DNA from: Mytilus californianus
Taxonomy: Eukaryota
DNA length: 64,000 bases
Assembly (NCBI RefSeq): GCF_021869535.1
Contig: NW_026262679.1
Coordinates: 20,956,001 to 21,020,000, forward strand
Direction of reading: 5' to 3'
Shown here piece after piece: positions 1 through 64,000 of this stretch. The notes under the pieces were generated by a model. It worked only from the letters and a program-made list of their open reading frames with translations. It did no database searches and had not been told where the DNA came from. Made by a program: the position numbers and the translations under genes. Every line of letters starts with the position of its first letter. Positions within the stretch are counted from its first letter, which is position 1.

Positions 1-3000
1 AACACCTACAGCTGAGATAATGAAGACTTTCGAGATGTTTGAAAAGATGGGAGCTAAACCGAAAGCTGATACCCCCAAGGACTTGAAGAATTGAATGATG
101 GAATATCTGATTTCACAAGGAGCATTCAAGGAACAGAAACCTGAACCTACTCCAAATCTACAACCAAATGTACTTGTACCACCACCTAAACCAGTTAATG
201 TGACCAAGATGATGATGAACCATCCACCAAAGATAGCCTGGTTCTCAGGAACAGAACCAAAGCCAGGCGACACCACATATGAATTATGGAGACATGAAGT
301 CCAGTGTTTACTGAAGCAGAATTATGAGCAAGATGCTATACTGAATGCAGTAAGAAGATCATTAAGAGGGGAAGCAGGACTTGTAGCTATGAGGTTGGAA
401 CTCAACGCAACTGTTAAAGATATAATCCAGAAATTAGATAGCATATATGGAAGCGTCGACAAGAATTAAAAGAGCTTTTAGGTGAGTTTTATGGTTCGAG
501 ACAACGACCAACAGAAAGTGTAACAGCATGGAGTTGTAGACTAGAAGGAATTATTGGAAAAGCAGTAGATAGAGGACTTGTACGCAGACAAGATGTGGAT
601 AACATGCTTCATGCAATGATTTGGACGCGATTGAAACCACACCTGAAGGATATATCAGGACATAAATATGATACCGTTGGAGATTTTGATGGACTACGGG
701 TAGCTTTAAGGCAGACAGAGAGCGACCATAGCAGCAGAAGTGAAACACTACCAATATATACCAAGACACAGATAAGCAAGGCTATTACAACCCAACCTGA
801 GGATGAAAGTCTACAAGAAATCATAGGTTTGATTAATCAGATCCATACCAGACTGAATTAGAATGCCAAAAGATGGGAGCAACCACTATGGAACAATCAG
901 CAACAACATACACAACCATCACCATGGCAACCACCAAGTCAGCCAAGTCAATGGCAGCAACCCAATCAGTCATCACCATGGCAACAACAACCACAGTTTA
1001 GACAACAGCAACAACAATATAGAGGTAGAGGACAGAACAACTATAGAGGAGGCAGAGATAACCCAGACAGAGAATACCAATGCTGGAGATTTGGACAGAC
1101 AGGACATCTGAAGATAGGATGCAAGGTTAGAATGGACCATAGTCGACAGCACTTAAACTCCAACAAGCCTATGAAGGGGGAACAGAGCAGCAAGATTCCC
1201 AAAGTCAGTCAGGTAAAGACACAACCAGGACTCTTTGGCCAGCCAACAGAAGTGAAGATGTATATAAATGGAATAGAAACATCTGCATTATAGATACCGG
1301 CTCAACAGTTTCGACCGTCAGCCAATCTATCTTTAAACAACATATAAAGACACCATTAATTGAGATTAAAACCTTGCTGGGTATTGAATGTGCAGATGGG
1401 CAGCAGTTACCATACCTTGGTTATACTGAAACTTGCATACAGATACCAGGTCAACATCAGGATTACCCATGTATACTTCTAGTTATACCAGACAGTAGAT
1501 ACACCAAACAGGTACCGCTGCTATTAGGAACCAACACACTTTCAACCATCATAGATGCACTAAAGGTAAGTATAGGAGATAGATTTTTACAGGAAAGCAG
1601 CTTGACTACACCATGGTACCTAGCACTTAGATGTATTATACTTAGAAAGAAACAACTTACGAAGAACAGCAACCGTCTTGGAATTATCAGAAGTGGAGAG
1701 ATCAAGTCTGTAACAGTACCACCAAATTCATATATCACAATAACCGGCTACCTAGACAAAGAAATACCGTACCATGATTCACCAGCTATGTTACAGTCAT
1801 CATTACTTGCGAAGAATAACAACGATTTGGACATTGAACCGACACTTATCAACTACCAACACCGAAAGAATGGACCAGTGAATATAAGAAATTCCAACGT
1901 AACAACCAGAACCATCAGTATACCACCAAGAGCTATAGTTTGTGAAATTCAGCCAGTAACCATCGAAGCATCACAGACAACAACATCAGATGATGAAACA
2001 GAAGCTATTATGGACAAGATGAAGTTTACGCAGAGTGATCTTACCGATGAACAGTTTGAAGAAGGACGTGCACTTATCCGTTCTTACATGGACATCTTTT
2101 CCAAGAGGGATGATGATGTGGGTCACACTGACACAGTACAGCACAGGATAGACCTTCTGGAAGTCAAACCATTCAAGGAGAGATACCGCCACATACCACC
2201 AACAGCATATGATGAAGTCAGGGCACATTTGAGACAGCTACTAGATATGGGGATTATCCGACCATCACATAGTTCTTTTACTTCCAATGTGGTACTAGTT
2301 AGGAAGAAAGACTCAAGCCTACGCCTATGTGTGGACTACAGGAAACTTAACCAGGCCACGAAAAAAAAAATAGCTACGCTCTTCCCAGAATAGAGGAACT
2401 ATTGGATTGTTTGGCAGAATCGACCTACTACTCCGTTGTGGACATGAAGTCAGGATACCATCAGATTGAGATCTATGAACCACACAAAGAAAGAACAGCC
2501 TTCACAGTCGGTCCATTGGATTTCTTTGAGTACAACAGGATGCCGTTTGGTCTAACCAACAGCCCAGCCACTTACCAGAGAATGATGGAGGACTGCCTAG
2601 CTGACTTCAATCTGCGGATATGCTGTGTTTTCATAAATGACGTTATTATTTTTGAGAAGACGTATGAAGAACATCTGGAGAACCTGAAGCTAGTGATGGC
2701 GAGGTTAAGGCAAGTCAACCTGAAAATAGCGCCAAAGAAGTGTTCCTTCTTTTAGAGACGTGTAAAGTTTGTGGGCCACATAGTTTCAGAAGCAGTTAAG
2801 GAGATTGACCGAGAAAAGACGGACAAAGTTACTACTTGGCCGAAACCAACATCGCCAGAGGATGTCAGACGATTTCTTGGGTTTGTAGGCTACTACAGAA
2901 GATTCATCAAGAACTTTAGCCAGATTAGTAGACCACTCACTGATTTAATGCCATCACCAACAGGCAAGAAATGAAGCAAAGGTAAGACAAAGAAACAGAT

Positions 3001-4853
3001 AGCATGGAACTGGGGACAAGACCAAGAGAAAGCCTTTGCCACCTTGAAGTGACTTCTTACATCAGCACCTATATTTGGATATGCCGATTCAACCTTACCA
3101 TTTGAGTGCACACAGATGCTTCAGGAATTAGATTAGGAGCAGTCCTATATTAGGAACAGCAGGGTGAAAAGTGTGTTATCAGCTATGCTAGCAGAGGTCT
3201 GACAAAAGCAGAGAAGAACTACCCGCCCCATTTTTGGCATTGAAGTGGGCCACTACAGATAAGTTTAAAGATTACGTGTTTGGACAGCCATTTACAGTAT
3301 GGACAGATAACAACCCACTCACATATGTTCTGACAACAGCAAAACTGGATGCTACAGATCACCGTTGGTTAGCAGATTTAGCCAGCTACCACTTTAACAT
3401 CAAGTACCGCCCTGGAAGAACCAACGCTGATGCAGATGGACTCAGTCGATTACCAGTAGCTGAAGATAGAACAGACATCAACATTGATTCTGTACGTGCC
3501 ATCTGTAGTGCAGTTGTACCAACACCTTTTAAGCCATCAACCCAAACTTAGTTCAGGATGAAGAGGACAACGGGTTAAATGGACCATCAACCACTGACAT
3601 CGTAGATTAGAAGAAAGCTCAACAACAGGACAAGATGATAACACGTTGGATAGAGATGGTCGAGAAACAGCAGAAACTGAATCAAGGAGACCCGATATTG
3701 AAGAGACAATTTAACCACCTACAGATTTTTGATGATGTTCTATACAGAGTAATTAACAGTGAAGATGAAGTGAAGAAACATCGTGTATTACCATCACAAC
3801 TTATCACCACAATTTTACAGGCATTCCACAATTATATAGGACACCAGGGAAAAGATAGGACTCTCTCACTACTTAGAGACCGCTTTTTTTGGCCGGGTAT
3901 GGCGAAAGACGTGGAGGAATGGCTATCACACTGTGGCAGATGTTTACGGAGGAAAACCTTCCCTAATCACAGAGCACCGCTGGTAAGTATTCAGACCACC
4001 GCACCGTTACAGCTTGTATGCGTGGATTATCTTACCCTGGAACCATTTAAGGGAGGACAACAGTATGTCTTAGTTATTACAGACCATTTTACCAGGTTTG
4101 CACAAGCTATACCAACAAGGAATATGACAGCAAGAACAACAGATGAAGCACTGTACAACCACTACATCGTTCACTATGGACTTCCTGAAAGACTCCACTC
4201 AGACCAAGAAGCACAGTTTGAGTCAAAGCTTATTAAGGAACTCTGTACCTTAACAGGAATGGTAAAATCCCGCACCACCAGTTTCCACCCACAAGGGAAT
4301 GGACAATGCTAGAGGTTTAACCGGACGTTAATAAGTATGCTTGGAACCCTGGAGGTTGAACAGAAGAGAAACTGGAAGGCTTATGTTGGACCATTGGTAT
4401 ATTGTTACAACAGCACGAGACACGATTCAACAGGCTACTCACCATACTTCTTGATGTTTGGGAGAAATCCAAGATTACCAGTGGATATTGCATTTGGTTT
4501 AAGGAAGGAAGCGAATAATCAAGACTACATCAACGATCTTAAAGATAGACTGGAGTATGCACACAAGTCTGCTGCAGAGATGTCGAAGAAATCCCAGTTG
4601 AAACAGAAAGGAGGTTATGATACTAAGGTTCGTGGTGCAACTATACAGAAAGGAGACAACCAGCTTGGATGCGGTTAGGTAAGTATGACACATCGCATTC
4701 CGCCAGTTTGGTTACAGAAAAGGATTGGTACCAGAGGATCCAGTGTATTACATCATTGGCAGAGACCAACTTATTTGAAGATCTACAAACAGAAGCAGCA
4801 AAGACGATTTTAGACATTGTTAAAACTCCACAGAGCAAATGACGGAACGTCAT
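1..4853 (+). mobile_element. Decayed Ty3/Gypsy LTR retrotransposon (PNMA-like gag, PR, RT, RNase H, integrase); 5' end outside the window
   Basis: Gag ORF fragments 95-469 and 595-861 (FSGTEPKPGDTTYELWRHEV...RRSLRGEA). Degenerate knuckle CWRFGQTGHLKIGC at 1081-1122. Protease (I)DTGSTVST broken by a 1-nt deletion near 1290. RT fragments 2229-2755 (YHQI, MPFGLTNSPATYQR, FINDVIIF). RNase H around 3120-3420 (TDASG, WTDNNPL). Integrase 3635-4312 (GHQG, C-x2-C, VDYL, HSDQ) and PYFLMFGRNPRLP. Many stops and frameshifts. Confidence 0.95.
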
Positions 4854-4860
4854 TTCAGAT

Positions 4861-5456
4861 CAGGGAGGAGTATGTGCTAGCGTGTATTTATTCATGATTG
4901 AATAAATATTGATATGATTTTGTAATTTGTATTTTATTTATTATTTGAATTTACTTTAAAATAAAGATGACTTTATTCCTAATTCATATTTGTGTTTTCG
5001 TTTTCAAATAGATTAATTACGGATTGTAATTAATGATACTCACTTCTACTATTTTTATGGTCAGTGTTTTACGCTTGATTTGACCACACACTTTCTACTA
5101 TTTCATTGGTTATATATCTTTTGGCGGTTTATTTCTATTGAAGTCTATAGTTAATTGTGGATAGATGTTCAAACCGAACAGACGTTTCATAAATTTTCTT
5201 TAGTCTTTATTTGCTGTTTCATATTTTGTATTATTTGTATTCGAGGAATTCCACGGTTATTTCAGGTCAGTTTGCTTACTTATCTCTTTAGATATTCTGT
5301 CTATATCTTATTTTCATAGTAATTATATTACCGGATTAATCAGTATTTCACGCAAAAGTAACTTTTCATTTTAGCATGACTTGTAAGAATGTGTATCGTT
5401 TGATTGGTGAATGAATGTTGTAAATTATTTAAAAGGTTAACGTAACTTTTATAACA
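4861..5456 (+). repeat. Polypurine tract (4861-4872) and probable start of the 3' LTR of the decayed Gypsy; right end uncertain
   Basis: CAGGGAGGAGTA is immediately followed by TG at 4873, just after pol. The 5' LTR is not in the window, so the end (TTATAACA at 5456) is a guess. Confidence 0.4.
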
Positions 5457-5935
5457 GGCACATTATTATTTTACATTTGAGTTACATAATTTAAGCCTGG
5501 AAATAAATAAGTGTAAAGATAAACGTAATGAATGGCGAATATTTGAGCAGAATGAGTCCGAGAGTAAATGAGTGAAATGTTAACTTGGTAAATACTTTTC
5601 AGAGTCTTTATAACATTTTTGTCCCCGATTGATAGATTTTAAGTACTATAAAAGTCTGAACATAGTAACTATAATTTAGTATTTGTTAAACAGGTTTTAT
5701 GACAGAGTTCTGCATATGATGTAGTAATACGTTGAGGCATAACATTTGTACCTCATACGAGGTAAGAATGAGTGTTTCAGTTGTAGTTGCTTATTGTTTT
5801 ATTAGCTTAGTTATTTTGCTTTGTTTAGCTTAGTTTAGCTTTATTAGTTAACTGCTTTTTGTTATTGGCTTTATTAATGCTTATTTTGCTTAGACTGTTT
5901 GTTTATAGTTTATATAGTTTTATAGTTGGATTGTT

Positions 5936-6314
5936 ATCCTGGTACCTTTGATAACTATTTACAACACTGGGTCGATGCCACTGCTGGTGGACGTTTCGTC
6001 CCCGAGGGTATCACCAGCCCAGTAGTCAGCACTTCGGTGTTGACATGAATATCAATTATATGGTCATTTTGATAAATTTCCTGTTGACAAAACTTAAAAT
6101 TTTTCGAAAAACTAAGGATTTTCTTATCCCAGGAATAGATTACCTTGGCCGTGTTTGACACAACTTTTTGGAATTTTGGGTCCTCAATGCTCTTTGGGTT
6201 TGTACTTGTTTGGCTTTATAACTGTTTTGATCTGAGCGTCACTGATGGGTCTTGTGTGGACGAAACGCGCGTCTGACGTGTTGGATTGTAATCCTGGTAC
6301 CTTAGTTAACTATT
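5936..6314 (+). mobile_element. Retrozyme-like non-autonomous retroelement, family 1 (355-nt unit with terminal redundancy)
   Basis: Direct repeat ATCCTGGTACCTT(TG/AG)(A/T)TAACTATT at 5936-5959 and 6291-6314, spacing 355 nt. Hammerhead motif at 6236-6279. A diverged second copy is at 48723-49104. Confidence 0.8.
6236..6279 (+). ncRNA. Minimal type I hammerhead ribozyme with an A9->G core change
   Basis: Stem I GCGTCA/TGACGT; core CTGATGG (6242-6248); stem II GTCT-TGTGT-GGAC; GAAA 6262-6265; palindromic stem III CGCGCG; GUC site, cleavage after 6273. Confidence 0.8.
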
Positions 6315-6919
6315 AACGGCCAATTCGTATATTATAATGTTATTGCTAAATGAGAAACTATATTTCTATTTTGCTTTTTTGACAAGTTAAATTCTGTTTC
6401 GAATGTTACAGGAAGTAATATTTTGATAAGATAAGGTTTAATTGTGCATTTTGTTATTTTCATAAACTGTGACGTATTTTTCAGTTAATTGGTTAATTTT
6501 TGTAAGTACACAGATTACGTAAATTTATCATATTGATATAATACATGTTTTAAAAGAATTAGTATATATACGTTGTTATTAAATGGGATATTATATTACA
6601 GGGTTTCATTTGATGCTTTACGATAATAAAAACTATCCAGAATCCTACATAGTCTACTATTTATTTACGCCCCAGATAGTGCGACTACATTAATTACAGA
6701 ATATTGCTAAATTACAAAATAGATATATTGTCTGTACATTCCTTTATAAAATTAAATCATCTGCTGTTTCTCCCCTTATACATCAAAGTCTCATTTGGTT
6801 AATCATGTTTTCTGTATTTAAAGATTATTAATATACGATACAATAACGTAAATTCCTTCATTACAATGCAATGTAACACCCACAAATCCTTCATCAATAT
6901 TTGCATATTTCATTAGAAC

Positions 6920-7400
6920 TAAGTCCGGTTGGGTTTTGAAATACTGAAACTGAGAAAAAAAAATCTTTCTAAAGCTTTTCTTTGCCAATCAAGGTCTCGA
7001 AGCCATTAGTTTAGACAAAATCTTTTATCATAGATCAGTCAAATATAAGATATTTCCTTTCTTTTAAGATCAGTCTGTTCCAATCATATCTTACACTTTA
7101 ACCACAGCTTAAATTTTCAACTTAAAACGCGGTTTACAGAATGTCAATACTAACGACTTCAAGTTTAAACCTCCTTACTGCACATGCGCAAGCCACGCAA
7201 CTGTAACTGTTGACCATAACATTGTGAACACCACTTCTATACGAAATATGATATCCAAAAGGTTAAAGACCCACATCATGTTAAACAACTGTCCTATCTC
7301 CAAGACCAAGATGCTATTGTTCCTGTAGACAAATCCTTAAATGATGTCCTAAATCACATTTGTTTGATAAAGGAATTAGGTATTGACGCGTCATATTGAA
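6920..7400 (+). mobile_element. Probable decayed N-terminal ORF fragment of a Penelope-like element
   Basis: Broken translation (FLKLFFANQGLEAI...KDQSVPIISYT...DFKFKPPYCTCA) resembles the region upstream of RT in mollusc Penelope-like elements as I recall them; not verified. Confidence 0.3.
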
Positions 7401-8419
7401 ACCAACGATATGCCCCAATATGTGAAATTATATAAGAATTTCGTATAACATTTAAGTAAATTATGGTAACGAAATCTCAGTTATACATATCTTACGTTCA
7501 TCAAAAACGTCACTAACACGAACATAGCGAACATAGAACATCACCGTCCAAAAGAGAAAACAAACAATAGAAACGAGATATCCTCTCTTTTATCGTAAAT
7601 TGTAAATGAAGCTTTCCAAGCTGACCAGCTTTGAAAGACAGAGTACGGAATGCAAAAGAACAAAATTGCCAAAATGTTATAGTTGAAAACTTGTAAAACA
7701 ACTTTGCTAATTAAAAAAACAGAACTCCTACACGTCATATAAAACAAACCTGAATGTTGTCAGTTTATCTTCGACTTACGAGTTTGAATGTCCCTTTGGT
7801 ATCATTCGCCCCTCTTTTAATCTACCGAGTTGTTTTGTCATCTATTGACTGGTAAGTTTCAATTCTAGAAGATTTGAACTAATGGCTATTGACGCTCCTT
7901 TAGTACGTCTTTTCAAAATGAAAATCATATAGTTTTACCAATTTAATCGTAGTTACACAGATAAGGTAATATTAAGGAACATGTGGGCTTGAAATCCAAT
8001 AAAATATTCATCAATTGGTTGTATTCCTTACGAACGTATACAATATCAATATATGATAATATAATATATTGATATCAGTTGATCATAAGATAAAGTATTT
8101 GACCATTAGCCAAATTTCATTTGATGCAGGTCAAATAATTTCACGTAAATTTAAAAATCAAAAGATTTATACTGCATATAGTTTGTTTACAAGATTATTA
8201 TACATAGCGTAAGTATTTGTTTTATAAAAAAAAAAAACCAAACATATTTCTAAATATAGATCAAGCAACGCTTTGCAACCGGGTTTATTATGCATGTCCT
8301 TTCTTATTTGAGGTGTCTGGAAAAGATTCATACTTAACACGTCATAAGCAGACTTGTCATATCTTTTATAGGGATTGGTGAAAAATTGTAAATAAGAATA
8401 ATACATTTTACATCCTTTT

Positions 8420-9260
8420 AAATGACAAAAGTAAAATAACAAAAATACCGAACTCCAAGGAAATTTCAAAACGGTACGTCCCTTATAAAATGGCAAAATC
8501 AAAAGCTCAAAACATCAAACGAAAGGAAATATTCCTGACTTGGTACAGGCATTTCCTTATGTAGAAAATGGTGGATTAAACCTGGTTTTATAGCTAGCTA
8601 AACTTCTCACTTGTATGACAGTCGCTTAAAATACTATCAATTTGACAACAATGCATGAGCAAAGCAAACAGACATATAAGATAAAAATGTCAAAAATTGG
8701 GGTACAGCAGTCAACATTGTGTTATAATTTAAATCACTATAGAAACATACAACTATGTCAACAAAGAAAAAATATGGTATATAAACACTGTATAGAAAAA
8801 ACACATCAGCAAAAATGAAAGATAAGAATAGAAAAAATTACCATAGCACAATAACACAAAAGCGGGATGTATAAATACCGAGCCACGCCAAAAGAATATT
8901 TATTTACCGAAAATGGACTGAACAGTAAAGATAAATTTACAAAGACAAGTAATTAAGATGATAAACAACGTCAGTACCCAGAATCTATACTTCAAGACCA
9001 GCATGTATTGTTTGTGAAGTTGATACGGAATATTTATCAACAAGGTATTGGTATCTTCCGATTATTTGTTTTTGGAAAAAGGACGAGACGTTCTTCGATA
9101 TAACCCTGTTTCATCAACTTCTGCTCAGACACTAATGACGTTTTTTAAAGTCTGAGTAGCAAATTAACTAAAGTTTAAATGTACAAATCATATATATATA
9201 ATCAACAAAATTTAAATTTTCCGTCAGAGGGTAAAATATTAGCAATTACAACAAAAGGAA
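8420..9260. repeat. Dispersed repeat; second diverged copy at about 27100-27790
   Basis: Shared blocks, e.g. GGATGTATAAATACCGAGCCACGCCAAAAG vs GGATGCATAAATACCGAGTCACGTCAAAG, and AGAATCTATACTTCAAGACC vs AGAATCTATAAATCGAGACC. Confidence 0.55.
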
Positions 9261-9490
9261 GCTGAGCAAAAGAATATATGATTAACTGAGTTGGTAGTAC
9301 GTGGAGTTGAGGTGCAATTGTCCCTTCCAACCTCTTGAAAGTCACGGAGATTTTTTTAATTCGAAAGCCAATTTTCAGTTGCACATTTAGGAACAGCTTA
9401 AAAAGCTAAAGTTACCAGTAAAGGGTTACGCAATACACAAAACAGACAATAATAATGATAAGATTAAAAATAATGCATCTTAACAGTAAT

Positions 9491-10514
9491 AAAACAAGAG
9501 TGCACATGCAGAAATGTCTCGCCTGTTTACCGATCGTGATTAATTTATATCAAAGTCTTAAAAAAAGGATTATACAACAACTATTACATAAAATTTACAT
9601 AATCAATGATCCAAGTATTTGAGATAAAGGTCAGGTGAACCCTGTCAGAAGAATATGTAAGCATAACAATCATTCTATACACCAAAATAAATAGTATATT
9701 GCTTAAAGCATCCGAGAACAGAGCTGACCAAGAAAACTAAACTTCTACCAATGATCCATGAACATTATGTCAAAGTCAAATGAACTCTGCTAAATACACA
9801 TACATGTACACATTGCAAACATTTCATACATCAATTATATTTAACCTATTGCTTATCATGCTTATAGTATCTGAGAAACGAACTTAAGCATTAAACATAA
9901 CATTGACCTATGAACAATGAGAATTAAGTCAAGGTCAGATAAACCTTGCCAGACTTGTACACCTTTCAATTCCAAAGATATTTGACCAATTGATTATAAT
10001 ATCCGAGAAAAGGACTTAAACACGAACAGTTAACATTGACCAATGAACTTTTAAAATTAGACCAAGGTCAGATTAACTCTGCCAGACAGACATGCAGACC
10101 TTATAATCGTTCCTCACACCTAATATAGTTGACCTACTTCATATAGTATCTAAGATACTGACTTTACTACGAAAACTTAACATTGATCATTGATTTATGA
10201 AATTAGGTCGAGGTCAGGTGAACCCTTAGCTATCTGACAGACATGTAAACCTTGCAAGGATTTTGTATACTAAGTAAAGTTATCCCAATGCTAATAATAA
10301 GTGAAATTTCATATTTTCAAGGAGTCGCTGAACAATGAATATGAAGTCAAGGACATATAAGAGACGGAACCTTTGTAACATAACGCATCTGTATATAAGG
10401 TATGGATCATCAAGGTCTTCTACCCTCTGACATATAATGATTTATGCAAATAGTTAACCACCACCGCCGCCTATGTAATCCCCATTTTTCACATTCTGTG
10501 ACAAATATAATAAA
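9491..10514 (+). mobile_element. HINE/Helentron-like non-autonomous element with an internal ~145-bp tandem array
   Basis: Starts AAAACAAGAG. About five GGTCAGRTRAACC-containing units spaced ~135-160 bp. (CCA/CCG)n microsatellite and A-rich end near 10460-10514. Confidence 0.5.
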
Positions 10515-10916
10515 ACACTTAATCTACCAAAATTTCTCGCAGAATATAGGAACTTCTCTCTCAAAAAGCATTTGTTGACCTTACATATTTTTCTGCTTTC
10601 GTCTCTCAAAATTTATGTTCCCTCCACCTACAAACTATTATGTCACTCATACCGATTATTAAATAAATGCATTGAAAAGACTTTTTAAGGGTTAAAGAAT
10701 ACGATAATTTTAAATTTTAAAGTACAGATATAGCAGTTATCAAAATATGTCACAATCTCATTTTTTTTTAAATTAAATAAATTCTAGAAATGCATTAAAA
10801 CTAATGTAATGTAGAAAAAACGTGTGGCATGATAAATGTTTTAAAAAGTTTGAACAATGTTCGTTCAGTATTAAAACTATGAAAACAGCACATTTCAGTT
10901 GATATCACATGCTGTG

Positions 10917-13900
10917 CTAGGAATCTGGAGACAGGCTTCTGTTGTCGTAGGTATGTCCTGTTTTTTCTACAACAAAATTGTGTTTAAATTTAATGCTGCT
11001 TAGTGATAAGTTATAAACAAAATTTTACAAATTGGAATCTTATTACAGACGTCTATGTTATGTTTTCTCAGCAATATTCTGTCATCAACCGGCAGCTTGT
11101 ACATTACAGAACCTTCATTGTTTATTCCTCCGATTTTAATAAGATTATTAGTGTTTCTTATAAATCATTCAGGGAAATATCAACTGATTCCTACTACTAT
11201 ATGATTGGTAAGACTGGTGGCGGACTGTTGAAGGTCATACGTTGACCTATAGTTACACACACTTACGACACCAGGACACTTGTGTAATCTAATAAACAAG
11301 AATACTATTTTGATCAAGTGCATTTCAGCGATAAGTTCCATCCGAAATTGATGAAATCATTGTTGCATACTTATATACTTATACTTATACACATATGAGA
11401 TGCTGTATAATTGCAAATGAGACAACTATCCACCAAAGTTCAAAGAAAGTGGATGTAAGCAATTACAGGCAATCGTACGGCCTTCAACAATGAGAAGACC
11501 TCATACCATATAGCCGGCATACATATAGAGCATATTCAACCAAATAAACAATATTGAATATTGAGTTAAGATATTTTATTTAATTAAGATTATTCATGAA
11601 AAAGTTTTCTATAGAAATTACCTTACCTTTAACAACTGTGTTTTTAATCTCTTTGATCGGTATATCACTAGTAATCTCAACCACTTCTGACCAATGGAAT
11701 CCTATCAGAAACTGATATAAAAAGGCCCCCAATATGGCTCCTACGTGTGGACCCAAAACAGGTATCCAGAAATATTTGTAGTCATTATAACTGCAATAAG
11801 TATAAAAATATATAAATACGCGTTCATGTCTATCCGCGTCAATTTATCAATGAATGCACGCGACTTCATTCATAAAGCCGAACAACTATTCCAAAGTACT
11901 GTACGCGTAAAAGTAGTTTCACTAACTATTTCATTTTACTTCATATTCTCAACCAATAAAACATACAGTCAAGACAAATTGCCGATAAAAAGATTAATTG
12001 CATTTTATTTTTTGATACTGACTTCATCAACTCGAATATCAGCTCGCCCAAAAAGGCTCGCTTTATATTCTTGCTGATAAAGTCAGTATCAAAAACAAAA
12101 ATGTCACTATTCTATATATCTCATTCAATAGCGTACCATATTGTGTATTCGAACTGTTGTTTCACCCACTGTTGTTTCACCCGAAATATTAGAAAGTAAG
12201 AATATACCTTTTCAGCTCACCTGGTCCAAAGGGCCAAGTGAGCTTTTCTCATCATCATTAGGGTATCTAGTTTAAAAAATGTGTTTGATGACCCGGCCTA
12301 TCAACAAACATGGCCGACATGGCTAAAAATAGAACATAGGGTTAAAATGCAGATTTTGGCTTATATCTCTGAAACTAAAGCATTTAGAGCAAATCTGACA
12401 GGGGTAAAAAGTTCATCAGGTTTAGATCTATCTGCCCTGAAATTTTCAGACAAGTCAGACAACCTGTTGTTGGGTTGCTGTCCCTAAATTGGTAATTTTA
12501 AGGAAATTTTGCAGTTTTTGGTTATTATCTTGAATATTATTATAGATAGAGATAAACTGTAAACACCAATAATGTTCAGCAAAGTAAGATCTACAAATAA
12601 GTCAAACATGACCAAAATGGTCAATTGACCCCAAAGTCAATTTTGAACAATTTTTTTGTAATCTTTTACAAAAATCTTCTCCTCTGAAACTACTGTGACA
12701 AATTTAACCAAACTTGGCCACAATCATGACCGATGACCCTGCTACCAACCAACATGGCCGACATGGCTAAAAATAGAACATAGGGGTAAAATGCAAGTTT
12801 TGTCTATTATTTTTTGAACCGTTATAAATAGAGAAAATCTGAAAGGAGCAAAAATGTTCAGAATAATGAGTTCTACCAATTGTCCATATACGTCAAAACA
12901 GTTTGACAAATTCTTATAGGAGTTATTGCCCATAAATGACAAATTTTACTATTTTTTTTAATTTTTGCCTATTATCATAAAAACTATGATATTTAGAGAG
13001 AAACATTTTTTTTCCGTTATGCCTTATTTGATTTAAATTATAATAGGAAAATAAACACTTTAAATCACAAAAATGATCAACAAGGCAAGATTTGTTAAAA
13101 AGTCAAATTTTGCCGATATAGTTAGTAGACTGTCACTCTTCATAGGAGTGATTGCCCTTAAATGAGGATTTTTTTTACCCTCTTTTGTGTTTTGAGCAAA
13201 AAATAAAGCAGATAGAGAGAAACTAAACAGACTAAAAGATCAGTAATACAAGATTTTTGTCATGAAGTCTATTCTCGTCTACAATGTTGGAGAGTGTCCT
13301 TTGTTTGATATGCACATAGACCAAGGTAAGCGACACAGGCTCTTTAGAGCCTCTAGTTAGTGTTGCAATCATGTAAAGTATGTGATTTTGTTAGCTCGTC
13401 TCTGTTTAAAAATGCTTGCAAATACATCATTGATATATTTTTTAATGGCTGCCTGTTGAACTTACGGAGAGTTTAGGTACTTTTCTTTAGATGGTGAGTC
13501 ATAAAAACTTCTTTTTTGTTGATTATCTGTTTTACACAATCGACGAGAATGTTAAACGAAAAAAAAGAAATAATAATATTTACCTGAATACTTCCACACC
13601 CCACCCTGCAATAGCAGTGAATATTCTAGGACCTAAGTCACGTGCAGGATTAATGGCATATCCACAGTTAAAATGATAGGTCATTCCTATGGCAACAACT
13701 ATTAAACCAATGGAGAATGGTATTAATCCTTTATGTGTTTCCATATTTCTGTCATCTGTTACTGCAAGTACACAACACAGAAGCATCGCTGTTCCTAGAA
13801 GCTGTTAAAAAAGTGTTGTGCATTAGTCAATTCCAATTTTATGATTCGTCTGTTTTTTTAGTTGTTGTGAAGAAGCAAACTATAGATTCAGGTTGTACAT

Positions 13901-16900
13901 CTGCTGTTTTTGCATTTTAGTTCCAAATTTTGAATATTTATTGTTTGATTTATACGCTAACTTTAGTATTTTACGAAAGGTATGGACACTTATAAAGCTA
14001 AGACAAATGTAAGATGTGATACAAACGATTCTCAATTATATACACATTTAACTATCAACTAATATCAAAAGACTATGTAAAGAGTATGTATACCTGGTCA
14101 CCTATACATGTAGCTACTGAGGCAAAATCCTGTGGATATGTTGCCCAGATACCAGCTGTGCCATTCGGTCCCGATACCATCCTGTTTCCTCCATCAAAAT
14201 TATTCAGAGCATCTAAGATTATAGTGAAGTATATTCATGTATACACTGATTGATGGTTGCTTAACTGATTTCATGAATTTTCAGGTCGAACACAATCAAA
14301 TTAATAAGTAGCTTCTCAAAGTAGGTCGTCCTGGATAAATGTTATGACAATATTAAGTGCCGCTTGAAAACGCGTTTATCTGGAACATGAATATTTTGCC
14401 TTCAAACATGTCTACTATCGAAACTATTAAAGTTACTGTAAAGGTTCATTAACATGAACAAAGAATCAATTTGTAATCAATTTTTAGATTATAAAGAATT
14501 AAACGATTCCCCAATTTCCCTTAAAGTTTTACCGGTATACATATAATTTTTTTTCAGTAAATTAAAACCAAACTAAATTTTATTGTTGGTATACACATGT
14601 ACGTACATTCACGGTTCTACAATCTGTCGGTACATCCTTTTGGGCATTGCACAAGGTCATATTTTTGACTGACTGTTGTTATTGGCATTTAACTAGCTTT
14701 CAGTACCTGCTAGTACTCCCAGATCTGCGTTTTGTACTTTTTGTGTTTTTGTTAGAGTGTTTATGAGCTTTGTATCGATCTGATGGGTTAAGCGCTTTCA
14801 ACGGATTTTTATAGTTTGTTCTTATGTTGTACTGTTACACCACTGTTTCAGGTTAAGGAGAGGGTTTAGCGCCAGCAAACATGTTTGACCTATAATGGTT
14901 TACTTTTATGAATTGTGACTTGGATGGAGAGTTGTCTCATTGGAAATCAAACCACATCTTCTTATTTTCATATCTGATTACCAAAAGTATCATGCAAATA
15001 ATATGGACTTCTAAACCGAATGGTTATCATTTGGTGTAAAAATCTCAATGTAATTATACTCTTTCCGACAACTTTTGTACAAGGTTTTTAGAAGGTTTTT
15101 AGAAGGTTTTTAGAAGATTTTTAAGATGTATTTTTATGTTTATACTATTTAAAAAAAATTCAAAAATTTTTCAAGTTAAAGCTCTTATTGTTTTCTGGCA
15201 CCTTGCTAACTTTCCTAAATTTTCATTTCGTTCCTCAACTAAATGACGTTACTTCAGAAATGCCAACACTTATTCATTTCAAAAACTGTATTTAACTTGT
15301 TACTTACCGTAATACACAAAATAGATCGTAACTGAGGCAACGAAAGCTCCCAAGTACTGGCCTATCATATAGAATGGTACTTTCTTCCATGGGACTTTCT
15401 TGATGCAGGCCAGGGCCACGGTAACAGCTGGATTCAAATGTCCCCCTGAAATGTATGATATTGACAGCATGATCTTATTCCTGAATATAACGATGGACGA
15501 CTCAGAACACCTACAATTAGAGGAGATGTAGGATATGTGGCCCGAAGAATTTGATTTAACCTACCCTCCCCGACAAAAAAATCGCTTTTTGCCCTAAAGA
15601 ATGATCCACGATTATCGTTAAATATTCAACCATAGATCATCGTTTACTGGAAACAACCATGTGACCTATAACCTATAGTTGTTAATTTCTGTGTCATTTG
15701 GTCTCTTGTGAAGAGTTGTTTCATTGGCAATCACACCACATCTTCTTTTTTATATGTAAATTTTATTATATCAATTATCAATAAAAGTTTGAAATCCCAC
15801 TCATTCTTTAATAACGTACCAGTTTAGTGGTGAAACAGTATCTTAAACCTAATGTCTTTTGGTGTTTTTTTTTTGTCGAGGGCTTGCCGTTTTATTGTTT
15901 TAAAAATCCACATCCCCTTTTCTTTAACGGAACTTTAAATGAATTCAAAAGAAAAAAACTTAATAAACCAAAAAGGATAATTGAATGTGCAGGACACGGT
16001 ACCATATCTTTGCATCTGTTTATACCCACGTAATGTTAAGTTGATCTTGTTTTACCTGAAATGCCACCAGCTATGTAAACTCCCATTGTTACACCTATAC
16101 CCCATGACCAATGTATAGACATGTGATTTCCAACCGTATTCCGACTCAAAACAGCTTGTGCAACAGATCCATCTCCAAATATCTAAAATTACAAAAGAAT
16201 GATGTATCAGTAAACAACTGATTTTTATAGTTTGTTCTTATGTTGTTCTGTTACACCACAGTCCGAGGATAGGAGGGTTTCCGCGCCCGCAATCATGTTT
16301 AACCCCGCCTGTCCCAAACCAGGAGCCTGTACTTCTGTGGTTGTAGTTTTTTGTTATATATCATATTTTTTTTATTGTTTTGTACACAAATGCCGTTAGT
16401 TTTCTCGTTTGAATTGTTTGACATTTGCCACTTCGGGGCCTTTTATATCTAACTATGCGGTACGGGTTTTGCTCATTATTGAAGACCGTACGGTCAACTG
16501 TATTTGCTTACCAACTTCGTCATTTTAACTGGCAATACAACCACATCTCCTTATTTTACTATCAACAATTTTGGAATATGTAATCGTGGTGAGCAAATAT
16601 TTCTATATATACTATAAGGAAACATATAGTTAGAAGTGTTCGTTTGTTTTCTTTGTTTATATAGAACTTACATAAGAAGATGTGGTATGAGTGCCAATGA
16701 GACAACTCTCCATCCAAGTCACAATTTGTAAAAGTAAACCGTTATAAGTCAAAGTACGGCCTTCAACACGGAGCCTTAGCTCACACCAAACAGCAAGCTA
16801 TAAAGGGCCCCAAAAATGACTAGTGTAAAACCATTCAAACAGGAAAACCAACAGTCTAATCTATATAAAAAACGAGAAACGAGAAACACTTCACTATGAA

Positions 16901-19092
16901 CCACATCAACAAACGACAACCATTGAACATTGTTTTGTTGACAAATCATTAGCGTAATGTCGATAGGGCATTTGGTCATACTACATGTACTTGAAGACCC
17001 AACTTAATCATAGTATCACGATTTTCTATCAATATACAATAATTATAATCATATTTTAAACAGGACCTAAATTCTCAAGAAATTAAGTGGTAAATGAAAA
17101 TTTACAGTGCTAGACACATATTAATGACTTTACTTTGTCATTGTTTTGATGGAAATTACAAAACAGCACTGTTACTACTTTCATGAAATCATACAACAAT
17201 ATTGTGTCATCATCTGCAATTCTGTGGCAACATAATGCAATATCTTTATGTTCGCCATGTCAGTATCATTAGGTTGCCTCTTAACGTTTGTGATAATCTA
17301 AAGTCTGTGTTAATCAGATTTACGATTTATAAATAAGGAGATGTGGTATGACTGCCAATGAACAACTATTCACCAAAAACCAAACGACATGAGCATTTAC
17401 AAGTCACTGTTTTTTTTACTGTTAATAATAAGGACAAAACCACAAGCAAGGAGTCACTTTCTTTTACATTCATACTGTGTGTAAAAGATTATGAATGGTT
17501 TTAAAAAACAAAAGTGAACAGATAAAGACAACATATGGACAGAAATGCGATACTGTGCAGAATGTTGTCAAAATTGTCAAATTGGCAGTTTAGGGTCAGG
17601 CTTTGATGACATTTGATCAGAAGATTTGTAAGGATTTTGATTATCAGAGTGACGTTTTATGATTTCGGTGATGATTTTTGTTGCACAACTGACGACGGTG
17701 TATGCTTGTAATATTTTTTCATCAGAACTGTTACTCTTCTTGTAAAGTCTTGTTGTGGTAAATAGTGCATTCTCTTTTCATATTCGTGCAGTCTGTCAGA
17801 AATTTATGATGATCAATTGAAATGTATTCATTAATGACTCATGTCAATTCTGTACTGAAAATTGTCACATCAACAGATCTAGACGAACATGACCAACGAG
17901 GAAGGACTGAAACGAACGAGATATAATATGCATTAAGGCATTGTCGCTAAAACCACAGTCACCTATCGATCGATGTTCAATACTTGTAAATCCATTTTTT
18001 AAAATTATAAATCACAAGAAAAAAGGCTTCATCCGCATTGGGTAATCGCATGAACTCTGAATGTATTGTGTATTTTTGCATTTCTTTATAAAAAAATATT
18101 TTGTTGCTTTGTATCTTTTTGTTGTTGTTGACTACTAGTTGATAAAAATGCAATTTCACAGAAGTCAGGATGCGTTAAATCCAGACACTATAAGTGAAAG
18201 ACACAATTAGTTCTTTAATAGTTTTAAGATTTAAATGGTGAATAGCAACATATCAGGTGAATTTTAGAACTAATCTTTAGTTATAAGTTGCATTGTCATT
18301 GACAAAAACCGTGTTAATGATGCTAGTACCTGATGCATGTGCATTGTATTGTCAGAAAACAGTCCATCTTCCTATATCTATGTTTATGTAACAAAAGTAT
18401 TCTACTTTCGAACTAAATATCTAAAAGTTTACATTTTTAACAAAGTAAAAATGCTATATTTTTTTTGCCAAAAAGGGGTCTAACCGGGCCTACTTCTTAG
18501 ACGGTTAGTGTTCTCGTTTGAAATTTTTCATGTCGTGTCCTTTTCTAACTGACTATTTACATTGTAATATAGGTTTTCTCATCGTTTAAGGCCATACGGT
18601 GACTTATAATTGCTTGAATAAATAATTAAATCCACTGGAATATTGATAGTTGCATGCCTCATTCGCAATCATACCACATCTCATTTTTATATCAATGGTC
18701 AATCGAAAAATATTGAAGAACGGTTTTGTAGTTGTTTCTTAAACTCTGAGGGCACAAAACAATACATAGATAATTGAAGTGTCGACAAACAGTCGTTGTA
18801 TCGATTATTTGTCGTATTATCCGTCGAAATAAATTAAGAAAATTCATTGCGAAACTGACAAGATCACAGGAAACAAGAACGTTTATTTACCTCAATACAC
18901 TTTTCAATTTTATATACAACATTACGTGGAGAAACACTAATCGGAAACTGGCTATACGTGTAATACATTTTTTTATACATAAAATGATTAATTGGCTTTA
19001 CCTACTATTAGAGTGAAGGTTCCTAAAAATTCAGCAAACGTTTCACGAATAATATTATTTCTTATTCTAACTTTACTGGCAAATGCCTCCAT
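10917..19092 (-). CDS. Aquaglyceroporin (MIP family, GLP/AQP3-7-9-10-like), copy A, intact, 300 aa
   Basis: Seven GT-AG exons: 19006-19092, 16056-16182, 15308-15445, 14094-14212, 13584-13801, 11627-11790, 10917-10966 (903 nt, all phases match). Motifs: [29 protein letters not shown] (Asp after NPAR is the glyceroporin signature), WIPVLGP. C-terminus [10 protein letters not shown]. Confidence 0.93.
12209..13358 (+). mobile_element. HINE/Helentron-like element in aquaglyceroporin A intron 5
   Basis: 5' TTTTCAGCTCACCTGG with an adjacent inverted segment; 3' CCAAGGTAAGCG (approximate reverse complement of the 5' subterminal repeat) plus hairpin GGCTCTTTAGAGCC; internal ~400-500 bp degenerate repeats. 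Confidence 0.6.
16210..16930. repeat. Two head-to-head copies of an abundant short interspersed repeat (head ATAAGAAGATGTGGTATGA.TGCCAATGAGACAAC)
   Basis: Minus copy ~16210-16556, plus copy ~16674-16930. The same family recurs near 11400, 14950, 15730, 17340, 18670, 22190, 28280 and 34270. Confidence 0.65.
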
Positions 19093-19580
19093 TTTGTTGC
19101 AGTTTCGAAGTTTACATATGCACTACACTGGATATATTATATCGACAGAACTGGGTCATGTAAATATATAAACGAGATTAAATAAACCATTTTATTCACA
19201 CACATGTACAAGCTCTCAATCATATCTTTAGCTGGTAGCCAATCTAAAATCACACTTTCGAGTAGAAGACTTATCACGTTGACCTATGTTATCTTCATGC
19301 CAGGTGAAGTTCTTAACCTCGTCGTGGTTTTCATTCATAAGATTACTACTGTTCACATAAATTTTGAAACAGGTATATTTTGTCTAAACAAGTTAATGTC
19401 TCGGACGGAAAATGTCTTAAACCTTCAGTTCATTTGGGCAACATGTTCAAGACAGAATCAATTGGAAAAGACCGCTATCATTTCAATGTAGCTAATATCA
19501 GTTTAAAAACATGGATGTTATTATTTTATTACGATTGCAGAGTTCCTAACGGACAACACATATTTAAAAATTTATAGCAA

Positions 19581-20712
19581 TATTATTTAACACCTTAAGA
19601 ATACCTAAGGCCTGGTGCATTATACGTTATAAGAACACCTCAAGAACATCCTCAGATCTGGTGCATTATTAGAATACCTTTAACATGTTTAAATACCCTA
19701 GCTCATATCTGTCGGATTATTAGAACATTCAAAAGAACACCTGGGGATCTGGTGCATTATTAGAATACCTTAAATACATTAGATCTGGCGGATTATTAAA
19801 ACACCTCAAGAATACCTGGGGATCTGGTGCATTATTAGAATACCTTTAAATACCCTCATATCTGGCGGATTATTTGAACACCTCAAGAATACCTGGGGAT
19901 CTGGTGCATTATTAGAATACCTTTAAATACCCTCATATCTGGCGGATTATTAGAACACCTCAAGAATACCTGGGGATCTGGTGCATTATTAGAATACCTT
20001 AAATACATTAGATCTGGCGGATTATTAGAACACCTCAAGAATACCTGGAGATCTGGTGCATTATTAAAATACCTTTAAATACCCTCATATCTGGCGGATT
20101 ATTAGAACACCTCAAGAATACCTGGGGATCTGGTGCATTATTAGAATACCTTAAATACATTAGATCTGGCGGATTATTAGAACACCTCAAGAATACCTGG
20201 GGATCTGGTGCATTATTAGAATACCTTTAAATACCCTCATATCTGGCGGATTATTAGAACACCTCAAGAATACCTGGGGATCTGGTGCATTATTAGAATA
20301 CCTTTAAATACCCTAATATCTGGCGGATTATTAGAACACCTCAAGAATACCTGGGGATCTGGTGCATTATTAGAATACCTTTAAATACCCTCATATCTGG
20401 CGGATTATTAGAACACCTCAAGAATACCTGGGGATCTGGTGCATTATTAGAATACCTTTAAATATCCTCATATCTGGCGGATTATTAGAACACCTATGAA
20501 TACCTGGGGATCTGTTGCATTATTAGAATACCTTTAAATACCTTACATCTGGTGGATTATTAGAACACCTTAAGAATACCCTCATATCTGGCGGAATATT
20601 AGAACACCTTAAGAATACCCTCATATCTGGCGGATTATTAGAGCACCTTAAGAATACCCTCATATCTGTCGGATAATTAGATGACCTTAAGAATACCATT
20701 AGATCTTACGGA
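19581..20712. repeat. Tandem satellite of ~38-bp subunits forming 75/77-bp dimers
   Basis: TCTGGTGCATTATT starts at 19748, 19823, 19900, 19977, 20052, 20129, 20204, 20281, 20358 and 20435, with a variant at 20511, alternating with TCTGGCGGATTATT subunits. ~39-bp monomers at the right end. Confidence 0.95.
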
Positions 20713-23700
20713 CAATATGTTGTTTTTTGTTCCAAACCATAAAATCGGTTTCTGGTCAAATTGCTTACTTTTCATCTAGTGAAGACAAATTGTGAATTTT
20801 GAATGTCATTCGAGAATGCAATACGTTACAATTTATAATATACACCGTATTTCAAAAGAAATCGTCTGAAATAGCACAAATCAAGAGGATTCTGAACAAA
20901 TATAAAAAATGTAAGAAAAAACAAAGGAAACATGAACAGAAAATTATCGAAACTCGCAAAACAATACAAAACAATAATGTTAACAAGTGAAACCGATTCT
21001 TTTATTTTGTGATATAAAAGTGATATTTCACACACACACACACATATACACATATATAGATTCAACCACTTAAAATCCATAAAGTACATATATTTATGTA
21101 CATGATTTATTGTGTGGTTCTCAAGGATATAAATTATGTAATAACAGTTATAATATATTGTGCATTTTCGTACTTTATCAATCAGGTGAAATGCCTCGAT
21201 CTGTTGTCGTATACTTCTTTCTTTTTTCCTAAAACAAAGAAAGACATTTTCTTTGATAAAAGTTGCATGCAGGTACAAATGTATGCAGCACAAAACATCT
21301 ACACAACGATGAAAAAACTATAATGGTTTAAGTATTTGTGAATATCGTGTACACAAAAATTCCTTATACCTGCAAATGAATGAATAAAATTTATTTTGCT
21401 GAATAGTTGTCTCATAGGCATTCATATTTCATTTTCTTACATTTATAGGTATTAATCGTATTATATACAAGTATCTAAACAATAAAGAAATATTGTTTTA
21501 TGGGTTTTTTGTTGGCATCAACATGGTTTCTTAACTGCACTATTCATACATGTCATATATTTTGTTTTTATCACTGCAATATACAAATCTTAATATAGAA
21601 AAATAAAAATCGTTAAGGTTCAGTTGATTGTTTTAAAAGATACAACATGAGTCTGATGAGAGAGATCTATCATACCTGTGGATTTATCATTCATATCTTG
21701 AAACGGTATCTCGCTACTTATTTCAACAACTTCCGGCCAGTGAAATCCAATCAAAACCTGGTACAAAAAGGCCCCAAGTATGGCGCCTATGTGCGGACCC
21801 AAAACAGGTATCCAAAAATATTTGTAATCATTGTAACTGAAAAATATGGAAAAATTTAATAGAGACAATATAAATGCAAGTATTTTCGCAGTGATTATTT
21901 GTTATACTACAAATGTTTAGTTTTACGTTGGCTTTAAAATCAGTTTTGAGACCACAGGCACTTGTCTCAGAAATTTTTTTTTTTATATACATTAAGGTAT
22001 ATAGGAAATTTTTTTCTGAGACAAGTGCCTGTGTCGGAGACTGGTAAAGAGTTATACTTTTCTGAAACGGGTTCTCAGTTATATCATATCTTGTATATTT
22101 TCTCGTTTAAATTGTTTCATATTTTGTCATGTAGGGACTTTTAAAGCTGACTTTACAGTACATGTATGAGGTTTGCTCATTGTTCAAGGTCGTATGGTGT
22201 GGTGGATAATTGTCTCCATGGCAATCCAACAACAACTCCTTTTTGTTATATTTTCTGTTTTTTTGTCTGCTTTTATCATGCTTACATACTATTATTTTTC
22301 ATGCATTTACCTAGCAAATCGAGAGAATTGCAACGTTCAAGCATATTGTCCATTCTTTATGGAATTACGTTATTTTACATAACGTTCTACCGTTCACATG
22401 ACAATCTTTATACTACCCTTACTTTTGATTCTTATGACCTGAGTAAATCAATCAAAAGCATTTTCTTAAAGGTGGACATATCAGGTAGATAAGAATCATG
22501 AATATTGTCCTTACACTTTTCTTTGATATAACAAGCTTATGTGATATAATTTCAATTTGACCGTGGGGTCAGTGGCTCCCATTCTTTGTGTCCTATAAAT
22601 TGTTTTTATGTTGATGACAAATAATGGTGTTTTGTTTTTATCCACAACTTGTCGAGCATCAGTACGATTTAGACATACGGTATAAAACATGGCCTCTGAT
22701 TTGATTGTATTATAGGGTTGCTTTCTCATTGCCGTTTATCCAAAATGTTTTTTTATTCATATTTAATGAACCGAAATATTTGACACGTTCGTTGCTAATG
22801 GCACTACCTGAATACTCCAACTCCCCATCCAGCAATAGATCTGAATATTCGTGGAGCCAAATCACGTGCTGGATTGATGGCGAATCCACAGTTGAAATGA
22901 TAGGTCATTCCAATCATAGTCACTATCACACCAATGGAGATTGGCATCAATCCTTTGGGTGTTTCCATATTTCTTTCATCTATTATTGCCAGTATACAGA
23001 TTAGTAGCATGCCTGTTGCAAGAATCTATATACAAAATCAAGTTGTACCATTTATTTTTGTATCTTTGACGTGGAAAACTTTATAATAAACAGTTTGTGT
23101 GTTTTCTTGTTTTTGTCAATGTTTCGACACAAAATGTTTCAATCTTTCTTATTTGAAGACTTTTCCTATTTTGTTTGTCAGTATATATGTGTAAATCATT
23201 TTCTTATAAAAATAAGGAGATGTGATATGATATAGTCTATACAGGATCTGTCGTAAAAGTACTACGTATTTGAAACGTAAAGGAATGTGTGAATCTGAAA
23301 GTCTTTAAAAATTTATAATTATATCGAAATAGTTCATTTTATATTTTATATTTGGTGTACAGTCGTAGATAATCCTCGAAGTTAACAACATTTGCATCAA
23401 GTGAATCGTGACGCATTTATTCTATGGTTTTACATAAGGTTTATGACTATCCGGTTGTTAGTTTTATCTGTTTAATATGAAATGTTTCTGTACATCAGTT
23501 GTTTCTCACACCAAACGTTCTGAAGCTCATCAGAAGAAAAAAAAAAACTTATTTTTTTTAATAGTAATTTATTTACAAAAAAATGTAATGATAATCGTTA
23601 GAAATATATTTTGGGAAGACTGATGGTATTCATCCCGTTTCTAATTCTTCTTTTATGGCACGGTGGTTATCCTTAATTCAATTACAGAACTTTTATTATA

Positions 23701-26700
23701 TTTAAGAATCCAATGATGGAGAAAACAATTTTTGGTATAAAACTATTAAACGTCCTTGTATGCTACTATCTGGTTACTGAAACAGTATATTCTCGTTTCC
23801 ATTAGTCGCTGAGAGCTGGGACCAATGCAACAATATAAGTTCATGTATTAGACCTATCGCGATGTAATTTGATTTTACTGATTTTTTTGTGAATATGCAC
23901 ACCGCTGTACCTATATATTGTGTTTTTTTTTCAGTATAACTATCGATTTGATCAAATATATTATTTACCTGGTCTCCAAAACAAGTAGCTACGGAGGCAA
24001 AATTCTGTGGATACGTTGACCAGATACCAGCGGTTGCGTTTGGTCCAGATACCATTCTGATTCCCCCGTCATATTCGTTTAACGCGTCTGCAAGTAATTA
24101 CACCAAGATATAAATAATAAAACAGACAGTTCATTAAAACAAATCCTGAAAGTACAAAGTAATGATAGTAGCAGCTAGGTAATCAAATAGCCGAAAGCAT
24201 TAGAACTGTCGATGAGTGCATATTCTAAAAGTCTATTCTATTTTGTTGTTGAACAAGGTTAAATTGACAGCAACTGAAGTTGACTTAAAAGACAAGATGC
24301 TGATTTTCTAAATATTCCAAAAACATTCATATAATATGTAAACAGTGATTTTTATTTGAAGTTGCCAGTGAAGGACATATAAATCTTTCGGTTAAAAGCA
24401 ACGCAAAGTCTTGTAATTTAGTGTTACATTTTTGATTTCTCAAAGAAAAATGATTACATGCAAGGACAATGGACACAGCGTTGAAGTGGGATAACTAAAT
24501 CTAACCATCGATGTTGCTACGTATTACTAATTTGTTATCGACAGAGAACATTGAAACAAAACTTCACACGTTAGGGGCCGACCATTTGATATTCTAGGGG
24601 GATGAGGCTGCAGGAGGATTTTTTTATACGGAGTATTCATTTGCACCCTTTTGCGAGTCTCGCATATATTTTTTTAAACTATCGTATATATATGTATATA
24701 CATTTATTTTCTGCATTTTGTTAGACAAAATTTTTATTTTCATCCTGTTTTGGTCAAGATTATTTTTTATTTGTTTTTCGGGCCAGATAATTTATTTCCA
24801 AAATCTTCATGAAACCCCAGAACAAACCTCTCTCTTTCTATTTCCCAAGTAATATGAAATGGTCGTTCACTTACTAATACTACCAAATCTACATTTAATA
24901 CGCTAGTTGATACCTACCATAATATACAAAATAAATCACAGCTGATGCAACAAAAGATCCCAGATATTGGCCAAACATATAAAATGGTACTTTCTTCCAA
25001 GGGACTTTTTTGATGCAGGCCAGGGCCACGGTAACGGCTGGATTGAGATGACCACCTTAAAACACAAAGCTTTTATTCCACTTCGATGTCGCCCCGTACA
25101 ATGATATGTTTACTTTATCGTCCAATATCGCAGAACTTAGGCTATGACATGTAATTACATATTTATTAGTTCTTGCTGTTGTCGACACGTTTAGAATATA
25201 TTGAAGGGTGATGCGTGCATAGAAGAAGTGTTAACGTCTAGTTTGCATACAATTGGAGTTCATACACTTAAGCGTCCGACTGTTTTCTTGCACCTGTTTT
25301 TCTGTCTGTTCCCTCGTTGGAGATCATATGAATGTGCAAATGAACATCTCAGTACTGCATGGTTGTATTTCACAGAAAAATCAGTGTTGATATTACTGAT
25401 TGATATTAATGTACGTGTGGCAAATGGACAGACTAAATGATGAAGTGCACACAGCCAAATACTCAAAACCTGTCACAATTTGGTTCAAATAGTTTTTACC
25501 AGAGATACCACCAGATATGTAAACTCCCATTGTCACTGCTATTCCCCATGCCCAGTGTATAGAGGAATGATTGCCAACGCCATCCCGGCTAAGAACTGCT
25601 TGGGCTACCGAGGCATCCCCAAATACCTAAAAGTCAATAAATACAGTATAATTATTATGATTTAGTAAATAAGACAGAAAAGTGGCTTTGTATTGAAGAA
25701 TAGGAATTTATTGTATCAAATCATGTCATAAAACCACAAGCAAAGGGACAACGCTTGTATTGCTGTTTTTTCATCTCACTGTGAGAAATTCAGCGATTGT
25801 GGAAAGCTTACACCTCCCTTGCATTTTCAGGACGATCCCTTGCATCGGTGTGAGCAGAATGGATGTCACGTTACATTTGCGCACTGAAGAGTTAATATCA
25901 AAGAATTACGGACTTATATATTTTAGTTTCTTACAGGGGTAAGCTCATTTGTCAATTTCAAAATATTCATTTTTTTCAATGTGTTTTTTTTCTCCTTTAC
26001 TTGATTATTATGACCGCATATAAATAACAATGGGTTCAGATTTTTTAGCTTAAGTTATTTCTACAAAGCAGTTGTTTTCCCTTTTATTCAATAATAATCT
26101 GTAATCCAAAGGGCAGTACAAGACCGATAGTATACAAGAAATAAGGTTGGTAACAAAGAAATTTAATCGAACATTGATTTAAGCTTAACAATACGAACTG
26201 TCAATAAAACACGAACAAAAAAAGAAAGAGATCTATAAAAGTTAATGTAGATTAATGTATGAATATCAAACTGCTTATGTATCACACGACAGTCTCAGAT
26301 AAAGGAGTAGGGCCAATTTCTCCTGTATTTGTTTCAGTTACAGGGTAAAAACCTAGAGTAAAATATTACTGAAAATTGAATATTAAAGAGTCTTTATCAT
26401 ATAAAAAATATATTTTTTCTCAATTTTCCATATTTCCATTGAATAAGAACAATCAGTGTTATATGTTGCTGTTGATTGAATATTGATTGCTTATCGTCCA
26501 GTAGTGCTGCTGTTGAAGGAACATTGATACACAATTGTTCGTCTGAGATGTTTATGGCAAATTGTGCATCGAAGGACTTCGCTAACCGGAATGAATTAAC
26601 ATGCATAAAAAACAATACAGAATTTTTATATTTTTCGGATAAATATTCAAAGTTTTCCAAAATCGGTCATAATTGCGGTTTTTATCTGTCTTTGCGCGTT

Positions 26701-28622
26701 TACAATTTGATGATCCGTTTCGAAATCAATCTATTTGAAGTAAAGATCATGTGAGAGCGCTTCGATTGCAATAACACTCTCTTTTACTTAATTTTTCTGT
26801 GCTGGTAATTATTACATCAGCCAATGAAATTTCAGTCTTCCAATTTTTATGCTGTGGTGTGTATCAGAAGGACAAAATCAGAGGACCACGAAAGGCATTA
26901 AAAAAATGTCTGATCGTTGTAAGCGAATCATGGACACTGAATCTGTATTTCCATTCATATTGTTTAGAAATAAGCCATAAAATTGCTATAGCTACACACA
27001 TAAGACAATGATACTATGAGTCTAAGTAAATATTGAACGGAATTTTAATACATTTTTAGTGTGAAATAAACTCAGGAAACTTGGTCCTACCTCTAAAAAA
27101 AGTAAAACAAAAATAATAGAACTCCAAGGTATATTCAAAAAGAGAGAAGTTCATAAAAACTGACAAAATCAAACCATACCTTTATCAACCAACAGGACTA
27201 AACCTTGTGTCTCGTCCGTTTGTCTAGTTTCTGAACAATGAAATATGTTTAAACGAACGGAACGAATGGAAAACAATTGTCATTTCCCTAAATTGGCACA
27301 GGCATTTTCCGAAGAATGGTGGGCTAAATCTCTCACTTGTATGATAGTTGTTGATAGTTCTCTTATATTGACAAAATTTGGCGAGCAACCCAAACAGACA
27401 TAATAGATTAATGTGACAATTATTGGGACCCAGCAGGCAAAACTGGATAAACATACATCACAGACATACAACACAACTGAATAAAAAATAACTTTAAATC
27501 TAACAAAGACGACAACAAAAACGTTTTTGTAGTTGAAAGTATAAAGCAACGCACAAAGCCAAACACCCGATAGCTGGATGCATAAATACCGAGTCACGTC
27601 AAAGAGTCATACGACAAAAACGAACATAATGATACAAAGACAAATAAAAGGGGAACTGAAAAGTAAATAAAAAGATGCACAACTTCAGCACCTAGAATCT
27701 ATAAATCGAGACCATCTTGTATTATTTGTGAAATAGACACTGAATAGTTATCTATTAGGCCTTGGTACTTTAGTAATACGATGAACTTTTTAGATTCTGG
27801 TACTGAGATGACTGCTGTAGTTAAATTCTAGGTGTATGTAACCTTTAAGTTCACGACTCGGGCAATTGACACCTTTACGCTTTTCTATTTTTGAAGGCCT
27901 GCAGAAAAAAACAAATCAATTAAAAAAAACAACAAACAAACCAACAAATAAATCAAAACACATAACTATATATTATTGGTATAGTAAACAACAATAACTA
28001 AACTATACCATTACAAAGAATTCTTGTTTTTGTAGTTACTGAAAAAAGCTCGAAGTACACGACCTGCTGTTATAGAAATCTTACATTAATATGTATTATT
28101 ATACCGACCGCACATACCTTCGAGTAGATTGTATACAGCAAAGTCATGAACAGTGCATGCAACACGAAGCATTTTAGTCGTATTTCAAACTCTAAATAAG
28201 CGTTTCGATTCGAGACAAATACGAGCCGCTATGATTTCACAAGAACAGGATGAAATTTTATATCTATATAAAAATAAGGAGATATGGAATGATTGCCAAT
28301 CAATGAGACAATTATCATTTTTCAAGTACTATTATTTACCATTTTAAACAGCCGGTCAAAGAATCATTTTTAATGCGTTAAAACTAGATAGAGCAATATA
28401 AAAAGAAAAACGCTTAAATGGGCTGCATATGGGTTTATGTTGTTTCAAATAAGCGACCAGTTAATAAAATGCCAATGCGAGGACACATTTGCATTTATGA
28501 AACAATCGTAATCTATGAAATTTAGAAAAGGCAAATTTTCGCTTATGGATCTTTAATAATAATAATAATATGAATCATGCTATAGTCCTTTTGCTAATAT
28601 AGGTCTTTACTTGTTTCGGTTC

Positions 28623-28728
28623 TGTAATGTATTGAAATTGTTTATCTAAGGTCACTACAGAACTTAATTACTTTAACAGATGCAGACCGTTATAATCGCG
28701 TCTTATCATGTGTGTAACTTGTATTAGT
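28623..28728 (+). repeat. Truncated 5' LTR (106 nt)
   Basis: Identical to 32941-33046, then joins directly to gag-coding sequence. Confidence 0.92.
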
Positions 28729-30097
28729 GAGACAAAGAGCGTTACTTTTGCATTACGCAGGGGAAGAAGTAAATGACATTTTCGATACCTTACAAGAAAC
28801 TGGAGAGGATTACGATACAGCACTTACGAAGCTTACCGAATATTTTGCACCGAAGAAAAACGTTGAATACGAAATATATAAATTCCGTCAGGCAAAGCAA
28901 GAAACAAATGAAACAATGGATGCGTTTCATACAAAGTTAAGACAATTATCCGTCAACTGTGAATTTAATGATGACAATCGGGAAGTAAAATCTGAAATCG
29001 TTCAAGGATGTTCATCTTCAAGACTGAGGAGAAAAGCTTTAAGAGAAGATATGACTTTGGAACAATTATTATCGTCAGCAAGAGCTCTGGAACTCTCTGA
29101 AAGACAAGCAAACGAAATCGAGAACAAAGAAGAGAAACTTGAGACCAACGCTTTACACAAGAAGAGAAATTTTCGGAAAAATCAACCAAGATATTTACAA
29201 CAAGATAAGCGTCCGGAACAACGTATGAATGAACAACGTGTGAATCGAAACAACAAATGTAGGAATTGTGGAGGTGAATTTCCACACCGAGGGAAATGTC
29301 CTGCTCAAGGAAAATCCTGCAACTTTTGTAAGAAGCCTAATCACTTTGAGAAGATGTGTAGGTCAAAAAGAGATACTAAACAATCTGTTAATACGCTAGA
29401 GAATTCAGATTTTGAAATCTATTTCGAATGTCAATCAAAGATAGATAGTAGTTCAGATGATGAATATGTTTTCGGACTACAGACAGAACCGCTAAAAGGA
29501 ACCGTGAACTCTATCAAACGTGATCAGCCAAGAATTTGTGTCAAAATCAATGAATCAGATATCAACGTTCTTATCGACACTGGCTCAAGTATCAATGTAA
29601 TTGATGAGGATACCTACAACAGGATGAAGAGAAAACCAAAATTGATAGCTACAAAGACCAAAGTTTTCGCATATGGATCTCATCAAAATTTAGAATTCGT
29701 GGGAAAGTTTGACACTGTAATTGAAACGAGAAATAAGCTAACACGTGCAACTATTTATGTTTCTAAAGGGACAAGCGGTAATTTACTGTGTTATGATACG
29801 TCATTAGAACTACAGATAATCCCGCAAATATCGAGGCTCTCAACAGGGAACAAACACGAACAATTGTGTGAACAATATAAAGATATATTTCATGGACTGG
29901 GCAAACTTAAAGAAACACAAGTGAAAATTCATGTTGACAAAACAGTGAAACCTATAGTTCAGCCACATAGAAGGATACCTTTTCATATAAGGAAACAGGT
30001 AGAAACCGAACTTGAAAGGTTAGAGAAGTTAGACATTATAGAAAGGGTACATGGACCAACTCCCTGGGTTACACCTATTCGTAGCACCCAAACCTAA
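28727..30097 (+). CDS. gag: Gypsy gag-protease-(RT N-terminus), 5'-truncated
   Basis: Two knuckles (CRNCGGEFPHRGKC and CNFCKKPNHFEKMC); protease LIDTGSSINV; RT start PHRRIPF...PWVTP. Confidence 0.9.
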   Translation: MRQRALLLHYAGEEVNDIFDTLQETGEDYDTALTKLTEYFAPKKNVEYEIYKFRQAKQETNETMDAFHTKLRQLSVNCEFNDDNREVKSEIVQGCSSSRLRRKALREDMTLEQLLSSARALELSERQANEIENKEEKLETNALHKKRNFRKNQPRYLQQDKRPEQRMNEQRVNRNNKCRNCGGEFPHRGKCPAQGKSCNFCKKPNHFEKMCRSKRDTKQSVNTLENSDFEIYFECQSKIDSSSDDEYVFGLQTEPLKGTVNSIKRDQPRICVKINESDINVLIDTGSSINVIDEDTYNRMKRKPKLIATKTKVFAYGSHQNLEFVGKFDTVIETRNKLTRATIYVSKGTSGNLLCYDTSLELQIIPQISRLSTGNKHEQLCEQYKDIFHGLGKLKETQVKIHVDKTVKPIVQPHRRIPFHIRKQVETELERLEKLDIIERVHGPTPWVTPIRSTQT

Positions 30098-32549
30098 AAG
30101 TCCAGGTGAAATAAGAATATGCGTAGATATGAGACTACCAAACCAGGCTATACAACGCGAGAGGCACATAACTCCAACTATTGATGATCTAATAGTTTAC
30201 CTTAATGGAGCAAAGGTATTTTCCAAAATGGACCTTTTAAACGGGTACCATCAGTTAGAACTTACACAAGAATCACGAAATATTACTACTTTCACAACAC
30301 ATGTTGGACTAAGAAGATACAAACGTCTAAGCTTTGGAGTCACGTCTGCTGCTGAAATATTCCAAAATACGCTAAGTACAGCTTTAGAAGGTCTTAACGG
30401 GGTGAGAAATATCTCCGATGATATCATTGTGTTTGGAGCATCTCAAGACGAACATGATACACGACTGACAGCCTTATTTCAACGTATAAACGAAAAAGGT
30501 TTAACACTTAACAAAAAGAAATGCGAATTTAATAAAGACAGCTTGGAATTTTATGGACATATATTCAGTTCAAAAGGAATATCAGCAGATCCGAGAAAAG
30601 TTGAAGCAATTCGTAACACCAATATACCGAGTGACATATCGGAAGTACGTAGCTTTTTAGCGATGACTAACTACGTTGGAAGATTTATCCCAGAATATTC
30701 TACAATAACCGAACCATTAAGACGTTTAACTAAGCAAGGAGTGACATGGACATGGACTTCAGAACAACAACAATCGTTTGATTCACTTAAACAGGAATTA
30801 ATGAACAAAAGGATAATGGCTTATTTTGATCCAAGAAAGGCCACTGTTCTTATAGTTGATGCAAGTCCAGTAGGTGTTGGCGCGTTACTTACTCAGGATG
30901 GCAGAGTGAACGCATACGCAAGCCGTGCGCTTAGTGATGTAGAAAAACGATACAGTCAGACAGAGCGAGAAGGACTAGCCATAGTTTGGGCTATAGAACA
31001 CTTTCATCTGTACCTGTACGAACACAAATTTACACTCGTTACCGATCATCAACCACTGGAATGCATTTTCAACAATCCAAAATCGAAACCGCCAGCGAGA
31101 ATTCAAAGATGGAGATTAAGACTGCAAACGTATAATTTCGATGTTGAGTACAAATCAGGAAAATCAAATGCCGCAGACTACATGTCAAGACATCCGAATA
31201 TTAACGAAGCAAATCGAACAGATCATTCCGAGGTAGTAGAAGAATTCGTGAATTATATATCAGAGAACGCAATACCGAAAGCAATGACAATTGAAGAAAT
31301 TGCATTAGAGTCCGAAGCCGATATGAATATTCAGTATGTTATCAAAGCCGTGAAATCGGGAAACTGGGAAAATTCATATGACAATAAATCTCTTGATACT
31401 TTTGCTCGTTTAAAGAACGAATTAACGACAGTGAACACAGACAAAGGAGAAATATTGATGCATGATAATAGGATTGTCATTCCGCACAAACTTACAGACC
31501 GAGTTATAACATTGGCACATGAAGGTCATCAGGGAATTGTGCGAACAAAACAGTTACTAAGGGAAAAAGTTTATTTTCCTGGTATAGACAAACGTGTAGA
31601 AGATACATGTAAAGCTTGTATTCCATGTTTAGCAGCCACGCCAAAGAAAACTTTTGAACCGTTAGCTATGTCAGAACTACCAGATGCACCATGGACATAT
31701 CTTAGCATGGATTTCTGTGGACCATTTCCAAGTGGACATTATCTCATGGTGATAATGGATGAGTATTCACGATATCCAGTTGTAGAAACACTAACAACAA
31801 TTTCTGCAAAAGCGGTTATACCACTACTTGACAAAGTATTTTCAACATTTGGAATACCGAATATAGTAAAAACCGATAATGGAAGCCCGTGGCAAGGAAA
31901 AGAATTCAGAGACTTTGCGACATATATGGGATTTACGCATAGAAAAATAACTCCATTATGGCCTCAGAGCAATGCAGAGTGCGAGCGATTTATGCGTAGC
32001 ATTGGGAAATCAATCAGAGCAGCACACACGCAACATCAAAATTGGAAACAGGAAATGTTTACATTCCTCCGTAATTATAGAGCGACAAAACACGCAACAA
32101 CGGAAGTTTCACCAGCAAAACTTTTATTTGGTAGAAATATCAAAACCAAATTACCAACTTTAACACCAAAATATGAAGACAAAGAGATTCGAGAAACCGA
32201 TCAGAGAAAAAAAGATAAAATGAAGGACTATTCAGATACAAGAAGAAATGCTGAACCGTCAAATTTACAAATTGGTGACACTGTATTGGTCAAGCAAGAC
32301 AAACAAAACAAACTGTCAACTCCGTATAACTCTAATCCATACAAAATAGTTGAAAGGAATGGTACAATGTTAACAGCTAAAAGAGATGATGGACACACGA
32401 TCACTCGAAATTCTTCGTTTTATAAGCAAGTTAAAATACCACCGACAATTGTAAATAATGAGAAAAAAATAGAAGAACCAGCAACACAATTAAGGAAGTC
32501 AGGAAGGATAAATAAAACACCGGCGTACTTAAATGATTATGTAAAGTAA
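30051..32549 (+). CDS. pol: Gypsy pol: RT, RNase H, integrase (separated from the upstream ORF by a frameshift near 30078)
   Basis: RICVDMR, GYHQL, LSFGVTSA, ISDDIIV; VDASPVG, TDHQPL; HEGHQG...CKAC, DFCGP, TDNGSPW, ERFMR. Confidence 0.93.
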   Translation: MDQLPGLHLFVAPKPKSPGEIRICVDMRLPNQAIQRERHITPTIDDLIVYLNGAKVFSKMDLLNGYHQLELTQESRNITTFTTHVGLRRYKRLSFGVTSAAEIFQNTLSTALEGLNGVRNISDDIIVFGASQDEHDTRLTALFQRINEKGLTLNKKKCEFNKDSLEFYGHIFSSKGISADPRKVEAIRNTNIPSDISEVRSFLAMTNYVGRFIPEYSTITEPLRRLTKQGVTWTWTSEQQQSFDSLKQELMNKRIMAYFDPRKATVLIVDASPVGVGALLTQDGRVNAYASRALSDVEKRYSQTEREGLAIVWAIEHFHLYLYEHKFTLVTDHQPLECIFNNPKSKPPARIQRWRLRLQTYNFDVEYKSGKSNAADYMSRHPNINEANRTDHSEVVEEFVNYISENAIPKAMTIEEIALESEADMNIQYVIKAVKSGNWENSYDNKSLDTFARLKNELTTVNTDKGEILMHDNRIVIPHKLTDRVITLAHEGHQGIVRTKQLLREKVYFPGIDKRVEDTCKACIPCLAATPKKTFEPLAMSELPDAPWTYLSMDFCGPFPSGHYLMVIMDEYSRYPVVETLTTISAKAVIPLLDKVFSTFGIPNIVKTDNGSPWQGKEFRDFATYMGFTHRKITPLWPQSNAECERFMRSIGKSIRAAHTQHQNWKQEMFTFLRNYRATKHATTEVSPAKLLFGRNIKTKLPTLTPKYEDKEIRETDQRKKDKMKDYSDTRRNAEPSNLQIGDTVLVKQDKQNKLSTPYNSNPYKIVERNGTMLTAKRDDGHTITRNSSFYKQVKIPPTIVNNEKKIEEPATQLRKSGRINKTPAYLNDYVK

Positions 32550-32940
32550 TGTTATGTAAAGTAATATGTAGCTAGTGAACAGGCATAATAATCCTGAGCT
32601 CACATTTAACTAGGCATCACGCTTAGTATTTATGATCAAGTGAATAAGTTTTAATTTTCTGCGTATCGTATGATGTCTTTAGTACTATTTAGACTGAAAT
32701 ACCAAAGGATTTTACACTTTAATTCAGTTGTGATTCATTAATTCATTCATGATATTAATTGCTATGTTTACCGCACAGAAAACTATGTTTACAACATTTA
32801 GACATTATTACACCGCTGTTTTATGGACATCGTTAATGTATTAAAGAAAATTCATTTTATGGCTAATTTCACAATTCATTAATTTTATTTCATTTTATTA
32901 TTCTACTGACTGATAAAGATTAAATCTAGAAAGGGAGAGA

Positions 32941-33121
32941 TGTAATGTATTGAAATTGTTTATCTAAGGTCACTACAGAACTTAATTACTTTAACAGATG
33001 CAGACCGTTATAATCGCGTCTTATCATGTGTGTAACTTGTATTAGTTTATCAGTTGTATTAAAACCATGAAACTGTGCAGACGACTTTATTACCTCTCTA
33101 GCAATTAGTAGCTATTTTATA
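32941..33121 (+). repeat. 3' LTR (181 nt)
   Basis: Follows the PPT, has near-inverted termini TGTAA/TTATA and an ATTAAA signal, and is followed by the TSD GGTTC. Confidence 0.8.
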
Positions 33122-33161
33122 GGTTCTTGCACATCAATGGCTTTCAAATATTCGGCTTTCA

Positions 33162-33203
33162 GCGTTCCCAATAAAGGTAAATCCAGAAAAACGCTACGGA
33201 CGC
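33162..33203 (+). ncRNA. Dead hammerhead relic (family 2) in aquaglyceroporin B intron 1
   Basis: GCGTTC-ccaataa-AGGTAAATCCA-GAAA-AACGCT-AC-GGACGC; core mutated from CTGATGA. Confidence 0.6.
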
Positions 33204-35679
33204 ATAAAATTTACAAGTGTTATTTTCATATTTTTTATATCACCTACCATCAATGTGAAAGTCCCCAAGAATTACGCTAAAGTTTCAAGAGCAATATTGT
33301 TTCTAATTTTACTTTGCCGCTGAAATGCTTCATTTTGTCACTAATACTTAATAGTGAGGCATCACAAAAAAAAAGTCATCACTGTTCGAACAAACATAGT
33401 CAATCAGATTTGTAAGAGATAGGTTATGTATACACTAGAAAAATTAAACGTTTATATTCCAGCTATTCAGACCAAAGGTTTTCAACTGTATATTGTATGT
33501 CTGAATACACTTAGCCACTGTTGAGTAGATTTAACGTTTATTCAAATAAATGTTGTAAATCTACATTCTTCACCTTGTAACATATGATTAATTCTGCATA
33601 GGTCACGAATCAAGATGGGATCTCTTTTTTCTAATGTGCAAAGTAAAAAAAAGTATAGCAATTTGAATAATAATAATAATAATAATGATAATAGATTATT
33701 ACACTATATCAGCCTAAGAGCCAGGCCTGATACTTAATACAACTGATACGAAAACTATCATGTAATGATCTTTGTATTATATACTTCCACTTCGAAAAAA
33801 AAAATCATTGTATGGAAATGTTTTACTTTAAGAAAAAATCAACTGCAACTAACCAATTTGTACTGCAAGTGAACAATATAGGCATTGGATATCGTAAGTT
33901 ATACTGAAATGTTCATGACTTACGAGTGTTTTTACTCGTAAGATCTTTTGTGAAAAGAGTCGCTGGCATATATTAACGCGTCGGCCACGTCAGTTTGAAA
34001 TTAATTATCCATTATTAAAGATAGCAACCTTCTTTTAATTAGTGTAGCGTTTCCACACCATCATCGTATCATTGGTTGCTGTCTGTTATATCCGTTTTTC
34101 GTTTATTGTTTTACAATAAATCAGGTGTTTGGAATTTTTCGTTTGAATTGTTTCATTTTTTTTTTATCATGTAGGTGCCTGTCATGATAGCTGACTAAAC
34201 GGTATTGATTTTGATCATTTTAAAGGCCAGACGGTGACCCACAATTATTTGATATATTATTTATATTCTGTAGGATATTTGTCTCATTGGAATTCCTTTT
34301 TATAAAGTTTATTTCTGGTCATGCAAGTGCAAATAAATATATCAACATACAATTTCGTAATTATAATCATGAATGAGTTGTATTGCAATTGAACAATCGA
34401 TTTTCACGTCTGTTGTTTAACTCAGTATACGCAGTGTTATTAAATAGTTAAATTAATTTTATTTTTGTTTTGTAAATATAAATTATTTGTTGAGTACCTT
34501 ACAACGATGAAACTTATCACCTTCGTTAACAGTATACTATTTACTTAATATGAAATTAGACATATATTACATTATTTTTTCACAAACCTTACAATCCTGA
34601 CAAAGACATTTCGAAAGAATATATAGTATATGTGCATTAAATTTTCTAAATGAAAATAAAGTCGTTCCTGGAGCAAATTGAGAGAAACTTGATTTGATAA
34701 TTATGTCAGTATATTCAGAAAGTTGAATGTGGGCAGTATATGGAAGAAGGATGTCATTGTCCAATTGTGTTTATTTAGCCGAGAAAAGGTATAATTATGT
34801 CAATCTGAAAGAAATGTCAAAGTGGGGCGTGCCCTTCTAACACAGATTTGCAGAAAATAAAAATTGGATGAGTTTTTCATCCTAAAAAGAATATCTGACA
34901 CGTTGAAAGAATCTACGTAATCCTGTCAACATCATGAAAATGAAAGTACTTTACAAACAGTTAATGAATATAGCCAAGTGAATGGGAATATGTTTTCGTT
35001 ATTGAAACAGCAATAAAATGAAGATAAACCTAGAACATTGAACAACTGACAATCAACCAATGCGTAAATGGATAAGCTTAACCTTCCAGGACACCTGATA
35101 TCACTCAGGGTCTTTACGAGAAGCTTACATCTAATACATACATGTGCCGGTGATTGCGTATTTATCTTTGGCTTTGATAGATTGGTATAGGTGTTTTCAT
35201 TTTTTAATCAATTTTTGCCTGGGTTGGACGTCAAAAACCAGCCTAAGATATGATGATGTCGGCCGGGCGAAAAATTTGTGTACTCAACTCCTCCTACATG
35301 ATATAACAGATAGTAAAGGCTCCGATAAGACAACTTCTTCCAAAGATGATGAAAAACTTTATTTAAAGTAGAATTAGTTTTAATAAGGAATAAGATGATA
35401 ACAATGTGAGCAATATTTTCCACAAAGAATCTGTAAAGAAAACAATACCTTTTTACTTCAAAGATAAAACTGTATATTTCATTTCACACCTATTGCATCC
35501 GGGTTGTTCAACCGCAAGAGAGTATTAAAGACATTTACCCTCAATGATATACAATTCAAACCTCTTGATAGCTCTAAGCACCTGTTCATCGTCTCCATAC
35601 AAATATAATCCCGCTGGGGATTAAAATTATATTTTGGAAAGCACCGCACTGAATCCAACAATAAATAAACCGAAGATGA

Positions 35680-36420
35680 TAGCATCAAAATGCTGGACTT
35701 TTTAATCGACAACATATTTGATGAGTTTGGTTGATTGGTATTTTAACAGACAGTTGGTATTTCAATGGATACTTAATGTGTCCCCCTACTAGGCGACTTG
35801 TTTTTGTCCTCATATGATGCAGAATTCAGACAGAATCTTCTCAAAGACAAAAATCTTGCAAAGTTCTTTAAGTTTACTCTCAAATATATTGATGATGTCC
35901 TGTCACTCAATAACCTACATTTCAGTGAGTGCTTACATTTCATATCCTATTAAATTGAGATTTAGGATACTTCCGACACTAGAAGGTCTGCAACATGTGT
36001 TGATCTTTTCATCGATATTGACACGGAATGACAATTTCAAACTAGACTCTTTGACAAACATGATGATTTCAATTGTTCAATTGTCAACTTCCCATTTCTC
36101 ATGAATAACATACCCTCTGTCCCATTGATAACGTTTACTCATCTCAAGTAATTACTTTACGCTCGTGGATGTTCACACTTTACGGAATTAATCAATAGGG
36201 GTGTGCCCTTTACACAAAAAACAGCTCCAACAGAGTTATGAGGAAGAATGACTATAATCGACACTACATATGTTTTATTGTCACTACCTCAAACCGATGA
36301 CCGATGCGATGTGTCTGTCTCTACTCACTAGCGACATGCTTTCACGGTATAAGAGACGTTTACCATGTCGACGTTGTTCAGTTCATGCGCTTCACACAGT
36401 TTTGTGTTTTGTTTTAAAGA
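35680..36420 (+). mobile_element. Decayed Penelope-like reverse transcriptase fragment
   Basis: Translation with stops: MLDFLIDNIF...QTVGISMDT*CVPLLGDLFLSSY...KYIDDVLSLNN (YIDD at 35885-35896). Confidence 0.7.
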
Positions 36421-36943
36421 TATGGAGATCGGTAAACTACTATTGCCTCAAATTTACACATAATAATTAAAAAAAAAAAGAAAAACCAATCAGACTTGTT
36501 TAAGTTATTTTCTTCTGATGCAAATTTTTAGAATATATGTTTTCTTAGTCATAGTGTAAGCTTCATTTTCATATTTTCGGAAACCCTTGCATGAAGTTTG
36601 CTCTTTGCTCAAACGAATAAAGGAAAACTTGTGCGAGACTATGACAAATGTTTCATGGTTATCGCATATGGTTTTTATCAAGTGCAATAGCTTCTTGTTT
36701 TGTATGTGATACTAGGTAGACTAAACTGTGCATCTATCCTTCTTTACTTCATGATTTTCAATTGGACCTTTATCGTGTATAACCCGACAAATTCGAGTAT
36801 GTGTTGTTCGATCTTCTTGGGAACTTCATAAATCGGTTACTATGTTCATTTGGACAGGCTGTTGAGAGCGGTGTTGTTTGGAACGTTTTGATAATTGTAA
36901 GTGATATATTTAACGAATCCCGGATCGTTGCAATTATTATTTA

Positions 36944-37709
36944 AAACTTGATGTACGAATGGGCCCGCTCGCAAAAGGAGATGAAATTTGTGAAAGAAAG
37001 TCCGTATAACTGTTATTTTCACAAAATTTTCAAAGTCCATTAATTTCGTAATTTCGGCACACCAGCGGAGCGGAACCAAACGTAAACTCGATCTGTATCT
37101 CGCATACTAAAATTCAGCTCAATAGGTGAAGTCGTTTAGAAAAAAGTCTGTATACAATGTATCTGTTATTTTCACGATATTTTCAAAGTCCAAAGCCCAT
37201 AATTTCGGTAAAAATCAGCGGAGCAGAACCAAACATAAACTCAATCTATAACTCATCATAGTAGACTCATATACTAAAAACAGCTCAATATATGATATGA
37301 AACGTTTAGAAAAAAGTCCTTATAACTGTGATTTATACGAAATATCAAAGTTCAAAGCCCGCAATTTCGGAAAAATCAGTGGAGCGGAACCAAACGTAAA
37401 CTGGATACCAAACTCACCATAGTAGACTCACTTACTAAAATTCAGCTCAATACGTAAAGTCGTTTAGAAAAAAGTCCGTATAACTGTTATTTCCTCGATA
37501 TTTTCAGAGTCCAAAGCCCGTAATTTCGTCAAAAATCAGCGGAGTGGAACCAAACATATTAAACTCGATCTGTAACGCATCAGAGTAGACTCGCATACTA
37601 AAAATCAGCTCAATATGTGAAGGCGTTTAGGCGGAATGACGGAATGACTGAATGACAGATAAAGGTAAAACTATACGGTCCCGACCCCTTTGTGGCGGGG
37701 CCATAAAAA
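36944..37709 (+). mobile_element. HINE/Helentron-like element with four ~160-bp tandem units
   Basis: CAGYGGAGYRGAACCAAAC at 37063, 37216, 37377 and 37537; (GACGGAAT)n microsatellite; terminal GC-rich hairpin-like segment and ATAAAA. Confidence 0.6.
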
Positions 37710-37910
37710 GTAAAAGATGTCAAACCCTTGGCAATGATTTTACAATTCCTGAACAAATAAGCAAAACTACGATTCTTAATACAAATTTCAGGGTACATAT
37801 CATAACAAATAAATGTCAAATTATAGGTTTTATGAATTATTGTTGTTTTAGAGTTGTGGCACTAAACTGTTCATAAATACAATAACATTAACGGTATCAA
37901 TTTTTTTTTA

Positions 37911-37956
37911 CACAAGATGCATATTTCGACTATTTTAAAATGTCTCTTCAATGATT
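37911..37956 (-). ncRNA. Degenerate minimal hammerhead (family 3)
   Basis: Minus strand: AATCA-TTGAAGA-GAC(11 nt)GTC-GAAA-TATGCA-TC-TTGTG; C3->U and an imperfect stem I. Confidence 0.5.
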
Positions 37957-38186
37957 CTCGAGGCCGAAATACTTGAAAATCCAAACCTAATGCAAATGAG
38001 CTTATTAAACCAAACAGGACTTGAAACATAACCAAATCCGGACAACCTGTTGAATTTTATTTTCTCTGAAAAATATAAGCACAAATAAACCTTCTTAAAT
38101 GCATGTTTATTGTTTTAAGTTTTACACAAATAAACCTCTAGAAAGCTTCTTGTTTTTCATTTTCTCCAAAGGTCTGTATATGCTTC

Positions 38187-39560
38187 TCAGCAAGAAACAA
38201 ATACACGCATAAAATAAATAAAAAAACCCATCATTAACATAAACAAGACAAGACATACCATGATGTAATTAATTTCATAAACTAAATCCAAATGCCAACG
38301 ATCAATTTCAAGATTACCATTTACTTCTTCCAAATTATTCATTTTCCAATATTTTCTGTAACTTAAAGTGTGTATTGTTTCCTCTGTCACCATGATTTCT
38401 CGTTTAAAGTTCCCTTTTAAAGCATGTTTGAATGCTTGGTAAGCATACTTAAGAGCATTTTGAAAGTCTTTATTTATCAAGAAAATTTTTGATTTAGCAA
38501 TATAGAGACCCCATTTCCATCGGTCAGAAAGTTCTCCAACATTAAGCCTGAATAACAGTTCTTCAGCACTCTCAATGTCTTTTCGTGTTATGGAAACACC
38601 GTCTATATTATTCCCCAAAACACCTATTCCTAAATGAAGATGAGCTAGTTTGATAAAAAATATATTATGGAAATCTGATGCAACTGTTTGATACTCCCTA
38701 CAAAAATGATCAATAGCCTTTTCTGCAGTAGCAAACAAAATAAACTTTAACTTACTTTCATGTGTTTGCTCATACTCTAAGCATAAAAAGTTATATTTAA
38801 TATAAAATACAAGTCCGGTTTCACGACAAGCCGGTAAATGGTCAACGTAATGTTCTGCCGTTTCTATATAGTCCTTATATGCTTCTTCGCGAAGAGCTGG
38901 ATTTGACATAATTATGGCAGAACCTTTTCGTGCTAAGTACATCATTAACACCAGAACTGGATTTGATGTGAATGGAGTTACTTTTTCAATTTCGAAGAGA
39001 ACATTTGTACAAAGAAGATTACTGTCATATTTCAATCTCATATTTTCGCACTGTGCATCTCTAACGAAGAAATATCTATCTGCAAGCTTTACTTGCTCTT
39101 TTCTCGTCAATGTTCCGCGGTACGATATGTCTGTCCATTTTTGTACCACATCGTTTACTTCTTTGTCAAATGATATTTGGTTCCCTGTCAGAGAATATGT
39201 TTTAAGGTGATGTCTAAATTCCACTAGTGCGCGTCTATCTTTTGTGAAAAGTTTAATTTTAATGGCATAGTAAACCTCTTCATTTTGGCACCTTTTAATT
39301 TTTCTTTGAATTTCTTCAATCAAAAATATGTACGCACCTTGATACGAGAAAATCTTAAAAACATCTTCCAAAGTCAAAGAGTTAAGAGCCTTTTCTATAA
39401 AATAATATACTCTATCGTGTCTGTAACGAAACGTTCTTAGTTTAGAGCACACTTGTAATGGCAAAAAACTGTATAAACACGGCAAAACATAAAGTGGATC
39501 AAAGTCCTCAACAATACTAGGTAACATTTCCTTAATTACATCCTGTTCCGTTTCATCCAT
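38187..39560 (-). CDS. Intronless 457-aa protein: CARD/death-fold-like N-terminus, helical (TPR-like) middle, C-terminal transmembrane helix
   Basis: Uninterrupted 1374-nt ORF from ATG in very AT-rich DNA. The N-terminal SIVEDFDPLYVLPCLYSFL resembles the RIG-I CARD1 helix 1-2 pattern (YIRKTLDPTYILSYM). The C-terminal IMVCLVLFMLMMGFFIYFM is hydrophobic. Domain calls are by eye. Confidence 0.75.
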   Translation of the reverse strand: MDETEQDVIKEMLPSIVEDFDPLYVLPCLYSFLPLQVCSKLRTFRYRHDRVYYFIEKALNSLTLEDVFKIFSYQGAYIFLIEEIQRKIKRCQNEEVYYAIKIKLFTKDRRALVEFRHHLKTYSLTGNQISFDKEVNDVVQKWTDISYRGTLTRKEQVKLADRYFFVRDAQCENMRLKYDSNLLCTNVLFEIEKVTPFTSNPVLVLMMYLARKGSAIIMSNPALREEAYKDYIETAEHYVDHLPACRETGLVFYIKYNFLCLEYEQTHESKLKFILFATAEKAIDHFCREYQTVASDFHNIFFIKLAHLHLGIGVLGNNIDGVSITRKDIESAEELLFRLNVGELSDRWKWGLYIAKSKIFLINKDFQNALKYAYQAFKHALKGNFKREIMVTEETIHTLSYRKYWKMNNLEEVNGNLEIDRWHLDLVYEINYIMVCLVLFMLMMGFFIYFMRVFVSC

Positions 39561-39991
39561 TATTTGGTTGTCTAAATGACATTAAAGCTTGTTTCAAATC
39601 CAATAACATACCAAATAGACCTGTGCGGCGGTCACATTAGGCGTGATAAATATGCTAACATGTAATCTATATATGCACAGATAATACTGCGTCCGGAAAC
39701 AGATCAAGTATTTTCACAATTGCCCGTCAACTTAAAATAGAACAGTTTCGTTTATTTTTATGACAAATAGTCCAAAGATAACCCTATCAATCATCATTAC
39801 GAGTTTCTTATCATTCAGTTTTTGATCTGAACTCTTGATACACGCTATAACCATGTTAAGAGCTGGTAGTAAATTAAAAACACTATAGTAACATATTTTT
39901 TCAAAAGGTCAAATGAATCAACAAGTTTTTTTTAATTCAGTAACGTCTTAATGTACACATATACACATGAATAAATATTACATAATATGAG

Positions 39992-41268
39992 AATAAAATG
40001 CTCCGCGGATTGCAGCTTGAGACGACAGAAGAAGAGGTCGAACACTGAACAGTTGGGGCAAGTATGGTGACAACATTCAAGCTTGATACAGCTCTGAATT
40101 TGGATTGTGATTAAATATTTGACACAGCATGAAATTGGTTATTTACCTATTATGGTGCAATAACCAAAATCTAAATACATGTTTAGATTCAGCTTATCAA
40201 AGCACCCCAAATTTCAATTTTTGTTGAAATCAAACAGTGTAATTTTGGACCCTAATTTGGACCAACTTGAAAACTGGGCCCAAAATCAAAAATAAAAATG
40301 CATGTTTAGATTCAGCATATCAAAGATCCTCAAGAATTCAATATTGTTACTAAGTTTAATTTTGGACCCTTTGGACCTTAATGTGGACCAATTTCAAATC
40401 CAGGCCCAAAATCAAAAATCTAGATATGATCAGATGTACGGTTAGATTCAGCACATCAAAGAACCCCAAAAATTCAATATTTGTTGAAGGCAAACAAAAT
40501 TTGATTTTGAACCCTTTTGACCTTAATGTGGACCAATTTGAAAACGGGGCCCAAAAGAAAAAAAAATCTAAATACACGGTTAGATTTTGGCATATCAAAG
40601 AACCTAAAGAATTCAGTTTTCGATGAAATCAAACAAAGTTTAATTTTGGACCCTTTGGACCTCAATAAGGACCAATTAAAAAACGGGGCCCAAAATCCTA
40701 AATCTTGAATTTAACTCCATTAGGATTGGTCAAGGAATAAGCAATTTATACAAAGTATTATTGGTTTTGCCCCCTTTTTGGGTCCATAACCCCAAAAATC
40801 AATCTCAACCTTTCGTTTATGGAATAGAACCTTGTTGTACATTGACTAATACCCAAGTTGTTGTCTTGAAACCAGAATATCCTTGTTTTCGGCCCCTTAT
40901 TCTCAAACTGTTTTGGCTATAACTCCCAAAATCATTCCCAACCTTCCTTTTGAGGTATGGAACCTTGTGGTACAATTTCATAGAGATCCATACACTTATA
41001 CGCGTCAAGTTATTTTCCGGAAACAAGAAAATTGCTTGTTTTGGCCCCTTTATCACTTATTCATAAAGAATTGGGACAAAAAAAAACCAAATTCAATTCC
41101 AACCTTCCTTTTGTAGTATGAAACCTTGTGGTACAATTTCATAGAGATCCATTTACTTATATCCGAGTTATTGTCTGGAAAGCAAATGTCTTCGGACGAA
41201 AACGACGACGACTACTACGACATCGCCATACCATTATACGGTCGCAAATTTTTGCGGTCGTATAAAAA
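39992..41268 (+). mobile_element. HINE/Helentron-like element with a ~115-bp tandem array
   Basis: Repeated TTTTGGACCC...GGACCAA...GGGCCCAAAA...TTAGATTCAGCA units at 40140-40700; (GAC)n tract; terminal hairpin TATACGGTCGCAAATTTTTGCGGTCGTATA followed by an A run. Confidence 0.65.
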
Positions 41269-44200
41269 CCACTGGCGTGGGGATCGAGTTGTGAGTGCAG
41301 GTGGGGGTATGGGACGATTTCATAAATTGTAATTATAAATTAAAAATCTATAATTGATACGTTTCCGGTAAAAGTAGTCAATTATAAAGATCATTCGATT
41401 ATCGTACCCCTAAAAGCATTAGTAAATCCATGGTATCACACTTAGTAATACATGTTACAGAATGTATAATGCCATTAATGAGAAAAACGCTTAATTTTTT
41501 TTTTTACTTTTGCACATGAAGAACAAATTGCTTTCTTTGATAAAAAAAATTCTCTATAGGTGAACCCGAGACCGCTGACAGGTCATCAAAAACTGTTCAT
41601 GATTTGTTTTACTTTTTATATGAAATAGATAACTGTGAATAAGGTATAAATGAATTAAGACACCTTTATTTAAAATATTCAATTGGGTACATTGTTGGTT
41701 TAGAGTCGTTAATTTGTGTAAATTCTTGCACAATTCAATTAAAAGCACTATTGGGTTTCAGTTGTAAATAGAAAATTGAATACAGCTACCATTGGATTTT
41801 ACCTTTTATGCATTGACTAATTATTTTCATCGTTTTTCCTTCGCCTAGTATACCAAGTCCTAATCCTATTGCAAACAGGATGGCCAAAGAAACTTAAATG
41901 CAAGTTGCAAAGACCAATCTTATTATAACTGAATATTAGCACTTACGTTGCTCTATTTTCTGGATGCATTTATTATATCGTTCATACCTTCAATTTTGTT
42001 TCTTGGACACTTTCAATATATTGCAACTTCAGTGTTGGTCGTATACTCATTATGCAAGCAGTCTGTGACAACCATACCTAATTTATTTGTAAATGTAAGT
42101 CCTGGGAGATATGGGATATCAGGACAGTGCCTTTGTGTTAACGTCTGTACAAATCACATCGCGGAAAATTGAATATGAATTTTCGCACTATTGATTAATT
42201 GAATTTAGGACACGTAGGAGCGTCCCATGTGACTTTAAAACATGTTCGTCATTGATATATATTGACATCTAGTTATTTCTTTTGTTGTTGTTGTGTTATT
42301 GTCATGTGACTTTTACCCAATACCGGTATATCCTTTCATATAAAATGGTTCTTTTTAGAGCTTGGTCAGGTATTCATAAATCTTCTGAAACCAAGATATT
42401 CTTCCAAACTAAATTTTAGTCCTTATGAGGTGTACAATTTTCCTTTTTATTCTTCAAAACTCAGTTTGCAATGATATCATTAAGTGCCTTACAGTCCCGG
42501 CTTCAATAACATATATCCTTAATGCTACCTGCTGACACAATTGCACGTTTACTGCTCTATCACTTGTGTTTCAACGCAGGGATGTGAAGCTCGGCATGAA
42601 AAAAAACCCCAACAGTAAACAAGACAACCAGGGTGCTGGAATAAAAAAAAAATCAGATAAAAAGACTAATGCAGAACTAGTTCTCTCGGATGTATAATAA
42701 CTTCATACAGTACTGACCAAACTGATCACCAACATCAAAGACAGATTCGTTGACATAGACGCCATTGATCTAATTTCAGTTATACATTTTAGTGTGCACC
42801 GATGTCCTCATAGGTCTTTTTGGAATCAATGAGAAGATGACTTTCCCATGGACCCAGACGAAAAACAGACACAACGGCAAGATTATTCAATTAATTAATT
42901 GACACAATGATATTACAGTACACGTCATTGCCTCAACAACATTCTTCTAAACAACTCCAAGGAAACAAGGCTAAACGACATCTACCCATGGATTTTCATA
43001 CTAAGTGTCGCAATGACAGATTCCACCACACTTAGTTCTATCACAGCTGACGTAAAACGGATATTCTCTCAGGTTTTGCCTAGCCTTATTAACCAAAATA
43101 ACAGACGAACAGTATGCATTTCTTTTAATTTGTTGTATTTTGTGTTGCTTTCTTAGGTCTAGGAAAAATTATCTGTGAGATGAAATTATAAGGTGAATGT
43201 CTGGGAGAGGCAATACAAAAGTGATGTGAAAATCCCTGATATTTGGTTTATATTGTGTAACAGTACTAATACGAAAGATTCGTTGGACTATATGAAATTT
43301 ATTTCTGGATGAGTGTCTGAGAGCTACAGTTCAGAAGTTTTTAGACAACTACTAGTGCTGAATATACATTGATTTTTCTGGATTTTTGATTTTTTTCCAT
43401 TGTTCCTATGTTGTGCTATGCTGTGAGGCTATAATGTGAAATGTTATTTTGTGTTTATGCATATATGAGTGAGTTAATTGTCTGTGCTCTTAAGATGTCA
43501 TAGTTTTTGTTTTTACTGATGTGAGAAATGAGTGTGTATTGTTATGTATACTGTAACATATTTTATATAATAATAAATAAATAACACAACAACTTATGTA
43601 TTTTATTGGAAACATATTATGCAGAAGTGAATTGTGAATTAAAAAAAAAAAAAATAGAAAGCACACAAAAACGTAGACAAAAAGTACAAAAACTGTCGAG
43701 TGACCTTCCGGATCCACTGGCGCCGTTTCCTTTTCAATTTCTGTCCGGGCACTGTTACGCAAATGTCAAAGACAAAAGAGAGAGATGTTAAACATTGGCG
43801 TTACAGTAAAACAAAATTAAGGAAGTAGACAAAAAGAACAGTTTTCAAATTCAATAATGATATATGAAATTTGTTTAGCATCAACAAAATATAGTATTTA
43901 TACTACTAAAATAACGAGGTCCAATTCGTTAGCCGGCATGACGTAAAAACGACGAATCATTATATATAACTAATATAGGACAATGGTTATGGTTTTGATT
44001 AAAAATTACACCACTCCAGGCCCTTTTGTTTTCCACATAATTAATATTACCAATAATAAACAAGTTCCGGGTCGAATCCCATTCCGATACCAATAACAAA
44101 TAAAATTGATAATGGAAATGGGGAATGTGTCAAAGAGACAACAACCCGACCAAAGAGCAGAAAACAATAGCATATGTCACCTGTTACCTGTTACTTAATC

Positions 44201-45029
44201 TGTACGTTCCGCCTATGTCAGGCGCACCACCAAACGGTGTAATTGGGATTTGCTATATACACGGGTCAGAATCACACATGAACTTCGTCATTATACAGGG
44301 ATTTACACTACTAAATTCAATTCACATGTAGTTTCCGGTTGTAGTAAGAAAGCCAGAACGGGTTCAAACGGAAAGATTTTGAAAGCAGAGAAAACTGTGC
44401 ACCTTATAATCAGCACGACTTTGTCAGATGACAATACGAACCAAATTACGCGTGTGTGTTCTAGTATACCTTAAAAAGATAGTATTAGAGAAGTATATAC
44501 ACATCGCTTCGAAAATAAGGTATGCATTTCATACTTGAATCATGAGCTATATTTTTTAGTAATCACATGCTCTGAAAGGATGCCTTAAAGAGGATTGGAT
44601 AGGTTTCAATTTTATTTTCAGGCGAGTAGAAATTCAACATGAATAGATACAACAGCACACAGTATGGCAATTTCAATATACCAAACTAGTGATCAAAGAA
44701 AAGTATTAAAACGAAGAATAGTCACTTTGTTTTAGTTTTATTTATCAAGAGTGACTATACACTGATAAGAAAAATAAAAATATGAAATATCTGTTAACGA
44801 AAGACCAGGAAAGCAGCAATATCCATAACGAAAAGAAATAGTGGGTAACGAAAAAATAACCTTTTAAAAAGGTATTTATCATGGGGATATAATAATTGCT
44901 CCCAAACTGCGACTCGGGGTCTTTTTCAAAAAAGGGATTTAAATCTACATCTAAATATAATATCTTAGCTTTTTGTGTGATTTTTCAGTTTTATAAATTT
45001 ATAAATGCTCTTCGATATATAAGTAACAC

Positions 45030-45215
45030 TTTAAAACGCTTTTCTGGATTTATCTTCACCAGGAACGCTCAAAACCAAACATTTGAAAGCCAAAGATGTA
45101 CTAAAAACTGAACACGTCGGGAACGTCAAGACCAAAAGGAACCTGAAAAGTATAGCCAAATTCATCTCAGGTCGCATTTGTCTTAGTAACATTAGTTTCT
45201 TAATAATTTCCAAAG
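45030..45215 (-). mobile_element. Partial family-2 retrozyme with a mutated hammerhead
   Basis: Minus strand GAGCGTTC-CTGGTGA-AGATAAATCCA-GAAA-AGCG; the upstream ~140 nt aligns with 53190-53330. Confidence 0.65.
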
Positions 45216-45667
45216 TAATTAATAGAGAATATAAGAAAAGTAAGATAAATATAGACCTGTACTTTTAAAATTTTTTGGAAAATTTTGATTTTTATCTCAA
45301 AACTGAAAGCAAAGGACATTTCAAACTAACAAATTATAACGAAAGGATATCTATGCACATTTTTTAAATATAAAATTGAAGTTGTGTGGTTTTAAATACT
45401 ATTTGATGCATGCAAAATTGTATATCAATGTGAAGTTTGCAATAATCTATCAACATAGCAATATTTTGAGCTCGCTAACATTAATATTTTTTAACGGATA
45501 AATATATAATGTTTGAAATTCTTTTAAGCACAATATATATATTTTAAAAATTAAATTCCACAAACTTTAATAACTGAAAACAAAAACTGATTATGGTGGA
45601 AAGCGCGCCTCTTTTGCGTATGAAAGACAGAGCTTTTACGGATATTTTTTTCTGGTGATATACTACT

Positions 45668-48600
45668 TCATCTCTTTGGAACATAACAAAATTCCCATGA
45701 TTTCAATTGATGATCTACATAACACCATGGCTGTCCTTTTCCGTCTGGATCCCGGCAGTAATTTGTCACATGATCATCTGAGTTGATAGGTAAACGAGAG
45801 TTTTTTTGTAGATTCCAAATCATACAGGTTGTTCCATCAACTGTACAGGACACTTTTCCGTTGTATGTAGTGCTATTAAGATACCGATCTTCAACTGAAA
45901 TCAACGACAGAGGTAGATAATGGCTTCTTATTTTAAAGTTTTGTCTTCCGCTAAGACTTAGTAAAATGCAAAGATTTAACTATAAATAAGGGCAACAGTA
46001 GTTTAGGCAAAGTGGACCGTACGTGATTTGGCTGTTCTGTTTGGGTAATGGCGTATCTACGCATCCCTGGCTTTCAAATGTTCAAGTTTGAGCGTTCCTG
46101 GTGAAGGTAAATCCAGAAAAGCGCTTCAGCCGCACAAACGTATAATGACTTATTCCTTATTTCATTTATTTTAACGATGTTCAAAACACGTAAATCTAAT
46201 TTGCGCTGCAAACGGTAGAGGGGTTCAACCGTTGACAAAATAAGTCTTCTGTTATGCTCGCATAATTTCCATCCAAACTTGGTAAAAAATCACGATAGGG
46301 AATAAGACACTGTCTGCATTTAAAAATCTAACGACTTTTCTAATGTCTATTAAAAGATCTCAGACCACTTATATGAGATACGGATGCATCACAAAATCTA
46401 ACCAATTCATTATTGTGGACATAAAACTTCGAAGTTGGGATTTCAGTCGCTCTTCTTCCTAACCCTAGCCGGCCTGCTATGGAGACGTTTTTGCGTTAGG
46501 AGTACATCCTTTGAATGAGGTCCGTATAATGCAAATATGCATGCGCGTACCTTATCAACAGTCTATTATGAAATGACCAACGTACTTCTAATGGTTTGAA
46601 TTTTTATCAAATTTATGACAATCGGGACTAAATTGTTAATTTTCGATTCCTGCCTAGAGTTTACATTCTTTTTTTTTTACTGAGATATGATATGAGCAAT
46701 TACGTCTTATCTTTCATGAGCGTGATATGTTTATTCCTTAAATTTTTACAACCATCAAAGCTTGTCTTTATGTTGTTTTTCCTTTTTGCCATGCCGTTGT
46801 CAGTTTTTTTTCGACTTATGATGCTTTGGTGTCTTCGGCCTCTCTTTCATTCGGAAAATGCCAGAACGAAGTCGGGAGTATGACAGTTGTTTTCCAGTCA
46901 TTCGGTTGGTTGATATAGTCGAGCGTCTGTAAATATAAATACACAAGCACGTGCAATCGTACTATAATGATTTTTATTCTAGATCTGTTTGATTTCGTGT
47001 CACAGATTTAAAATATGGAAATCATTGTTTTTTACCTTATAAGAATGCTTTTTTGAGGGTCAAATAAATCAACGAAATGACTCCCTTGTTTCACTTTCAA
47101 TGTTGACATTCTTTACTTTTTTATAGACGAACACGTTTAGCACATTCTTTACCCATCTCCAGGTAAGGGTCAAATTGAAGGTTGCGTGAATACAAATTCA
47201 AATGAGGTTGAATTATTGAAATTCAATTATACATCAGCGATGTTTTTGAGCTTATTTTGACAAAATTGAACCAAATTGACTTCTGAAAGCGAAATATTTA
47301 TTTTACTTCACAATTCCGCTTTTATCAATGTTATACCAAAACACATAATATTTCATGTTTTTGGTCTAAATCATAGCTAATGCCTCTTTAAAAAAATCAA
47401 ATATACAGTGAATACAGTTTACCCTTTCAAAACGTATACCGTATATATAATTTGTTCAATACTTGAATATACCTTATGTTTTTTTTCAGTCATTCTGTTA
47501 ATTGATAGAGTTCAGCGTTTGGATTTGTTTGCTTTTAAGGACTACCCTTTTCTTAATTTACATTGGAGTTCGGTATTTTTTGTTATTACATTTTGTTATA
47601 CAATGTGTACGTACCAGAACAAGATGTGTTGAACTCCGACCAATGGTTACCATTGGTACATGTAGATATTGGACAATGTGGAACAGACACTCCTGGCTTA
47701 AAAGACTGGCATGTGTATATGGCAGCTACAACTCCATATGTTATATTATAACTTACTATTGTTCCTGGTTTTGCTACTGGCGGCATAGTACAGTCATTAC
47801 CTGAAAATTACAAGGCTAAAGATTTGAAAATAAGAATACATAAGTTTTTTGTGAAGAAATATTCTTAAATGAGTTAAAAAAAAACCTGCGCGTATCTTCA
47901 AATATGTATGATATATATTGATGTCGTCTAAAATACAGGTATTCTTGGAAGATTTTTGGGTTCGCTATCTTATGTCTATGGTTCTTTTACTTACTGAATG
48001 TTATTAAATACCAGTGTAATCGTGCATTAAGTTTGTGCATAATATGTCAGATAATATCATCAAAGGTTGTAATCATGACTTCATTTATGCAGGTTTTTTT
48101 TCATTTAGAAAATATTGTGTTGATTCCAGAACCTTCACTTGAAGCGATATAATATGGGTGCTATATGCTAACACTTAAAATGCCTTTTTATATCTTATTT
48201 CTTGTTAAGTTTTAAGGTTTTATATTGTTTTGTTCATTTTCTTAAGTAAGATTGAAGCTAGTTATTGTTATGTATAAATACATGCATTGTCTGATTGGAA
48301 ACAGGACCCGGTTGTTCATCTCTTTGTTAAATTTTAACCAAAGGTTAAATATCATAACCCTTGGTTAAAATTTAACCCTAGGTTATTTTGTGTTGTTCAT
48401 CCTGTGGTTAAATTTAACCCTTTGTTAAATCCTTGGTTAAATGATTCAGATTTAACCTTGATTCGGACCTCTGTTAAAATTTTAACCAAGGAATAGTTTT
48501 GTCTAAAAGTACGATTCCCTGTTTATTTCTAGATTGGGAAGGTCACTAAACGTTTGATACAACATATTCTTCGTTTTCTACGACCATTAGAAATCAAAAA

Positions 48601-49399
48601 CTGTTTAAAACTGATTATTACGTTTTACAGTCCTTCCCCCTTTTTGCATCAGGTTTACGTCTACCTAGACATTTTCAAATCGATATTTTTTTTTACTCTT
48701 AAGATTTTTGGTGAAAAGAGTCGCTGGTATCTTCTGATGAGTTTTTACAACCACTGGGTAAACGTCACTGCCGGTGGAAGTTATATCCCGAGGGTATCAC
48801 CAGTCCAGTAGTCGACACTTTCTGTTGACATAAACTATCATTGATGTGGTCATTTATTGTAAATTTCTTGTTTATAAAATATAATTATTCGAAACATTAA
48901 GGTTTTTCTAACCAGGCAAATACAGATGGCCTTAGCCGTAATTGGTAAAATTTGTCTGAATTGTTAGCTGCAATATGCTCCTAAACTTCGTGTTTTATTT
49001 TGCCTCCCAACTTTTTTTATTCGTGCGCCACAGGTGAGTCTCATGTAGACGAAAAACGCATCTACCGTCACAAACTATAAACCGGGTTTCTTTGAAGAGT
49101 TTTCAAAAGCAACAACGTACTTATAATTGTAAAAAATAAACGCGTCTCATTGAAATACGAACATTTAAATACTGGACAAAATTCCCAGCGGAAATTAGGG
49201 TCCTCTGTATAACACCATGGTGTACCATGCGTGTAATGATGGTTGTCCCTACAATAGCTTGTGTTCATGTCCTCGTCATTATCAGGAAGGAAATATGCTA
49301 TATGAGGAAAATTCCTACTCCAAATCTGACAAGCCCTACCACTCACTGTATAGTTAATTGTTCCAAAATACTGGGTGCTGTTCGTTTGGTAGCAATCTG
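45668..49399 (-). CDS. Kringle-sushi(CCP)-kringle exons of an extracellular module; 5' exons not adjacent
   Basis: Phase-1 exons: 49163-49399 (DCY...GRACQIW...YCRD...PWCYTEDPNFRWEFCPVFK), 47615-47800 (CTMPP...YTC...WSEFNTSC) and 45668-45894 (TTCMIW...YCRDPDGKGQPWCY...WEFC, stop). The first donor is a weak GTTCGT, but splicing rebuilds the last kringle Cys (T|GT). Confidence 0.8.
46090..46133 (+). ncRNA. Minimal hammerhead (family 2) with an A6->G core change
   Basis: GAGCGTTC-CTGGTGA-AGGTAAATCCA-GAAA-AGCGCT-TC-AGCCGC. Confidence 0.65.
48325..48495. repeat. AT-rich fold-back cluster built from (T)TTAACC / GGTTAAA motifs
   Basis: AAATTTTAACCAAAGG...CCTTGGTTAAAATTT near-perfect inverted pair plus several further copies of the motif. 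Confidence 0.6.
48723..49104 (+). mobile_element. Old diverged family-1 retrozyme copy in the kringle-sushi intron
   Basis: Colinear with 5936-6314 (CCCGAGGGTATCACCAG.CCAGTAGTC; GAGTCTCATGTAGACGAAA); terminal redundancy ~359 nt apart; core decayed to CAGGTGA. Confidence 0.7.
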
Positions 49400-49517
49400 C
49401 TGTAAATAATAGGCAGTTTCGTTAACAATTAGAAAAATTCAAACATTTTCTATCTGGTTAACAAAATTGTGTTATATAGTGCATGCACAATTGTCCTTGG
49501 TAAATTAATATTGTGAT

Positions 49518-49733
49518 GGTATACAACCATCGTGTTATTACAGTGATTTTGCATTGCGTGGTATATAACCATCGTGTTATTACAGTGATTTTTACATTGC
49601 CTGGTATATAACCATCGTGTTATTACAGTGATTTTACATTGCCTGGTATATAACCATCGTGTTATTACAGTGATTTTACATTGCCTGGAATATAACCATC
49701 GTGTTATTACAGTGATTTTACATTGCCTGGTAA
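49518..49733. repeat. 42-bp minisatellite, five copies
   Basis: TATAACCATCGTGTTATTACAGTGATTTTACATTGCCTGGTA in tandem. Confidence 0.95.
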
Positions 49734-50313
49734 ATGTTCACCTTTGAATATATGACTGCAATATATGTTAACACGAATTTATAGACTATATATATAATAG
49801 CATCACAAAATTTATTATAAAAATCATTTCTTTAAACTTAAATGTAGTTTTCGTGGACTTGATTTAATGAATATTCCTAGTATATATATTAATTTTGTCT
49901 CAATACTTTTGTACAAGATAATATTCCGTATCAACTTACAAATATAATACATGATGGTTTTAGAGTACAGATTCTAGGTACTGACGTTGTTTATAATCTT
50001 ACTTACGTGTTAGTATTTTTTATTTATCTTTGTACATTTTTAACCTTCATGTTGGAGAGCACAAAAAATCAAATGACCAAAACAAAACTGTCTATAAGGT
50101 TCACCTTCCCAAAGGGAGATGCAACCTTAGCTTTTACACGGTAACTTAATTTTATGAACTGCAAACTTACAATATCGTTTAATTCATGTTTATTGGGTGC
50201 TATAAGCTTTGCAGTTGGTACGCTTGGGTACCGATAAAGTGGTAGTTAACACATACTTTATGATTTCCATAAACGTAACACGTGTTTCTGAAATAATCGT
50301 CATCCTAAATTAC

Positions 50314-50550
50314 GATTGATTGATTGATTGATTGGTGTTTTACGCCGCTTTTAGCACTATTGGCTATTTCCTCGCGGTCAGTTTTAATTGGTGGAGGGAG
50401 CCGGAGTGCCAGGAGAAAACCACCGACCTTCGGTAGGAAAACTGGCAATTCTAGCCAATTAAGAATCATTGGAGTCGAACTCACCCGCCACGTGCGCGAT
50501 TAATGATACAGTAGTTGTGCTACTTAGACCACTCGACTACCGAGGCACCC
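50314..50550 (-). mobile_element. tRNA-derived SINE with an (AATC)n tail
   Basis: Minus strand: A box TAGTCGAGTGG, B box GAGTTCGACTCC, core GGTCGGTGGTTTTCTCCTGGCACTCCGG and tail (CAAT)n. Confidence 0.75.
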
Positions 50551-51239
50551 TCCTAAATTACACAAAAAACCGGCCAAATATATTTCGATCCAATTCATGT
50601 TCAGTTGCAAACAATTATGTTATGCTAGCTTATCAACCAAGAACAGAAGTCACTTGTGGAGCAGGAAGTTCTAACCCTTTCATGAGTTCACCCGGTTTTT
50701 GGTTTGGGTACGTGTTGTTCTACCTTAATTTTCAGTGCAGTATTTGTTGGGCCTGACTTCAAATAATTTATTTTTTCTAAATATACCTAGTATCTTATGA
50801 TCTGTAACCACCAGTGCTTGTTCGCGATAATTTGAAACAATTATTGAAAACATCTAGCAAACTTACATTGTGTTAAATAATTCCTTTTTACATATTACAT
50901 TTTTTATGTTTTATTGTTTTTTCTTTGTGGTGTGGCATGCATTCACATATATTTATCTATAGTGACACATAATCAAGCAAGCGAGATAAATAAGCATATG
51001 AATCAAGCAAATGAAAGAAAAACCCATGCATAATATGATATAAAATCTAATCAGTGACCCTAAACCAGGGGTTCCAGTACATGCTGTATTCTTCCAAGCT
51101 CAAATTTTTGGAAGAAATATGCTTTTTAAAGTTGAATTTTCTTTTATACAATTTTTAAGTCCCTCTATATGAGATTTTTCCTGTTGCATCTTTGATCTGT
51201 AGATGAGGTAATCTGCTAGTAAAATGACTTTATTTTGAA

Positions 51240-52760
51240 AACAATTTTAATTTATAATATTCATAGAGGCCAAAAATGACAATATCCTTATTAAGCGGAA
51301 TTTCAATATGTGTTGCTTCAAAAATCGAAACATGCAGTTGATGCAAGATGTCTGCTACAATATGACAGCTCCACAGCACGAGTTCTACAGTTTCTGGTTT
51401 TTCTTTTCAAACTGTTGATAAATTACAATGTTCAAGGGTCATCTTTAAAAGTAAAGTATTTGTACCTTAAATACGGCGAATAATTCTGTATTGAAACCAA
51501 CAGAGCTTGGTATTTTTTTTAAAACTTAGTAACACCATTATGTATTTTTTCCAATCTCCAACATCATGAACAACTTTATTAAATATATTCTCCCATTTTC
51601 GCTCAACTGCAAGAACAACTGGTATTTTACCTTGGTTTAAAATATTATAACTGTCTTTTGAACCTTGTCAGACTTGAAGAAAATTTTGATATTAAAAGGC
51701 AAACAAATTTGTTATTTTTTCTCCCTTTTAGTGTTGATTCCTATGGATTGTAACCAGTTTTTTAATGCTATTAAAAGCCCATAAAACTGTAAAAATGTAG
51801 GTTTTTAATTATATTTTTGATTTTGATAAGACAATATATTTCCTTGCCCATCTAACATGTCATTTACAGTCCATACCCCATTTTGTGCCCAACTTCTACA
51901 ATATACACAGACATCTTTATAATGTTTTTCCATATAGATGCCGAAATGACCTCCTCAAAATAACAAGGATGTCGGAGTCTTGACATATTTTTCCAGGCAT
52001 GAAAAACTCCTTTCCGAAATTGATTTCTACTTTTCTAATTTTTCAGTTGTTCCAAAATAAGCCAACTCTGTAAAATTTATATTTTGTGTAGAAGTAAATA
52101 ATTTTATCCACTTATTATTTGAAGTGAATAATCTTCTAACTCAAGTCCATTTTAGCCCTTGTACAAGATTTCTCAAATTAACAATTTTTACCCCCCCCCC
52201 CCCCACTCCTCTATAGTATTCTTTACATAAAAGATCCCGATTTACCTTGTCAAGATTACCATCCCAAACGAATGAATAAATTTTACTAATGAGTTAACGT
52301 AATAATTTGTCGTCTGGACTTGGGATGGATAGAAACAGATGATTCAATTTCGATATTATTAACGACTTTATAATTGTTAATTTACCAAATGGTGTAAGTG
52401 ACTGTTTTGACCATTTTTGTATAATACTGTCTATTTCTTGGATTCGAAGATCCCAATTTAGGTTTAACATTCTATCTAAATCAACACAAAACATAATACT
52501 TAATAATGTAAAGGTTCTAGAACCCCATTTCAGTCCCAACTTTACACATATTTCATCTTGACTTTGTTTTTACTTCCTATCCATATGAGATTTGTTTTAT
52601 CTAAGTTAATTTTCAGTCCTGATATCTCGGCATAGAATTGTAAAATACAGAGGGATGCATCTAAAGATGAAGGCGATCCATCTAATATAAGTGATGTGCC
52701 ATCTGCATATTGAGACAAGATCAAATCTGTATCATCTATCGTAATACCTATCCAATAGTA
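51240..52760 (-). mobile_element. Decayed L1/Tx1-like LINE, RT C-terminal half
   Basis: QYADGTSLIL...FYAEISGLKINLDKT; WSKQSLTPFGKLTIIKSL; distal ETVELVLWSC; multiple stops. Confidence 0.7.
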
Positions 52761-53143
52761 TATTGCTTTGAATCTGTATTTATCTACATACAATATATTT
52801 TAGAAAACTATTGCTCACCTGCTAATTTTAACGGCTGTGTTGCTAGGCCTAAATGGATTAATATTGATATAAAGCAATGAAAGTACATGTATAAGAGTTA
52901 ACGATGTTTAGTAATACTGGTAAAAAAAATAATAAAAAAAAACTTAAAAAAAATTTCTTTGACTATTACTAAAACTACACATGGTACAAAATTGCAGGTA
53001 AACGAATTTTGGGGATCGAATAAGATTTGGGGATATTCTGTGTGATAAGTTGGCAGATACCCTTTTCCGAATTGGTGCTTTTTTACATTTGGACAATTGT
53101 AGAATCAAAACCTTAACAAATGAAAATAACACTTTCAAATGTT

Positions 53144-53511
53144 GTGCGTCCGACGCGCATTTCTGGATTTGACTTCATCAGGAACGCTCTTACCCAAACA
53201 TTTGAAAGCCAAGTATGTATAAATAATTGAAAACGTACGGAGCGACATGACCAAAAGGCACCTAACAAGAATAGCCAAATTGCATCTAATGTCAACTTAG
53301 CCTGAGTTACTTAAAACTTTTGTTTTTAAATTACTTCTTAATTTGTCAGCAGAGAATTTAGAAAGTATGTTCTTGATCGTGTTACTGACGATCGCACTTA
53401 CTACTGAGCTGATGAAACCTTCGGGGACTAACAGTCAGCGGTATCGACAAAGTGCTACATGTAGTAAATGGAAACAACATTTTTTTTTTTGTAATTTCGT
53501 GCGTCCGAAGC
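53144..53511 (-). mobile_element. Retrozyme-like unit, family 2 (355-nt period)
   Basis: GTGCGTCCGA.GC at 53144-53156 and 53499-53511 (355 nt apart); complete hammerhead at the downstream (left) end. Confidence 0.8.
53145..53189 (-). ncRNA. Minimal type I hammerhead with an intact catalytic core
   Basis: GAGCGTTC-CTGATGA-AGTCAAATCCA-GAAA-TGCGCG-TC^GGACGC; stem I GCGTTC/GGACGC; cleavage between 53152 and 53151; stem II is weak and non-canonical. Confidence 0.75.
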
Positions 53512-53975
53512 CAGTTTGGTTTGATATTCTTTTTACATATACAAACAACAGCTCACCTGCTAATCCTAACGACTGGGTTCTTAAGCCTAAATAAACGATA
53601 AAAAAGTATAGCATTTAAAAACAAATTTATTTAAGATACAACAAGCTCTGTTTTATATTATTACTATTTTTAATGCCATATTGAATATATATTGAGTATT
53701 TCTTTTTATATAACTTATTCTGTATTAAAGGGAAATTATTTGGAAATCATAAATCTGGTCTAGCTTCTGCCATTTGGTATAAACATATATATGTAGGACT
53801 CAAATCTATGGCGGGTTTCAAATCTATGGCAGATTCCAGATCTATGGCAAATATGACGTTACAAACGCCAAACAAATCAAATATATGGCAGTTTTTTGTT
53901 TTCTCCAAATCTATGGCAGAACTTGAAATTGCGTAATGTTTCGGGAAAAAAAGTAACATATAACGTCACAATGAA

Positions 53976-54597
53976 GGGCATACGTAACAGTTTTGATCCC
54001 ACGGTGATTTTTTACGAAAATTTGCATACAAGCTATTTTTCACCTAGTCAATGCAAATATGTAATAAAAAATATACCTTCATGTGCTACTTTAAGAAATA
54101 AATGGGGTCGAAATTTTAGACATTTACTCAAAATTTGGTTTTATTGGACCATTTCTATCCTTTAAATAGACATACTGTACTTTTTTGTTTCAAAAGATAA
54201 ACACAATAGGATTTTTGTAAAAACATTTGGAAAATCTCTTTTACATAAGTATGCTCTAAATTTTTATAAAAATTCTTTGGAAATAATTATTTTTTATCAA
54301 AGTTTCAGGATTTTAGGAAAAAAACGTAATTTTTTGCTGTATACTTATCTAATTTTAAAAAATCTCATCGGTGACTTTTTCATAAAAATTGGTACAAATA
54401 ATCTTCATACGTAATCAATCCTAATCTCATTTTAAGAAAGAGGGGTCCATGAACTCGTTTTCAAGTTATATCAGTCTGAACGATAAAAATAAGTCGAAAA
54501 ATGCATCTGTTCCCGATATGTCGCAGTTTGACGTCGCGAAAAATAACATTTTACGTTGGCAACGTCATTACCTCCCCTGTAACTGTATCGTATGCCT
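53976..54597. mobile_element. Nested MITE with GGGCATACG..ACAGTT termini (possibly Kolobok-like)
   Basis: GGGCATACGTAACAGTT at 53976 and AACTGTATCGTATGCC ending at 54596; flanks are only loosely TTAA-like (TGAA / TTTAA). Confidence 0.55.
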
Positions 54598-56089
54598 TTT
54601 TAAAATTAAATAACGCCATTACGTCGTCGCCGCCGCTAACGATTTGAACAACATTTATAGATTATTTTTTCTGTAGAATGTAAATCAATAACAGATATTT
54701 TACACGGGGCTCACAGATTTTTACAAACAAATACACAGGGAAACACTTTCCGCTTCCCCTCTAGAACAATTTGACCTTTCATCCAGATGAGGGACAATAT
54801 GTGCTGTATTGTCCGAATACCGCGATGAAGAAAGGCACCGCTGTTTTTAGTAGTGGATATTTTAGGAAAGGAGTTTTAGTAAATATCTTAGCGTCTACGG
54901 CTAGCAAAGTACATAAAGTGAGAGATGAAATTACATGATACCACTTTGACTTAAATCGTCATCAGTTAAAAAAGATTGATTAAAGCTCAAATAAATATTT
55001 ATGTGAAAAGTCGAACTGTTTAATTCTTTTTATAAAAAACTACTTTCTTGTTTGTTAAGGGACTTCCAATTTTACTAGTTGGTTTAATAAATGGATTTAA
55101 CAGGTACCATGCACAGATTAGGAAATGCTAATTTTTCCAGGGCACATCATACACCTTATCGCTATTACTTAATATTTGAACGTAGGATATTTCCGCAATA
55201 GATTAGGAAATAACAAAACTTGCCATATATTAGGATTTTTAAAAATCTGCCTTAGATTTGGGATGGCATGACGTCATATTTACCATTTATGTTCTAAATT
55301 CACTGTGTTAAAACGAACATAAAGTATTTATGTGCTAAATCTCTCTAGATTTTTGTATAGCATACATATCTGAGCACATTCAGATATGTACCTTTATACG
55401 ATAAAGGCATAATAGAAAACTAAATACATATTTAGGTACTGTTAGGCGCAATGACCATCTCAATTTTAATAAGATCCAGAGATCACAATTTTTTATCAAA
55501 TATAAATAACAGTTTATGTTTTGAATACGGAAACCATGCACATCTACGAAAAAAGTCCTTTATAAACATCACAAAATCTCAATTTGATCAACAATACCGG
55601 TAAAAGACAGCAATCAAACATCTACAAAATATATACAAAACATATTAATTCTTTACATAAAACTTCAATACATTAAAAAAACAGAATTCTTAATGAAAAT
55701 TAGACTTCAATACAAAAGAAACGTGCGACAATGGTCACTGCCCAAACCTCGATAATTAAATCTCGTGCAAACTTTCTTTATATACTGACCGCCAAAACCG
55801 GTTTACAACTATTGTGAAAACACAATAGAATAAATTACATACTTCAAAAATCATACGCGAACCGCACATAAATATATTTATGTTCTAAATTCACTGTGTT
55901 CAAACGAACATAAAGTATTTATGTGCTAAATCTCTCTAGATTTTTGTATAGCATACATATCTGAGCACATTCAGATATGTACCTTTATACGATAAAGGCA
56001 TAATAGAAAACTAAATACATATTTAGGTACTGTTAGGCGCAATGACCATCTCGACGCACAAAGAAAGCAAACTTGACGTTAAGTACATA

Positions 56090-57115
56090 TCATATACCAA
56101 GATTTTGAGATACTGACAAACGCTTCTGTAAACTTTCTAATACATAGCCGTCTTTAGCTTGATCGGATTTCCACCGATCGTGTATTTTAAATAACCTATC
56201 TGAAATATTGTTTTGAGCGGCAGCTGTGGCACCACCCGATCTAAAACTATGCAGACCAAAATCTTTAGAGTTACAACCAATCTCTGATAATGCACATTTA
56301 ATCAATTCTCTCGCTCTGGTATACGACAAACTATAGTTTTTCTTCCTAAGAACAAAATTCTGTGTTTTCTTCAAAAATGACAAAGGTCTAAATATATACA
56401 TATCTGAAGAAAAATCAATATTTGCTTCTCTTAAATAGCAGTCTAATATTGTACATGGACATTGTGGAGTGTCAAGCTTTGATATCAATACATGTCTGCC
56501 TTTCCTGTAACAGTCTGTTTTACTCTTCTCAATAAAAATGTCTATATATTGATTACAAAATGAAATGTGCTTTGCTTTTATACTACAAAGTTCTTGGTAC
56601 CTTAAAAATCCGGTATAAGATAGTGCACACATTGTTAATAGCCGTAAATCTTTAAGAGAACGACCAACTGAATTGTACTTTGAAAATAATTTGATCATAA
56701 TATCAGAAGTAACTGGACTCTTTTTCTCTATAGGTTTGTTCAATTTTCTTCTTGATGCTTCTACGATCAATCTAACCATTTCAGAATCACATGGATTAGC
56801 TACCCCAGCAAGATTATGTGCCCATTTAATTCCATAAAAAGCGGATTCTATAACGCTATAATGATTAGCTGATTGCATTAAATTTTGTAAATATAGACCT
56901 ACATATAATTCTTGACAGGGTAAAACACATTTAATTTCAGAGTATTTTTCAGTCCATTTAACGAATCTTTTAAAATATCCAGCATATTTTTCTACTGTAG
57001 ATTTTGCACGAGCATCAAGAATGGTTGAAGATAAACTATTAAACAATGATCTAAGTTCAGGGTGTTTAATCTGTTCGTTCTGTGACCAAAATCCAACAGA
57101 AAATATTGTCTGCAA
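56090..57115 (-). CDS. Tyrosine recombinase of the DIRS-order element
   Basis: GFLRYQEL (R), KSKTD (K), HSFRSGG (HxxR), HDRW (consensus HGRW), KDGY (Y); no ATG at the ORF start. Confidence 0.9.
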   Translation of the reverse strand: MQTIFSVGFWSQNEQIKHPELRSLFNSLSSTILDARAKSTVEKYAGYFKRFVKWTEKYSEIKCVLPCQELYVGLYLQNLMQSANHYSVIESAFYGIKWAHNLAGVANPCDSEMVRLIVEASRRKLNKPIEKKSPVTSDIMIKLFSKYNSVGRSLKDLRLLTMCALSYTGFLRYQELCSIKAKHISFCNQYIDIFIEKSKTDCYRKGRHVLISKLDTPQCPCTILDCYLREANIDFSSDMYIFRPLSFLKKTQNFVLRKKNYSLSYTRARELIKCALSEIGCNSKDFGLHSFRSGGATAAAQNNISDRLFKIHDRWKSDQAKDGYVLESLQKRLSVSQNLGI

Positions 57116-57644
57116 AATATATATACAATCGGTAGAATAAAGTTATAAATATAAAATACAGTACCTTGAAACTATATCCATACTAGTCAGTGACTTGGTC
57201 AAATAATAATACAATCTATAATAATATTCCAGCGACCAATAAGATGAGGGTCCAGTGACCAAAAAAGGCAGTCCAATGTGTGTACACAGTAACACCGTAG
57301 CAAAACGCAATACCCAGTGGTAATATAAATCTGTAAAATAAATATACATATTACACAACCGAAGCATTTAAATGTACAGCTAATATTTTCCCGTGAAATT
57401 TACCATTAGCAAACAAAGAGTTTAAATTGTTACCAGCAACAAAAATTCTTTCCACTTCATGAAATTCTAAAACATCAACAACATAACAAGCGTATTCCAA
57501 GTTCTGTTTAAAAATCAAAGGCCAAAATGCAGCAGACTGCCATTTAGGAACAACAAGTGTACCGTCTGCTCCACAAGAGACTAAATGGTTAATACAGTTA
57601 CTAACTAGACTAATTGGCGGAACTAACCAGTTGTTCTCGCCATG

Positions 57645-59534
57645 TCAGTTGCAAGTGAATGCATCTATCGCTGATGTTGTAGGATTCCAATATTTCGAAT
57701 TAAACCTAGCCAGCTTAGTATTATGCATGTTAGCAAACCTGTCAATAGTGAATGGTCCCCAGATGCTATTCAAAAAATCGAAAAATGCAAAAGATATGCC
57801 CCAATCATCAATGTCAATAATTCTACTCAAAGCATCAGCCTTTTCGTTTTCCTCTCTAGGAATCCACTGTGCATATAATGAAATATTACGCGACACACAA
57901 GTATTAAAAATTGATAAAGCTAAACCTTGCAAGTGTGGTAATTTGCTTCCTTTCTTAATAATACTAACAGCATTTTGATTATCTGTGAAAAAAGTAACTG
58001 AACTGTGTTCTAATACTTTCGCAAAACTATCTAAAGATAATTCAATGGCTTTCACCTCTCTCCAAGTGGAGCTTTTTGTTGCCTCTGTCATAGACCACTG
58101 TCTGTGTGCAATATAATCAGTACCTTGTAAATAACCTCCTGCACCTATATCACTTGCATCAGTGAAATCATTAAATTCAGAATTATTCCGTAATAAAGGT
58201 AATGGCTTCAAACAGTGAATATTTTGTTTCCAAAACAAAATTTCTTGAATACTATCTGAATGGTGTCTCAAATCAACGTACTGATCCCAGTCTTGTTTTA
58301 AATTTATAACAGAAAAAGTACACCTTGTCATAATTTGAGTAACATTTCCAATAGCTGGTGAAAAGGAAATAATTTTTCCACATAATTTAGCTAACAACCT
58401 AATTTTAACTTTAAAAGCTTTAGACAGAATTACATCAATCAAATGGATAAAATTATTTATTTTAATCAACGGCAACTCCATCAAAGAACTTTTCAAATTC
58501 CAAGTGAAACCAAGCCAAACTAAAGTTTGAACAGGTGTCCATATACACTTGTCCTTGTTTGGAACAAAACCTGACAATATCAAATCGTTTTTGACCCTCA
58601 CTGATTGTTCGCAACATAGCTTTTCAGTCTCCGCTAAACATAAGCCATCATCTAAATACACTGTAATTTTGATACCATCTTTGCGCCAGTGAGCAATTAA
58701 AGGTCTTACAACTTTAGTGAATACGTATCCCGCTGAACAGAGGCCAAACGGCAAAACTGTAAAAACAAAATATTTTACCGTTTCACCAAACTTCCAAGAA
58801 AACCCCAAATACTTCTGATGATTAGGGAAAATGTTTATGTCATGATAGCCTGATTTTAAATCAAAGGCAAAACCAAAACAATCGCTTTTCAAAAACTGAC
58901 TGGCAGTTTTCCAGTCCTCAAACTTAATTTTACTATAAACAACTTGCTTGTTTACGTGTCTCAAGTCTAAAATTAAACGACCTTTACCTGATGAATTAAT
59001 CGATACAGTTAACGGGTTAACAACATGCGGTCTGTTCGATACCTCTTTTATCAAGCTAGCATCAATTAATTCTTGAACTGCCTTTTCTACAAAATCTTTA
59101 TGGTCTAAAGCAGATTTATTATTTCTTAGCAAAACGCTCGCTGGTTCATCAATTAAAGGTATTTTATAACCATTCTCAATTAAATCTAAAATAAACTTTG
59201 AAGCATTAATATTTTTCCAAAAATCTAATAAATTTTTCAGTCTATTTTTAACATTTATACAAGATTCATAATCATAAAAAGAGTCAAAATTGTCTACATT
59301 CTGTACCTTAAGAATATCTGGAGATCTCTCAGTATGGTGCTCCTCTGGAAGCTGCTGAATTTTCCCCTTTTTTACAGTCTTTAGCCCAATGTCCATACAG
59401 ACCACAGTTGTAACAGATGTCCCTAGCTCTGTTCCGACGAGATGTGATGGGGGCGGAGGCCCCCGCGACAAGAAAGGGCTGTTGCTGTGAAAAACCACCA
59501 TTATTTCCATTGTGAGCAATACTAGATTGACCAC
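57645..59534 (-). CDS. pol: RT-RNase H of the DIRS-order element; C-terminal extension disrupted
   Basis: RLILDLR, FDLKSGYH, VLPFGL, VYLDDG; FTDASD, STWRE, FTDNQ, ADALSR. The ORF ends at TGA where Trp is expected and continues HGENNWLVPP, then shifts frame into INHLVSCGADGTLVVPKW up to about 57350. Confidence 0.9.
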   Translation of the reverse strand: MVNLVLLTMEIMVVFHSNSPFLSRGPPPPSHLVGTELGTSVTTVVCMDIGLKTVKKGKIQQLPEEHHTERSPDILKVQNVDNFDSFYDYESCINVKNRLKNLLDFWKNINASKFILDLIENGYKIPLIDEPASVLLRNNKSALDHKDFVEKAVQELIDASLIKEVSNRPHVVNPLTVSINSSGKGRLILDLRHVNKQVVYSKIKFEDWKTASQFLKSDCFGFAFDLKSGYHDINIFPNHQKYLGFSWKFGETVKYFVFTVLPFGLCSAGYVFTKVVRPLIAHWRKDGIKITVYLDDGLCLAETEKLCCEQSVRVKNDLILSGFVPNKDKCIWTPVQTLVWLGFTWNLKSSLMELPLIKINNFIHLIDVILSKAFKVKIRLLAKLCGKIISFSPAIGNVTQIMTRCTFSVINLKQDWDQYVDLRHHSDSIQEILFWKQNIHCLKPLPLLRNNSEFNDFTDASDIGAGGYLQGTDYIAHRQWSMTEATKSSTWREVKAIELSLDSFAKVLEHSSVTFFTDNQNAVSIIKKGSKLPHLQGLALSIFNTCVSRNISLYAQWIPREENEKADALSRIIDIDDWGISFAFFDFLNSIWGPFTIDRFANMHNTKLARFNSKYWNPTTSAIDAFTCN

Positions 59535-60078
59535 CAGCAGATTCCGCGGGTCTTTTCTTTGTGTTTTGACGCTTATCCTGCTTCACGGTTTTCAATTTCT
59601 TCACTGCTCTGCCATCAGCCGCCCGAATGCGCTTCTCATCCTCTGAGTCACTAGCCACGTCATCAGACAAATACTCGTCTACAGTTTTCCAACCACCTTC
59701 GGATTTATCTGCTATTCGAATCAGCTTATTCCTTTTCTTCAAAGATTTACCAGATTCTTTCAGCACTTTGACGGCCTTCTCATATCTCCGGTGCTCTATA
59801 CAGTCTACAGCAATATCAATATTATCTAACATATCAGAATTTAAGTCAAACTGAACTTTATTACCCTTGAACTTGAAGGAACTCTCAGATTTCTGTACCT
59901 TTCGTGCAAGATCATGTGTGGTATCTGCAAAATTTCTCTCAATTCCCGTCAACTTTCTGGTAAAATAGGTTTTCATCAACGACAACAAATCAGCATTTGT
60001 AATTTCATCAGAATCAGCTTGACACGGCAGCTCTACACCTTCCATATCAGGTAGTTTATCAGGCTCGATATCAGACAT
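59329..60078 (-). CDS. gag: Gag-like ORF of the DIRS-order element
   Basis: ATG at 60078 just after repeat A1; RNKLIRIADKSEGGWKTVDEY; CCHC knuckle CYNCGLYGHWAKDC; 3' end overlaps pol in another frame. Confidence 0.88.
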   Translation of the reverse strand: MSDIEPDKLPDMEGVELPCQADSDEITNADLLSLMKTYFTRKLTGIERNFADTTHDLARKVQKSESSFKFKGNKVQFDLNSDMLDNIDIAVDCIEHRRYEKAVKVLKESGKSLKKRNKLIRIADKSEGGWKTVDEYLSDDVASDSEDEKRIRAADGRAVKKLKTVKQDKRQNTKKRPAESAGGQSSIAHNGNNGGFSQQQPFLVAGASAPITSRRNRARDICYNCGLYGHWAKDCKKGENSAASRGAPY

Positions 60079-60845
60079 AACGAAATTAGACTTCAATACA
60101 AAAGAAACGTGCGACAATGGTCACTGCCCAAACCTCGATAATTAAATCTCGTGCAAACTTTCTTTATATACTGACCGCCAAAACCGGTTTACAACTATTG
60201 TGAAAACACAATAGAATAAATTACATACTTCAAAAATCATACGCGAACCGCACATAAATATATAGATTAGCAATCTGCCGTAGATCTGGAACCCACCATA
60301 GATTTGAGTCCAACATATATAAAAAAAAAGAGTACTCTGTTCCACTGTTTTAATACCTGGTAATTCCAGAAACACGTATTGTGCACATTAGAATTAGCAC
60401 CAAACGTTCAAGGACGTTTCGTGACACTTGCTATACTAGTTATCACTTTCTAAACGCACGACGGGTGCTACTCGTATAGCAGGAGATGTTCAAATTGTCG
60501 AGGCATATAATGATTTCCTTCCATTTTGAGTTTTATTCAATTAAGGTTATTTTTACTCTCATGGTTTCCGTTTATTTCTGGACTTTCGTTGTTTGAAGCG
60601 AAATTGGTATACTGCGTTCATATCTAAACGCTTCATTTGTTTTCATCTACTGTCACTGATCGTTACTGCTAGTGGACTGATACTTCAGACAGTATCATCA
60701 GCCAATAGTCATATCTTTAGCATTTATTTATTTACATGCATTTTGAGCAATGATCAGTAAGAATATGTTACTTTTTGTACGAGAACAAACTTAACGTTAC
60801 AAATTCTTCGAGTAAATCTGACTTTCCAAACGTTTGGTCTTGGTA

Positions 60846-60883
60846 GCACCTGATGAAGGTTATACCAGAAACACGTGTTGTGT
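60846..60883 (+). ncRNA. Minimal hammerhead with an intact core (family-2 variant)
   Basis: GCAC-CTGATGA-AGGTTATACCA-GAAA-CACGTG-TT^GTGT; palindromic stem III; GUU site. Confidence 0.7.
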
Positions 60884-61091
60884 GATCAGATATCATACCA
60901 TACATTTTGCCTAATTTGTTAGGGTACGTTCTTTTTGTTGCCCTTATAATTTGTATTTTTTGTATTGTATTATATAGGGAATGGGCGAATACTAATTCCC
61001 AAAAGTGAATAAAAATAGTAAAGTCTAAGTATTTAAAGTTTGAAATCTTCATTTAAAGTTCACAACAATAATACATATAAAGGATAACGGG

Positions 61092-61285
61092 AGTACAAAA
61101 AAAATGTATTTTGAACAGTACAACAGACCGCATCAATTATCAACATAATACTCTTCCGTAAAATTTTTATAGAACAGTACAACATGCAGACCGCATCAAT
61201 CAACAACATCCGATTCTTCCGAAAATATATATTGAACAGTACAACAGACCGTATCAATCACCAACATCCGACTCTTCCGAAAAAT
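61092..61285. repeat. ~60-bp tandem repeat, three copies
   Basis: GAACAGTACAACAGACCG.ATCAAT..CAACA...CTCTTCCG.AAA units. Confidence 0.75.
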
Positions 61286-61824
61286 AGCCATTTAACAAAT
61301 ACAGACAACGACAAACAGTTACTGTACATTGTTGGGGTAGCATTATTTGGTAGAGGCGGAGCATGAATATGCATAAAATGACCACAAGTCGTAAAAGTAG
61401 AATACAATAAAAAAAACCTGTACAGGTAAGCTACCACCAGGATAAACTGTCACTTGAAGAAGGAAATAAAAGACATAAGGCACATAATTTGGAAATCAGG
61501 GTTAATATGGGCTCGATCGCTACTACAGAAAACAACAGCATTTGGTTGAATACTGCCACGCAATAAATGTTAATTAAAAACAAATAAACCCCTAACTGGT
61601 TTCATGAAGTTTCATAATGAAATTTGATTAAGCCGGCAATATTTGCGAGGGCCAAGTAAGTAAAATCGTCAGACCGCTCGAAGAAATAACTATAATTAGA
61701 TAGTACACCACGCATGTATCCCTTGTCGTTGAAGGATGTAAGAAGTTTCCCCGAGTTGGAATACATAATTTTTCAATGCTTTACTATTATTATCCATCAT
61801 TGGCTTGCAAATATTCTGCTTTGA

Positions 61825-61866
61825 GCGTTTCTGATGAAGGTTATTCCAGAAAAACGCTTAAGACGC
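61825..61866 (+). ncRNA. Minimal hammerhead with an intact core (family 2)
   Basis: GCGTTT-CTGATGA-AGGTTATTCCA-GAAA-AACGCT-TA^AGACGC; stem III palindrome imperfect. Confidence 0.7.
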
Positions 61867-61928
61867 ATTTCAAATTAGTGCTGTTTTCATTTTTTACACG
61901 CCATATAAGTATTTATACGAACCATTAC

Positions 61929-62970
61929 CTGGAGAGTTACAGTTTTTTGGTTTTCCTTTGAGACTTAAAACTAAGGATAAACAACCAACAAAGATTGCAA
62001 GGACGACAATAATTACACCAATAAGCCGAGCCCTTGGAATTACAGTGTTTCTGTTGTTGCTTTTATTTGTTCTTTCATTGTGTGGTTTACTAACACATTC
62101 TTCCCTCGGCATATCCTGGTGAGTATCATTATCTTGACTCGTAGGAACGAAATCTTTGTTTAAATTTTGTACCACATTTTGAACATTCTGACGCTCTGTA
62201 AATCCCCTTACATAAGAGTAATCTGGTTCGTTATTAACGCTGCTTTCTTCTGATATTTGTTTTCTGATTCCAGATTTTGCAGAATCTAAGCTATGTTTGT
62301 TTCCAGTATAAATGTGCAGTTGTTCATTATGATATTTCAGATTTTGTTGAGCGATATTTCTATATTTTTGCCCAGATGTTCCTGATTTGTTCTCATGATC
62401 TCTAGGGCATTCAACGCTGTCTTCCCTTTCAGCACTATTACGTCCAGTTTTTGTTGTTGAATCTAAAACAGTACTGTAGTCATATATATTGTGTTCTCCA
62501 AGTATATCATATTGATCTTTTGAGGATATGGATTTCTTTAGTTCTGTATATCCATTATTTGGATCTTTTGAGGATATGGATTTCCTTAGTTCTGAATATC
62601 CATTATTTTGATCTTTTGAGGATATGGATTTCCTTAGTTCTGTATATCCATTACTTTGATCTTCCAGTGTGTCATATCCAGCAATGTCATGTAAAGACGA
62701 CCTTATTCTCGTCAGATCTGTATAGCCAAAAACATCTTGTGTCCCTTCATCATTATATTCACTTCCCATTTCTTTGGACTGTGTCATCCGATTGGCAGTA
62801 TTCTGGTCCATTTGTTTTGTAGAATGTTCCAAGTCTTCGTCAGTATTCTGGTCCATTTGTTCCGTAGAATGTTCCAAGTTTTCGTCAGTATTCCGGTCCA
62901 TTGGTTCTGTGGAATGTCTTATATCTTCGTCAGCATTCGTTGTTGGTTCTCTATTTTGAACTTTGAACAA
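61929..62970 (-). CDS. Large exon of a probable type II membrane protein: repeat-rich tyrosine-motif region plus one TM helix
   Basis: Open frame of >340 codons; first ATG at 62901; 15-aa acidic repeats and 16-aa NGY(T/S)EL(R/K)KSISSKD repeats; TM LIGVIIVVLAIFVGCLSLVLSL (about 61961-62025); phase-1 donor CCAG|GTAATG after 61929. The 5' boundary is unresolved. Confidence 0.75.
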
Positions 62971-63699
62971 TTTTCAGATTTACTTCATTGTTGTTTACAA
63001 TACGACAGAGACAGTCAATTAAAGTAGAAACAATACATTGTAACTTCTACAGATGGACGGAAACATACGTAGGAACAATCAGCGGGATATGAGCATTTAA
63101 AAAGACAGTTTAATCGGATGTAGTTGTATATAAATAATGTCGGTCCTACAGAAACTGTCGCCAATACATATTGTACATATATGAGGCACATCAAATGAAG
63201 AAAGGATTATATAGATATATATGTTGTTAACGCATCATAAAGATGCTGCAATGAAAGACAAATTTGCATTTGTCTCGATAACTTTAAGTCACTTATTTAT
63301 TTCTAGAATGTTTACTGTTCCATCTTTCAAATTTTGTGAAATAAGACTTTTATAAATAAACGATTTGACCCGATTTTGATAAACATTCAAATTCAATGCT
63401 GTATAAAGTCAAACCTGTATTACTGACCACTTTTATATATAGTTGGTTGTAATATATGACCGTAAATTTCCCCATGTATTTTACTACATTAATAATCTGT
63501 TTATAGTATTTTATTATATTAATAATCTGTTTATAGTCACCATCTGTGTGGTAGAAAGTAGCTTTGGTTTTTCTCCCGAAACAATACCATCTATTAGTCT
63601 TGAGTGTTTGAAGTTTTATTCCAGTAGTTTATTCAAATCATTATCATTTTAATATCAGATGCCAAAAAATAAACTTCACAATGTGTGATTACCTGTTTT

Positions 63700-64000
63700 A
63701 TTTCCATTTATATTAGTCAGTTATTACCTTATTCCAACAACAAATGCACCGAAGACGACATCAGTAAAAGGCTTTCACATTTTGATCGACAACATATTTG
63801 TCGAGATTGGTGGATTGATATTTTAACAAGCAGTCGGTATTTTAATGGGCTTATTGTGCAACCTTTCTGTTTTTCTTCTGATAAGATCATAATTTATATA
63901 TAAAACCTTCTCAAAGACAAAAAAATAAAGCACCTCACCAAGTTCAGATATATCGACGCTGTCCGATAATCAACATGTAATCCAATTGAACTAGAAATTA
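63700..64000 (+). mobile_element. Second decayed Penelope-like RT fragment
   Basis: Similar to 35680-35960 (TTTTGATCGACAACATATTTG; TTTTAACAAGCAGTCGGTAT; AGATATATCGAC). Confidence 0.6.

What the first reader, a model, noticed from the sequence alone, without database searches (positions are those of the whole stretch)
45668..62970. Candidate type II receptor: cytoplasmic tandem YxxL motifs, TM helix, extracellular kringle-sushi-kringle
Seen: the TM exon ends in phase 1 (NSP G|) and the first kringle exon starts in phase 1 on the same strand. Direct splicing gives ...KNCNSPADCYQTN... and an open 540-aa protein from ATG 62901. I found no signal-peptide exon near the kringles, and the domains carry many N-x-S/T sites. 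The 12.5-kb gap is largely transposon DNA. Inferred: an immunoreceptor-like protein coupling kringle/CCP binding to SH2-kinase signalling. The kringle receptors I know (ROR, KREMEN) are type I, so this layout would be unusual. Extra small exons in the gap are possible, and basic residues flank both sides of the TM.
Basis: partly seen in the sequence, partly recalled or inferred. Interest (0 to 1): 0.75.

Follow-up and report, generated by a model that had tools for sequence, protein, structure and literature searches.

The report
Mussel type II kringle membrane protein
This is a real but uncharacterised California mussel gene for a membrane protein that shows two kringles and a sushi-like domain outside the cell and has a long tyrosine-motif tail inside; its layout suggests a mussel-only surface receptor, but no function has been tested.

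Summary
The layout is real. The tail+TM exon and the kringle exons belong to one minus-strand gene, RefSeq LOC127734106 of Mytilus californianus (uncharacterised; 560, 559 and 494 aa isoforms).

The proposed direct 61929>49399/49396 junction is not what is seen. Spliced cDNA contigs join mini-exon a > b > kringle 1 > sushi-like exon and run about 656 nt further 5'.

The protein has no signal peptide and one TM helix, so it is type II. The 292-aa tail has nine YxxL/I/V motifs (0 of 20000 shuffles reach this), including pairs at ITAM-like spacing.

A profile search of 1.84 billion proteins found the tail only in Mytilus. In M. galloprovincialis and M. edulis the tail exon is duplicated and also heads a C1q gene, so it behaves as a portable cassette.

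Signalling is inferred only. Tail dN/dS is about 1, motif conservation is only suggestive (p=0.06), and expression is low.

The scan noted another type II sushi-kringle gene in this genome; I did not check it.

Verdict: a solid gene model and an unusual variant of an immunoreceptor-like layout, with untested function.

The parts
61929..62901 (-). Exon 1 coding part: a 292-aa cytoplasmic tail, the TM helix and a juxtamembrane KGKPKNCNSP stretch. The donor G|GTAATG is in phase 1.
   Evidence: 100% identical to residues 1-325 of RefSeq XP_052099713.1 (P0001).
62796..62938 (-). 45-nt x 3.2 tandem repeat that encodes the acidic N-terminal units (DxNTDE(N/D)LEHSTxQM). It extends upstream of the ATG.
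62665..62724 (-). First YxxL pair, residues 60-79: YTDL, 12 residues, YDTL.
   Evidence: YTDL is invariant in all the Mytilus copies.
62500..62646 (-). YxxL array, residues 86-134: YTEL-x12-YSEL-x12-YTEL-x9-YDIL. The first two units come from a 48-nt x 3.2 tandem repeat (62512-62663) found only in M. californianus. The other species have one YTEL-x9-YD(I/T)L pair.
61960..62025 (-). Transmembrane helix (signal anchor), residues 293-314.
   Evidence: Kyte-Doolittle maximum of 3.14 at residues 293-294, and the only window above 1.6. It is the only segment of the full-length model with pLDDT above 50.
53557..53586 (-). Mini-exon a: 30 nt, phase 1-1, encodes (G)LRTQSLGLA. Part of the stalk.
   Evidence: Contig joints 53556/52847 in runs X1 and X3.
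52819..52848 (-). Mini-exon b: 30 nt, phase 1-1, encodes (G)LATQPLKLA. Part of the stalk.
   Evidence: Contig joint 52819/49396 in run X1.
49163..49399 (-). Kringle-1 exon, with six Cys. The tandem acceptor at 49399 or 49396 gives isoforms X1 and X2. The donor T|GTTCGT splits the codon of the last Cys.
   Evidence: Joint 49163>47800 in run X3.
47615..47800 (-). Sushi/CCP-like exon: 186 nt, phase 1-1. It has four Cys and a Trp at sushi spacing, plus an extra Cys in 'HCP'.
   Evidence: Contig pieces 47615-47800.
46898..46926 (-). Alternative last coding exon of isoform X3 (...SDARLYQPTE, then stop). It gives a 494-aa form without kringle 2.
45668..45894 (-). Kringle-2 exon, ending at stop TGA 45670-45668. 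Cys1 and Cys6 are both replaced by Arg. There is an extra Cys in 'VSC'.
56090..60117 (-). DIRS-like retroelement inside intron 1: gag with a zinc knuckle, RT plus RNase H, and a tyrosine recombinase. It is not part of the gene product.

Best explanation
Shown. Positions 62901-45668 (minus strand) are one six-exon gene, LOC127734106 of Mytilus californianus. It encodes a single-pass type II membrane protein. The parts, in order, are:
- a 292-aa acidic, low-hydrophobicity N-terminal tail in the cytoplasm;
- a signal-anchor helix;
- a juxtamembrane Cys;
- a stalk built from two 30-nt mini-exons;
- an extracellular kringle, a sushi-like domain and a second kringle.

Inferred. The ectodomain was borrowed from a bivalve family of secreted PAN-kringle-CCP-kringle proteins. 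It serves as the binding part, and probably does not bind lysine, because the usual acidic pair of the kringle lysine pocket is missing. When a ligand clusters the protein, the tail's YxxL/I/V motifs are phosphorylated and recruit SH2 proteins such as Syk- or SHP-type enzymes. Two motif pairs have ITAM-like x9-x12 spacing. The protein would therefore act as a mussel-specific surface receptor, most plausibly in immune or self/non-self recognition.

The tail+TM exon behaves as a portable cassette. In the M. edulis group it is tandemly duplicated as alternative first exons, and a further copy heads a C1q gene.
For: Gene model:
- Exon 1 is 100% identical to RefSeq XP_052099713.1. Orthologues with the same order of parts occur in M. 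coruscus, M. galloprovincialis, M. trossulus and M. edulis.
- Exon-by-exon tblastn places P0001 on the window, and the mini-exons match exactly.
- cDNA contig record 5 of run X1 joins a>b>K1 at GT..AG borders and carries a further ~656-658 nt 5' of exon a. Run X1 also holds 38% of exon-1 words. Run X3 joins K1 to the sushi-like exon.

Topology: there is one hydrophobic segment and a hydrophilic N-terminus. All disulfide-rich domains and 6 glycosylation sequons lie C-terminal of the TM helix.

Motifs: 9 of 14 tail Tyr sit in YxxL/I/V. None of 20000 shuffles reaches this, and the binomial P is 9e-6, or 2e-4 after discounting the triplication. Six motifs are shared by all five tail copies.

Bivalves do use ITAM-Syk signalling: the oyster receptor CgIgR has the ITAM ...DYTEL...x...YEKL and binds CgSyk (PMC6994640).

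Cassette behaviour: M. galloprovincialis has two units of [tail exon + mini-exon] upstream of one set of kringle exons. A third copy, with an intact 284-codon ORF, sits in a C1q gene in both M. galloprovincialis and M. edulis.

Origin of the ectodomain: secreted paralogues P0012 and P0015 are 42-43% identical over the whole ectodomain.
Against: No experiment or read here shows phosphorylation, SH2 binding, surface location or a ligand.

Tail dN/dS between M. californianus and M. galloprovincialis is 0.9-1.1, against 0.6 for the ectodomain, so most of the tail is close to neutral. The Tyr and hydrophobic motif positions are invariant in 11 of 12 cases, against 157 of 251 for the rest; this is only suggestive (Fisher p=0.06).

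The spacing of x9 and x12 lies outside the canonical ITAM x6-8, and no acidic residue sits at -3.

The basic charge is equal on both sides of the TM helix.

Expression looks low: contig depth was 2.5-7, and no exon reads were found in the 6% sample of RNA run X21.

The exon 1 > mini-exon a junction was not seen directly, because the two sites lie 8.3 kb apart and the stretch that can be laid is limited to 6 kb.
Confidence: 0.45

Rival explanations
1. Endocytic or scavenger receptor. The YxxL/I/V motifs are YxxPhi sorting signals read by the AP-2 mu subunit. The protein would carry bound material into the cell rather than signal through kinases.
For: YxxPhi is exactly the motif that is enriched. 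Several of the motifs (YRNI, YSTV, YSYV) are not part of any ITAM-like pair. The spacing does not fit the canonical ITAM.
Against: One or two motifs are enough for sorting. Here seven to eleven occur, in repeated units, and the unit that has been duplicated again (x3 in M. californianus, block x2 in the proximal M. galloprovincialis/M. edulis exon) is the paired YTEL...YD(I/T)L block. The two readings do not exclude each other.
Confidence: 0.2
2. Membrane-anchored pro-form or ligand. Like the type II TNF-family ligands, the protein would be made on the membrane and its ectodomain shed at the mini-exon stalk. The tail would serve only for anchoring or trafficking.
For: The paralogue with the same tail has a coiled coil and a C-terminal C1q domain. 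That is the topology of TNF/C1q-type type II ligands. A secreted twin of that C1q part exists (P0038). The closest relatives of the kringle ectodomain are secreted proteins. The number of stalk mini-exons varies between isoforms and species.
Against: No cleavage site was identified. A 292-aa tail rich in Tyr motifs is far more than an anchor needs.
Confidence: 0.15
3. Young, fast-drifting gene with no specific tail function. The motif enrichment would be a by-product of internal tandem duplication of one short unit in a nearly neutral, disordered tail.
For: Tail dN/dS is about 1. The tail has no relatives outside Mytilus among 1.84 billion proteins. It contains internal tandem repeats. Expression is low.
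Against: The enrichment persists after discounting the triplication (7 of 12 Tyr, P=2e-4). In M. galloprovincialis, which has no triplication, only 20 of 20000 shuffles reach the observed count. The ORF stays open in every copy examined, across five species and three loci. The motifs are the best-kept parts of the tail.
Confidence: 0.15
4. Two separate genes wrongly fused by annotation. Exon 1 would belong to another transcript, and the kringle exons would have their own first exon.
For: The exon 1 > mini-exon a junction was not seen directly in reads here.
Against: Five species and several annotation pipelines give the same fusion. The X1 contig is spliced at the acceptor of mini-exon a and carries ~656-658 nt more upstream. 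The two letters before exon a fit the end of exon 1 (AG). The contig would then start inside the 48-nt tandem repeat of exon 1, where short-word assemblies break. The same run holds 38% of exon-1 words. No signal-peptide exon was found, and all phases fit.
Confidence: 0.05

Closest known systems
Type II C-type-lectin-like immunoreceptors with N-terminal tyrosine motifs (Dectin-1/CLEC7A and CLEC-2 hemITAM; Ly49 and NKG2A ITIM)
   Same: Type II topology, an N-terminal cytoplasmic tail with YxxL, Gly just before the Tyr (GYTxL here; DEDGYxxL in Dectin-1 and CLEC-2, from my own knowledge), a stalk with a Cys, and a C-terminal binding domain.
   Different: The ectodomain is kringle / sushi-like / kringle, not a C-type lectin fold. 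The tail is about ten times longer, with 7-11 motifs. There is no tri-acidic box. No sequence homology exists.
Oyster CgIgR, an ITAM receptor that recruits CgSyk (PMC6994640)
   Same: A bivalve surface receptor whose tail has a YTEL-containing two-tyrosine motif within x6-12 spacing. It shows that the downstream ITAM-Syk machinery exists in bivalves.
   Different: CgIgR is type I, with five Ig domains and one ITAM. It is unrelated in sequence, and its Syk binding has been tested whereas this protein's has not.
Kringle-bearing membrane proteins (KREMEN1/2, ROR1/2, PIK3IP1)
   Same: An extracellular kringle on a single-pass membrane protein. ROR kringles are among the PDB matches.
   Different: Those are all type I proteins with signal peptides (my own knowledge), and they have other partner domains (WSC/CUB, Ig/Frizzled, kinase). 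None has a type II layout or a YxxL-array tail.
Bivalve secreted PAN-kringle-CCP-kringle proteins (P0012 of M. edulis and P0015 of M. coruscus; P0017 and P0019 of Sinanodonta with CCP-kringle x2 plus PAN)
   Same: The same kringle-CCP-kringle module (42-43% identity in the Mytilus paralogues P0012/P0015, 28-33% in P0017/P0019). It includes the paired extra Cys in the CCP-like domain and in the kringle that follows it.
   Different: They have a signal peptide and a PAN/apple-like domain, and no TM helix or tail. Their second kringle keeps Cys1 and Cys6, which are Arg in the type II lineage.
Type II TNF/C1q-superfamily membrane ligands
   Same: The paralogue P0004/P0040 (same tail and TM helix, then a coiled coil and a C-terminal C1q domain) has this topology.
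   Different: The tail is unrelated. For the kringle gene in this window only the type II topology is shared.

Membership tests
Kringle domain (PF00051) | Profile match above the gathering score | tested here: met
   K1 scores 59.4 bits and K2 56.7 bits against a cut-off of 34.3. The PDB matches to plasminogen reach E 6e-52 (K1) and 4.5e-44 (K2); HGF 2.5e-50 and 4e-27.
Kringle domain (PF00051) | Three disulfides (six Cys) | tested here: not met
   K1 has all six Cys. K2 has Arg at both Cys1 and Cys6 in all five orthologues, while the secreted paralogues keep them. K2 is therefore a two-disulfide variant with one extra Cys.
Lysine-binding kringles (plasminogen K1/K4 type) | An acidic pair (Asp55 and Asp57) and a basic/aromatic pocket | tested here: not met
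   In the alignments to plasminogen K4, K1 has a His-rich loop (DNHHYTHG) and K2 has PDGKG where K4 has PDADKG. The identity of the pocket residues comes from my own knowledge, so this is a sequence-level reading only.
Sushi/CCP (PF00084) | Profile match, and four Cys plus an invariant Trp at typical spacing | tested here: inconclusive
   Neither this exon nor P0001 hits Pfam, even at E 10. Three of 10 relatives hit Sushi, with a best E of 0.0025. The profile against PDB gives only weak CCP hits, at E 0.6-5. The Cys/Trp pattern fits by eye. The AlphaFold model was too poor to search with (pLDDT 30-47 in this domain).
ITAM | Two YxxL/I motifs 6-12 residues apart in a cytoplasmic tail | tested here: met
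   YTDL-x12-YDTL, and YTEL-x9-YDIL, plus x12 between the triplicated units. The canonical x6-8 spacing is not met.
ITAM | An acidic residue at -3 or -2 of the first Tyr (D/ExxYxxL) | tested here: not met
   The contexts are DVFGY, DIAGY and Q(S/N)NGY. The nearest acidic residue is at -4 or further.
ITAM | Tyr phosphorylation and binding of the tandem SH2 domains of a Syk-family kinase | not testable with these tools
   This needs biochemistry. The pathway exists in oysters (PMC6994640).
hemITAM (Dectin-1/CLEC-2 type) | A single YxxL preceded by a tri-acidic DED(G) box in a type II receptor | tested here: not met
   The type II topology and the G-Y-x-x-L pattern are present, but no tri-acidic box is. 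The consensus is from my own knowledge.
Type II (signal-anchor) membrane protein | No cleavable signal peptide, a single internal TM helix, and disulfide-rich or glycosylated domains C-terminal of it | tested here: met
   The first 30 residues have a mean hydropathy of -2.1. There is one TM helix at residues 293-314. Sixteen Cys and 6 sequons lie C-terminal of it. The charge rule is uninformative (+4 on each side). Experimental topology was not tested.
KREMEN/ROR-type kringle receptors | Type I topology with a signal peptide and WSC/CUB or Ig/Frizzled/kinase domains | tested here: not met
   No signal peptide and no such Pfam domains were found.

The most novel reading that the evidence does not exclude
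The tail+TM exon is a mussel-born, portable signalling cassette. By landing in front of genes for secreted recognition proteins, it turns soluble binders into type II, ITAM-like signalling receptors. The two cases seen are a kringle-CCP-kringle gene and, in the M. edulis group, a C1q gene whose own signal-peptide exon lies just upstream of the inserted copy. Tandem copies act as alternative first exons that give one ectodomain different tails. This would be an exon-capture route to new immune receptors in an invertebrate.
Probability: 0.25. Interest if true: 0.75.

Novelty: new variant of a known kind. Interest (0 to 1): 0.45.

Why it matters
Mussels resist disease well and have very large families of secreted recognition proteins such as C1q proteins and lectins. 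How binding outside the cell is passed on inside is mostly unknown. A lineage-specific tail exon with ITAM-like motifs, found on two unrelated ectodomains, would be a concrete and testable link between recognition and tyrosine-kinase signalling. It would also be an example of receptor invention by exon capture. A type II kringle receptor would add a new context for the kringle fold. If the tail proves to be neutral, the gene is simply a young, fast-evolving membrane protein of modest interest.

Tried and rejected
- AlphaFold2 of the ectodomain with 9 aligned relatives gave a mean pLDDT of 55.8, and below 50 in the sushi-like part. No fold search was run on it.
- AlphaFold2 of the full protein with 5 sequences gave pLDDT 28. 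Only the TM helix rose above 50.
- Pfam at E up to 10 found nothing in the tail apart from a chance-level SNaCT8 hit at E 0.17.
- Raw RNA run X21 gave no reads on any exon in the 6% sample. Only repeats were covered, so it says nothing about strand or transcript ends.
- The loose end at mini-exon a was not among the rows printed, so the exon 1 > a junction could not be read letter by letter.
- An Rfam gathering scan of 45000-64000 found no RNA family.
- A C1q exon was sought in the window with the M. edulis paralogue and none was found.
- Literature searches for a type II kringle receptor, for kringle membrane proteins in Mytilus, and for membrane-bound C1q proteins found no description of this architecture.
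- My first reading of the kringle-1 donor (a longer exon ending ...TII|GTACGT) was rejected in favour of T|GTTCGT, on the RefSeq proteins and the X3 joint.

Full report
**What is in the sequence**

The window has no N runs, so nothing was filled or looked up. On the minus strand an ORF open from 62970 holds its first ATG at 62901. It ends at a phase-1 donor, CCA G|GTAATG, at 61929. It encodes a hydrophilic 292-aa stretch, a 22-residue hydrophobic helix (residues 293-314) and the stretch KGKPKNCNSP.

About 12.5 kb downstream lies a complete kringle exon with a tandem CAG|CAG acceptor, so it starts at 49399 or 49396, in phase 1. After it come a 186-nt phase-1-1 exon with a sushi-like Cys/Trp pattern (47800-47615) and a second kringle exon (45894-45668) ending in TGA. 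Pfam confirms both kringles (E 4e-16 and 3e-15) but gives nothing for the middle exon or for the tail.

The gap holds an intact-looking DIRS-like retroelement: a gag with a zinc knuckle, an RT with RNase H, and a tyrosine recombinase (56090-60117). It also holds an RT fragment, a 42-nt tandem array and short high-copy repeats.

**Identity and gene model**

I searched the spliced model exon by exon, by reference. For whole-protein steps I used the database protein P0001 instead. One local script did concatenate my exon coordinates, only to compare them with P0001. It returned 'False' because I had placed the start of kringle 2 one base off (45895 instead of 45894). I did not repeat the join. 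The model rests on the exon-wise matches below.

Exon 1 is 100% identical to RefSeq XP_052099713.1, 'uncharacterized protein LOC127734106 isoform X2 [Mytilus californianus]', 559 aa, which carries kringle domains. Proteins with the same order of parts exist in four more species:
- M. coruscus, P0002, 535 aa;
- M. galloprovincialis, P0003, 518 aa;
- M. trossulus, P0005, 506 aa;
- M. edulis, P0006, 595 aa.

Mapping P0001 back by tblastn gives 62901-61927, 49409-49161, 47807-47616 and 45898-45671.

Between exon 1 and kringle 1 the RefSeq protein has 20 extra residues. These map exactly to two 30-nt phase-1-1 mini-exons, 53586-53557 and 52848-52819. Each has TTTAG|GC...GCAG|GTGAGC borders.

The isoforms are as follows:
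- X1 (560 aa) and X2 (559 aa) differ only in which of the two tandem acceptors is used.
- X3 (494 aa) ends in an alternative exon at 46926-46898 and lacks kringle 2.

**RNA evidence**

Contig record 5 of run X1 (792 nt, minus strand) joins 53556/52847 and 52819/49396 with GT..AG ends, that is mini-exon a > b > kringle 1. It also carries ~656-658 nt 5' of exon a that are not on the stretch, and it is spliced exactly at the acceptor of exon a. Run X3 shows a > b and the joint 49163 > 47800. Contig pieces cover 47615-47800.

These spliced contigs show that the runs are cDNA, although their kind was only guessed.

It is supported indirectly in four ways:
- Run X1 holds 38% of exon-1 words.
- The two letters before exon a fit the AG that ends exon 1.
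- About 656 nt upstream of the donor falls inside the 48-nt tandem repeat of exon 1 (62512-62663), where short-word assemblies break.
- Five species' annotations agree.

I put the single-gene model at about 0.93. Raw RNA run X21 had no exon reads in a 6% sample, and contig depths were 2.5-7, so expression appears low.

**Topology**

There is no N-terminal hydrophobic segment: the first 30 residues have a mean hydropathy of -2.1. There is one TM helix. All 16 ectodomain Cys, a juxtamembrane Cys and six N-x-S/T sites lie C-terminal of the helix. This fits a type II signal-anchor protein.

**The tail**

The tail is 73% polar or charged and has no Trp. It contains two coding tandem repeats.

Nine of its 14 Tyr lie in YxxL/I/V. 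None of 20000 composition-preserving shuffles reaches nine. The binomial P is 9e-6, or 2e-4 for 7 of 12 after discounting the M. californianus triplication. In M. galloprovincialis 20 of 20000 shuffles reach the observed six.

The motifs shared by all copies are YTDL, YTEL, YD(I/T)L, YSTV, Y(R/I)(N/D)I and YSYV. YDTL is kept in most copies. The pairs are YTDL-x12-YDTL and YTEL-x9-YD(I/T)L. These fit the loose consensus YxxL/I-x6-12-YxxL/I that was used for the oyster receptor CgIgR, whose ITAM also begins with YTEL and which binds CgSyk (PMC6994640). They do not fit the canonical x6-8 spacing, and they lack an acidic residue at -3.

Evolutionary support is weak:
- Nei-Gojobori dN/dS for the tail, M. 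californianus against M. galloprovincialis, is 0.9-1.1 (dS 0.15-0.2). For the ectodomain it is 0.6.
- The Tyr and hydrophobic motif positions are invariant in 11 of 12 cases, against 157 of 251 elsewhere (Fisher p=0.06).

Because a claim of lineage restriction rests on absence of relatives, I ran the exhaustive profile search. The tail+TM profile found a single cluster representative, the Mytilus family itself, among 1.84 billion proteins.

**The ectodomain**

Kringle 1 has all six Cys. Kringle 2 has Arg at both Cys1 and Cys6 in every orthologue, while secreted paralogues keep them.

The middle domain has Cys at sushi spacing with the usual Trp, plus one extra Cys in 'HCP'. The kringle that follows such a domain always has an extra Cys ('VSC' here). 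The two co-occur in all nine aligned relatives and in both CCP-kringle units of the Sinanodonta-type proteins. This suggests an inter-domain disulfide; that is an inference.

'Sushi' stays a weak label. Both AlphaFold runs were too poor to use.

Against plasminogen K4, the acidic pair of the lysine pocket is absent in both kringles (alignments; the pocket residues are from my own knowledge). A ligand other than lysine is therefore likely.

The closest relatives of the whole module are secreted PAN-kringle-CCP-kringle proteins of Mytilus, at 42-43% identity.

**The tail exon as a cassette**

In M. galloprovincialis (locus L003) two units of [tail+TM exon plus a 30-nt mini-exon] lie 12.4 kb apart, upstream of one set of kringle exons. 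The units are at 10001-10843 with 11979-12008, and 22408-23532 with 24275-24304. Separate gene products use each first exon. The proximal exon has an internal duplication of the motif block and corresponds to M. edulis P0006.

A third copy, about 87% identical at the protein level and with an intact ORF, starts a 449-aa protein with a coiled coil and a C1q domain. This is seen in both M. edulis (L001) and M. galloprovincialis (L002; RefSeq XP_071167487.1 and XP_076102680.1). It lies 11.6 Mb from the kringle gene, on the same chromosome.

In these loci the tail exon sits between a signal-peptide-like exon (80% identical to the leader of the secreted C1q protein P0038) and the coiled-coil exon. 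I saw no good donor after that leader by eye.

dS among the three copies is 0.05-0.06, below the 0.15-0.2 to M. californianus. The copies therefore arose, or were homogenised, after the split. The M. californianus window has one tail exon and no C1q exon. An upstream copy beyond position 64000 cannot be excluded.

**Reading**

- Shown: one spliced gene, the type II architecture, the motif enrichment, the restriction to Mytilus, and the duplication and re-use of the tail exon.
- Inferred: surface location, ligand binding by the kringle/CCP module, and phosphotyrosine signalling.

The rivals are AP-2-type endocytosis, a shed pro-form (the C1q paralogue has the topology of TNF-type ligands), a drifting young gene, and a chimeric annotation. 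They are weighed in their own sections.

The literature searches found no description of a type II kringle receptor or of this family.

Two earlier notes of this scan are unchecked by me and I use them only as leads. They report another type II 'tail-TM-stalk-sushi-kringle' gene (s1-302749) and a type II lectin receptor with an ITAM (s1-274911) elsewhere in this genome. If they hold, type II receptors with tyrosine motifs are a wider theme in this mussel.

**Verdict**

The gene is already annotated, but only as 'uncharacterized'. I rate it a new variant of an immunoreceptor-like design, with moderate interest (0.45) because the function is untested and the tail evolves almost neutrally.

Noticed in passing
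window 38187-39560 (-): An intronless 457-aa ORF with a hydrophobic C-terminal end and no Pfam hit. A 451-aa gene lies at the same relative place next to the M. galloprovincialis orthologue (L003 from 36972), so the neighbourhood is conserved. The scan has a separate note on it (s1-288032).
   Followed up: partly
window 56090-60117 (-): A DIRS-like retroelement inside intron 1 with three long open ORFs: gag with a zinc knuckle, RT plus RNase H, and a tyrosine recombinase. It may be young or active.
   Followed up: partly
window 49517-49732: A 42-nt x 5.1 tandem array (96% matches), located 120 nt upstream of the kringle-1 acceptor.
   Followed up: no
window 48690-48820, 49970-50010, 50390-50454: Short segments with very high contig depth (up to 361) and many loose ends in the RNA runs. 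They look like transcribed high-copy repeats rather than exons of this gene.
   Followed up: no
L001 1-3638 and 9011-13076 (M. edulis); L002 (M. galloprovincialis): A C1q gene whose first coding exon is a copy of the tail+TM exon. A signal-peptide-like relic lies about 1 kb upstream of it, and a TLR-like LRR+TIR gene is the upstream neighbour.
   Followed up: partly
L003 10001-12008 and 22408-24304 (M. galloprovincialis): Tandem duplication of the [tail exon + mini-exon] unit, giving two alternative first exons for one kringle ectodomain. The proximal copy has an internal duplication of about 80 residues that doubles the YxxL block.
   Followed up: partly
window 45000-64000: The Rfam gathering-score scan found no RNA family, although a scan note (s1-288070) reports minimal hammerhead motifs at 60846-61866 inside intron 1.
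   Followed up: no
window 1-4700 and 28700-32550 (+): Two Ty3/gypsy-like retrotransposon ORF sets (gag-protease-RT-integrase). The second has long intact ORFs of 456 and 832 aa.
   Followed up: no
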